A stretch of 64,000 nucleotides of DNA from Raillietiella orientalis (Eukaryota). Numbering within the stretch: the stretch's first letter is position 1; each line of letters starts with the position of its first letter. Below are positions 1 through 64,000 of this stretch, one piece after another. The stretch is from the NCBI GenBank assembly GCA_036172245.1, contig JAYWIR010000011.1, positions 4,402,001 through 4,466,000 on the forward strand, in the 5' to 3' direction. A program made the position numbers and the translations under genes. Under the pieces are notes generated by a model, which did not search any database, was not told the DNA's origin, and worked only from the letters and a program-made list of their open reading frames with translations.

Positions 1-914
1 CGTGGGCACAAAGAACCTCCCCAACCGCGGCAGTGCCCTCCCTCAGGGAGCACTTGGGCAGTAACCAGCTGGCCAAACGGGAGGTGAGTTGCGAAATCAT
101 TTAGAAGACAAGGGAGCTGGGTGGTTGGACCACGGGCCAGCTCACGGACGCTGCGACACGAACTGCCCCACCGAAGGGACTATTGCGCTGGGGTGAGCTG
201 CTGGAAGTCCCACAGGAAGACCTCCTCGAGTGGTCACCAGCGCTGAAGAACAACCGGGCTCCCCCTGAAGTGTCAGGAGTCGGCAATCCTTCTGCAGTAC
301 TATGGTATCCCGTGCAACTCCCGCCGGTCTTATGGATCCAGGGACTGTGGGTCCCAACTGCCGGTGCGGGGAACGGAAATCCCAGCTCCTGCACCTGCTC
401 GCAGACTGAGCTTGCTGTGCCCCCCGGCCCCTGTGATTGCCTTAAGCAATGGCCCTTGGTGCATGGACGGACAATTCCAGGGACGTAATAAAGCGCCTCT
501 TCGTGCGCGAAGCCCTTTCGCCTGCCGTCCCCCTAGCAGTTCTTTGCTGCCTACGAGGGATTGTGGCGGCCTGGAACTACGCGAGAGGAGGAGGACGGCG
601 CGACAGGGACATCATCTGCTTCTCCCTGCGCTTCCTGCGGACGGCAACAAGATGATGGCCCCACCTGGGGCATACTCGGGTGGAACTTGCCGGCATCCTG
701 GAAAGAATGCAGAGGACGTCCTCCAGAGGAAAGTGATCCCTACCCTAACCTCCCAGAGTTTTCTTTTTATTGTCTTTTATTTTTATTTTTTACTTTCGTT
801 TTCTCCACTGCTGCCGAGGCGAACCTCATCGGCCTGAGCGCCGGTTACTCGACAAGTTCCGAACGTTTTCGGACGATTTTACACCTGTTTAACCCTGTCG
901 TAACCGGGTGTTAA
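1..914 (+). mobile_element. Decayed non-LTR retrotransposon (L1/Tx1-like) 3' fragment, copy 1; runs off the left edge of the window
   Basis: Broken ORF (..PPKGLLRWGELLEVP..; frameshifted C-R-C-G..HLLAD CCHC-like motif; ..NSRDVIKRLFVREAL..RTATR*WPHLG..ELAGILERMQ, stop 734-736) is homologous to the fragments at 33.4-34.3k, 49.3-50.0k and 50.4-51.4k. Shared 3'UTR motif GCTGCCGAGGCGAACC and end ..TAACCGGGTGTTAA. Clade assignment is inferred from the zf-RVT-like motif only. Confidence 0.75.
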
Positions 915-1500
915 ACCAAATCTTCCAGAGGACTTCCGGAAGAATACGCTGTCCGGTGGAGCAGTGCTTTAGGACTGGAACATCTTGACTGCGAGAGCTG
1001 AAGAGCATCGGACGTGAGAGGCGTTCTTGCTGAGGAGCAGCCGTTTTTTTGAGAAAAAGAAAGAAAGAAAGAAAAGAAACCCTCGCTTCAAAGGCTCTTT
1101 CCTGATCCTCCCTGCGAAATGGAGCGCTCCGAATAGAAGGTGGGAGATCCAAACTCAGCAGGGCTCCCGCGGTCACCAGAGCAGCCTCTCACACAAGGGA
1201 GCTGCCGCTCCTTGCGTCGGCAACAGCGTCATCCGCTCCGGCGCGAGCTCGGAGCCGGAAGAGGCTGAGACGAAGCAGACGCCTTCCTGATTTTTTTTTT
1301 TTCGGCGCGCTTTCCTTCTTTCTTCGGGGCCCGGGTGTTTTCGATCCTCCGGGGTGACGCCTTCGTACTTCCCCCGTTGGGGCGGACAGGCTGCAGGTCC
1401 CGTGGTGCTCACGGGACGCACTCGATGCCCCGACCCCCGGGAGTCGGTCCCCCAGCGATTGGAGCGCCGCCCCGATCCCCCCCCCCTTCCTCCCGATTAG

Positions 1501-3012
1501 TACAGTGTCCCGGAGGTTCTCATGCGAGCCGCACTTCCTTCGCCTCGCTCTGGACCGGCGCGCCCGTCCGGGTGCACGCGCCGCGGTTCCCGCGATTCAC
1601 CGTCGCCAAGGAAACCAGCACGTGAGGTTCCTGAAAGGCGCGGACGTCGACGAGGAGCCACCAGAAACTCCAAGAGCATATCCTCTGCTCCCGACGTGCG
1701 GAGGCAGTGGCATCGACGCAGGAGCAGCCGGAACAAGACGAAGAAATCCATCCCTGGTGATCTGTGCACCCCAGCCCCCTCCTCCCACCATCCTCAACCC
1801 CTTAATGCCTCAGGAGAGCCATGGCAAGGGGGAACCAGAGGAAGGCGCGCCCTGCGCTGGACCACATCGGAGGTCAGACCAGCTGCTGACCAGTGGGAAG
1901 CGTTTGGGGCTGGTGCCGGTCAGAGATCGGCCTACTCTTCGCGGCTCCGCATGTTACCCATGAGAGCCCCGATCACCAGGAATGAATGTGTGGGGCTGGC
2001 GCGGGAAGAGTTCCGCCCATGCGTGCGCAGCCACCGCAACGGCAAATTCCCACTTAGCCCCCGGCGGAGACGCAGCGAGCTGCTAGCCGGGGTCAAGAAA
2101 AAGGATCAACTGGAAGTGTGGAGGAGGCTGCGATGCCTGGGGTCGTCCCGAAGCTCCGACCCCCCGCCGATGCTCGCGGGCGAGGGGCGAGTCATCGCAC
2201 CTGACCTCAGTGACATCTCTGAAAGACGCGTGGAGGAGGTGGAAGCGCCGAGCGCCAGCACTCCCTCTCCCTCCCCCCCATCCTTCAAAAGAACGCGCTC
2301 GTCGCCGAGGGATTTAGCGCAGGTTCCAGAGGAGCCGAAGAGTTTGCGGCCGACGATCCCGCGAGGTGCGCAACTGGATGCACCGGTTGGGTCGCCGGCC
2401 GTGGGGCGCATGGTCCTCCGGAAACCGCGTCCCGCTCGCTCCGCGCGCCCGCGATCCTACGCGGTGTCTTCCCTTCCCTCTTTTCGACTCGACTCGGTCG
2501 ACTCGGCAAGCACAGCACTCCCCGCACGCCCGAGGCGCTTTCCCCGTCGCTGGCCGCGGAGGCGGGAGCACACGCTCTCCAGGGACGATGCTTCTCGGAC
2601 CATCCGGTCTCTCCCAGAGCCACCGACCTCCTCCTTGCCTGACCGCAGTCTTCAGCCTTCTTCTTCTGCTCGCTCTTCCGTGGAGCTTTGGTCCTTCGGG
2701 AGCAGCTGGGAGGCGCGCGGAGGTCTGCAGAGCATAGGGAGTGAGGTCCAACGCGCGCCGAGTGAGGCGGTTCATGGGGCTCCAAAACGCTGTCAGTCAC
2801 AGCCATCACTGCTGGGTCCCCGGTCAGGAAAGGTCGAGCTGACTCGGGACGGAGAGACGGGAGCTTCCCGAGTGGCGACCTCCAGCTGCCCCCCTTCCTC
2901 TGCGGAATCTCACGAGGGCTCGGGGGCAAAGAGGTGGTACGAGTCTAGCAGCGGGGAACGGCCCTTTCTGGGCGACGCGGGTCGCTTTCGGCGGCGGGAT
3001 TCGTCTCTGTGA
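1501..3012 (+). CDS. Possible large terminal exon of an unknown gene; R/S/P-rich disordered product ending -RRRDSSL*
   Basis: Frame is open for about 500 codons from a pyrimidine-rich acceptor-like ..TCCCGATTAG (1500) to TGA 3010-3012. No recognisable domain, and high GC favours chance ORFs. Confidence 0.35.
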   Translation, partial: YSVPEVLMRAALPSPRSGPARPSGCTRRGSRDSPSPRKPAREVPERRGRRRGATRNSKSISSAPDVRRQWHRRRSSRNKTKKSIPGDLCTPAPSSHHPQPLNASGEPWQGGTRGRRALRWTTSEVRPAADQWEAFGAGAGQRSAYSSRLRMLPMRAPITRNECVGLAREEFRPCVRSHRNGKFPLSPRRRRSELLAGVKKKDQLEVWRRLRCLGSSRSSDPPPMLAGEGRVIAPDLSDISERRVEEVEAPSASTPSPSPPSFKRTRSSPRDLAQVPEEPKSLRPTIPRGAQLDAPVGSPAVGRMVLRKPRPARSARPRSYAVSSLPSFRLDSVDSASTALPARPRRFPRRWPRRREHTLSRDDASRTIRSLPEPPTSSLPDRSLQPSSSARSSVELWSFGSSWEARGGLQSIGSEVQRAPSEAVHGAPKRCQSQPSLLGPRSGKVELTRDGETGASRVATSSCPPSSAESHEGSGAKRWYESSSGERPFLGDAGRFRRRDSSL

Positions 3013-4192
3013 GCTCCAAATGGGAGGCAACGCCCCTATCGGGGATTCCGCGAATCCCTCCGCAAAGAACAAACGACCGTCGCTACGTTTCCACGGCCAC
3101 GGCATTCGTTCATGTACGAAGACCACCACCCCCTCTCCCCTCCCCCCATCGCCAGTTCCTTTTGAGAAAACCTCCTCCACGTAGCCCCCTCCCCCGGCTG
3201 GGCGGGAAAAGGGTCCGCTCCACGAGACCTCAGAGCAATCGAAAGGGAACATGACCCTGGGAAGGAGGAGTCTGAAGCTGGGAGGGAAAAGCGTCGATGC
3301 CGTCGAAAAGCAGCTACGACCCCTCGTAAGGGCCCCTTCCGAGGGGAATCCCCCCTCCTCCCTCCCCCCTCGCAAAGAGGAACGAGGAGGAGAAGGAAAA
3401 CATAAACCACACTCGCGCGCACGCACGGATACCGGGAAAAAACCAGGTTGGGAACCGAGCACGCGCGTCCCCCTCCCCCCCCGCTTCGTCTTCTTGCAGG
3501 ATCAGCACGTAGCTCTTGGCGCCTCGTGCACAAGGCGCTCGCTCGCAGTGCTTGCGGATGGCGGCGGGCACGCCGAAAGGGCCTGCGCGCCTCTCGCTCT
3601 TCCCTTGGCGCCAGATACTTGGCTTCGGAGCCCGCCGCCGCACATCTGCTCGCGTCTTGGCACGACCCCGCTCGCTCCGCGGGTCGCCCGCCCGGGTCAC
3701 CCCCACCCAGTCGCCGCCGTCGCCTCCTCGCACGCTCGCCTCGACCAGCGCAGTCGGATGCTTCGTCGCAACCCGGCAACGCGGTGCGTCGTCCACGTGT
3801 GACGTCGTCAGGTTGCGCGCGCCCGCAGGGGCTCGCAACCGTGCCCTCCGCCGTGCCGCGCCGTTTTCGGCGTGTTGCGATCCTTCCGCGTTCGTCATGG
3901 CGCGCGTACAGCCGCGAACCGACCGCGTGCGGCATACTCGTCAACGCGCGCGCGTTTGCGCGAGAATGCGCGAAACTCGCACGTGCGTTACTCGGTCACG
4001 TGAACATACGTGTACCTTTGCGTGCGTGTGTACTTTGAGGAATGTGCACGTTGTCAAGACGTGTGCGTGCGCATGCATGACGAACGGCACACGTCCGCAC
4101 GCGGATGTTTTTTGAGAGCGCCCTTTCACACGACCTCCACATCCGCCGGCAGCAGCGCTTGCCACGTGGTTGCCAACAGCCACTGCGCACCT

Positions 4193-5815
4193 TCATCCCT
4201 GTCCTCTCCCGCGCCGGCCCTGCCTGGCCCTTGCCCCCCCCTCCAAAGCACTGCTTCTCCGCGTCCGCCGGGGCATCCGGTGGAGGGAGGGACGCTTCCA
4301 CGTACGCCCACCTCCCTCGGCTTCTCCGGTCGCGTCGGCGGACGACGGCAGACGGAAGGTCGACAGAATCCCTCTCTCCTGTCCAAACAGGTCGCTCCCA
4401 CCCGCCGGCTTGCGTGCCGGGTCGTGACGAACGCCAGGAGGCGGTCCGACGGCTGGTAAAGATCCCGTGAGGGGTTTCAACGGGCTGAAAACCAGACGCG
4501 AAGGTCTCTCGCGTGCTGCCCGCCCTCCAGTTGGGTTGCGTCGTTCGGGCTTCTTGCGTTCTGGGGCTCGAGGGGGCGGACAGCTCACCTGCGAGCAGGT
4601 CCTGCATCCGAGCTGAAGGCCGGGAACAGGGGCGCCGAAGGGACCTGCGAACTGCGTTCTCCGGATCTGGGGGGAGGCTGCGAGAAGGTCACGTCTGCGT
4701 CCCGGTCAGGCCTCACTGCCGCCCTCTCGGACGCGGCCTCTGGGGAGGGGGAGGATCTGCGCAGCGCTTCAGGTGTGAAGAAAGGATCGGCGCGCAGCTC
4801 ACCTCGCGCTGACCACAGGTCCACGCCTCGGAGCGCACTTCTCCCGGAGGCTGCGGAACGGACGACGCCCCGCGTCCGAGGGCCGTCGCGGGTCCGCCAA
4901 CCGGCGCGCGACTACAAAATGCAACCGGGTCTACGATTTGCGGGGCGCGTACTTCCGCGCAGAGACGGGGAGGAAGAACTGCGGCAGCATCCGGTGATGA
5001 TGCTGCGGCAGCTCGGCACGTGGAACCTCGAAGTGACTCGGACTTTCGGCCTCGGCGATCCCGGACGGCGGCGCTGCTGCCGGGGATGTCCGTTCGGCAG
5101 AGGACGTGCTGAGGTGCGTTGCCGGGGAAACCCTGTCCTCTCATGCGCCGTTGAGGTGGCACACGACCGCCCAGCGCCGCCCAGTCCAGTTGCCGCCCTG
5201 CGCCGTCGTCGCCCTCTTCAACGGAGAGCGCTGTTTCCCGCCGCGATGTCCGCTATTTCTGCGCATGCGCGCTCGCGAAAACGCAACGCGCGCGCGCCCG
5301 CCGTTCCTTCACGCGCTGAAGATCTTCCTGGAGCGGCGGCAACGGGTGAACAGACGTCCGTGCAGTCGCTGAATGTTTACTTATACGTTCGCGTGTGTTT
5401 GTGCGTTTGTGGAGGGTGCTTCGCGCCGTGCTGGCGTCACTCGGAACGTTTTCTTTTTTCGGCCAACGCGAGCCTCCCTGTCAGACGACCACGGGCGCGT
5501 TTACCGCCGTTTCCGTCAAGGGCTTGGCTAATGAAGCCAATTAAAACCGCATAAAGAAAAGCAGAGCTGCTGCCGGGGTAGCGGCTCTGCGTGCTCTCGG
5601 TGCTTCCCGCGCGTCTGTGTGTGTGTTTCCCCTTTTCCTCGTGGGTGATTTCTTCCTCCCTGTTGCTCGCGGGACCGGCGGGTCGCATACACCTGAACGG
5701 TGGCACCTCTGCCTAGGCGCCGTGCCGGTTGCAGATCCGACGGCCACCTGAGCAGCGACCTCTTCGAGGGCGGCCAGATGGGCGAGGAAGCCAAAGAGGT
5801 CTCCGCGTTGTTCAT
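4193..5815 (-). CDS. Putative 4-exon orphan gene (about 266 aa, low complexity): exons 5815-5693, 5132-4803, 4644-4589, 4484-4193
   Basis: ATG at 5815; GT donors (CAG|GTGTAT, GAG|GTGAGC, CAG|GTGAGC) and CAG acceptors give intron phases 0,0,2 that join into one stop-free frame (MNNAETSL..VQ|GFPG..QRE|VPSAP..AR|SPLKP..GQG*). No homology recognised. Confidence 0.3.
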
Positions 5816-8648
5816 CGGCGACGGAGGTCGTCGGGGTCTTCTTTGCTTCCCCTCCCCTCCCCCCAGCCTTCCTCGAGGCTCGCGACCCCGCCGCGCCGGC
5901 GAGGGGGAGCGCGGCACAGAACCGCGCGTCTCCACTTCCGGGTGGGAGGGTATCCTTTCGCTTTCCGTTTCACGGGAGGGGGAGGAGCTGGGAATACCCG
6001 TGCCGCGAGAGCACGGGAATGTTTTCGGGAGCACGCGCCGTCCCAGGAGGGGCGTCGCCAGTCGCGGACGCCCGCAGCACCCTAGCCGCCCCCGACCTTC
6101 AGGCCGGGCGGCGGGGGCTTTCCGTCCCCCGGAACTGACCGCTCGCGCGCGCGTCAGCGTTTTCCGTCCGCAGGTGTACGCGCGCCTTCTGGACCCGTCC
6201 GATCGCATTCGCGGAAGGGGTAGGGGCGCGGTCTCGCCGAGCGCCGCCGGGCCGAAGGGGACGGAATTCGGAAGGAAGGCGGCCGCCATGCGTACGCTGA
6301 GGGAAACGCTCCGCTTTCGTCTTCTGCTGCTGCAAGGTCACAGCATCCGAAGGACTCTCCTCCCCTCACCTCTGGGCTACGCGGGAGGGGAGGAGGGAGG
6401 ATGCAAGGAGGAGGGCCACCGTTTTCTCCTTCGTCGTGCGGTTCACGAAACTTCTCGAAGCATCCGGTTTCGTCTGCACCTCCTTGGAACGGCTCCGCTC
6501 CGGGCACGATCGCGGGGGGGGTGCTCCGGAGCGCTCGTGTCGGGGGAGGGGGGCGACCGCCGAGTGCGCTGCAGGCCCCAGAGCAAGGTGGAGGAACAGA
6601 GAGAGCGGAAGCTGCAATGATGGGAGAGGAGAGAGCGCTTCGGCGAGGTAATCGATGAAATCTCTTCTCGTGGAGAGAGGGGAAGGGGGGGGGGTAATTT
6701 ATTTTGGGAGGAAAGGGGGGTTTATGTCTTCGGATGAGGGGGAAGAGAGGGTCTGATCTCCCCTGCTGTCCCACGCAATCCTCAGCCATCCGCTCATCAC
6801 GCAACCTGCGTGCCTCTTCGCCAAGTTCAAGAGGGAGGCGAACGCTACGTGAGCCCTGAGAATCCCTCCAAAACTCTAGAAAACCTCCAAGAGCTTTTCC
6901 ATGTTCTCCTCGCTGATTTCTTCCTATCCGATCGACTGCGCAATTTTCGAGAGGGCTTTTTTTCTCGAAAGTTCGGCGCGAACCTTGCTGGTCCTGTTTA
7001 TCCTGGGAAAGATGGAAAAATCATTACCGCAGTATTCAAAGCAAGGAAAGTGAAAAGAGGAATCGTTTTTAAAAGGAAAAAAATATTTTTTTTTTGTCTA
7101 CGTCATTTATTTATTTTTATTTTTTTTTTGTCTTGTCGACTTTTGAGTTTTCTCGATTCCTCCGTTAGTCGTTTCATTGAGGGAGGAGGAAAAGCTTCGA
7201 GGACGAGCGTGCAGCGCCATCTCGACGAGAATTGCGAAACCTTCGGCTGCCCCTGTGGGCCGAGACAAGTTTCGGTCGCTTCCCGCAGATGGCGCGGCTC
7301 GCGGAGCGGGGAAACCCTCTTCGAGCTCGCGGCGTAACGTTTCAGCGAAAAGGGTGGGGCGGAGGAGAGCGCGAGCGAGAAGCGCCGGCATCTTTCGGTT
7401 CCTGGAAGAGAAGGGGAGAGAGGAAACGTCCCTGCCTCCCCTTCAGTTGAAAAACGTCCGGGACGGCTAGCTCAAGGTCGGCAGCGCTCGAAGGTCGCAA
7501 CCGACGAAGGTGGCCTCCGCTGGTCCGCGGAGAGAACGCTCGTGCGCTTTTTAGGGCAGAGGGGGAGGGAGGGAGGGAAAGAGGGAGGGGGCGATAAATT
7601 GAAAAAGAAAAAAAAATAACTAAGGGAGGGAAGGGGCGGGGTCTTTGGCCCGGATCGTTCCTTGCTTCTAGAGCCGGCGATCTCCATGGCCACTTCTTCC
7701 GTGTGGAGCCACCTCGCTGCAGCCCTCACGGAGGTGGCGCTACCATGCGGGTGGCCTCCCGTCGCTGCGCTCGCAGAGCTCCAACGCGTGGCCGGCAGCC
7801 AAGATGGCAGCGCGAATACAGCACCTCGCCACCCCTTGCGAGAGTCGCTGCAGTCGAAACCCCCGAAGGGGCTCTCTAGAGGCAGCAGCGATGTCCAAGG
7901 CAACCTCCGTCACCGTTCCTGCATCCGCGCGCTCATCCGAGGTACCCTCACCCATCCAGGCGGTCGCTGCGACCTCTTGCCTCCGCTCCTTCCTCCCTTC
8001 CTTCGTCTTTAGGGAGGGAAGGGTTGGTGGAGAATCGAGAACGCCCTCTCCAGGGAAGAAAAGAGTCGCGAGGTGGTGGTGCCCGGTGTTGCCTTCCCAC
8101 CCGCGCACTCGGCTTGGTCCCCAGCAAACGGAATGGGGAGAAGATGAGGCGGTAGGGTAGGAGAGGTAGGGAGGTGGGAAGCCGAACGAGGGGAGCGCTA
8201 GGGGAGGGAAAAGCGGCCGTCCGACTCGAGCGACGCCGCTCCAAGGCGCCGCGTGACTCGAGAGCCGCGGGTGGCGTCCGACGGAACCTCCGCCCCTTCC
8301 CATTCTCGACCCGAAACTCCCAACCGAAGGGACCGGAAAGGTGGACGGTGGGGAAGATGGCGCTGACCGGAGGGCGACTGCACACAGACAAGCAGAGACG
8401 ACCGGCCGGCCGAGAATGCTCGCCGGTAGCCACAGCGAGCGACCCCGGACGGCTCTTGGCTTTCCTGGAAAGGGGAGGGGCGGGAGACGGCCCTCCGAGT
8501 GGCACCCCCCAGCGTCGTTTGTTTCCCCGAGAGCCTCCTCGGGCGTCAGCACCCGCCCCCGAGTACTCCTTTTCCCTTCCTCCCCATTCCTGCTCCTCCT
8601 CCTTTCCCCCCACCCTTGCGGTCGGCACCCTCGCGTATGCGCCTCTTT

Positions 8649-9105
8649 GCCCTACTAAGGTGCAGGCCGCAGCTTCCCTGCCGAGAGGAAGTCGGGTTGA
8701 TCTCGCCTCTGGGTCGCATGGGGGCCTGCTGGTCGAAGAAGGTCGTTTCGGCTGCGGTCTGCCGCCAGGCTGACCGTGCCGGGGGATCTCGAGTCTCCTG
8801 GGGAGTAGAGGACTGCTCGCAGAAAGGGGGGCCCACAACCCCTTTGCCATCCTTCCGCCGGATCGCAGGAGCCGAGGGCAGAGTCTTCTTGAGGTGTACA
8901 GTAGGCGCTGCCAGGGGCAGCTCTTGAGGATGCGTCCGACACCGGTGGATGCCCACCTGCTGGAGGACGTGAGGATGGGGAGCCTTTCTGCCCCTTCAGC
9001 ATGCCCTCCCGGAAACTCCGCCGCCGCGAAAGCGTAGCGAAAGGACGGATGTGACCGCCAGGAGAAGGGGTAGCCCGGCGTAGATCCGGACCAGTGGGTG
9101 CCGCG
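8649..9105 (-). mobile_element. Unclassified short retroelement-like unit (family C)
   Basis: 8649-8675 and 8961-9105 recur almost exactly in the polyA/TSD-flanked insertion at 9866-10080. Its 3' part (ATCAAYCCGACTT..CTGCACCYT..GGGC) recurs diverged at about 42.9-43.3k. Confidence 0.55.
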
Positions 9106-9865
9106 CAGTGGGACGGCCGGTGAACATGGAAAGGGGCAACGGGAGGGAGGGAACTGTCCTGAAAGGGGGGGGAGTAAGGAGAGGACCTCTCGCTTCCCCT
9201 CCCCTTCCCTGATTTCTATCCAGGTGGCGGTCCCGGTCTGCTGTGGCTGCGGTCGGCGGACGACGCCGTGGCGAAGGCGGACACCACCGCCCGCCGCCCG
9301 CCCGTCGGCGTACTTGACGAATGAGAAAAGATGCCGAGGCAGAAACCGATTGGGAGGCGACTCCGGTGTTCTACTAAAAGGGGGAGAGGGGGGGGGTATC
9401 GCGGGCGGAGGAACTTTCCCTTTCTTGGAGCAGTGGCGGTCGGCGTGTCTTGCATCCGTGCTGGGACGGATCTCCGGGTGGTGGCGCGCATGAGCCGAAT
9501 GCAGCCGGAGGCGCCGCCGCGCGACCTGTGGAGGATACGGCGCTGGGCAACGGGCCCAGGAGGATCCGTCGCTCTCTTTCGATCGGCCCGATGGCATCTG
9601 TTGACTCCGTTCGAGCGCCAAAACGTCCGGCTTTTTTGGCTGCACCCGGGGGTTGTCTATGCCACCGTACAATCGAGCCTTAGACCCCTTCTGACCTCTG
9701 CTCCCCCGCTTCCGCCCTGCTCTCTCTTTCGCTCCGTCTGTGGAGACCTCTTCTCCGCCTCCCTCATCTCGAGGGTCGTCCGGAGGCTCACTCCTGACCC
9801 CCTCTTGCCCACCGGGGTGCCTTTCGCGTTCTGGACCAGTGCGCTCCTGAACACTGCGCGCGCGC

Positions 9866-10080
9866 CCACCTTAGCTTTTTTTTTTTTTTTTTTGCCCTAC
9901 TAGGGTGCAGGCCGCAGCTTGAGACGCGGCACCCATTGGCCCGGATCTACGCCGGGCTACCCCTTCTCCTGGCGGTCACATCCGTCCTTTCGCTACTCTT
10001 TCTCGGCGGCGGAGTTTCCGGGAGGGCATGCTGAAGGGGCAGAAAGGCTCCCCATCCTCACGTCCTCCACCCTTAGCTTT
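9866..10080 (-). mobile_element. Short retro-insertion with 18-nt poly(A), about 13-bp TSD and 5' inversion (twin-priming product)
   Basis: TSD CCACC(C)TTAGCTTT at 9866-9878 and 10067-10080; T18 at 9876-9893; 9894-9920 matches 8649-8675 (1 mismatch); 9925-10069 is the reverse complement of 8961-9105 (4 mismatches). Confidence 0.85.
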
Positions 10081-12436
10081 CCTGGTTCTCCCAGCGCCAG
10101 ACTCCTCCGCACGGCATCGCGATGGGATGATGAGATCGGCGCTGCGTCCGGCTTGCCCAGGAAGCATTACGCCCTCCCCCAAGCCAACGCAGCGGGGGAG
10201 CGGCGTCGCTTCCGCTCCTTCCCTTTCATCTCGCGCAGCATCTTCCATCTCGGGAAACGAAGGATGCTGTGGGGACGCCCTCGGCAGCTTTCTCCCCACC
10301 CCCTCCCTTCCCCGACGCGTGGTTTCCAACTTTGTCACTCCAGTAGCGGTGGGGCGACCTCGGCTGACCACGAGGGGACGGGGGCGCCCACCCACCCCTG
10401 AGCCTGCGGTCAGTATCACATAGGGAGAGTGGTGAAGGTGCGGAACGTCCTCCGCGCCGTCCCAGTTCGACCCGCCTTCCGGGTGGCACTGGCGAGGAGC
10501 GCCGGGAAGCCCTTGGGAGGTTCTCCAAGCGCGCGCGACGGCGAGACGGCGCTGCGATCTCTTTCGCCGTACGATTGCCCACAAGCGGGTGGCGGGTAGC
10601 GCGAACATCCCGCCGTCGCCTCACTTCGCCCTCGCAGCCGAAAAGATGGGGGGAGAGAGGCGGAGCTTGAGGCGAGGAGGAGGCAAAGAAAGGCAGCAGC
10701 CTTCCGCCAACTGGAGCAGTCTCCACAGGAGGCACTGACTCCTTGTGGTGCTAGTCGTGAGGTGCTTCCCATCGAGGAACCAGCCGGGTGGAGGAAACGT
10801 CCGCCAGAACGCGTCCGCGTCTGCGCCCGGACCCCTTTCCACCTCTCCCCCCCCCCCCGGAGCCACTTTGGAAAATTCCAGGAGCACCCTCCGGGGCTGC
10901 TGCAAATCCCTGGCTGGAGCCGGCGCCCTCGTCGGACGAAGCATAACAGAAGCTTCCTCGAAGCTGTGCCAGGTGGCAGGGCAGTCGCATCTTCCCGTCA
11001 CTCCTCCTGCGCTTCGGGGACCCGCACGCCGTCGGGGCTGGTCCGCGGAGATGCGAGCTGCCTCCGGGGATTCCCAGTATGCTACTGTTTCATCGCGGAG
11101 GAACGTTGCCCGCACCGGGCCGGGAACCCCGGGGTGGACTGTGGCCGGCACGCAGGAGTTCTGAGGACGGCCACCCACCAGCGAGTCTGGAGAGTGGCGA
11201 CGCGACTCCAAGATGGAGACGCCAGGGATTGGTTCCGGTTCTCGGACTGGGCAAGGAAGAGGGTCCCTCTACCCTCGTGCGGGCCAGCGGTGGGGGTAAT
11301 CGCTGCCCCTTTCTTCCGCAGCATCCTTGTCGGGAGAACGAGGACCCGGAAGGGGAGTACCAGCAAAGGGTCTTCCGATGCGCGAAATCGGGATCTGAGG
11401 GTTCAGGGGAGTTCCTGCTGGGACTCTCCCCGCCCACACCCCACGAAAGACCTAAGGAGCACTCACCCCACCCCCCTCCGGCGCGCAAGACACTGAGGGG
11501 AGCGATACGGCGTTTGCATCCCTGGCAATCCTCCCCTCCCTGCTCCGCGTACCCCTGCCAACAGGAGGACGACGTTGCGTTGGCAACGGGGCACTGTTTC
11601 GCGGGGATGAATTTGTCCCATCGTGGGGGTTGGGGAAAAGGCCGCCGAAGCTCCCCTCCCCTCCACGCCTGCAGCGCTTGCGACCTCGTCCGTCGGCCTC
11701 CCCATCTCGCGAGAACGCTCGTGGTCGCCCCCGCCCCTGCTTCCCCAGCTCGCGATCTGCTCGAGGGCACGACGCACGCCCTCCGTTCCCCGAGGCACGG
11801 CCGCACGGCCGCACCGGACGCAGGACGGGAGAGCCCCCGTCCCGGAAAGGGCGACCGGAGTGGCTCCCAGAGCGCAGCCGCTCTCCTTCGGGACGTCACC
11901 GGAGTCCCCGGCCTCTCCCACACACCTGCTCCAGCGGGAGAGGGGAGGGGGGGATCGCTCACCTCTTGTTTCTCCGCGCCCGGAGATCCCCTCCAGGAAA
12001 GGGTGCGCGGGCGAGTCGCCTCACTGGCTCTCCCTGACCTGGCTTTCGCTCTCGCTTTATAGGTCCTGACCCTTTTCGTCCTTCTGCAACAATCGCTTCA
12101 GCCATCTCTCAACGATCGTTGTTTCCCATTTACCCGTGGTTACGCCGACGTGGTTTGACGTGGTTACCCGTTTGCCCTGAGGGTACGAGCTGCAGGCCGA
12201 GATCCAGAGAAAGAACACTCTCGTCGCGGAGGGCAAATGGGACGGTGTGGGGGAGCCCCAGGTGCTAAACCTCCGTCTTTCTCCAGGAATCGGGGAAGGG
12301 AGGGAAGGGGAAAGGGAAGTCTCCGCATTTCTGCCCTGGGCCGCTCTTGCGGTCTCCCGGAAATCCGGCGGAGTCATCCTGTTCCCGCCCTCATCGCAGA
12401 GGGAAGGGGGGAGGGGCAGAGCAGGCAGCTGCTGAC

Positions 12437-13199
12437 CTGTCGGCGCCTCGGAGGTCGAGGGAACCCCTGGGGCGTGAAGGACCGCCGCAGAAGTACCGAG
12501 AGGTCGGGAGGGCTGCTGCCACCCTCTGAGGAGTCAAAGGAGCGCCAGTCCGGAAATTCCCAGCCCATTGGCGCAGGTCGGGAACGCCAGTGATGCCAGC
12601 TGATGGCTCCACGGATGGACAAAAAAAAAATGAAAGCGCAAGAGTGCGGCCTCCCGAGGGGAAGCACCGAACCGTCCAGGGGGATGTTGGGGATTGTCTC
12701 TTCACCTAGGAAGATGCCGGGATCGCTGCTGCCCACCAAGGCGGACCCGAGATGCGGACGCTTTGTCTCGGAAGGCTCTCGGGCCGACTGACCGCTCACC
12801 GGTTCGCTGATCTTCTCTGTGCAACAGGGGATCCCCACACACAACTATTCCCGTCGCCCTCCCATGGGGAGGGTGGAGCTGCAGCTAGGGGAGTGGCGAT
12901 GGCACTTGCTCGCACTTCTTGGGGGCCCACCGAGAACCTCCTGCGGACTCCAAGGCGCTGGATGGGACGGTGACCAGCTTTGAGCTCGTCTGAGAGATCC
13001 ACGCCCATTGTCTGAGCTGGAGCCTCGAAAAGCACCCGGGCGCCCCGCCGCCTCAGTGGCGGTGGGGCTGAGTAGCCTACCGGGCTCTTAGCGCCCTTCC
13101 ACGAGGCGAACCGCTCATCGACCTGCTCAGGTGACAAATGCCCAAGGGTTTCCTGTCCCAGAGCCGCGTCCTGCCGGGCGCTGCTTCCGCTCGTCCCAT
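12437..13199 (-). CDS. Two putative internal exons (13199-12800, 12599-12437) of an unidentified minus-strand gene
   Basis: GCAG|AT acceptor, CG|GTGAGC donor, ATCAG|C acceptor and CAG|GTCAGC donor; phases are compatible and the frame is open (DGTSGSSARQ..RSANR|WHHWRSRP..RRRQ). No domain recognised. Confidence 0.25.
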
Positions 13200-16100
13200 C
13201 TGCGGCTGCTGCCCCTGCCGAGAGCCGCCGAAAGTCTCGCGAGACGCGAGGAGGGAAGGCGGGAGTGGGCAGGTGGGCGGGCATCTCCTTCGTCCGCGTC
13301 ACCGACCGCTGAACTTGGACGCGTCCTGTCCACGAGGAACGGCGCCGCCGTGATCAATTGCGCCGCAATTAAGGGGTTCGCACCGGGCGTGAGTGCCTGC
13401 GTTCTCATTAATGAGCGCCATGAGCCACCGCCTCCTTGGCGTCATCTGCCTCTCGTCAGTCAACGGAACTCGCTGTCCTCCGTTCCGAGGGCGTCTCGGG
13501 ACAAAGACGTTCTTCGCCCATCTATGGGAATCGTTAGCGGATGTGCTCTCCTCTTCCCTTCCTCCTCTCTTCCTGCTCCTCCTTCTCCTTTCCGCCTCCA
13601 CCTCTCTGCCTCCCTTGCCTCTCTCCTCCTCTTCCTCCTCCTCCTTACTTCCCCCTCCTCCCTTCCACCTTTCAGGATCCCGCGGTCATCTGCCTGAAAA
13701 AATCACGGAGGAGAAGGAACCTCAGGCAGGGACGAGGGTGGAGATGAAAGGACGCTCATCCCGCTCGCTGACCGCCAAGGACTTCCTTTCAGGAGCCGCG
13801 TCAGGAGAAGGGGGAGAGGGGAAGACGCGATACTTGTAGCCTCTGGACCGGAGGATCCCATCGCGCGGAGGCCGGACGGACCACGCCGGCGCCTCTTCCA
13901 GAGACGTCGAGACCGGAGCAAGCGACGGCGGCGCCATCTCCTGCCAGCGGCATGGGGCGGTGAAACTCGGCTTCGGATGTCGGCGCCGCAGCAGGCGCCT
14001 CAGCCGGTTCCCGCACCGGGAGCGGCTCCTGCTTGGGTAGGCACCTCGGCTTCAGTCCTCCCGTCCCTCTGGTTCGCTCCCGCAGCTCTTCCCGTCGCCT
14101 TCCACTCCCACTCTGCCCCCCTCATGAACGCCAGCGGCCTCGCCGCAAGGGAGGGAGGAGCATGCCCTTGTCCAAGGACCCACACGCCCGCATGCTCGCC
14201 TTCCATGGCGTCGGCCTTGGCAACCAGCGAACAAACGCCTCTCTTCCCCCTCTCCCTCGCGATCCCAGTCCACTCGTTCAGGAAGGGGCCGCCTCCGCGG
14301 GAACACCTGGGGCAGCTCCATCTCTCGCTTCCTGCTGCGACCGCGAAGAGCATCCGCACCTGTTCCCTGCTGCTGCTGCAGGGGGCCTCTTCCATCCGCT
14401 TCCCCTCCTGAACAGCCGCCGGAACCGCCTCCGCCTGCGTGAGAGGCGGCGGCTTCCTGTGGACTTCCCTCGCACCCTATCGGGACGGAGGCCACCTCCT
14501 CTGCCTCCTCCTCCCTTGCCCGCCGGCAACTCGGCTGCCGTTTCCTCCGTAACCCTCGCGAGCGGCCGGGGCTGCCAAGGAGGCAACAAGAGGAGAGCAC
14601 GTGACTTCCCCTCCTCCTTCCCTCCTTCCTTCCTGTCCCTCCCCCTCTTTTGCTCGTCTCGCCTTTCCGATCCTCCGCGCTTCCTTCCTTTCTCCTCGCG
14701 GGTCTCGTCTTTTCGACTTCCTCTTCCTCTTATCTTCCGAGCTTCCCCCTCTTCCTTCTCTGAGGCGCCCGCTGGCGGGAGAGACGTGTTCGCTCGCCAG
14801 CAGGGATCCGGACATGCCCGATAGGCTCGCCATATTCCTCCCGCGCCAATCCCGGACCTTTTGTGTTCCCCGCGCGCATCTCTCCCTCGAGCATCGAACT
14901 TTCCCCCTGCACACGAGAGAGCGGCCGAGCTCCGTGGGAAGCGTAGCCGCGCGCGACTTTCCTCACGGAAGGTCTTTCGAAACCTTCCGAGGACCGACGA
15001 GGGGACGAAGGCTCCCTCTCCTCCCCTCCTTCCGTCGCTCAGACGCCGTTGCCGAGCAGCGCGACAGGTGATGCTCCTCCGCGTGCCGCTCAGCGCGCGC
15101 GACCCTGGGATACTGGGCATGCGGGGCTCTGAGGAGGGAAGGAAGGGAAGCGAAAGGGGCGAGAGGGGAAGAGGAACCACGAAAATGAAGGTGCAGAGCC
15201 GAAAACCGTGGAGGCGAGCGACGCGCGGGTCGCTCAGCGACCGAGGGGAAGCTCGCGATCGGCGCACATCCCGAACATCCGGGGGGGAGGGGGGAGGGGG
15301 CGCTCACGAGTTGATCCCCCACCTGCGAACGACGCATCCATGACAAATTTGCTGCGAACGCCACCTGCGCGACGCAGCGTTCCGACCGACGATCCGGAAT
15401 TCCATTCACTGGATCCCGCACGTTCCTCTCTTTTCATTCCAGATAAGGAAGGAATCTACGCCCCCTCTTCCGCCATGGTCCATTTGTAGAGAGCACTCTG
15501 AACTTTTTGCCTTTCTTTGCAAAAAGGAAGCTCATCCCGCCTCGGTTGCCGTAGCGAAAGAAAACAAACAGGTTTTTTTTTTTTTTTTTGCTGCGGAACC
15601 TGCCACCAAGTGATGAGTCAGGAACACAAACGAGAAAGCATTCAGTGGGGAAGAACGGAACGAAACCATGGCGACGGCAAAGCTGCTCGGTTGCTCGAGC
15701 AACGGATTCCCGCGTGGCGGAGCGCAACAATGGGAGCGCGGCTGCTGCTGCTCGGCAACGAGGACGGCGGCCTCCAAAAAGCGACCGATCGCTCTAAGCA
15801 ACCGCCACACTTGGTAACATGAATGATAATTAGCAACAGGCAATCAACAAGAAATTATGCCCGGCGTGCCACATGGGAAATTTTCTTTCCTTCCACACAC
15901 ATTGACACGCTGATGGGCTTCATCCACATGCTGAATTGATTAAAGGCACGTGATACGATGACACATTCCGAGCTCGGGTCGCTCAGCACTATGGGCTTAC
16001 CGCGCCCAAGTGCAAGCGTGAATAATTTCGCTTAAAAAAGAAATAAAGTTCGAAGGAAATAATAATATTTACAAGTAGCATGCGAGTAGAACTGCTAAAA

Positions 16101-17008
16101 GAAAACACACACGCACAATATGTCCCTAGTACAAAAACCAAGTGAAACATAAAAAATGAATAAATAAGCGATGCATTTACGTAGGGTAGCCCTGAGTAGG
16201 ACAAAACTAGGCGTCTTGCACAGAAAAAAAAAAAAAATGTCATTTGATAATATTTCTTTTTTTTCTTCTTTTAAGTGAGTAATTCAGCATCACATTAAGT
16301 AGATTCCGGGAGCTGGGTGCTCATTCCCGACTGCTTTGGTTTTGCTTTAAACATACATTCACATTTGCAAGTTGCGCTGCATGCCATTTTCTTTTCTTTT
16401 CTTTTTTTTTTTCTTTTTACTTCTAACACATACACACATACGTACCCAAAAAAAGGAGGAGAAAAAAGAGAGAGAGAGAGACAAGGAAGAAAAGAAAGAA
16501 GAAAAAAAAAAACCAAAATCGCACCGCAGCCAGCTCATAAGCTCAACTCAAAATTGTGATTATGAAATTTTTCTCAAGCAGAACTGCGGATTAGCGCGCT
16601 GCGTTTCCATAGCTGCCTCCCTGCAGGCCGGTTCGAGCAGTGCATCCCTAATTAAAGTAAGTTTGATTTGATTTGTGACAAGTTGTCGGGGATTTTCTTT
16701 CTTTCTTTTTTTTTTTTTTTTTTTCGAATTTTCCACCGACTGGTGAGAAAGAATGCTGGCAAGCCTTTCCGATTTCGGAAGCCAGAGGTTGCGTGGGAAA
16801 CCCACGGAAATTGAACATTTCCACGTTAATCGGCCACGATTGCCACATGCCTTTGCACGTGTCTTGGAAACCGAGACGAAACCATTTTTCTTCTTCTTCT
16901 TCCTCCTTCCTTCCTTCCTTTCCTTTCCTTTTTTTTTTTCCTTTTCTTTTCATCCTCCCCCGTCGAGGCTCTCCTCTCTCTTTTTTACCTTCCCTCCCCC
17001 CCCCTCCA

Positions 17009-17050
17009 TCCACCACCACCACCACCACCACCACCAGCACCAGCACCACC
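17009..17050. repeat. (CCA)n/(CCAGCA) microsatellite
   Basis: Direct reading of the trinucleotide run. Confidence 0.9.
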
Positions 17051-17392
17051 TCCGCCGTCCTCTTCCGCCGGTCCACCGCGGGTCCACCGCCCGGCGCGCA
17101 CGCACCTCCTCCTCCTCCGTGGTCGCACTCGGGCGGGAACGCGCCTGGGGGGAGTTTCCTCAAGGGTTGACAGCGAGATGACGTTCACGCACGGTCACGT
17201 GTAAGCAGCGGCGGGCATATACAGGGCGGAGAGCGATGTTGCGATGTTTGGTGTTGGTTGGCCCGCGCGGGAGGCCGCAGGTGCGCGGCGGTGTGCGCGG
17301 TGGCAGTGCTGGCGTGAAAGTGCCTGTGGCTCTCCCCGGAAGAATGCTTCCTTTGCCCACGTTGCCTTTGCACGGCCTTTTTGTCTTTTCTG

Positions 17393-17429
<37 letters not shown>

Positions 17430-18600
17430 TAGGAAAAAAAAAGAGAGAGAGAGAGCAAGTTATTGTTGTTGTTGTTGTTGTTAATTTTCCTGTGATTTTT
17501 CAGTGCTTTTTTTTTTTTTTTTTTCGAAACAAAGAAAAGAAAGGAATACAGGAGAAGAAAAAAATGTGCGCTTGGTTCAGAGGAGCAGCATGAAAAAGAA
17601 GAAAACGCAGGGCGAAGAAGATCGGATTGCGTTCGTCCCCTTGAAGGAAATAAATAAAGACTGAAGTCCGTGGATCGGAAGTTCTTCGTAAGTTCTCAGA
17701 CGTGACGTTCCCGCAGCCGTTCCCGAAATTCGTCGAACGGGGTCGGGACGGAGGCACCGCCGCTGCCGGGCCCTCGCGGAGGGCGCGGTCGCCGTCGTCC
17801 CGGCGCGAATTTCCTTCCCGGAAGAGTAAGGAGACGATGTTTCCGGGAAGCTGCGGGTGAATTCGGTGGTCACGCGCCCGCCCGCAGCGGCGGACCCGTG
17901 CGAGCATCTCCGTTCGTGTCGGCAGAGTGTCACGGAGTGGGTCAGGTTTCCTCGTGGCTGCGTGTTGCTTTGGGTGCAGCCTCGCGTGTTTCCCCGTGGC
18001 CCCGCGACACCCGCGTGCACCACCGCCGCGCTGTGACACTCTCCCTCCCTCCCTCCCTTCCTCCCTCCCTCTCTCTCTCTCTTTTTCCTTTCTTTCTTTC
18101 TTTCCATCGAGCTGGAAGGGTTGCGAGCGAGTTCTTCTTCGCCCAGCGAGCCCTTCGGAAAGGGTCGGAGGTATCCTCCAGCGTTCGGCGGATCCTCCCC
18201 CTGGAAAAATCTGCATCGGACGCGTCCCCCCTCCGTCCCCTTCCCTATCCGTTTTGCCTCCCTACTCGGTTTGCTCTCGCAGGAGTCCACCGCAACGCCC
18301 AAGTGGTTTCCGAGGCTCCGTGCAAGAGAGGTCATCTCTGCGGTCCTCTCGGCAGATCACTGGCAGTGTGTGGGAGCATCGTGCGGGGGACGCGTTTCCG
18401 TGTCGAAGAGAGGGCTGCTGACGAACCTCCCGGCGGTCCCTTGGGAAGCGGAGATTGCCGCGATCCTTCTTGCCTTTGGAGTCGCCCTTCGAGCTTTCAT
18501 CCTTCCCCGCCGATTTCCCCTCTTGCAAGGGTCGTCGAGACCACGGGGCGTCCTTCCGCCGATGCCTTCCGGTTCTTCTTCGTAAGTGCTCTCCATTCGA

Positions 18601-18629
18601 GTGGTGGTGGTGGTGGTGGTGGTGGTGGT
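18601..18629. repeat. (GGT)n microsatellite
   Basis: Direct reading. Confidence 0.9.
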
Positions 18630-19483
18630 TTGCCGCTTCCCGCCCGTGCAGCGCTTCGAGCGCCCCAAGCAGCTCATGAAATATTCATGTCCCGCGCTCG
18701 CTGATTCCGATCTCCAGGAGAAGTGTGGTTCCGCGGATGTGTGATTTCCATGGCACCCGTGCTGCTGCGGCGCGTGGGCGTGCGCATCGCCCTGCCGAGC
18801 CACGTTCCACGGGAGCGTGGCGCCTTTTCTCTCGCGGATGAATGGCTGGAGGAAGGCTTTGCAAGATGCAGTACCAGTCGGGATGGTCAGGCAGTACTCA
18901 AAAAAAAAAAAAAAAGAAAAGAAAGAAAGGAAGGAAGGAAGGAAAATTTTTTTCCCTGCTTTTTTTTATTTTTTCCCACGCCGCGGGCCGTTGCTTTCGC
19001 GTCGGTGTGCCCGGCTACGGAGAGGATGCAGCTTCCCGTCGTGTGCATCGTGCTGCGCGCACGCACACCCTCTTAAAAAGGCTTAAATTTAACAGTCGGC
19101 CAGAGTGGGGTTTGGTTTCCGTTCGAGCGTCGTCTGGATCCCGCGCAGGCATCCAGCATGTGCCGCAGCAAATTGCCACTCTAATTGGTTGGTGCATTCC
19201 AAAGTCCTGCTTCCTGTCTGGCTGTGCCTTCGAATCCAGCTTCCGGAGAGCGGTGGCGACGGTGCTGGTAGGTGTGTCGTTGTTGTCGTGCCGTCGAAGG
19301 CATCAAGGGATGAAGTGGAGGAGGGGGAAACGGGAGAGAAAAAAAAAAAAAGAAAATTGGCACGATTGAGTGGCTCCTCCGAACCAGCCAGCCAGCTACC
19401 AAGTACCGGGTACGTTCGCTCCGCTGCATCATTCGCCAGATGACTTCGGTGGCTCGCAGGGCCATGCGTCTCGGAGAGCTCTC

Positions 19484-20190
19484 CCGCGTTGGCGGCGGCC
19501 GCGTGACCGCGCGGGGCGCCGAGCGCGTCGCGGGTTCGAATCCCGCCGGCGGAAGGAAGGACGCCAAGAAGTAAGGGCGAGTGCGTCGTGGGTTTCGAGC
19601 CCAGCTCCCCCCCTCCCCACCGCTGGTTGGCTTTATACGCTTCGGGTGCGTCGTCACTCGTGGAGGCCGGGAACCGGGTGACTGGCCGGGACTGGAAGCG
19701 CACACCTTCCGGGGTCCTTCCAGGAAATCAAGGAGCCTCGAGATTCCCTTCCGGTTGTGAAAATGCAGCCGTCTTCTTCCTTCCTCGGGGGGAGGCGGGG
19801 GGAGGACTTTCCATCGTGTACAGTGGAGCCGGTTGGCACCTCTCCACAGTGTAAGAAGCCCTCTGCTCCGTTTGGGATGCGGCCCTTCTCTCCCCTGAAA
19901 AGGAGAGGGAACAAGGAACGCGTTCCCTCCTGAAAGGAAAGGAGGAATGGCCCCCTCCATTGAGGATGAGGAAGAGGCTCCCATTGGGATTCCCTTCGGA
20001 GACAACCAGGGCGGAGGGTTGGTTCCCTCCCTCTCGCGGTCGGGAGGGACTCCTTCCTTCCGGAACCTTTTCTGGATTCGTGGGCCGGTCCCATCCCTGG
20101 GTACCCCTCTATAACTTGAAGAGTCAGCACGCACCCTCGCGTGGCGTGGACGGTATCACCTCGTGACGTAAGGCAACCAAGAAAGCGCGA
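19484..20190 (+). mobile_element. tRNA-derived SINE-like repeat, copy S1 (uninterrupted)
   Basis: Head CCGCGTTGGCGGC (A-box-like), then GTCGCGGGTTCGAATCCCGC (T-arm/B-box), followed by body motifs shared with the other copies (GTGGGTTTCGA, GACTGGCCGGG, TCCTTCCAGG, AACTTGAAGAGTC). 3' end approximate. Confidence 0.75.
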
Positions 20191-22973
20191 AGCGACGGGC
20201 TGCGAGCGTTCCCTGAAGGGGAAAAGAACGTTTTCCCGGGATCTTTTCCCGAGGCGCCGGGTCTCCCGCATTTGGCGATCGGTACTGCTCCACGGCGGAA
20301 GACCTCTCTCCGAGTGGAAGACTTGCGCAACGGACTCGGCGCACGTTCTTCAACCCGCCGCTTCTTGTGAAACGACAGCCTCCTTGTCTTTCGCTCGGCC
20401 ACCGCTGCCGGAGGGGTCCACGGCCATCTCCGCCCGCGTGTGCGGAACTCTCCGAGGCCGGGCGGACGGGTTCGCACAATTCGCAGCAGCTGCGCTTTTC
20501 TTGCGCGAACCGGCAAGAATGGCTGCCGTCCGGAAAAGCGTTCATCACCGTTGGTTCCTATAGGTCGGGGAGGAAGGGGGGGAGGGACCACCACCCTTCG
20601 GGGTGTGCGCGATGCTGGGGCAAAATGCCAGTCGAAAACCGAGCGGAAAGTGGGTGCGGTGCGCTGCTGCCACAGGAAGGAGCCACGTCCACCGCGCCCT
20701 CCAGAGCGCGAGCGGAAGGAGCCCTCCGGCTGGTCCCGGCGTGCGCTGCGCCGGCGGAGGTGGCTGCAGGAGCCTTGCGCAAGACCTCAGCCCCGCAAGC
20801 CGGCAGAACTCGCAACTTTCCGTTTCCCACGTTGCCTCGCTTGCATCCCTCCTCCTCCGATTCTCATCTTCCCTCAGTCATGGGGAAGAGGCGGGAGGGA
20901 GGGAGAGAAAGGCAGAAGGCATTCGACTGCTTTGGCAGACCCTGAGGACTCTTCGTCTTCGCGGTGCGCTGAATGACCGTGCGTTCGTCACATGCCGGTC
21001 ACGCCAACGCGAGCTCCTTTTCAAGGTCGCTCGTGCATCCCGGCAGCAGCTGCTGCCGCCCTGCCCGTTTCCTGGTTTCCCAGAAATGGTGCTGCATGTT
21101 CTTTGCAGTGAGCGGCACTCCTTCCTGCGTGAAGTGCCCTCCCCCCCGGGGTCGGCCTTGGAGCGCCATCGGGCAGCAGGAGCGAGGAGGCTGGGTTTTC
21201 GGCCTCGTGGTGGAGGTGGCGGCAGTTTTCTTGCGCGAGTGGACTCTTTGAGAGGTGGTGCCTTCGGTGCGCCACCCTGACCGTCCACCATCACCCCTGC
21301 CGGTCAAGCGGCTCCACGCTCCAGGAACCATCGTTCCACTTTTTTTCCCCCTTTTTTACCATCGGCATTCTTCCACATGGGTTCCATCGGCTTCGGCCTT
21401 GCGGTCCCATCGTCGTGGGCCGCCACTCGCACTGCAGGCCGGGCGCTCCGGGCTGGCATGGGAAGCCTCTCCCTCATCCCTCCCGCCCCAAGATCAGGTC
21501 GGGGGCGCCTGCCTGCCTGCTGCTTGTTTTCACGCGCTCCATCCCGGCGCCCTGGATTTTGCTGCTTCCTATGGCCCAGGAAGTCCCCGAGCGAATTCGA
21601 CGCCCGTCCGAGGCGCCGTTTCCGTGGATGCGGACCGCGCCGCCGCCGCCGCCGCCGTCGTCGTCGTCGTCCGGCGGATTCGCTCCCGGGTGTTCGCGCG
21701 CGGACTTTCGACCGTCGCGGGAGGGAGGGAATTTGCCCGTCCTCCGCGCGAAGCGGCGGCGGCGGCGGCCGCCTCGAATTCCCGGGATGATAAGGGGAAG
21801 TCTCGCGCCGATCTCTCGTTCCAGCGAGCTCCTTCCCGGAGAACCCGCGACTTCCTGCGCGCTTTTCATCGCCCGGCTTGTTTCGTTCGGGGCGCGGACG
21901 CAGAGCAGCCATCCTGCCGGTGGACGAAGGGAGGACATCATCCCACCTTGCCCCGATTCCCTCCCGCCATCGCCACCAAAGTGTGACGCCCGCCGCTCGC
22001 TCGTGGAAGCACGCCGGCGGCGAGCTTTCTCTTTCAAGAAGAAAAGGAAAAGAAAGACGTGCGTCTTTCTGTTTCCCCAATTGCCCCGTCCCGTCCGCTC
22101 CCGGAGCGTCCACCCGGGACGGCAAAACGGCGCGAGGGCGGGCGAGCGCAAAAGCAGGCGAGCGAACGGACGGTCCCCCGGAGGCGCCTGCCTGCAGCAC
22201 TCACTTTCTGGGGGGGGGGGGAAGGCTGTCGGCCGTCCCAATTAGAAGGCATTCAGCGGCGGAGTTCGTAATCCGTCGCCTCGAGCCTTTCTTGCTTCAC
22301 CCTTTGAAATTCCAAAAGCAGGCAGCGCCTCATTATCCACAGGCGCCCGCTCGCTGGTCCTTTCTGCACTATTGATTTGTAGGGTTATTCGAGGAACACA
22401 ACGGGTGCCCGCGCTGCCCCGTCTCTTTTTGACAGCGTTTTTCTTTTTCTTCTTCTTTTCCCCATCTCTACCTCCCTCCTCCCCCCCTCCCCTTCCGAAC
22501 TTGAGGGGGCTGCCGGCGGGACGTGCGCCGAGCTTCCGTCTTCGTCTCAAGTGGTTTCGTGCCCTCCTGCAGTGTTTTTCCGTGTTGCCGCCGTGCCCCG
22601 CACGCGGGAAGGCCGAGCAGCTCGCGGCAGCTCCCCCCGTTTTCCTGCTCCGGGATGCTGGCGCGGAAGCAAGCGCGGGCAGCGCGCATCCCCTCCGCCC
22701 GTTCGCAGTCGAGCCGCGCGACGCCACCGCCGCACGCGCCCTCCCCGCCTCTTCGTGGTCCCGCGCCGCCGCAGCGCGCTCGGCGCGGGGAGCCATCTGC
22801 TAGAGGAATCCAAAGACGCGTCGGATCGCGCGGGCGCTTCCCGTCGTCGCTTCCCCGACCTTGCGACTCCCGGAAGGTGGGCTTGCAAATACATCGGAGC
22901 TCTGCAGGTCCGTGAAACGCGAGCGACACCGGGAGAGGAAGTGGGATGGCAAGCCTGAAGCGACCTCGAAGAA

Positions 22974-23645
22974 GCCGCGTTGGCGGCCGTGGCTGCTGCG
23001 GTCTTCGCGCGCGATGCCAAGCGTCGCGGGTTCGAATGCAACCTGGGGGAAGTGTCAAAGCCGAGCATGGGGGTCGACGTTGTGAAGGACGTTCCGCCGC
23101 AGGATGTCGTCGGTTGGCCTGCAGGCATCCGGTGCGCCACTGGCGGTGACTGGGTTGACTACCTGGGATCCCTCCACGAATCGAGGGTTCCCCCCCCCCC
23201 CCGGCTGGGAAAATGGAACCATCGCCTTCTGGGGGGGGAGGGATCTCTTCTCCATCGCGTACCATGAAGATACCCTCCTCGGGGTTGCCTCTCCAGAGTG
23301 CAAGCAGCGCGCTTCTCCCTTAGGGCAGCGCCCGCCAGAGAAATTGGGAAGCATCCCTTCGGAGTTCTCTTGAGGGGAGGAGGAAACGGGGAGCGATTCC
23401 CTTCCGGGTTCTCTCCGGAGAGAAGAAGAGTGAGGATCCCGTCTGAGAAGACCAGGGCAATGGTTCCCTCCCAGCGTGACAGGAACGGACTCCTTTCTTC
23501 GGAGTCTTTCCTGGATTCACAGGGTGGCCCCCTCCCGGGGTGATCTCCTATCTTGAAGAGGTGGATCGCATCCTCGCGTGGCACGGACAGCGTCAAAGAG
23601 CTCTGTGACCCCTCTCCCCCTAAGGAGACGAGAGGCTCTTAGGGG
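22974..23645 (+). mobile_element. tRNA-derived SINE-like repeat, copy S2 (uninterrupted)
   Basis: GCCGCGTTGGCGGCCGTGG..GCGTCGCGGGTTCGAAT head; body motifs TTCCTGGATTCACAGGGTGG and GGACAGCGTCAAAGAGCTC shared with S3-S5. Confidence 0.7.
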
Positions 23646-25930
23646 GAGGGGGAGAAGAACCCCAAGTGGTTTCCATTCTCAGCTCGAAGAGGAGGGATGT
23701 GACCTCTTCTCTCCTTCCTCAAGAGGAGACTGTTTTTCTGGCGATGGCTCCGTCCATCTCCTCGGCTTTCCTTCGGCGCCGCGCATGTCTGGCAAGGCAG
23801 CCGTGCTGATGGTGGCTCGGCGGGGCAACGTCCAACGCAAGTCGTGGACAAGTCTCTTCCCCGTGCTTTCCTCGGAGAGGAGGGATCGTGCTGGGAGAGC
23901 CCTCGCCCCCATCATCGGGAGGCTCAGCGCCAGCGGCTGTTGCGCCCTTGCGAACCGGGCAGGGACGTCGCGAGGAGATTCCTGCAGCGAAGCTGGGAGT
24001 CGAGCGGATGCCGGGGATGAACGCCGTCCGGGAACGCAGGAACGCCTCCACTTCCCGTCACGCCAGAGGGAGCCAGCAATCGGCGACGATGGCGCCAGTC
24101 CAGAAGGATTTCCTTGTTTAGAAGGCAGCGAGGAACTCTGCGGGCGCCAACGCTCCGCGCCCTCACGCAAGCGCGTTGCGGACCAACGAAGATGGTCGAC
24201 ATTTTCCCGCGCCCCCGCGTCAGGGTCCGTCGTGACCCGCTGACGGTGTTGCGTGACCCAAGAGGGTCCTACCTTTCTTTCCCTCGAGACGAGACCAACC
24301 AGGGAGAAGTAGGAATTCTTCTTCTTTCGTGCTATTCCGCAATCGAAAGTGGCATCCATCACGGCGGCCAGCAACCGTGCTGTCAAGCAGGATGACTATT
24401 GCTGAAGGCGGCAGGGGGAGAGAGAGAGGAGGAAGGAGGAAGCAGCAGTCTCTCTAGCCACCGGCGTCGGAGTCTGCTGGCCAGGTTGCGCGAACCGCGA
24501 TCCCCTCCGCCGAAGCGCCGCTCCGCTTCCGGGAGTTTTTTCCCGTTTCTTTTCGCCTGCCCGACTCGTGCGGTCCGGTTGGCCAAGAGAGGTGCGCGCG
24601 CGCGCGCGGCAGCAGCGGCGGCGGTCGTGATGACTGGCCGCGCCTCCGGCGGATCCCCGGACGGAAACCCTGGCGTGCGCTCCCCCCCCCCCCCCCCCCA
24701 CCACCACCTCCCCGCGCCACTTCCGGATGCGCTTGCCGTGCTCGTCGCAGGAGGGTAAGGTCCTGGCTGTCCGGCGCCCAAGGAGGGAGCGCGAAAGTGA
24801 AAGTCGTGAACGAGCAATGGCGAGCGCGCGTGCTCCGTTCCTCCTCCCACGCTGGAGGGGGGCAGGGGAGCAGTCCCGGCAAGGAAAGGGGAGGTCCAGC
24901 AGGGCGGACGGCGGCCTAGGAAGCGAGAAAGCCCTTTGCGGGAGCAACTGAGGCTGGCCGGAAACCGCGCGGAGAGGAAGAGTGAAGTGACCCCGGCGAG
25001 CGGGAGGAGGAAGGAGCGTTTCGTGACGTCGTCCCAGCGGGTTCGGCCTCCTCCTCCCCCCCTCCCCCTCCTCCGACAGACAGGAGACCTCCGCGCGAAG
25101 GGGAAAGCAGGCGAAAGGAAGCGGAGCGAAAGGAAAGGTTTCTTCGGAGGAAGATGACCTCCGCGGACGAAAATAGATGCATCCGAGTGGCGATTAGGAT
25201 CTTGGGCAACGGAGAGAGAGGGAGGGAGAAGGAAAGGGGGGCGGGCAACAAAGGAAAGCGAGAGGAAGGAGAAAAGGAGAGGGCATTGGACCTCTTTCTC
25301 TTCCGGGAGTGGTCCTCATCGGAACGGTCTCCTAGCAACTTCCTCGGTTCCGTTTTTCTTTGCTTTCCTCCCAAGAGCGAAAGAAAAAAAAAAGAGCGAA
25401 GTTTCTTCCTCGCAGCTCTCGAAGCGCACCCTCGCGGATTCCCCGAGGAGTCCTCAGACGAGGGGGAGGGGAGAGCGTAGGAAAGGAAAAGAAAAAGAAG
25501 GGAGATGCGCCAGCTGGTAGATCGGATGATGAATGCCTCGCGGCTGGAATTACAGGGTCTCCGTCGTCGTCGACGCGCGAGGGCCGGTTCCCGCGTCACC
25601 TTCCCGCCCGGTAGATGGGGAGGCGGCCGACGCTCTCCGCCCGCTCCTTGTCGTCGCCCGCGGCTACCGTTCTCTACCTGCCTCTCTCCCCGGGGGGGAA
25701 CCTCCAGCGAGCTCCGACGGCTCGGCACGCACTCCACCCCTCTCGTCTCCCTTCTGTGCAGGGAAGCAGGGGAGGCGTGTGTGCGGAGGGACCCCTTCCG
25801 GGGAAGAGTGGATGGCGGGCCGTCGTCCCCGCGGTGGCGTCACTGTCGTCTCCTGTCGCTGTTGCAGGTGCTCCTCCTCCTCCTCCTCCTCCTCCTCCTC
25901 CTCCGGAAAGACTGATGAGTTTGCCCGACG

Positions 25931-26066
25931 ATGCGGCTGTTCGGTCGGCGGGCGTCCACGCCTCCTCAGCTCGTGAGGCTGTCCATCATCGGTCCTGACC
26001 AGCTGCCCTGCAGCACGTACCAGGATGCCGACTTCTTCGCCCTTCCTTCATCCGGCGGTGACAGAG
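25931..26066 (+). CDS. PDZ scaffold gene, probable first coding exon (MRLFGRRASTPPQLVRLSII..)
   Basis: ATG 25931 lies within an exon opened by TTGCAG|G (25867); donor AG|GTGAGA at 26067 is phase 1, matching the phase-1 acceptor at 28893. The join is inferred from phase only. Confidence 0.55.
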
Positions 26067-28892
26067 GTGAGAGCAGTCTTCCCCCCAGGGGAACGCGCGC
26101 GCACGGCGTCCCCTCCCGCGGGGGAGAGGGGACGGCGGCGGCTGGAGGAAGGAACCGCGCTGGGCGCGCAGATCGCGTGACCCCACGGAGGCGCCTCCCG
26201 GCCGCGTAGAGCGATCACCCCCTGAGGGTAAAGGGGGAGGGAGGAAACGTCCCTTTTCCCCTCCCCCCTTTGACGGTTCCTCGGTTTTTCCCCATCTCTA
26301 CCTCAGGGCCTCAGACGACGTCGCGGACGCCCGGCGCTGTTGCCTTCCTCGTCCGCGAGAGGCGCTCGCAGCGACTCGCCTTGGCTTGGCCTCGAAAGCG
26401 AGTCTTACCGCCCTCGGGTTGTGTGGGGGCTGCTCCTCCCCTTTCTCGCGCCACGCAGGCGCTCCCGAGGTCCTCACGCGCCTGGTCAGCCCGTTCCCCG
26501 GCCCGCGGAGATCCGTGCTGCTGGGAAACGGACGCCACCTGCTCCTCGGGACGGCGGTGCGCGTTCCAGGCTGGCCGCGCGCCACCCCTGCGGTCCCTCC
26601 CCCCTCCCTGTCAGTGATGCTCCGCGATGCCGGAGGGCGCGGCGAAGGGCCCTTGAGACACGCGACTCCCGTGCCGTCCTCCGCAAGTCTCCCTCCCCGG
26701 GAGAGAACAAGGGCACTCCGGAAACGGCGGCACTGGCGCCTCTGCCTCGTGCCGCCCCTCTCAGCTTGTTGGACGGAGTCGATCGCCGGTTCCTCGCGTG
26801 GTGTGACGTCTGCAGCGGCCAGCCTGTGGGAGGGGGGAGGGGAGGAAAGAAGCGCGCCGAAAGCCGCCCCCTCATCCCGGCTGCCCGCTCTGGATTCGTC
26901 CGTAGACATGGCCCACATTGGGACGATGTCCAGGAGCTCGCTTCCTGATCCAGGAGCAGGAGGAGGAAGGAAGGGAGTGGGAGGAGCTCCTGAGGACCAT
27001 CCGCTCCCCGGGTTTCCCGGAACCCCTCCCGCGGAGTACCCCGCTTCGTTTCCTGCCTGCCCAGAGATCAGCGCGTGACCGTCCGCCGACCCTGCCACCT
27101 CGGCGCACTCTCACGGAGGTCCCACCCATCGCAGCCCTTCCTCTCCCCCGGATGGTCCGGGAGACGGCAGCGAGCGACCGACCCGGACGCGTGCCGTGGC
27201 CTGTGCCCGCGCTGCCGTCTCCGAGCGGGCTCGGAAGCCGTGCACACGGGGCGGCGGCCCCGTTTGACCCCGTTGCACGCGCCGAAGAAACGCCGAGGTC
27301 TCGCCCGTAGGAGCCCTGCCCGTCCTTCGCTCTGCCCTTTCTCTATCCCCCACTCTCACCCCGCCCCCTAGCCGCCCTGTCTCGACCCGCCGATTTCCTC
27401 GAGGATGCGGTCGCTGTGCTCCCATGGAACGTTAGGGAAGACCCCGGCGCTGGGAGGCGGCTGCGATCCTTCGCGCCCATGCTGGGCGGAGGTTAGGGGT
27501 CAGGAGCGCCTTCTGGGCGAGGTAGGCAGAGGGAGAGAGGTGACCTTCGCGTCCCCCTTGCACTGGCGCCGACAGAGCGAGGAGATGGTGCGGGTAGCAC
27601 TCCCGGGGGCACAGCCGACCCCTGACTGGATCTCCGACCGAACGGCCAGGGGTCGGCTGTCCTCGGGAGTTGACTTTGTGTGCGCGCCTGTTTTTCCTCT
27701 CTCCCGCCTTTCCCGATTTGTCTCCCCTGCCCTCCCGACTTCCTGCCGTTTTGCTCCCGTCCTCTTCCCTGGGGTTGTCGCTGTCAGTCCGTGCCACCCC
27801 GGGAAAAGGGTGGGTGGATGAGGAGTGAAGGATGGGTTCAGTTCCCTCTCCCCGGTGTCGAGAGACGCCCAGAGGCGCCTTTTTCTGAACGACGAGCGCG
27901 TCCTTCCCCGAGACGGTTTCCTGGAAGACGGCTGCGGCACCGCGCTCGCAGGGGTGACCTCCGCCGGGGCCTCCCAAGCGCCCCTCAGAGGGCTACTCGG
28001 AGAGGGGCGGGCGCCGCGCCCCGCCCAGCCGCGCACGCAGGGGGTGGTGTGGGGAGACCTGAGGCACCCTCGAGCGATCTTCCCCTCGGGGCTGCTGCTG
28101 CTGCTGCTGCTCCGCCCGCGGCCCCGAGCTCCCAGCGTGCGCCCAGCGGGTCCTCCGCTCCCCTCTTGCTCCTCTCCAGCGCGAGAAATTTCGGTTTCCC
28201 CCTCCTCGCTTCCTCCCTCCCCCACCCCACCCGGTGCCTCATGCGCGAAACGCTCCTCGTCGTCAGCTGACCCTGACGACCGCATTTCCCTTCCCTGCCC
28301 GGCTTTTTTTTTTTTTTTTTTGCCCCTCCCCCCTTCCTCCACCACGTGTGCGCGAGTGCCTCTTTGTGTTGGCCACGTGCCGCTGGCACCCCGGAATGCA
28401 GCGCCGGCGGCGGCAACGGCGCGCACCCTCGGGCACGGACGACGACGCTGCAGGAGCCTCCCGCTCGCCCCTTCTTCACCCGCCGTGACCCTTTCCCCTG
28501 GCCGACCAGTTGGCTGTTTTTTTTCCTTCCCCGCACCCCTGTTTTTCCCTCTCCCCCCTCCCCCGCTGTCTCTCTCCCCTCCGTCGGGTTTTCCCCTGCC
28601 ACCCCTCTCTCCCCGCCTTTTCCCCCGCGACACGCACGGGCGGCTGCGGCAATCCCCGCGCGGAGGCGCGCCGGTCGCGAGCGCGTCCCGCGCGCGCAGT
28701 TGCTGGGAGACGGCCGCAGCCGCTGCCGCCGCTTCATGCTCTGCAGGTGCTGTCGACGCCGACGCGAGCGACAAGGTGCGTAGGGAGGGGAGGGGAGGTG
28801 GAAACGGGAAGGGGATGGGGTGGCGCCCTCCCAAGCAGGGACGCGCGTCGTCGTCCCCGCCCCTCGTTCTCTCTGAAATACCGCCGTTTCAG

Positions 28893-29643
28893 GGCTCGCA
28901 GGAACGAAGCTGGACCCGGGCAAGCCGGAGGACCCCAAGGGTACGTTCCCGTGGACGCCCACCGGCAGGAAGGCCAAGCCCTGGAGGCCGAGCTTCCTGG
29001 AGCGCTCCCGGAAGGCCTCGGCCGCAGAGAGCCCACTGCTGCTGCCGCCTTCAGGGCGCTGCGGGGATGATGACGAGGACGAAGGGGCCACTGACCCCCT
29101 TTCCGGTGGCCGCCGAGCCCCATCGTCCCCTCGGGACGCGGCGGTGGCGGAGTCGCCCCCGCGTCGCTCCACCTTCCCCCACGCGTTCCTGCGCTCCCGG
29201 CTGGCGTCTCTGCCTGAGGAGGCCTCCGAGCCGGGCAAGCTGGCCCGCGCCAAGAGGACCATCTCGGTAACCAGTCTGGGGAGCCCCGCGGCACATGCAC
29301 CCCCCTCCAGCCGGGCGGCCGCCGACGAGAGCGGCTACGAGAGCGACGGCGCCAGGGCTGCCGCCGCCGCCGCCGCCACCCACAGCGGCGCCCGGGGCCC
29401 ACGGTACGAGAGCTGGACGCTGGACAGGAGTTTCGGCCGGCGGCGCGCCGGGGGGGCGGCGGTGGGGGATCCCAGCAGGGCGGCCCTGCCGTACCACCCC
29501 GTCGGCCGCCCCCCGCCACGCGTCCACCACCTCGTCCGGCTGACGAAGAACGACAGGGGACAGCTGGGGGTGTACATCTGCTCCGGGCAGGGGTCGTCCG
29601 GGTACACCGTGGCGTTCGTGGAGCCGGACGGACCTGCTGCCAG
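28893..29643 (+). CDS. PDZ scaffold gene exon: low-complexity linker plus start of PDZ1 (..[54 protein letters not shown])
   Basis: GTTTCAG| acceptor at 28892, open frame, donor CAG|GTCGGT at 29644; PDZ carboxylate-binding loop (K..GQLGVYI). Confidence 0.85.
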
Positions 29644-29695
29644 GTCGGTACCGGCCTCTCACTCCTGACCTCCCTCTCCTATGCCGCCCCCACAG

Positions 29696-30015
29696 GGACG
29701 GGAGGCTGCGAGTCGGCGACGAGATCGTCAACGTCAATGGGAGGAAGCTGCAGGGCACGACCCCGGAGCAAGCGCAGCGGCTGCTTCATTGCCCCTCCCG
29801 CTGCGTGGACTTGGTCGTGGCCCGCCCCTGCCCCTCGCGACCCTGCTCGGCAGCCCTCTCCGTACTCACTCTGGTGTTCGAGAAGGGCCCCGGGCGCAAG
29901 AGCCTGGGCTTTACGATCGTCGGCGGACGCGACTCCGCCAAGGGCAGCATGGGCATCTTCGTGAAGACCATCCTGCCCTCGGGGCAGGCTGTGGACGACG
30001 GTCAGCTCAAGGAAG
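29696..30015 (+). CDS. PDZ scaffold gene exon: end of PDZ1 and most of PDZ2 (PDZD2/pro-IL-16-like)
   Basis: 52-nt GT-AG intron 29644-29695; translation [61 protein letters not shown] carries canonical PDZ motifs of the PDZD2/IL16 type. Confidence 0.95.
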
Positions 30016-30099
30016 GTCAGTGGCGTCCCGCGCCGGGAGGGGGGGAGGGAGCTGCGAACTAGCACAAATACGACGGCATTACCGCGCGCCGTTTCCTAG

Positions 30100-30241
30100 G
30101 AGACGAGATCCTGGCCATCAACGGCAGGTCGCTGCATGGGTTCACCCACGGAGAGGCGCTGGCCGCCTTCAAGCAGATCAAGCATGGTCGCGTCGTCATC
30201 CACGTGGGCAGGAGGTGCCCCGGAAGCGGCCAGAGGAGGAG
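30100..30241 (+). CDS. PDZ scaffold gene exon: end of PDZ2 (GDEILAINGRSLHGFTHGEALAAFKQIKHGRVVIHVGRR)
   Basis: Phase-1 intron 30016-30099 (GTCAG..TTCCTAG); continues the PDZ GDEIL motif in frame. Confidence 0.95.
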
Positions 30242-30296
30242 GTACGTCGCCTGTCCGTCCCCGTGACCCCGTCTTGACGGCGGTCCTCCCTTCCAG

Positions 30297-30384
30297 GTCA
30301 GCCAAGTTCAAGTCCTGCGACGAGCTCGACCTCGCAGGCGGCTCCCCTTCGTCCCAGGGGTGCACCCCCCTCCGGGTGACCTGA
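30297..30384 (+). CDS. PDZ scaffold gene, last coding exon (SAKFKSCDELD..LRVT*)
   Basis: Phase-2 intron 30242-30296 (GTACGT..TTCCAG); TGA 30382-30384. The 5-exon model totals 1437 nt = 478 aa plus stop. Confidence 0.8.
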
Positions 30385-30613
30385 ACGCCCCCGGCCGAAC
30401 GAGAAGGAGGACGCAGGCGACCTTCTTCCCCTTTCCCCTCCCCTTCCGTCCCGGTTTCCCCACCCCCACGTCCCTCACCCCGCCCTCTCTAGTCTCGCGC
30501 GGCTGCCAGCTCCCCTTTCCCCAACCTGCCCTCCCCCCACCGATCTGTGATGATTCCCTACCTTCCCCCTGGCGAGGGACGGAGGGGGAGCCGCGGTGGC
30601 GGCGCTCCGTACC

Positions 30614-30619
30614 AATAAA
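30614..30619 (+). promoter_or_regulatory. Polyadenylation signal AATAAA of the PDZ gene
   Basis: AATAAA about 230 nt after the stop codon, in otherwise GC-rich sequence. Confidence 0.6.
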
Positions 30620-33346
30620 GTTCTTCCCCCCTCGCTCGTGTCCACCCCCGGTCGGGGAAGAGGGGAAAAGGGTAACCGTGGGAGGGGGCGAGACTGTGTT
30701 GCTCGGAGACCGCTGGACCGGGGCGGCGGCCGCCTGCGCCTGGGCGTCTACTCCCGAACTCCCGTTCCTCTCCGACAGGCAAGGGACGGTTCTGACACAA
30801 CCAGGCCCGGCAGCCCCAGGAGGGACGCGGGAGGTGGGTGAAAAAGGGAAGAGAAAGGACGGGCACGCGGGCTGACCGGGGACCTTCCATCTCCGCCTAC
30901 GGCATCTCCGCCGCTCCCCCCCCTTCTTCCTCCCCTATGCGCCGCCGGGCAGCCGACGACTGCTCTGCGAACTGCCCCGGAGGTGGCAAATTCCCTCCCC
31001 CTTTCCCCTCAGGAGGGGAAAAAAAAAAAAAAAACGCGCACAAAAAAAATCCAAGGGACAAAATGAAGGGGGAAAAAAAAAAGAAAAAAAAAAGTGCGTG
31101 CGCGCGCGCGTGAGTGCAGGGAAAACGCCCGAACGGCGACAAAAAAAAAAAACAACCGCAAGACGTGCGGAGCGGCGCGCGCGTTTTTGTCTTCCGGCGA
31201 AGAGGAAGCGGCCAATTAGGGGGCGCGTAGCTGTGTCGGGGTGCACCGGATGATGGGGGGGGGGAGTTTCCAGCCGCACAGGTGGCTCCTCGTCGCCTCC
31301 TGCGCGGAGTTGAAACCCGCTGGCACTCGCGGGAGAGGCGCAGCTGGTGCCGCCGGATCGCCTGCCAGAGGCCGGGGCAGGGTTGCCAGGTTCGCTTTCT
31401 CTCCGACGGCCTTCGGATCGAGTCTGGCGGGACTGTCGACGCCCCTGCCTCCTCCCCTGACCGCACGCACGCGCCCCGGCGTCCCGCTCCCGACCCGCTC
31501 GGCTTCCCGCGCGCAACCCCTGGCCTTCCCGTGGCGTGACCGCGGCGCACTTTCCCTCGGCCGGGCATCCCGCACTCGTCGGGGTGGGGCATCGCCGTGG
31601 CCGAGCTGACAGCTGACGCTTGGGGGGGAGGGGAGGGGCTTCCCCTCGGGACGAAGCGACGCCGTCTTCGACTTCCGCCTTGCTGCCGCCGCAGAGGGGG
31701 GTAAGGTTGACATTAGATCGCCCAAGCCAGCGACGCCCGCGCTGGTTCCTTCCTTTCCTCCTTTTTCGACTCCCCACCCTTCAGGGGGTAACGAAGAGGC
31801 CGGCGGCTCACCCGCACACACACACACACACCCCCTGTCTACCCAATCCCCGGTCACCAGCAGCTGTTCCCTTTCCAGACGGATCCGGCACTCCTTCGTC
31901 TCAAATTCCCGTCACTCCCTCCCATGCGGCAGGCGGCCGTCGAAAACAACTGGTTTACATGGCAACGCGAACGGAGGGGGCAAAAACAGCAAGCAGGCGC
32001 CGCCGTGCGGAATCGAACGCGCGCGGCGGTCCTCCTCGTCTTGCGTGACACCGTCCACGCACTCATCGCTGCGCGGCAATCTCACTCGGCGGCGGGCCAC
32101 TCCCTCGCAGCCTTTGCAAGATATGCGTGACTGTCCAGGAAGGGACCCTCCTGCAGCTGCAGACTGCTCCCTCCCCCTGATCCTCCTCCTCTTTCAGAGA
32201 TTCTGCAGGTCCCCTGAGGAGAAAGGAGGGGGACGGGATTCCCCCCCGCCCCGTCGTCCCCTTCGAAGTCCCCTCTCCACCCCCCACCTTCTCGTCTCCC
32301 ATGCTCGTGATGGGCATCGTAACCCCATGGTACGCACCGTGGGGCTGCGTAGGGGAACCCCTGCTCCCAGAAAGCTCCAGCCGGCGTTGCCGTCGCAGTC
32401 ACCTGCTTCGCCACCCCAGTCCTGGATCGTCGTTGCGTGGGAACTCCTTGCCAGGCTGGCGCCGGGTTCCAGACGGTATCGGAAACCTCCGGCGTCCCCG
32501 AGACGAGGGTTGCGGGTTCGAACCTCAGCGGCGTCGGGGACGGCACCCGTCCGGGAGCTCTCCCATTCGAAGAGAAACGCAGCATGCGCGGCGCCTGCGG
32601 AGCCTCGGACGAATGCCGCAGGCAGCCTGTGACCCATCCAGGGCGGATCCCGGTCCGACGAGCTGGCGAGGGGGACAACCCCAGCCAATCACACGTCGCC
32701 CCTCGTCACCGACGTCGGGAGTGCAGCCTTTCACCGCGGCGCACCCCTCGCACCCGGAGGTGCGTGCGCCAGGGAGGGGGGGAGTCGAAGGCGTCGCCGG
32801 CTTCCTGGGTCGTCGGTGCAGTTCCAGGAAGGAACCTCACCGCGGCTCCGGACGCTGCCGTCCTCCTCCTCGATTCAGGGCGTTTCCTGCCGCAGCTTCT
32901 TGCGCGCCCTTGAGAATTTCGGTCACCACCTCTTCTCCCTCCAGGGCATCGTGAGTCGGGAGTGACTCTGCCTTCCCCTCCGCTCTCCGAAATCCACTCG
33001 CTGCTGTTCTTGGTAGGTTCGTTTCTTGCGGCCTTCCTTCCTTCCTCCGTTTGCTTTCGTTTTGGTCCTTGCTGCGGGAGCAGTTCATGGATAAAGAGGG
33101 ATGTGGCAGGAGGCGCACCCGGGTACGCTTCCCTCTTCTTCGCATGCCCTCCTTCCCCGGGGGTTTCGGCCTCTGCTGAGAGTCCGGCCGCTTGCCCTGC
33201 CACCCTCCTCCAGTCAGGGACAAGAAGGGTCCGACCGGTGAGGACGAGGAGCTCTCCCCCAGGCTGGACTCAACTCGTCGCGCGGGTCACCCGGCTGGGG
33301 ACCAACCCTGGGCCTGGAGCGCTTGAACGCAGGGCTTCGACGCGAC

Positions 33347-35015
33347 CCGCGTTGGCGGCTGCGGCTGTCTCGAGTGGCACCGGGCGTCGCGGGTTCGAAT
33401 CCCGCCCGAGGAAAAGGTTGACGCCGAGAACGGATTGACAGCCGGTCACCCCGGGACGTTTGTTTATTAAAAAATGAAACTTGGACGTCAGTAGCAGGAT
33501 GCGTGATCCTGCCACGTTATATGGATATGCGACAGGAACCTGCCGGGAACCGGCGCGCAGGCCGGCGAGGTTCGCCTCGGCAGCAAAGGGGAAGGAGAGG
33601 AGGCAAACAAAAAGAAAAAAAAATTAAAGAAAAAACATACAGTCGAAAAAAAAGGGGAGTGGGTAGGTTCGGGAAGGGATCATTGTGTGCTGGAGGACGT
33701 CTTCTACATCCTCGTAAGGATGTTGGCAAGTTTCTGTTTCGACACTTCCAAACGGGGCCATGTTGACGCTGTCCTCATGAAGAGGACAGCAGAATAGATG
33801 AAGCCCTTGTCGTCCTGACCTTCTCTGGCGCTGCTGCTCCATTCATCCACGGTCCCGCCCCGTGGGCAGCAAAGTGCTGCTGGGGATGCGACCTGCGTGA
33901 GGGCGTCGCGTAGGAAGAGGTTCTTCAAAACGTCTCTGGAGTTGCCCTCGGGGATATGAGGCAAAGCGTTCCCACATGAGCAGGTGCGGGAGCGACCCCC
34001 TCTAACCGCACCTGCCGCAGTTCGAGCTCACATTCCCCCGGGTCCAATGATGTCGGCGGGTGCTGCACGGGAGGCCCCAATGCAATATCAGGGTCGCCGT
34101 TTCCTGCCACTTCAAGGAGAGGGCACTGTTCCAGCATGCTGGGGACCACTGCATCTCCTCCAGAGGAATTTCTAATAGCTCTCCCCAGCGTGGCAGTCCT
34201 TTTGGTGGGACACTCGGGGTCACAGCGTCCGCCAGCTCCCGAGTTGGCCACGCACCCAGATGTTGTTTCCTTCTCCCTATCACGCAGGTCACTTCCCACC
34301 GGGGAAAAGGTCGACGCCGAGAACGGGGGGTGCCTCGTGGGTTTCGAGTTCCTACTTTGCAGGATGACGCTATTTGGCCTACGGGCTTCGGGTGCGGCAC
34401 TGGTGGAAGCAGCCGGAAACCGGATACCCTCGTTGACTGGCCTCCGGCACTGGACGTTGACCCTCCGTGGTCCTTCCAGGAATCGAGGTGCCCTTCGGGG
34501 TTCCTTCCAATTGCGAAAATGGAGCCGTACCATGGAGCTGGTTGATGCCTACACTGTGGGTTGCCTCTCCAGTGTACAGGAAGAGCACTGCTCCTTTGCG
34601 GGAGCGATCCTGCAGAGAAATCGGAAAGAGTCCCTTAGAGGTTCTTTCCAGACTAGGAAACAGGGAGTGGTTCCTTTGCGGTGCCCCCCGGAGAAGAAAT
34701 TCCAGAAGCGCATGCTTTCCGGGTTCCCTTTCCGGGAGAAGAAAATAAGGAGTGATCCCACTCCCCCCCTCACCGGGGATCCCTCCAGAGAGAACAAAGA
34801 AGAGATTCCCTTGAGGGTTCCCTCCCAAGAGTGGGAAGAATGCTATCCTTCCTCCAGAGCCTTCCTGGAATTTATAGGGTGGTCCCTACGGGGCGAGCCC
34901 CCACCAACTTGAAGAGTTGCGCGCACCCTTGACTCACCTCAAAGAGCGTCAAAGAGCTCCGTGAGCCCCCTAAGGGGGAGGGCGGTTCTTCAGCACCCGA
35001 CGAATCGAAAGCAGC
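33347..35015 (+). mobile_element. tRNA-derived SINE-like repeat, copy S3 (33347-33433 and 34303-35015), interrupted by a LINE fragment
   Basis: Head CCGCGTTGGCGGC..GTCGCGGGTTCGAATCCCGCCC; the body resumes after the duplicated 24-mer at 34303-34326 and is collinear with S1, S2 and S4. Confidence 0.75.
33434..34302 (-). mobile_element. 5'-truncated non-LTR retrotransposon, copy 2, flanked by a 24-bp TSD
   Basis: Translation ..PPKGLPRWGELLEIP..LHWGLPCSTRRHHWTRGNVSSNCGRCG..HLL..NSRDVLKNLFLRDAL..FMRTASTWPRL; 3'UTR with AATAAA, ending ..GTGACCGGCTGTCAA; TSD 33410-33433 / 34303-34326. Confidence 0.85.
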
Positions 35016-38000
35016 TTGGACACTTCCGCGCTCGAGTGTGCACCGCGTTGTACTTGGTCCGAGCGGCCTGTTGAGCATCCTTGTGGTCATCCTTGCGGGC
35101 TCAAGCGAGGCCGTGCACTGCATCTCCTTGTCCGGCGCGCTTCCCGCTTTCGGTCTGCGCCATCATCGGAATCCCTGCAGGCCGTGTCTTCAGCGATTCG
35201 GTCCGTGGTCCTCGGGTTCGCTTGCGGATCTTCCGTCTGCTGAGTCGCCGACGCGGCCGGCTGATTCGACCACGGTCGTTCGGGCTTCTTGGAATGTTTG
35301 TGGCTGGATGCTGCCCGTTCTCCTTGCAGGCCTCTTGCTTTCCGGCCGGAAATGGCACACCCCCTCCGGAGTCGTTCCTCGAGGGAGCGTCCCACCGGCG
35401 CAGGCTTCTTTTCCTGGCCCACCGTGGCGTCGTTCTCCCGCATGCACCCCGTCCAGTGGTCGCCTTTCTCGCTCAGGCTGTGCGTCGTCCCATCCAGTGA
35501 TTGAGCCTGCTCTGCTGTCCCATTGGTTTGGTGCCCTGGTCTTGCTTCTTTCTTCTCCACCCTTTCCTCCTGGGGATTTCCGTGCCCCCGCGGTCGCGCG
35601 CTCTCCTCCGGCAGACAAGTTCCTTCTCCTATCCTTCCTTGGTTCTTGCTGCACCTCCACCGTCTTGATGGCTTTCCCTGCAGCCTCCTCGCGCCTCGCC
35701 ATCTTGAAAAGGCAGCAGCACCCTCCCCGCAGCTGCGAGCGGCGCCCCTAGTCGCACTTGTAGTTTTACGTCTGGGAGCGGGCTGCCGCCTGACCTGAAC
35801 GTCACTTCCTGCACGCGTCAGCGTTCGCAGCACCTGGAACGGCAGCGATGCTGTGCAGCTTGTCTTCCGTAGAACACTGAAGCGAGGAATCTCCACATCT
35901 ATACGTGCTGCTCCTCCGCATGTTCGGTGGAAAGCGCCCGATTGCCTGTGGGTCGTGCAATAGCTGACCCCGCTCAGCAACGCCGTCGTGGTCTCGCAGC
36001 CAGCTTCCCGCTTTCTCCAGGTCCGACAGGATGGTGGATGAAGCTGCTCTCCTGCTTCCCAGATCTCAGCGAGTGACCATCCAGGATAGTGGATGTCCAA
36101 GCGTCCTGCAGTGGGCCCCTCGGTGAGAAGGGTGAAGGAAGGGACGAATGCCCCTGCAGCGTGAGAGGCGACCTCGCGGGGCTACCAAAGGAAAGGCCTC
36201 GGCCGGCCAAAGAAACCACGCCATCAGGGTCCGCAAAGGTGGGCGGAGCTCCTCGGCATCCCCCGACTGGGGATCAGGGTCATTCAACTTCCCGGCCCCG
36301 GGACCCTCCGTAACCCGCAGACCGCCGTATCGCTGTCGCACCTGCTGGCCCGCGAGGACTGTCTCCATGCAGGACGTGGAAGATCGGATCGGCCTCCGAG
36401 GCGCCTCTTGTCCCCGCTGCTGCCCCGCGGGACTGCCTTGAGGTCACCTCTGCCGACTCGCAGACCGCCTCTTCCGCGAGCGGTGGCTGCCAAAGTGAAG
36501 GACGAGGCTGGCGGGCAGTGGTCCCATCGTCCCGGGAAGCCGCCTGCCATCGCCATCGCCCGCGTGCAGGCAACGAGGCGGCTGGCGCAGCCCGGGGTGG
36601 GAGGCGCAGGGGGGCTGGGGGCGGACTGAACGCATCCTCCCCCCCCCACCTCGTGTCCCCTTCCACCTTTTAGGCGATGACCCTCGGGAGCTGCGTTCGG
36701 CACGGTGAGGCTGGAGCATCCCCTCATTCCCGATTCATTTTTGGGTCCTCCCCTCCTCCCTTTCCTTCCTCCTTACATCTGTCCCCAGCGAGGGTAGCCA
36801 CACGGACTGAAGCATGTCGGCCCTTCTCCAGCCGTATTTGCTTTGACATATTTACTATAAATAAATGACCCGGCTGTCCGACAAGGATTCGGGTGACTTT
36901 CATTCTCCGAGGGACGACTACACAGCATGCACACCCACCGGCCTTCTTGACGTCCACACTTGAGGCTTGCACCCCGGTTTTTGCGTCACAACAATCTCCG
37001 TTCGAGATCGCCTCACTCGCCTAGGGAGGGGTGGCAGTAGGATCGCCCCTGAGCACCCATCTGGCCACCCTCACTCTTCGGAGGGTGCACTCTGAACGTC
37101 CAGGCCGGCGCCTTTCCCCAGCCGCTGATCCCGATCTCCCTCTGCGGTTTATCCGGAGGGCATCGGCTCCCTCCCTTTTCACTGATCAGGGGGGGCAGGC
37201 AGTTTCTTGCTTTCAGATTGTACTTTCCCACCATCATTGCCAGCGCCTCGACTCGACGCTCTTCGGTGCTGTTTGCGACTAGACATTCTTCATCCCGAAT
37301 CTGCAACGTCTGGACCGCGCTCGTTTCCCCTTTCCCCAGCTTTTCCTTTGGTGCCTGCGCGACGTGAAGATTTCGTGTAGGCGACATCAGGCTGACTGCC
37401 TCTACTTCCTGTGGTCCATACTCGTGGCGTTCGTAGGCGGGGGCGCACGTTCGATAAACTCATAATCAATTAAAGAAACGCACGTGTCCGGTGCGTTCCA
37501 CGTGGGAGCATCTGCTTCCCCACTGAATCAATTAGAACGTTGCTATGATTGAGCGCAGTCACCTAAACCACGGCGGAACGATCTTCCGAATCCCTCGCCG
37601 CTGAGCCTACCTCCATCTACCGTCCGTTCGTCGCACCAATATTTCGAAATGCAGAATCGGTGCGGCGACTGTGCCTGTGTTGCATCTCGCCGCCTCGCGT
37701 CTTCTGCATGGTTGGAACCGCCTCCTGGGGCTGGACGCGCCCTGCCCCCCAATGAGAGAAGAGTAGAAGAAGAGGGACCTTCTTCCTTCTGAAAGGCCGG
37801 GAAGCATGCGACCCGAGCGGGATGCAGAGACCCCGCCAACCCTCGTACGCGACCGTAGCCACGTGGAGACCATGCCCAACGCCCATTGGAGCGCCTCCGG
37901 CGAACGGAGCCTAAGCTGCAGCAGCGCAAGCAGACGCTGATGCTGACTGCCTCCCCTTATGCAGGGTCGACCTCGGCTGCTCCCTTCGCTGGGCCCGAAT

Positions 38001-41000
38001 TCCCCCCGTTCACTCCAGCACTTGCGTTCGTTTCCCCCTCTTTCCGGACTGGCGGGCAGGGAAGAACGCGACTGAAAGGAGCCCCCCTTCCCCCTTGACG
38101 CGTGCGCGCTTGCGGCGTTCGCGGAAGGACTATGGAAACCTGCAAACAGCAGTCGGGTGGCGGCCGCTCGCTGCTCCCCCGACGCACGCGCGCACACTCT
38201 TCGCAGGGCGCAGGGCCCCTCCCTTGCTGCCGCGGCTCCTGGCTGCGGAAGAGACCCTCCGCGACAGTGGCGCCTACCCTCCAGGGTGGACCTGCCACCA
38301 CTCCGAGCGGGGCGCGCCCTCCCACGCCCGCGCACACCGTCGGAGACTGGCATGGCACGCGGCAGCCACCTCCCTCCGAGGGGGAGCGGCCGCCACGCTC
38401 TCCCTCCTCTCCAGGAGCGAGGGGATCGCGTGCGTGCGCGCACTCACGCGAGCGTGACTCACGCACGTGCCCTACCCCGCCTCTTCCCCCTCCCCGCCGG
38501 GGCGCCGCCGTTTGCCTCTGCGGATGCACCAGTTTCCCACGGGGCCGATCCCTGCCGCCGACTCCCGACGACAAGAGCCGGTAGGACCCCCCACCGACTT
38601 CGGGAGGTGAGGGGTCTTGGGATGGGCGGGACGAACCCCTCGCCTCCCTCCTCCGCCACTGCTTTCGCGCCCTCCCCTCACCCGCGTCCGGCAAGACCCC
38701 GCAGCTTCACTAAGGGGGGAGGCAAAGGCGACCCTTCCCGAGGCGATGAGGGCCTGCAGATGGCGCGCCGCATCGCCACCGCTTGACTGGTTCCTGGTTC
38801 AGGCGGACGGGGAAAGTCCGGGCGGTCTCAGTGCGCAGCGACCTCTCGAGAGTGAGAATACCGCGGTGTGAGGAGGAGGGCGTACACCGTGCGAGAAAGG
38901 GGGTGCGCGGCAAGGAAGGGCGCCTGCGGCTGAGGAGAGGGCGAGTCCCTCCGCACGCAGCCTTCGGTGCCTTTCCTCGAGGACCGGGGCACCTCGGGAA
39001 GGCCGGAGGGACTTCGGGAACGGAAAGGCAGCTGCGGTCGTCCTCGGCCCTCCCCCGGGTACGTGCCCTGAAGCGTCCACCTCCTGCTCCTCCTGGTCTC
39101 TCTGAAAGCGGGTTTTTTGCTTCCCCCGCTCACCGCCAGGAGGGCAAGGGAATGCGCCTAACGGGCGCTCCGAGACGCCCATCCGCCGCACGCTCACCTT
39201 GTTCCGAGAAGGGAGCGGGAGGAGCGCGGCTGCTGCTCTCAGAGGGGGAAGGGGAGTGCAGCAGCACTCTCCTCCCCCTTGGACGGCGCAGGTTGGCGCG
39301 GCGCTTTCACGTGAGCCGCAGCGTTCCCTCCGCCACCTCCGCCCACAAGAGCCTCCCGTGCGCGCCTGGCGGCTGTGCACCTACGATGACCTCAGGAAGA
39401 GATCATCTGCTCCCGCGGTGACCGCCGCGGTGACCTCTCCGTCGTCGTCGTCGTCCCCTTTCCCTCTCTTCGCCTTTCCCTGGAGCCAGGGCCCCAGGTA
39501 ACCCCGATGGGGGTCACCCTCGGCCTGCTCTCGGCCCGGCAACGTTCAGGCCAAAATAAAAGCGGCCACGAAGACCCGCGAGCTCGCATCCCGTCCCGTT
39601 CCTGACCGTTCTCCGACAACTTCCGAGAGTGGTCACCGGATCCTGGTCTTCCAAGAGAAGCACGAAAGGGAAGACACTGGAAACGGTGACCCCTTTCGTC
39701 CGTGCAGAGGAACTGTGATAGCCCCTCTCTCTGGAACGTTCTTCACTCCGTTCGGGAGCGGGCGCGATCCCGAGTGCACTCCCCGTGGTCGGTGCTTCCC
39801 TGCTCCAGCTTCCCGGGCTGCAAGGGGCGCGCGGTCCGGCATGTGGGGGGAGAGGAAGGGGAGGAATCCAGGTGTCCCCACTTCGGATGGCGCGCGGTCC
39901 AGCTGGAGAGAACAGGAGTTTCCATTCTTCCCGGTTCCCGAAGGGATCCCTCCCTTCTCCCGCAGTGCCGAGGCAGAGGTGGGGGAACCTTCGGCCGTCT
40001 GAGGTCCGGGAGGAGGACATCCCGAGACCCTACGACGGTCCACCTCCCTCGAACGCCACGCCAAGCATCTTCGCAGCTGCTCCTGGAGCTACGCCAGCTC
40101 TCGTCCTCCACCCCTTCTCTCCCCTCCCTCCTCCTTCCCTCCATGGAGTCATCGCCAACCATCTGCCGGCTCTCCCCCCATCCAGCCGCGTCCTCCCCTT
40201 TTCCAGACTCCCTTTGTCCCACCTCCCTTCTCGCCAGCTGCTCCCGAATGGCGTCCCCTTCCACGGGAATCCCCTAGGAGCCTTCCCGACGGCACGGGGA
40301 CTCCGCCTCCCTCCAGAGTAGCTGCGCACCACGTGGGACGCTCCTGGAATCCGGGAGCTGCGCTGCCTCGGCATCATCAGGGGATCTGAGTCGCCAGGGA
40401 AACGAGCACTCCGCGCCGGAACCCCTGTCTACCGCAGGCAGAGGTGGAGGGCGATGCGCCTCCCTATCTTGCGTAACCCCTTGCCCTCCAGGGGATAAGG
40501 AGGAGGCTCTGTTTTCCAGGACGCTTGCTCCCCCGTCTCCTAGGTGACGGGGGAGCAGCCTCAGCATGGTGCTTGTCCTGGAAGCGGGGAGTAGCCGGCC
40601 TGCGGGAGACAAACGGTAGGCGGGCGGGGCTCACGAGCGCCGGGCGTGGTCGGGCAGGCGTTGCGCGTTCGTGGAGGTGGAGGTGATGGAAGGGGGAGGG
40701 GTCGCGATCACTATGCAGGATAAGACCCTGGGAACGGATGCGGAAGCTTCCTCCCCTCCCCCCTCCCGTCCGACCACTCCTCGCTGCCTCGAGTCCCGCG
40801 GCATCCGCAGGGCAGGTCGCGCATCGCCCTCCTCCCGATTCGCGGGCCGGAAGCCCACTCTCCATGAGACTAGGGAGCTACAGAGCTTTTTCGAACGAAG
40901 ACGCACGCCTGGAGGAGTGCAGGGAGCGGCGCCGCGTCCCCTGAAGGTGCGGTTCGCCGCCGTGGGACAGAGCTGCTCTTCGGCTGTCCCTCCGTGAGGT

Positions 41001-42899
41001 TTTCTCTTCCCCTACCCCCACCACCATCGTTTTCCTGGCCTTCCTTCCGGGGATGGACTCTCTCGAGTCCCGGCGAGAGTCCCGGCCAAACGAGGGGCCG
41101 ACGAAAAGGAACGGCGGAAAACCGAAGGAACTTGCGGGCGCCGCGGGGGAGTCCCCATGGTGCGGGAGAGGGGGCGGCGGGGGAGGTGGGAAATGGAGCG
41201 AGGCGGGCAGACCTTTTCTTCGAGCCCTCTCCTCCGGGATACTGCAGCGGGGATGATACAACAGCTCTCTCGCTCCGAGAGGCGGTGCCGGCGGCGGCGG
41301 CACTGTTCTGCAGGAGGGGAAGAAGCAATGCGTCATCCGACCGCGCCCGCCATCGTCGCGGAGAACGCGACGCCCCCTGGACCCCTCCCTCGCTGTCGCT
41401 CGGAATGCTCTTTGGAGTTCCACGGAGAAAGACTTGCATCTTCCGTTCGTCCACCTCCATTTTGCCGTTTCGTTTGCTTTGGTGCCGCCCTTCCCCTTCC
41501 CCTCTTCTTCTCTCTCTCCCTCTTCCTCCTCCTTTCTTCTTCCTCCCTTCCATCTACACTTCCACCTCTCCCCCCTCCCCTTTTTTGGAGGGCTCATGGA
41601 TGTCTCCGACTGCCTTCCGGTCACCCTGGCCGCAGTGACCCGCTGCAGACTCGCGGTTTGGAAGACCCCGTGGCCGTTCAGTCGAATGCGCGCCATCCTC
41701 GCTGCAGGAAAGCTAAGGGAGTAGCCGTCCTCTTCGATAGTGACTCTGACAACGCGCCCTCGACGTAAGCAGCATCCGGGGAAGGAACCTCCAGTGAGCC
41801 AGGTCCCTTTTTGTCCCTCTTTCACGAGAGGGGAGGTCTAACAAGGGGACCAGAATCCTTCCCTCTCGGCTCCTAGCTCCTATCCGTCCGTCTAATCCAT
41901 GGCGACGCTGTCAGGAGGGAGCACACTCCCCCCCCCCTCCTTTCCATCCGCTGACGTAGCCGCCTCCAAAGGATGCGTCTCTTGGCTCGCTGAAGTTCCA
42001 GGCTCTCGAGGAGCCAACTTGACCTTCCTCCCGACGGAGGAGAGGGGGGCGAACATAGCGGGGCGCCTCCTCTTCCGTCTGTGTGGCGTCCACCTCCGTT
42101 CCGCTTTTCCCGCAAGCGCTCCCCCAACGCGCCAGGGCAGTGCATCCGTGAGTCCACGGGGATTCGCGTCGGCGAGGATGCTGCCAACGACCGGGCGCTG
42201 CCTTCTCGTCGAATGCCAGGCGCCAGTGGTCATATGCCCTTCGCCCAGCATCTCGGCGTCACCCGGGCCGCAACGATCATCGGCCCAGAGCCCTCCGACA
42301 AATCGCTCCCCGGCCTGGTCTCGTCCGAGAAAGCGGGAACCTCGTCGGGGAGGCGGGAGCTGCCTCAGCGCGTGCTGGTGGCTGTCTGCCGGCCCTGCGG
42401 GAAGGAGTTCCTCCTGAAGGACGCACCGCGCGTTCCGCTTGGCAGGTCGCTCCCTGAGGCTGCCGCACGGGAGGCTCGGAGGTCTGCTTGCAGCGCGCCG
42501 GATCCCCTCGTGAGCCCCTTCCTCCTCCTCTGGACCGGAGGTTTCCAATTACGCCTCCAGATCGTCCTCCCCGAGACCGGGGGAACGGGAACGCGTTCCG
42601 CCGCTGCCTCCCCGCTAACCGGAAGGCGCTCCGCGACGATGCGCTTTCGCGCCGCCGTGGAAACGCCCGATGCGGGGGAAGCTGTTCGCCTCCCCCCCTC
42701 CCTTCCCCCTCCTCGCGGCACGGAGACGTCCCACCCTCCCATCTTCTGCGGCGCGCGCGCTTCCCGGCAAGGCGTCTGCAGCAGCCAGGAAGGGCCTGCG
42801 GCAACTCGGGGACCTTCCTTGGGGGAAAGATCCACTGAGCAGGAACGGCACTCACCCGCTCCAGATGACGAAAGTCTCTCCGCAAGGAGGTCGGCGGCT

Positions 42900-43290
42900 T
42901 CGGGGGACCGCGTCCGATCGACGAATGCGCTCTCGGGGCCCTCCCCTTGACCCCATCAATCCGACTTCGAGCTCTCCCTGCGGCTGAGACCAAGCGCTGC
43001 ACCCTGAGGGGCCGGCAAGATACAGCCCGTGTTCATGTTCCTCTTCTTCCCTTCCTCCTTTTTCCTCCTCCCCCTCCTTATTCCCCTTCTCTTTCTCTTC
43101 TCCTCTTCTCCTTCCTTTCCTCCTTCCTCCTCCAATCCTCAGAAGCCCAGCGACTCCGGGGGACCGCGTCCGATCGGTGATTGCGTTCTCCGCGTCCTCC
43201 CTCGCGACCCATCAATCCGACTCCGAGCTCGCCCTGCGGCTGAGACGAGGTGCTGCACCCTGAGGGACCGGAACGACGCAGCCCGCGTTC
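42900..43290 (+). repeat. Two diverged direct copies (about 42900-43035 and 43157-43290) of a roughly 130-bp unit, separated by a pyrimidine-rich simple repeat; related to the family C 3' end
   Basis: Both read CGGGGGACCGCGTCCGATCG..CCCATCAATCCGACTYCGAGCTCKCCCTGCGGCTGAGAC..GCTGCACCCTGAGGG.CCGG. Confidence 0.8.
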
Positions 43291-44145
43291 GGGTGCGACG
43301 GAAAGCTCAGGAAGTGGACGCCCGCTCGGAGCTAGAGGCGCCTGAAGTCCCGGAGCTCGAACAGCCGCCTGGCCACGTGTGCACCCAGCGGAAGCGCTCT
43401 GCCTCCATCCCCCTCAGGCCGTCTATTTACGTCCCAGCCAGGGGGCGTCCCCTTCTGCCCAAACATCAACAGCTCCTGAAAACATAGCATCTCTCCCATT
43501 TCCTCCCGAGTGTCGTGCCTCCCGAATCTTAAAATTACCTTCCAGACCTGGGAAAAACGAAAAGGGAAACATCGTTTCCCAGTTTCCTGCCCTCCACTCA
43601 GTGATGGCTGCCAAAATTGGAAGCGCGTCCCCCGGAAAGCTGTCCTCCGGTTGACTCGTTCCTCTCCCTTGACTCACCCTTCCAATCGCAGAAAGGAAGG
43701 GGGTGGTTGGTCCGGGAAGACCAGGGAGCCCCTGATGCCGCATCTTCGGTGGGGCAGACCGAGAAGGGATGCCGCAATTCTAGTGGTCCCATCCCCTTTA
43801 CCCCTGATGCCGCTCGCCGGGAGGAAGCAAATCCGAAGTGCCCTGCGACGGTTCTACCCCGAGGAGAGCTGTGACCTGCCGATGGCAACCTCGTCCAGAC
43901 AACAGTTGGAACAGGATGTAGGACTCCTGGCCTACTCAGAGCTAGGGAATCCTCTTGAAACCCCCCCGTGATGCAGCCATCAGTCCGCGGTCATTCAGGG
44001 CGATGCAGGGCGTGACTCGGCTGCAACAGATGGAGGAACACCCTACCCATCTCCTCAGATCCTCCGGAGGACTCCCGAGGATGACCCAAAGAGGAAGAAG
44101 AAGGGGTAGGAGGAAAACCATGCTCGCAAAAGAAGAGGTGTTGGT

Positions 44146-44968
44146 CCGCGTTGGCGGCAGCGAGGTTGCGGCGGCCTCCGCGCGCGCGGCACCACCGAAC
44201 GTTGCGGATTCGAATCCCGCCCAGAGGAGGAAGCGTTGACTTCGAGGACACAGGATGCGTCGTCGTGGGTTTCGAATGCCCTCCGGCAGAATGGCGCTGG
44301 TTGACATCTGGTGGCTTCGGATGCGGCGGAATTGGTAGGAGTCCGACGCTCCCGTTGACTGGCCGGGATTGGAATTCGGCCCTCCGGAGTCCTTCCAGGA
44401 CATCAAAGAGCCCTTCAAGGTTTCCCTTCGTTCGGAAAAGGGAGCCATCTCCCCTCCCCTCTGAGGGGAACCCTCTTTCTAGTGCCATGGAGCCGGTTTG
44501 ACGTCCCCCTCGGGAAGTTACCCCTCCAGAGCGTTAATAAGCGCGACGCTGCCTTTGGGGAGTGACTCTTTAGGGTTCTCTTCAGAGGAGGAAGAAACCA
44601 GGAGCGGATCCTTTCTGGGGATCTCTCAGGAGAAGAAAATGAGGAGTGACCCCACCCCCTCGGAAGGTTCCTCCGGAGAGAATGAGGGTGAGACTCTCTT
44701 CGGGGCTCCCTTCCAAAAGTAAGGAGAAAGGACTCCTTCCTTCAGAGCCTTCTTGGATTCATAGGGTGGTCTCCTCTCGGGGCACCCTCTAAATTGAGGA
44801 GTCACACGCTCAATTTAGAGGTGACGGGCGTGGGTAGCGTGGACAGTGTCAAAGAGCTACGTGAAGCCCTAGGAGAACGCTTCTTGAGTACTGAACGAAC
44901 CAAAAAAAGAAAAGCTGAAAGGAAAGCAGCGAAACTGAAGAATCCAGAAGGCTTTCCGTCATCCGAGG
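44146..44968 (+). mobile_element. tRNA-derived SINE-like repeat, copy S4 (uninterrupted, most complete)
   Basis: CCGCGTTGGCGGCAGCGAGG..CCGAACGTTGCGGATTCGAATCCCGCCC head; full body; tail ..GGAAAGCAGCGAAACTGAAGAATCC..TTCCGTCATCC shared with S5; a T5 run follows at about 45000. Confidence 0.75.
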
Positions 44969-47900
44969 TCAGTAACGATCTTCCCATAGCTACTGGACTT
45001 TTTGGGGGGGGGGGAGCGGCCACTAAAAGGAGCTCAAAGAAACGAAGGTGCAAGTTGAGCTACAGGCCATAAGCAAAATCAGCAATGAAACCGCACGAGG
45101 TCCTCTCATCACGACCACTGATCCAGTCGATGCATCCCGCATAAGTCGTGAGATGATCGGATGCTGGGATGTACCGTCTTCCAGAGATCCGTCCTCTTGG
45201 TACCGAAGGTTCTTCAGCTCTTGGCCTGGCCTTCCTGGGATTGAGAGACCTCCATCGCCACGACTGACGGCAAAATGCCCTCCTCCCCCACCCCTCGTTC
45301 GTCCATTCTTCCTCCTGTCCCGAGATTTCCCATCATCGCTTCCTCGTCTCCTTGGGGAGAGAAAAGACCAGGACCCCTTGGCGAGCCGAATCCCACGCGA
45401 GTCCACACTCCACGGTCATCCATACGTCCCCTGGACGTCTTGGCCCGCTCCCTCCGCCTCTGGAGACAGGTCAGGAGGTTCCGATCGAGGGGGAATGCAG
45501 TCTGGCTGCATGCGTTCGTCGGTAAGGGGGGCGCAGGCGAATGACGAAGGCGGTCTCCTCCTCATTCTTCCTCCTCCCGCATTCATCTCTCTTGTTCCTC
45601 CTCTCTGCTTCCTCCTCCTCCTTTCCTCTTCCTCTTCCTCCTTCTTTTCAACCTGTATTCTCTCTCTTCCATGCTTGTTGCAAGGTCCCCCACCCTCCCT
45701 GCTCCATCCCGGCGCTGCAGTTGTCGCAGCGCTGCTCGTCACGACCCGCGATCCAGCCCATGCATCCAGAACACGTCGCGGGATCGTCGGCCGCGCCGTC
45801 TCCTCTTCAACTCTTCCGGAACCTCCGCGAAATCCGTCAGCGACGAGCGCTCTCCTTGGGAAGATGGGGAAGGGGAAGGGGGGGGGGAGGTCCGGCGCTC
45901 GATGCTTCCCCCTCTTCCACGCGTCTTTTGGAGGTGTCTCTGAGGTCAGGTGTGATACACCTATGGCTGGTGTGGTCGGACATCCACCTCAGTGGCAATC
46001 GATCAGGGGGAGAGGGAAGGGAGACGAGTCATCACTCGTCCTTCTCCCGGGAGCATCAACGGGGGTGGGAGCTTCGAGACGACTCCAGACTTCGGCTTAT
46101 TGTCGACCACTAGTTCTCGGTGCTTCTTTGAAGGTTCGGGAGTAGGGCTGGGAAGGTTCCCTTGCTTGTTTCTGGTATCGAAACGTGCGACGCCGTCTAC
46201 GTGTCCAAGAGATGCGCGAGGCACGAGCTCCACCGGATGCTCTCCAGGAATCAGGCGCCGTCTGGCAGTCCCCAGGGAAGGTCAGCGCTTTCGGAAGACG
46301 AGGGTCCAATATCTAGAAGGCGTCTTGCTGTCGCTTTGCTGGGAATATGGAAGGTCGGAGACCTTTGACGAGGAGTTGTTTTCCAGAAACGACCCCGGGG
46401 ACTTACTTCTCTGCCTCCTTTCCATTCCTGCTTATCTGCGATAAGCCATGAAAGACGGGAAAGCAGACTCCGGGTCTCCACATCCGGGTCTCCGCGGACG
46501 ACGTCTACGAGCCAAAGGTTTACCGTCGCTGACGGTGAACCTTTGGCTCCTCCTGAAGCTGACGGGCTATCTCGTTCTCCTTCGAGAATCTCTGCCAGGA
46601 GTCACCCGCTGGAAATGAGGAACAGCAACCTTGCGGCGCCATAGGAACCCGGGCGAGGACGACGAACGCTCTTTCTTTGCTTCGGAGGCTGGAACTCTGC
46701 CCTTCTTCCTAAATGGACATTTCCTGTTGCCTGCTTTCCGCCTGTGGCTCTCAAGCGCTTCCGCGGTCTCGAAGACCTCTTCTCCACGCCTTCTTTGACG
46801 AGCTGCTCTCAACTGCCGATTCGCCCCCTCCTGCCAGCTCTTTCCCCTTCGAGGGAAGAAGGCCGTTTCCTCTCCTCGGTCGAACGGTCATCCGTGAACC
46901 CCCGGAGTCAAGCAGCTTTCCCTCCGTGAGCATCCGACCTTTACGTGATCGTCCAATTTTCTCCTTTCTCTCCCGGTTTCGGCACATCGCAGCACCGCCT
47001 TCCACGCAGCACGCGGTCTTCCCAAACTCATCGTTCAATCCTCGAGGCCCTCCTGACCGTATCCCTGATTTCGACTCTCTCCCCAAAGGCTTCCTCGAAA
47101 GTCTCAAAAGGTTGCCCCGAGGTCATCCCTCTCTCCCGAACCTTTCCTTTCCGGAGGGGCTCTTCCTACCTTTGTTCACTTCGGAAAGAAGGAAAGGAGG
47201 AATCCTTTGTCCCCAGTCCACCCCCACTCAGAGGCGGGCGACCTGGCTCCCCGAATCGGTTCAGAGCAGAATCCTCCTCTTCAGCCCAGGTATTGGACCT
47301 GGAAGGTGATGATCCGCAACGATTTAGAGAGCTCCAGGCGCCTCGAAGATCTGCAGAGGGTTGCTGAAAGCCGCGAGATGCGCAGCTGACGCGCGTCGCC
47401 TCAAAGGCGAAAGCACGTCCTTGGATGCTGGCGTGGTTTCCCTTGCGAGAAGGCCCTTGCGCCCAGGAAGCTTCGTCCCAGCAAGGCGGGAGTGTTCGCC
47501 TCTGTGAGATGCTCCTCCTGCGAAACATCGGCTGATATGGGGTCCCCTCGGCAACCGCTTTACCAGCGCGCGAGCTTCCGCGTGTCTTCTCCCCATCGCC
47601 TGGTACCTTCTGCGCATTCCTATTCATTCGAAGAAGGGCCCAGGGAGCTCCGCCCGGTAAGATTTCCGAATAGCAGCAGCAGCGGCGACGACGGCGGAGG
47701 GGACGAGGGAGGGGGAGAATGCCTTGACGGATCTGATCGTGCAGATGGAAGAATGGCAAAGAGAAGCGTCAGTGAGAGAGCAGTCGCCTACGTGCTGCGA
47801 CCCTTCCCGTGAGGGAAGGAACGACAACGAGGCAGAACCACTCGCGGCCACCGCCGGTTCGGACGAAGCAGTCCATGCGCTGCTGAGACTTCAGGCAACC

Positions 47901-49224
47901 AACCGCTGGAATGGAATGAGAAGGAATGGAAGAGCGTTCAGCAAGAGCGTCAACCTTCCCTCCTCCTCCTCCTTGCCTTCTCCTCCCTTCCTCTTCTTCC
48001 TCTCTTCCTCCTCCTTGCCTTCTCCTCCTCTTCCTTACCCTCTACCCCTCCTTCTCCATACCTCCTCCTCCTTCTTTGCAACCTGTATCCAACCTTTCAA
48101 GGTTGTATTCGTCCGGCATCTACAAATTATGTTCCAGGGTCCACGTGTTAGGAGGATGATCGATCGCAGAGCAGTAATCTGCTATCTGTTAAGGCTTAAG
48201 GCCTGTTCGAGGCGGGGGAAAAAAATCCGACCCTCTTCAGATACTGTGATTTTTCATCCCTGAAACGGCACGAGAGAACAACAGGAGAGGCTCCACATTA
48301 GAAGGCATCCAATCTGCGCCGACACGCGGATCGATATAGCGGTCGCAACGATGGAAGGGTACGGAGCACTTCGCCAGAGGTCATCACTTTAGCGGGAGAT
48401 TCATTAATTAATTGCCGAGTCACTAATAATTTCCGTGGGCGACGTCGTCGACAACATAAATCACCGCGAGGCTTCGGAGATTCTTGAAAGCGAGGCACTG
48501 GATCTCGGCTCTGCGAAAGATTTATCTGCACGAGAGCCTTTCAACTTCGTGAGAGAAACGCTTCACGCAGCTGATTTATTTTTTGCCTCTTCCCCTCCAG
48601 AGGGAACGCTCCGGAAGGCTTCAGTCTTTTCCCTTTTTTGTGTGCCGTGTTCGAGCCGAAGGATTCCTCCACAGGAGCTGGCACGACCCTCCCTCCCCCC
48701 TCCCCCCATGGCATGTACGCGTCCGAAAATCCGATCCGCACATGACGATTTGGAACATCCGATGCCTCGTCATCCGTACGGCTGGAGATGGTCCGAATTT
48801 GGATTTCGGTCCTCGAAGAAGAAAAGAGAAACAAGAAAGCATCCGCCGCTCTTCCACCCCCCTTCCCCTCCCTTCCCGCCCCCAGGCATAACGATGCTAA
48901 TAGAAGGATGACTGCTAATAAGATGGGTGATCTCTCGAGAGGTCAGAGTGGCACGAGAATCTCCGCGCACCTTGCTCATTACATCCCACATCAACCGGCT
49001 CAACCTCTCCCCCCTCCTTTCCCCTCTCCTTCAGCGGGATGAGCGACTCCTCCTAGGGTTCGCTTCCAGTCCACTGGCGCAACCTCGCCTGGATTCGACG
49101 CCCCGGAATCTCTGACCAAGCTGTGGGCGCGCGTGTGTGGCGATGTCAGATCGAGTTCCGCGATTTCCATCGTCATGCAGTCTCCGGAAGCTGCACCGAG
49201 AACGGACTGGACAGAAGGAGCAGA

Positions 49225-50410
49225 GCCGCGCGCACGGCACCGAACGTCGCGGGTTCGAATCCCACCCGCGGGAAGGATCGATGCCGAGAAAGGAGAGCCC
49301 TGTAGGGTGACGCAGGTCGGCCCATGAGCTTCGGGTGCGGCACTGGTTGACATCCGGTCACGCCTGGGCATTTATTTATAAAATAAACACAGACAACTGT
49401 AGCAGGACGTTTGATCCTGTCCCGTTACTTATGAATACGAGAGAAACCTGCCGGGATCTGGCACGCAGGCCAGAGGGGTTCGCCTCGGCAGCACAAGAAA
49501 AGGGAGGCAAACAAAAAAGAAAAATAAAGCAAAAAATACGTACAAAAAATGGGAAGGGGGGTTCGGGAAGGGATCACCGGGTGTTGGCGGGCGTCCTCTG
49601 CACCCTTTGCAGGATGCCGGCAAGTTCCTGTTTCGAGGCTCCCAGATGGGGCCATCTTGACGCGGTCCTCATGAAGAGGACAGCAAAATAGATGGCGTCC
49701 CTGTCGTTCTGGCCTCCTCTGTCATTGCTGCTCCATGCAGTCACCGTCCCGCCCCGTGGGCAACAAAGTGCTGCTAGGGATGCGGCCGGCGTGAGGGCGT
49801 GGCGCAGGAATTCAGTCGCTTCAAAACGTCTCTGGGGTTGCCCTCGGGGATATGCGGCAAAGCGTGTGAACATGGGGTGCAGGGCAACAGACTCCATAAG
49901 CAGGTGCGGGAGGGATTCTCGCTCCCCTCACCTTGCATAGTTCGGATCGTTCCCCTTCCCCCGCGTCCAATGATGCCGGCGGGCGTTGCACGGGAGGCCC
50001 CAGTGCAGTGGCACTGGTGGAAGCCGGATGTCCCCTCGCTGACAGAACGAGGTCGGAAGATGACCCTCCAGCATCTTTCCAGGACATCAACGAGCGTCGT
50101 TTCCCTTTAGGATTTCCTCTGTAGACAGCCAGGGAGAGGGTTCGCCTCCCAAGCGTGGGAGGAACGGACTCCTCCCTCCGGAGCCTTCCTGGATCCATAG
50201 GGTGGTCCCTCCCCGGGTGCCCTTTAACTTAAAGAGTCACACGCGTCCTCGAGTGGCGCGAACGGTGCTGCAGGAGCTTCCTTAGCTCCCCGCAAGGAGG
50301 CAAAGGGTTCTTTGAGCACTTCAGCGAACCAAAGAAAACCGGAAGAAAAAAAAAAAAATGGAAGGAAAGCAGCGTAAACTGGAGAACCCCCAAAGATTTC
50401 CATCATCAGA
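49225..50410 (+). mobile_element. tRNA-derived SINE-like repeat, copy S5 (49225-49347 and 50010-50410), interrupted by a LINE fragment and internally deleted
   Basis: GGCACCGAACGTCGCGGGTTCGAATCCCACC head; body resumes after the duplicated GGCACTGGT; tail is homologous to S4. Confidence 0.7.
49348..50009 (-). mobile_element. 5'-truncated non-LTR retrotransposon, copy 3, flanked by an 8-9 bp TSD
   Basis: Collinear with copy 2 (LHWGLPC..HHWTRG..HLL..AALCCPRGGTV..FMRTASRWPHLGASKQELAGILQRVQ); end ..AATAAATGCCCAGGCGTGACCGGATGTCAA; TSD GGCACTGG(T) at 49339-49347 / 50010-50018. Confidence 0.85.
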
Positions 50411-51433
50411 GATGCGACCTCCGAAGCCAGGCGAACTGCGCTGCCTGGCTCCAGGAGTGGGTCTTCGCCTGTGGGAAGATTCACGGCACGAACGAGGCGT
50501 GGTGCGGCTGCCTGCATCCAGGCATCGACGCTCGCAAGTCATCGGAGGTCGTCCGCAGCCCGCAGAAGGTGCGGGGGGCCTCATCTACCCTCCTTTCCCC
50601 AGTGCTGTCCTCCCTAAGGGGCGCAAGGGACAGCGTGATCCTGGAAAGATGGGAAGTGAAGAAGAAACCATTGGAGTCGCAGGCAACTCGGGAAGTGACG
50701 GACGCTGCGACCCCGAGTGTCCCACCCAAAAGACTTGTACGCTGGGGAGAGCTGCTGGGCATCCCTCCGAAGGAGGTGAAGCGGCTCTCAGAGTTCCGGA
50801 ACGGTGGAGCTCTCCCTCTCAATTGGCGGGAGTTGGCATTGATGGTGTTTCAAGAGGGAATACCATGCAAAGCGCGCCTTCACCACTGGACACGGGGGTG
50901 AGCGTGGACGCTCAGAACGGGACAGGTGCAGGAAGAAGGAGACCCTCCTGCACCTGCTCTTGGACTGTGCTGCCTTCCGATCCCTTTGGGCGGACCAGGA
51001 GACGATCCTAGGTATCCCGGCGTGCAACCCCAGGGACATTTTCAGGCGCCTCTTCGTGCGCGGCGCCGCACTGCCTCCAACCGCATACCCTGCAGTCCTC
51101 TGCTTTCTCCGCGGGATCACGGAGGCCTGGAACGCCAGGAGAAGAGGGCCGAAATGGCAGGGATCTTCCTGAGGACCACCCCGAGATGGTGCCACCTGGT
51201 TCCTATGTACGGACAGAAATTTCCAGCATCCTGAAGAGGACGCCTGGCAGCGTACCGTACCTCCCCCTCCCCTGTTTTTGTCTGTTTATTTTATTTTATC
51301 CTTTGTTTTCCCCTTCCCCCACGCTGCTGAGGCGGACCTCCCCGCTTCTGCGTGCCGCTCCTCGGCAGGTTCACCGCACCAACGTATTTTTATTGCTCTA
51401 TGTAATAAATGCCCCTGCATAACCGGATGACAA
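50408..51433 (+). mobile_element. 5'-truncated non-LTR retrotransposon, copy 4 (5' boundary uncertain, 50408-50560)
   Basis: ..PPKRLVRWGELLGIP..EGIPCKARLHHWTRG..HLLLDC..NPRDIFRRLFVRGA..RWCHL; 3'UTR GCTGCTGAGGCGGACCTC; end AATAAATGCCCCTGCATAACCGGATGACAA. Confidence 0.8.
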
Positions 51434-52332
51434 TCATCCTGCCTGGGCTCCACTATCCCAGCTCTCCATACTGCTATCCCAGCTTATTACGAGTTTGCAC
51501 TTCCTGGAGACGAACCGAATAATAATCTTTCGGAGCTCCAGACTGTGCGAGTTTTTCGAAGAACCTTCCATGAGGTTCCCCGACCGACCGCGAAGGGCTC
51601 TTCCGGAAGAGACTCCAGATTCGCTCGAGAGCGTCCTGGGTCCACTTGCAGCCTCTCTTTCCGTCTTCCCGGTTCCTTGAGGTAAACAAAAATGTGCGGA
51701 TCTCGGGTTGGGTGGAATCGACACGCAGACGTACGTGAGAAATCAAAGCTGTCGGCACTCCCCCTGTTCCAGGAAGGGAATGCGCAGGAGCCCTCCCGTA
51801 CAGGACAGCTTCAGGAACGAGGAAGCAATCCCTCATTATCTGACATGGTGAACGTGATGCTGGAAAAGTTCCGTCAGGTGTTCTCGTTTGCGCACGTCTG
51901 GGCGGTTGCTGCTATTGAGACATCGATGTATCCATTGCGTCAAAATAAACCGAGCAGTAGGAACAGAACATTCGTGAACAACCGTGCACCGTGTAAAAAA
52001 AAAAAGAAAAACGTGTACACGGTATTTCCAAATTCCGGTCAATCTTACTCATTCATGGTCACATATTTTCCGTTAAAAGGAACCGAAACCATCCCTTACA
52101 AGGTCCTCCCCCCCCCCCCCCCCAATTTATTCACGTTTAATAAGAACAGTAGGAACGTCGAATTTTCGGCTCAGACACGAACACCAAAGGAATGAGGAAA
52201 ACTTCCAACACGTGCGGGCGACACGCATCCGAAACGAAATGGCTCCCGTCCGAGGTTCGTCTTAGGTATCTCCCGTCGCGCGCACGACGCATAGCACATT
52301 CTAATACTGCTGCTGCGAATGAGAGGACGTTC

Positions 52333-52405
52333 GCCTCCTTAGCTCAGTGGTATGAGCACCAGTCTCGTAAACTGGGGGTCGTGAGTTCGATCCTCACAGG
52401 AGGCT
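52333..52405 (+). tRNA. tRNA-Thr (anticodon CGT)
   Basis: Complete cloverleaf: acceptor GCCTCCT/AGGAGGC, D-arm GCTC/GAGC, anticodon arm CCAGT-CTCGTAA-ACTGG, T-arm GTGAG-TTCGATC-CTCAC; TTTT Pol III terminator at 52411-52414. Confidence 0.97.
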
Positions 52406-52981
52406 GTTGCTTTTCCTCGCAGAACTGGGGAAAGCGGCCGCGCGCCGTTTTGCACGCGCGCGGGCAGGGGAGATCCATGAGATGATCTCCATGGTGAGGA
52501 GGAGGAGGAGATCGTGATCTTCCGTTCCCGTGGCGCGACGAGAGCGCGCCCGGCGAGGTGATCTCGCCCGGTGACGAACGCCCTTACCGCCGCCGCGTGG
52601 GTCAGGCGCTTACCTCTCCCCCCCCCGCAGCAACCTCGCCCCGCACCGCGTTCTTGTCTTTTGACCCGTGCAGTGCTCTGGAAGGCCTGCGGGGGCACCG
52701 GAGGAAGACTCCCCCGCCGAGATGGTGCTTTTGAAAAAAAAAAATGGTGATTTCGCTGAGAGTTCCTCCGTCTGTTCTCCCGGAAGACATCTCCCCTTCC
52801 TTCCTTTTACCCTCTCCTCACGAATCTCCCGAGTAGCTCCACGCGCGTGCATGGACCAGGCATGAGAAAAGTAGGGCTTGCTGGAAAGTCTTGCGACCTA
52901 TTCCGTGAGGCCTTCTTTCGCTCCGGGCGAGCGACTCTGTGCAAAGATTCAGCGGACCTCTCTCTCATGTCTCCTGCTCGC

Positions 52982-53020
<39 letters not shown>

Positions 53021-53021
53021 T
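52982..53021. repeat. (GCGT)n tetranucleotide microsatellite
   Basis: Direct reading, about 10 units. Confidence 0.9.
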
Positions 53022-56000
53022 GTTGCTGTTTTAACAATGGCTGAAATGCGCGGCCAAGACTCCTGAATTCCGCGGCATGATGATGAATCGCGTCATTAAT
53101 GATGATACGTTGGTGAGTGCGAGCAAGCCATTAGTGACGTATGGGAACGTTCGGTTTCCAACGCGCCAACGGAGTCAGCGGCGTCGGCACGCTCGGCTGC
53201 TGGCGCGTTCCTCCTAGCCGGTGCTGTGCCCGCCACGCCACTCTGCAGGAAAGGATGTGGGGTCGTCGGGGGTCCATGGAACACAGTGGGTCCATCGGCA
53301 CACTGGCTTTCCCTTTCCGCCCTGGCGCCCACCTGATTTCTGGCGCAGCCCCGACTCGCGCAGCCCCCGTCCTCCCGCCAAGGAAACCCGAGTCTCGCGT
53401 TCTTCTGTTCTTCTCTCCTTCCCCAAGCGAAGATCCTGAACCTTTCCTTCTCCTGAAAAGCCCTCGAGGCATTTCGTCACCAGAGAGGTCAGCAAAGACC
53501 TACGTGTTGCAATCGCCTCGCAGCAGACAGCAGCACGGAGGCTAACGCGAAACGAGGAGATGCCCCCCCCCGGGAAGGTGAGGGCGCGAGCGCGAGGGTC
53601 GGGCCCTTCCGCCGCCCCGATTTCCCCCCCGCGCCGGCATGCCGCGGGTAGGCATGCCACCGACATCCCTTCTTCGACGCGGAGCGGCCTTCCCGAATGC
53701 TCGCTTTGCGCCTCCGAAAGGTCACGGGACAGCAGCAAGCCTGGCTGCAGCGCGAGCGGCGTGGGCCCTGGGGATCGCCACCCCCTCGGGCGCGGTGGAT
53801 CTTTTTTTTTTTCGCCCGAGCAGCGCAGGCCAAAGGGGATCCGAAAACTCGTTGGCCTCCCCTCGGCTGAGAGCTCTTCCGCCTGGCGACTCGAGCGATC
53901 GTCAGATTAATCATACCGGACTCCCCGGTGGTATCAAGATGTCGGCATCCTTTCAGCTGTCGCAGTTCTGGGAAGCGCCCCATCCACGCCAAATGGGGAC
54001 GGGGGGGGGGGGGAAGGCATCGTGGCCAGTGGATGCCCTCCTCAATCACTCAGGAGCTGCTTGTTTTATGGGCACGGTTTGGAAAGACAGACGCAAGAAT
54101 CAATCCGACGTCTTTCTCACGATGTCTTCCTCCACCGTTTTACGTGCCTCGGCGCTTTGCCGCGCCCATCGGCCGCCGACCAGTTACTCCCGTGATTCTC
54201 CTTCCAGCGAATCTTGGAATGGCTCGAAAGCTCTGTAAAGAACCGAGGATCCCGGAATGTAGAAACACACGTGACTTGAACAACAACAACAACAAGGCGC
54301 AGAGGTTTTCACATTGAGGTGCACGGCTGTTGTAATCAAGAAAGTAGCGCTCTGGATGCTTCCGCGCCACCGAAGAATTCCACGGCAAAGTCCTGCGTGA
54401 CGGAGGAGGAGGAGGCATGGAGTCGTTCGCCTCTCCCAAGCTGAGAGACTCGCCGTAAAGCATAAATTTCCAGAGGTTGCAGCGAATTCTAAGACTTGCT
54501 AGAAAAGGAGAGGGCAGAGCGATAAGAACGACCACTACCCATCATCACTGCGATGCTCATGTGCTCTGGGTAACAGGGAGGCAGGGTGTAGAAGAGAAAT
54601 GGCAACAGTTTCTTCTGCCGTTCTTCTAGTGGTGCTGTTATCAGTTTTTTTTCTTTTTTTTTTTTTAATTTAATTTAATTTTACCTTTTTTTATAGCAAT
54701 GTGGTTCAGCTAGAAAATGCAAAACGAAGGCTTGAAAGATGCTTTTCAGCAGGAACGAGAACCATAAACCTTCTTCGAAAACAAATAAGGAGTGGAGTGG
54801 GGTGTGGTTAGGAGGTGCCTTCAATGCTGGAGGAGATCCAGCCGCTCGCATCTCCCTGAAATCTCCTTATGAGGACACCGCCAGGACAGGAACAGGGCAG
54901 ATTGTCTTTCTTTCAATAGCCTGGGCATGTTCTCTCTGGTAGTTGCTCCATCTCTCATTAGATGGCGAAACCCAATCGATCTTCCTCTAATCTTTCGTAC
55001 GCACGGATGAGCACCCATCCAGAGGGTGGGTTCCGCGGAAGGGAAGACGAAGGGAAAGTGGAAGGAAGAGATTCCATCCTTGCAGCAACGTGCCCTGCTA
55101 GAAGCTCTCTATCCGCACTGTGGCGCTGACCCAATGTTCCTTCTAGCGTTCTAGGAACCGCTCCTTGACTGGTCACATCTCTAGATGCTCCTTCAGAATC
55201 TCCACCATCTTCCAGATCTGCTCTCCAAGTCTCGGATTCTCGGTTTCCGTCGAACTGTTCCTTGGCTCCCACGGATGCTGACCCCTCTAGGAAAAGAGCT
55301 CTTTCTTCGTCCACCCCGCTTGTGGCATCTCATCCACGGATTCGATCCTCTTTTTCTGTTGGTGCGCTCGTTCTTTGGTGCACCCATTAATTATTTACAT
55401 TACTGTCTAAATAATTAAAAGGTAAGTTGAGTTTGCATGCCAACGATCAGCTGAGATTCTCCGACCGCTACTCCGTACGCTCTGTCCGCTTAAACTCACT
55501 GCCCGCGAGACCTGCAAGAAGTGTGGCGGATCGCTCATGGAGAAGATGCCTGGCGTGGGAGGAGCCGCCATCGCACATTCTCCATGACTGCAAATAAAAG
55601 GAAGCGGAAAGGAGGGGCAAAAAGCCCCACTTTTTGCATGAGATGGCGGCGATGGCGAGGTTTGCTTTCGGTCAAAGAGTTGGCTCTTTGGAACCACATA
55701 GGAAAAAGGAAGACGAGGGCAAGCGCTGGAAGCGCTTCTGGACTCGGCGTCTGCGTCCTGGAGAAGCGGATGCTGATGCATCCCTGACGGAGCGCGTTCG
55801 CGATCAGAACTTCCCCGGGGGCGAAAAAGGGAAGGCGGAGAAGCGTCGCTGGTCTCTTCGCTCAAACACGCTGCTGCATTCATGGATGGAATCTGCTGTA
55901 TACAAACACGCTGGTTCGTACACAGGAACGTCTCGCTCCGCAAGATGACCCCCACAAGGAGGATGCTGCGCGCGTGCGAATCCCACGTGACTTCGGAACT

Positions 56001-56084
56001 GCCGGAGATGCGCTGCAGTCCGATGGGCTGTGATTCAAAATGACCAACGATCGAAATCCCGAATGATTCTAAAGATAAACACAT

Positions 56085-57275
56085 GCATTTATTATATATG
56101 TTAATATGTGTACTTATATATGGATTGATGTATATCTATATGTGTAATCTATGCTATTATATGTACGCATATGTTTATTTTTACAATCTTCATAATATAT
56201 ATTAATCCATACACAAATATATGCATGAATACATGATAAACGTATTATAAATTATACAAACAACACGTATGTTAATAAAGATCCATCAGTATGTATGTTA
56301 AAATAAATTTGTAAACTAATCTATGAAAAATAAGCATAAGCATATGTTCTTATAACCTTGATAATATGTAATTAATATGTACTGTAAAGATTATAAAAAT
56401 AAGTATATATGTGCTCGTTATATTCTTTAATAATATTACTAATATGCTTGTCCTTTATATATATAAAATTAACATGGATTAATATATAGTATTAAGATTA
56501 TAAAAAATAAATATGTATATCTATGTTTGGATCACAATGCAAATTCATTTTAACATGCATATTCATCAATATTTGTTAACGTTTTTGTTACTGATATAAT
56601 TAATAATATGTATTAATTTATTATTGATATATTTTAAAGATTATAGAAGATAAATATATCCATTTAAAATATACATCAATAAATATTCATGTATACAGTA
56701 AATACATATGAAATCAGTGTGTAAATATGGAATTATAAAAAATGAAACATAGTGGTGGCAATTAAAAGTAATGGAAAAAATAAGCAAACACAAAAGAAAA
56801 CACAAAAGAAATTGGGTGTTTCATTTTCCTGTCATTTCTATCACTCAATAAATGGAACTCCCTCAGAAAAATTTCATTTTCGGGATTTCGATCGTTCGAT
56901 AAATGTATATGTTTATAAATCGATATCTATGTATTCATTTCATATGTATTTAGTATTTGTATAAATAGGTAGCAACATGTATAATAAACACATACTCACT
57001 TTTATAATCTTTATATATTAATGTATATACAAACATATCTATGAATATATAATAAAGATATTGTAAATCATATTAACAGTAGGCATGTTAATAAATAGTA
57101 ATCAGTAAGTATGCTAAACCAAGTTTGCAAATTAATATCTATATATAAATGTACATGGTAAGCTTCTGTATTTATTTTTATAATCCTTACAATATATATC
57201 AAGCTATGCATTAAACTTTGCACAGATATACTTATATGTACAATAAACGCACGCTTTCATTTTTCGTGATCTTTG
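56085..57275. repeat. AT-rich repetitive block 1 (possible foldback/MITE-like non-autonomous element)
   Basis: Abrupt drop in GC; a motif like ATTAATATAT..AAGATTATAAAAATAA recurs in both orientations; core 56740-56905 is shared with blocks 2 and 3. Confidence 0.55.
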
Positions 57276-58719
57276 GGCCTTTCGATGGGCAGCCGTCCAA
57301 TGGGCCGCGTCGTGGCAGAACGCGCGGCGAAGGCGAGGACCAGAGATGAGCAGCATCCAGCAGCATACCCCACCATCTACGGAGGTCGACCCCAGTGCAC
57401 ATCCAGCAGCTGCAATCCTATCTGGCCGGTATCCGAGGAAAGATAAGCATCACTCCGTGTTTTCTTTTTTTTTTTTTTGTCCTTTTCTGTTTGTTTGTCT
57501 TCCGTTAAGTGATTTCGCCCTGTCAGCCATGACAACCGCACTGTGGCAACTAAAGGTATCAGGAAAGGACGAGTTAAAAGGCGGGACTTTTCCCATGCAG
57601 GGGAGGAAGATGGGAGGGAATGCGTCGCCAAGGGAAACCGATCTCCCTCGCGATTCCTGGATACGGACCGCTTTCCTTGGTGCTTCTTCGGGGGGTTGCG
57701 ACGACGCGCGTCGTCACGGCGCCACGAGCCGCCTGCTTCGATCTAGGCTCTAGGACCCACAATCATTCCGTAGTTGCTGAATGCATTGCGAGCACCCCGC
57801 AACTTTGTACGCATGGAGGGGCTCCTAGGATGCGAACATTTCCCTATGCACCAAGAATCATGGGGGGCGAAGAGATAAGCAGTGCTGGAGAAGATGCACT
57901 TCAAGGCAGCAGGCCGAGACGGTGGCGCCGGGATTCTCCCGGAAAAAGACGGCTTCTCTTCAGCTTCCAACTGCAGGACCGATCCACCCGCAAGAGCACT
58001 CTCCAGACCCAACACTCGACTCCGAAGACCTGGGGGGGGCGCTCTCGATTCACTGGGGCAGGAAGAGGAGGGGGCAGCTGCGAAGCAACCGCTTGCAGCC
58101 AAGGAAGAGGGAAGCGCTCTCAGAAGAAGAAACACCCGCGTCGGCTTTAGGGCAGGAGCGGAAGGTTCCGTGGGCACGGACGAGGAGCGCCATCGAGGAA
58201 GGAACGAGCAAGGACGAGGCCGTGGCCATCAGTTTCGACCGCGCAATACCGAGTTTCTCGGAGCCTTGCAAATCCGCGGAGGGCAAAACAAAACAGATCT
58301 CTTGCGCCGAAGGAAACTGGACCTCCCATCGCACCTGCTCCGTGGTGATTCGTCGAAAGGAGCCTCGCCGTCTCCTTTTCAAGGACTTTTCCGTAAAGGA
58401 GTTGTGTCGCAGGGTGCGAGGCACAGAGCAAACCGAAAGGTCACTCAGGAGGACCTCTGCTGCTACGGAGAAACAGCACCCGCCCACCCGAATCGGACCG
58501 TACACGGCACCGGCGACTGGTCCAGGGAGCCGTCGCCAAATTGGGCAGAGGGAAGAGGAGAAGCGATGTCCTTTAAGAATAGCAAGCAGTGGAATGCAAG
58601 CGCGTGCTGCCCCCCAGCATTCCTCCTGATCTGAGGGATAAGACCGCCGTTGCCATGCTCGCATGAGGCTCGTAGTTTGCCTGCAGAGGTCATGCCGCAC
58701 CCGCGAAACGTAATCCTTT

Positions 58720-59370
58720 TCTTATTCGCTCAACCTTGTGCTTCTCATTAGTCAGATTAGGTCATTTCATCAGGTTGATTAATAAAATCAATACTAAATA
58801 ACTTGTTTCTTATTATTTCATTTGCTGCTCTGGTCAGATTTGCTGCCGACGAGCCGCGAACCAAGAAAACTGGTTGTTCGCGAGGATCAAGAACACAAGG
58901 TTTTCACTCGAAACCCCGGATGCTGAAATCTCGAAACATCATTAAAAGTAAATACATATGTTGTGCATTAAGATATATATATATATATACATATAGATTT
59001 ACATATAGATTAATATATGGATCAATGTACATTATAAATATCATAACAATAAATGCACATGCTTACTATATAGATATTTCTACATAGATTTATCAATAGA
59101 ATAAATGTGTATTAAGTGAATATCAAAATGTCGAATTAGGAAAAATTTTAAACAATCGAAAGCAGTGGAAAAAAATAGCAAACGGATTTAAAAAAAAACA
59201 CACACACACAAAAAAAAAGACATTTGGTATTTCCTTTTCCCATCATTTCCAGTCAATGGAAATTCCTCAACAATGGATGGATTCCATTTTCGGAATAATT
59301 GATCGTTCGATAAACACGTGTCGCCAAGTCGATATCTATATATACTCATACTCATGTGTGTATATATATA

Positions 59371-59467
<97 letters not shown>

Positions 59468-59880
59468 ATGCAAATTTATTTCAACATACATATTAATATT
59501 TATTAACATACACACTATTAACATAATTCATAATATTCATTAGTACCTTGGCAATGTGCAAATTCAAGATTATATACTTGAATATCTATACATAATCTTA
59601 ACTATATATTATTACTATGTCAACAAATTATTGAATATTATGCTAATCATGTTAACAAAATGCATGTGAATAAGTATGTATGTTAAACTGAATACTGATC
59701 TGCATACTGATCTATACATCTATACTGATCTAAATATATATTAATATACATATTAAACGTATGCATTTATTTTTCATGATCTTCTCGATATATACTGATT
59801 GATCTGAGTATTCATCTATATATAAATCCACATGTTAATATACATAATTAGCGTATATATTTATTTTTTAATGCTCTTTC
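58720..59880. repeat. AT-rich repetitive block 2, containing a compound (TC)n(TA)n(TG)n microsatellite at 59377-59466
   Basis: Core 59130-59315 (..GGAAAAAA..AATGGAA.TCCTCA..CATTTTCGG..GATCGTTCGATAAA) matches 56740-56905. Confidence 0.55.
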
Positions 59881-60052
59881 GAGGTTCCGCCACCCGGGAT
59901 TTCGGTGGGCACCGAAAAGACATTGCCTTTGTAAGTAGAAAGAGTCTCTTAAAGCATTCAAAAATGGCCTTCAGCGGCACCTAAAACAGCACACAGTAAG
60001 AGTGTTCTCAACCTCATCCTCTTCGGGGTGACCAACAGCGACCGGGCATTGG

Positions 60053-61030
60053 GTGAGTCACCCACGGAAGAACCCCTCGAGGAATTGCATTTGCTCTTCC
60101 CGTCCTGCGACAGATGCTGACTGTCTGGAGTTCTTCGTCCCCAGCAAGTGCTGCAAGCAGAAGCCGCAAGGGGGGTTGTGTTTCCGGAGCAGCTGGTCAT
60201 TTCCGGATGTTTCCGAACGGGATCCTCAAGCCCACTCGAAGATTCTGGATTCAGCGAAGGTTTTGCCGAATGCAAGCACCAACTTACCGTCCGATGATCT
60301 CAAGAAAAAAGCTGAGGAGAATGGTCGCTGGGGGCCAGGGCTGCAGCCACGAGGGCGGCAAGATCTTTGGGAGGAAACTCGCGGCTCCGTCGCGACCGTT
60401 GGATGCAGCAGAAAGGGACCACGGCGTCGTCTTCGTAAGAAGAAAAGGAAACAAAGCGAACGAATTGCGATGAAAATTCCTCCTCATCTTTCACCTCGTT
60501 CCAAAAACTGCATGCCGAGAAGGATGCGCCTCCTTGTTTTCGAGACCCGGGATCCATCGGGTGGTGTCCAGTTCTTTTCCGACCAGGATCGCGTGCATCC
60601 TCTATTCCATCCACCTCGCTCTTCGGGCATCTCGCTTTGCCAGATGCGGAGGGCAGCAGCCTCGCCCTGCCAGATGGGGGCGAGGCTGCTTCGCTTTTCA
60701 TTCCGGGCGAGCGTCTTCCGACACAGCAGTCTTTACAACCCACCTCATCTCAGCAGGTGGTCGCCAGCGGACCTCCCCTATGCCCTACTGCCCTACTGCC
60801 TCGATATCACGGTCGGAAACGTGGCCGCAGTCAGGATGGCTCCGGCCGCCATCTTCGGTATCGGACGGAGGCAAGCTGACCCCCACCCCACCGGAAAGAA
60901 CGGAAAATCCTCGGAGGAACCGAATTCGGCGGCAGACGAGGAGGACACTCCCTCCCCCCCACGGAAGCACTTTTGGGGACGTGACGCGGCAGCGACCCAC
61001 GGAAACTTCCTACTTGATGGGGAGCTTTGA
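60053..61030 (+). CDS. Open frame of 325 aa filling a GC-rich island between AT-rich blocks; possible orphan exon
   Basis: ORF length and coincidence with the compositional island only; no domain recognised. Confidence 0.2.
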   Translation: MSHPRKNPSRNCICSSRPATDADCLEFFVPSKCCKQKPQGGLCFRSSWSFPDVSERDPQAHSKILDSAKVLPNASTNLPSDDLKKKAEENGRWGPGLQPRGRQDLWEETRGSVATVGCSRKGPRRRLRKKKRKQSERIAMKIPPHLSPRSKNCMPRRMRLLVFETRDPSGGVQFFSDQDRVHPLFHPPRSSGISLCQMRRAAASPCQMGARLLRFSFRASVFRHSSLYNPPHLSRWSPADLPYALLPYCLDITVGNVAAVRMAPAAIFGIGRRQADPHPTGKNGKSSEEPNSAADEEDTPSPPRKHFWGRDAAATHGNFLLDGEL

Positions 61031-61109
61031 GGATTTACCCATGCAGCTCTCCACTGAGTAGGCGAGAGCCACACCCACCCCAGCGGCGTCCAGAAATTCC
61101 GAAAGATCA

Positions 61110-61625
61110 TAAAATATATATATATTTATATTTACTGTGCATAGTAATATATACATTTGTATATAAATATACACGACGCAGATCATAATATATTTTACAC
61201 ATACATTAGTTTATCACAAATATTAATAAAGAAATGCGTACGCTCACGATACATATTAATATAATTAAGAATTTGCTTATGGTACATATTAATCTATATT
61301 TTCATATATGGATTAGTACGTACATTACTATATACTGTGAGGAGCATAAAAATAAATACATAATAATAAATGAAAACAATCGTCTTTATCGAACAGTCTC
61401 GAGCATGGAATTCGTCATTTCCTGAGGAAGTTTCGCTCGTGAATGCCAAATTTCCGTTTTTTTTTTTTTCTTTTCAAAAAAATTTGTTTCTTTTTTATAT
61501 TTTTTCCCCGCTATTTTTAACTGCCACCGTTGTCTGTCACCCCCTATCATTCGACATTTATACATTCATTTAATAGTAAACGCATATATTTATCTTCAAT
61601 TTAATCTTTATACACATGTTAACGG
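61110..61625. repeat. AT-rich repetitive block 3 (core in inverted orientation)
   Basis: The reverse complement of 61385-61560 (GGTGGCAGTTAAAAATAG..GAAAAAATA..TTCCTCAG..GTTCGATAAA) matches the cores of blocks 1 and 2. Confidence 0.5.
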
Positions 61626-63772
61626 ATACTGATCTGGATTTTGGACCAAGCCCTCAAAGCCGTGCTCAGCCAATCACTGCACCTGCAGCTCGGGTCTGAT
61701 TACTGAAAGACAGACGGACGGATGGCCCGGGGTCAGGGGGGTCACAGGCAAGCATTCACGAGCCCGCAAGCTCTAACTAGTCTGCCCGTGGGACGGAACC
61801 CAAGATTTGGTGCTCCAGAACGATAGGCGCGTCCTCGTGCTGGGAGAACTCTTCGGAGACGATTTTCAACGACTCCGCGGGGGGTGCTCAACGGCGAGGG
61901 CGTCCGAAGGAGGGCGCAGACATCGGGGATGCGCTCCTCGGTTCGCCTCCGAAGGAGCACCTGCAGGCAGTGCGGGCGTGTAGAGAGGGACCCTCGCGTT
62001 TCCGGATCGGCAAGGGGGCGGCACGAAGGAACCGACCCCGCCGACAGAGGGAGCACATAAGGGGAGAGGTGGCGCGTTCCGGAACCACGTGCCGGAAGGA
62101 TGACCACCAGCCCGGTGAGCGCGCGCCACGGAGTGGTTCGGGGGGGAGGTGAAAGGAAGGCGGTTTGGAGGCGGAAATGGCCCTGTTGGCCCGCTCGGTC
62201 TGCAAACCGCATGGGAGCCGAACTGACTGAAGAATTCAGCCGAGTCCTCGAGCCTGTTGAATTCTTTCACTGCTTCCTCTGCGACCTTCCTTCTTCGCCG
62301 CTATGCTGCGGTTCCGTTCTGAAGCTTTCCGGCGGGAGCCGCATCGGTGCCAAGCAACGCCGGATTTCTGAGGGACGACTCCCTTGACCACGGCTGCACG
62401 ACTTTCGAACGTGCAAGACCTTCGTGCTGCAAGAGGAGGAAGAAGAAAACCCGGAGTATCGACTGGGACGCTCAGCGTGTGCGAAGGAGACATCCGCGGT
62501 CGATGCGCATGGTCTCGAAGAAGCGCGCTGCAGCAACAGGCTGAAGAAGAGCTGCCTCTGCGGTCATCGGCAATTCTACCATCCACGGAGCGGTCCACGC
62601 GATGTGGCGGCGATCCATGCAAGGGTTTCCCGCACCGGAAAGCATCGGACCGGAAGCGAAACCTCGAGAGAGTACGCATCGCGTCTGAGTAAAGAGACTT
62701 CCTCGCCGGGGAAGCTGCAGTCGACTGCTCCCCTGCGATCTCGCCTCAAGCTGACAACCCTGACCTACAGAGGCTCGCGCGCCTTCATCGCAGGTCCACA
62801 TAGGGAGGGATCGAACTGGAATTTCGGTGCCGAGTCAGCATCCAGTTGTTTTGGTTCTTCTGGGGACGATGTGCAGCTGAAGAATGAGGAGTCGTTCCCC
62901 TCCCTCCCTCCCCTTCCCCAGTGAGATGGAGGTGCCAAACGCCCCTTCAGTCTCCCACAAAAAGATTCTTTTGAGGAGGAGTCCACGGAACAGCGGAGGG
63001 CGTCTCGACCGTAGCCGGATGCCCAGTTCGTCAGAAAAGACCCGAAGTGCACCCCCCAGGCGCACGAAAACAGGAGACTCCCAAACCCGTGAGCATGTAC
63101 GAAAGGCGCACAAGAAAGCAGCCCCCAGTCCTTGCGTGTTCCCGACCGATGAAGGCGTCATGACGTCACTCCCTTACTGACGAACACCCTAGTCAGGGAG
63201 ACGCCGCCGTGTGCTGCTTCGAGTGGCATCGGGCTTCCAGCCACCCTTTTTTACCAGCCGAAACCACCTAGCGACGCCTAGGGCAGAGCACATCAGGAAG
63301 GAAAATGGCGTCCTCCAACATGGCTGCAACAGGGAAAAATCCTGGGGGCAGAGGTTGAGCTGCCGGCCGAGATGAAGAACCCTTCGGTATACCACCAGCT
63401 GGAGTAAAGGGCAGAAAAAGCGCACATTTTGTAAGAATGAAGCTTCACATGACGAGGCTGCAGAAGGAAGTGGTGATTTATCCGAGAAGGAGCAGGCTGT
63501 TACAGATCAGCCTAACCGTAAGAAGTCAATGTTTTCCTTGCTCAAATCACTTGACTTAAGGTGGCACCGAGAAGATGTGAAGAGCCACTGATGGACGCAT
63601 GAACTCGTTTGGCATCAGTAATGAGACTGATAGGAGGTTGGTTTCCATGGTAATCCCAAACCACAGCAGAAAGTCAGGAAGCGTGGGAAACCTTTCTGCG
63701 CATGGACTACTCATCCGCAGCCACGTTGCCCTGTGATTCCAGCTGGTGTGCTGTAACTCAGTCTTATCAGCC

Positions 63773-63786
63773 GTTGCCTAGGTAAC
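63773..63786. promoter_or_regulatory. Candidate RFX X-box GTTGCCTAGGTAAC
   Basis: Exact fit to the X-box consensus GTNRCC(N0-3)RGYAAC; a near match GTTTCCATGGTAAT lies at 63641-63654. Confidence 0.35.
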
Positions 63787-64000
63787 ATCTAGAAAAATTC
63801 AAGCCTCACCGATGACATGTATGCATGCACACATTACAACATTCAACTTCATCTTTCAAATGCACAAGAAACAACACACAAAAAAACACATGCTTCTAAA
63901 AAAGAATAAAAAAAGAAATGAATCCTTGGTCCACGGGCTGTACCTAGCAACTCATCACTTGTAACTCAAGCATGAATAAAACCGCTCTCGCATCTTCTTG

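Follow-up and report, generated by a model that had tools for sequence, protein, structure and literature searches.

To our knowledge, Pol III-directed integration by non-LTR elements has so far been documented in dictyostelids (social amoebae), and the yeast examples of Pol III-linked integration are LTR elements. In Dictyostelium, TRE3 elements insert 40-150 bp downstream of the B box, with extremes of 14-450 bp, as described in portions of two papers (PMC5911963, PMC5006619). A second set of precedents comes from Tx1-clade LINEs that land in other transposons. Passages of one paper (PMC4494074, Kojima 2015) describe Tx1L inserting into Tx1D, the crocodilian Tx1-Mar into Mariner-N4_AMi, Tx1-9_AMi into Harbinger elements and Tx1-8_Crp into LTR elements, and treat a family as target-specific when the target is found in more than 20% of its flanks. 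A literature search found no case of a LINE that uses a SINE as its landing pad.

Two kinds of retroposon are present as dead copies in the window considered here (the whole 64,000-nt stretch of DNA that was analysed): a SINE-like element and a non-LTR retrotransposon that lacks poly(A). SINE DNA already in place received three LINE fragments, each by a separate event. As with the target-specific Tx1 LINEs in the passages cited, a LINE occurs repeatedly within one other repeat family, and insertions can run opposite to the target and occupy more than one preferred region (PMC4494074). Unlike those cases, which are supported by tens to hundreds of flanks and concern DNA or LTR transposons, the present one rests on four flanks and concerns a SINE.

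The likeness to TRE3 lies in the variable distance, 31 and 84 nt, at which two of the fragments (c1 and c2) lie past a B box; it does not extend to the other two (c3 and c0). TRE3, as portrayed in the same portions of the literature, integrates in the orientation of the tRNA gene and ends in oligo(A), whereas both c1 and c2 run antisense and lack an A tail. The targets of TRE3 are moreover genuine tRNA genes of a compact genome, whereas the insertions described here lie in the body of a SINE and the tRNA-Thr gene of the window is untouched.

A SINE-like family with a fixed 5' end

An nhmmer profile detects five SINE-like copies in the window and no others, every one on the + strand. Two of the five are split.

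S1: 19484-20192, + strand, uninterrupted copy (nhmmer E 4.9e-162), exact 13-nt 5' motif at 19484, exact B box at 19533-19543
S2: 22975-23676, + strand, uninterrupted copy (nhmmer E 1.3e-166), 5' motif at 22975, mismatches in the B box, T5 run after the tail
S3, 5' part: 33347-33434, + strand, head with T-arm/B box (nhmmer profile positions 2-100)
S3, 3' part: 34303-35030, + strand, profile match from 34327 (nhmmer profile positions 66-753)
S4: 44146-44960, probably to 45013, + strand, uninterrupted copy (nhmmer E 2.8e-198, to 44960)
S5, 5' part: 49205-49347, + strand, part with the B box, nhmmer match 49205-49346 (profile positions 8-179)
S5, 3' part: 50010-50453, + strand, nhmmer match 50019-50416 (profile positions 166-251 and 474-753)

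The retroposon measures 0.7-0.87 kb, and all five copies have the same fixed 5' end. The same 13-mer opens four of the five, while the flanks upstream of it are mutually unrelated, and this 13-nt 5' block and a tRNA T-arm/B box are the best-conserved blocks of the element. Because the 5' end is fixed, the copies represent a discrete element, and the idea that they are 5'-truncated LINE tails was rejected. The SINE tail also has no similarity to the 3' end of the window's LINE. A T5 run follows the tail in two of the five copies. Judged from tail alignments, S4 probably extends to such a run near 45000. The body of S5 carries an internal deletion, and in tail alignments the clear similarity of this copy to the SINE reaches about 50416, with a possible extension to 50453. 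No convincing target-site duplication (TSD) was found around any of the five copies in the window. Together they occupy 3,560 nt, close to the roughly 3.5 kb of 64 kb given in a preliminary description of this DNA, and this amounts to 5.9% of the 60,525-nt pre-insertion window. The window comes from an animal, probably a pancrustacean, and its GC content is 60-70%.

The preliminary description had called the SINE tRNA-derived, and on this the features of the head point both ways. The B box is exact in three of the five copies, and the T-arm 17-mer matches tRNA-type models. The head is moreover collinear with, and equal in length to, the sole real tRNA gene in the window:

tRNA-Thr: 52333-52405, real tRNA gene

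As a complete unit, the head does not score as a tRNA. ARAGORN and Rfam accept no SINE copy as a tRNA at E up to 1 and find the T-arm alone, and the alignment fold of the SINE consensus is not a cloverleaf, with compensatory change in 0 of 17 pairs. By its sequence features, the SINE head is of Pol III type.

Four poly(A)-less LINE fragments

DNA and protein profiles detect four LINE copies in the window and no more, all of them 5'-truncated 3' fragments that lack poly(A).

c0: 1-914, + strand, at least 914 nt, 5' end cut by the window edge (nhmmer E 8e-262)
c1: 33435-34298, - strand, about 860 nt, 5'-truncated, no poly(A) (nhmmer E 7e-249)
c2: 49347-50009, - strand, about 660 nt, 5'-truncated, no poly(A) (nhmmer E 3.8e-189)
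c3: 50454-51433 (51438 with extra bases), + strand, about 980 nt (nhmmer E 4e-239 from 50574)

The 5' ends differ, and the 3' terminus is common to all four copies. Each ends in the same 12-mer with 0-2 mismatches, the match being perfect in c1 (33435-33446) and c2 (49347-49358), and an AATAAA signal lies about 20-25 nt before this fixed terminus. In the fragments, an open reading frame survives as remnants that include a Cys/His motif, spotted by eye; such a motif is typical of LINE ORF2 tails. Identity between c1 and c2 is 78%, and c3 and c0 are 61-65% identical to these two. At 64% identity, c3 is on sequence grounds a different subfamily from c1 and c2. The label of one LINE family, applied earlier, is accordingly loose; c1 and c2 belong to the same subfamily.

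Insertion into SINE DNA

The first fragment, c1, splits S3. On one side of the LINE the SINE profile match breaks off at position 100, on the other it resumes at 66, and the insertion is flanked by a 24-nt TSD with one mismatch (23 of 24 identical; 33410-33433 and 34303-34326) whose score was reached in 0 of 1000 shuffles. The LINE is antisense to S3, with its 3' end facing the B box and one extra base (33434) at the junction.

The second fragment, c2, splits S5, where the profile match runs as far as 179 and starts again at 166. Its TSD is exact and 9 nt long (49339-49347 and 50010-50018); the score of this shorter repeat was reached in 63 of 1000 shuffles, so that the continuity of the SINE is the stronger evidence for the c2 insertion. 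Base 49347 can be assigned either to the c2 TSD or to the LINE. Like c1 in S3, c2 is antisense to its host. From the positions of the B boxes (33392-33402 in S3, 49252-49262 in S5) and of the LINE 3' termini (33435 and 49347), the nicks of c1 and c2 fall 31 and 84 nt past the B box, in line with the preliminary description, which had both LINEs antisense at about 30 and about 85 nt. That account had also placed two fragments inside S3 and S5 and taken them for independent events. The interrupted and resumed profiles and the flanking TSDs bear out the placement, and sites, TSDs and truncation points all differ between the two. On these same differences, the possibility that S3 with c1 and S5 with c2 are duplicates of one event was rejected.

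The third fragment, c3, was previously said to abut the tail of S5. It does lie at the 3' terminus of S5 or at most about 25 nt beyond it, and the picture is amended by a sense orientation and a TSD of its own (13/14 nt; 50441-50453 and 51439-51452), whose score was reached in 5 of 1000 shuffles. The LINE ends at 51433 and is followed by five extra bases. Formation of a SINE-LINE chimaera by template switching was rejected for c3 because it has its own TSD. In addition to these three LINE 3' ends, which are those listed earlier, there is a fourth, that of c0 at 914. It is not in a SINE, as no SINE profile match occurs in 915-2000. Two of the four LINE 3' ends are therefore in SINE DNA, or three when c3 at the SINE edge is counted.

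The anatomy of c1, c2 and c3 is that expected of target-primed reverse transcription. In such a process, a staggered break would give rise to the TSD (24, 9 and 13 nt for c1, c2 and c3, respectively), the complete LINE 3' end would be placed at the first nick, and the 5' ends would be truncated at differing points.

Chance, tolerance or preference

If insertion were uniform, the binomial probability of at least two of four LINE ends falling inside SINE would be 0.019, and that of at least three of four falling within 50 nt of SINE would be 0.0012, both being nominal, post hoc values for n=4. Both c1 and c2 are antisense in the first 24% of the SINE, for which the nominal joint P is about 1e-4 with a zone chosen after the data were seen. 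These figures hint at a landing preference of the LINE for the SINE. However, we do not think that the LINE machinery recognises the SINE and that the clustering arose in this way. Such a reading is limited by the lack of a common motif, the two orientations, the 64% lineage to which c3 belongs, the location of c0 outside the SINE and a sample of four assessed post hoc.

The reading that we favour, with a probability of roughly 0.55, is that these are ordinary nested insertions whose clustering in the SINE is most likely small-sample chance or tolerance. The fragments resemble ordinary nested elements in being TSD-flanked, 5'-truncated copies in older dead repeats, in mixed orientation and at sites with no common motif. 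They are unlike ordinary nesting in that two or three of the four land in one repeat family that makes up 5.9% of the DNA. Insertions into dead repeats would survive because they are harmless, and this may add to the clustering; tolerance by itself makes a chance outcome more probable only if insertions are barred from a large part of the window.

A tentative alternative, which we regard as possible and rather doubtful, is regional targeting, in which the c1/c2 lineage, and perhaps its relatives, prefers antisense integration in the promoter-proximal 100 nt or so of the SINE. The integration machinery might be tethered to putative B-box factors or act in open Pol III chromatin, without reading a DNA motif, and the SINE would serve as a safe haven. 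Both copies of the c1/c2 type (2/2) lie past exact B boxes, in antisense and as independent events, and the nominal P values given above (0.019 and 0.0012) point the same way. Variable distance without a common motif is what tethering predicts, and the TRE3 range of 14 to 450 bp in a portion of PMC5006619 offers a parallel, as do the LINE families documented in passages of PMC4494074 as targeting other transposons. In addition, c1 and c2 differ by 22%, as against 1 in 24 positions in the c1 TSD, which suggests two well-separated source elements with the same behaviour.

Regional targeting nevertheless draws on two events in all. The copy c0 lies outside the SINE, and c3 is in sense at the opposite SINE end. 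No LINE interrupts three of the five SINE copies, among them S1 with its exact B box, and the single genuine tRNA gene has no LINE within 900 nt. The closest precedent is also mismatched in orientation, because TRE3, in the portion of PMC5911963 that deals with it, shares the orientation of the tRNA gene, unlike c1 and c2. The state of the B box follows occupancy to some extent: the B box is exact in the two interrupted copies, and neither copy with a mutated B box carries an insertion (2/3 versus 0/2, not significant).

If regional targeting were true, this would be the first LINE with a SINE landing pad, a new target type among LINE safe havens, and Pol III-linked integration would have an animal counterpart to the dictyostelid case. 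It would also bear on SINE inactivation, because the antisense LINE tail brings T runs into the Pol III transcription unit. If instead the preference is not real, what is left is ordinary nested repeat debris, with two apparently uncatalogued repeat families still to its credit.

None of the searches matched either family. In pattern scans for further copies, the LINE 3' block gave 0 matches in metagenome contigs, a looser LINE pattern gave one locus in genome contigs and none in viral contigs, and a two-block SINE pattern gave 30 loci in metagenome contigs. With E up to 1e-3 allowed, neither the SINE nor the LINE profile picks up any of these 31 loci, which are thus chance or tRNA-related matches.

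Target sites and the type of endonuclease

In SINE profile coordinates, the nicks fall at about 100, at about 179 and at the SINE 3' end, and the target sites of c1, c2 and c3 have no motif in common. Cleavage by a sequence-specific endonuclease of the Tx1 or R1 type that recognises a sequence present in the SINE is very improbable in this light, since the sequences around the three nicks differ, the sites are at least 50-80 nt apart in SINE coordinates, and TSD lengths of 24, 9 and 13 nt accompany them. The idea has some precedent, in that many Tx1 families are specific for a single repeat and sometimes have two preferred sites per target, as passages of PMC4494074 report. The protein remnant adds a further point in its favour: 27 of the 30 ESM Atlas clusters nearest to the LINE reading frame are zf-RVT (score 0.90), a weak lead to an L1/Tx1-type C-terminus.

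The window itself contributes no reverse transcriptase (RT) or APE sequence to this argument. Pfam searches covered 106 frames of 190 aa or longer and 104 of the 348 frames measuring 90-189 aa, and detected no RT or endonuclease domain in them; the fragments end short of any RT. Homology searches with LINE protein likewise gave 0 matches, whether by phmmer with a 147-aa LINE frame against 1.84 billion representatives, by a word-indexed search of longer proteins, or with a profile of the four LINE C-terminal remnants.

Two of the three events, c2 and c3, are both in S5 and 1.1 kb apart, and G-rich sequence lies immediately 5' of each of the three nicks. These observations would suit a bias that is independent of SINE identity, such as a local hotspot or a DNA feature that the SINE shares with much other DNA. 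We consider such a bias unlikely. The c1 insertion occupies a different SINE copy at a distance of 16 kb, the analysis turned up no defined feature, and the whole window is G+C-rich, so that G-rich sites are everywhere.

An annealing model, in which the target resembles the LINE 3' end, was rejected, as the window contains no excess of the terminal 12-mer (55 matches with up to 3 mismatches versus 81.8 expected). A one-mismatch match to this 12-mer in S4 (44301-44312) belongs to the SINE's own sequence.

The SINE-like Element

Self-comparison of the window and an nhmmer profile locate exactly five SINE-like copies (S1-S5), all on the plus strand. An identical 13-mer opens four of the five, and their upstream flanking DNA is mutually unrelated, so the element has a fixed 5′ end. 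This rules out a reading of the copies as truncated LINE tails.

SINE-like copies (nhmmer) and the tRNA gene of the window
19484-20192, plus strand: copy S1
22975-23676, plus strand: copy S2
33347-33434 plus 34327-35030, plus strand: copy S3, in two parts
44146-44960, plus strand: copy S4
49205-49346 plus 50019-50416, plus strand: copy S5, with an internal deletion
52333-52405: tRNA-Thr(CGU) gene, the only tRNA gene called in the window

About 45 nt farther inward lies a perfect tRNA T-arm with a B box, GGTTCGAATCC, which is exact in S1, S3, and S5; B-box matches in the window number four, versus 1.1 expected. Overall identity among the copies is only 58-65%, whereas the 13-mer and T-arm/B-box blocks are nearly invariant, a pattern to be expected if an internal Pol III promoter was preserved in the source elements. 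The copies share a tail as far as ∼50416 in S5; this tail probably continues for ∼30 nt to a T5 run present in S2 and S4, and is unrelated to the LINE 3′ end. No convincing target-site duplications (TSDs) flank the copies. The sequence evidence points to a discrete Pol III-type retroposon.

The preliminary description took this SINE to be tRNA-derived, and a tRNA origin is only partly supported by the sequence. The T-arm and B box stand, as does a head equal in length to, and collinear with, the tRNA-Thr of the window. On the other hand, no copy scores as a tRNA in ARAGORN or Rfam, where only the T-arm does, and the consensus fold of the head contains no cloverleaf.

The fourth B-box match, GGTTCGAACCC at 32514-32524, is on the minus strand, opposite to S3 and ∼800 nt upstream of it, and no tRNA or SINE similarity is called around it. 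The uniform orientation of the five copies, with odds of 1 in 16 for one given strand, is not shared by the LINE fragments (two plus, two minus) and may reflect a strand bias inside a transcription unit.

The LINE Fragments

Across the window, profile searches at the DNA and protein level find exactly four LINE copies (c0-c3).

LINE fragments in the window
1-914, plus strand: c0, cut off on its 5′ side by the window boundary
33435-34298, minus strand: c1
49347-50009, minus strand: c2
50454-51433, plus strand: c3

By anatomy these fragments behave as a LINE. All end at the same 3′ terminus, a 12-mer matched with 0-2 mismatches, with AATAAA 20-25 nt before it; they have no poly(A) tail and differ in their 5′ ends. 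Their translations preserve, in degraded form, a single reading frame bearing a Cys/His motif, of a kind typical of ORF2 C-termini in L1-, Tx1-, and R1-type elements. No reverse transcriptase or endonuclease domain was found in the window, and homology searches with the reading-frame remnants gave no match; zf-RVT appears in 27 of the 30 nearest named ESM Atlas clusters for the frame (score 0.90), a weak lead with low recognition. The copies had been described as one family, a view that their identities do not bear out: c1 and c2 are 78% identical, versus 61-65% for c0 and c3 to c1/c2 and to each other, so that the copies form a group of related subfamilies.

An insert in the 3′-UTR of c1 and c2 (33470-33500 and 49385-49415, minus strand) is missing from c0 and c3. 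It contains a short hairpin-like inverted repeat directly upstream of AATAAA and may be a recognition stem-loop of a stringent-type LINE. At 7579-7732 (minus strand) the T-rich 3′-UTR section of the LINE profile has a weak match (E 2.6e-7), which probably reflects low-complexity sequence and was left out of the copy count.

Nested Insertions

Interrupted SINE profiles confirm, with corrections, the earlier observation that LINE fragments nest in the SINE. In S3, the profile stops at position 100 and resumes at 66 after c1, which is flanked by a 24-nt TSD (33410-33433 and 34303-34326, 23/24 identical) whose score is matched by 0 of 1000 shuffles. In S5, it stops at 179 and resumes at 166 after c2. 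The c2 TSD is 9 nt and exact (49339-49347 and 50010-50018), which is modest alone (63 of 1000 shuffles match), and SINE continuity across c2 is evidence independent of it.

The geometry holds as originally stated. Both fragments are antisense to the SINE with the LINE 3′ end towards the B box, and the first-strand nicks lie 31 nt (c1) and 84 nt (c2) downstream of it. Because sites, TSDs, and truncation points differ, the two are independent events.

The third fragment, c3, has the same orientation as the SINE and its own TSD (50441-50453 and 51439-51452, 13/14 identical; 5 of 1000 shuffles match). It sits at the SINE 3′ terminus if the tail reaches the T-run position, or otherwise ∼25 nt past the last clearly SINE-like base. 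The 3′ end of c0 (914) lies in DNA without SINE similarity.

Chance or Preference

The preliminary description proposed regional targeting of a Pol III SINE. Once the LINEs are removed, SINE DNA makes up 3,560 of 60,525 nt (5.9%). With four insertions, a pattern set post hoc, and a null in which all bases are equally open to insertion, the nominal probabilities are 0.019 for at least two of four inside the SINE, 0.0012 for at least three of four within 50 nt of it, and ∼1e-4 for both c1/c2-type copies lying antisense and within 100 nt of the B box. These values favor a regional preference of the LINE group for the SINE, as does the behavior of c1 and c2, two antisense insertions that are alike although their source elements are 22% apart. 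Both also lie in copies with an exact B box; neither of the two copies whose B box is mutated carries a LINE (2/3 versus 0/2, not significant).

However, the nick sites are scattered (profile positions ∼100, ∼179, and the 3′ end), insertions occur in both orientations, c3 belongs to another subfamily, and three of five SINE copies are empty, S1 with its exact B box among them. Nor does any LINE lie within 900 nt of the one real tRNA gene. No evident similarity links the sequences at the three nicks, and the LINE terminal 12-mer shows no enrichment in the window (55 matches versus 82 expected). A regional preference is a tentative, rather unlikely reading. A motif-reading endonuclease is highly improbable, and some other local bias is improbable to a lesser degree. 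Ordinary nested insertion, with the clustering due to coincidence or tolerance, is the preferred reading, at a probability of roughly 0.55. Further copies were sought in metagenome, prokaryotic genome, and viral contigs; none of the 31 loci matches the SINE or LINE profile.

Known Systems

The Tx1 clade includes LINE families whose insertions go into a single other family of transposons, such as Tx1L in Tx1D (PMC4494074). Tx1-Mar enters Mariner-N4_AMi and favors two regions of it, in one case antisense; further Tx1-clade LINEs target Harbinger or LTR elements. More than 20% of flanks is the working criterion there for a target-specific family. Dictyostelid TRE3 (PMC5911963 and PMC5006619) integrates downstream of tRNA genes at a distance of 40-150 bp, at either a B box or an external one, in the orientation of the tRNA gene and with an oligo(A) tail. 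In distance pattern c1 and c2 resemble TRE3, but they differ in orientation and 3′ end. No description of a LINE targeting a SINE was found in full-text searches of open-access literature.

Genes, Composition, and Other Repeats

The window is eukaryotic, animal DNA. Its G+C content is 60-70% across most of its length, and the observed/expected CpG ratio of 0.86-1.05 indicates no CpG depletion throughout. An AT-rich island at 56000-60000 (35-41% G+C) carries AT and CT microsatellites.

Protein-coding signal in the window
∼28928-30330, plus strand: exons of a gene encoding a protein with two PDZ domains (Pfam PDZ, E 2.8e-14; tblastn)

This is the only such signal detected. The top local matches of its exons are “PDZ domain-containing protein 2”-like proteins of crustaceans and insects (70-80% identity), which places the source among the animals and probably among the pancrustaceans. 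The linker joining the two domains is unusually short.

An inverted repeat at 8961-9105 and 9925-10069 (145-nt arms, 97% complementary, 819 nt apart) looks far more recent than the remaining repeats; it could be a foldback element or one with terminal inverted repeats. A further dispersed repeat forms an inverted pair at 2194-2403 and 45740-45956 (76% identity). Within 42885-43290 lies a direct duplication of 256 nt (80-83% identity).
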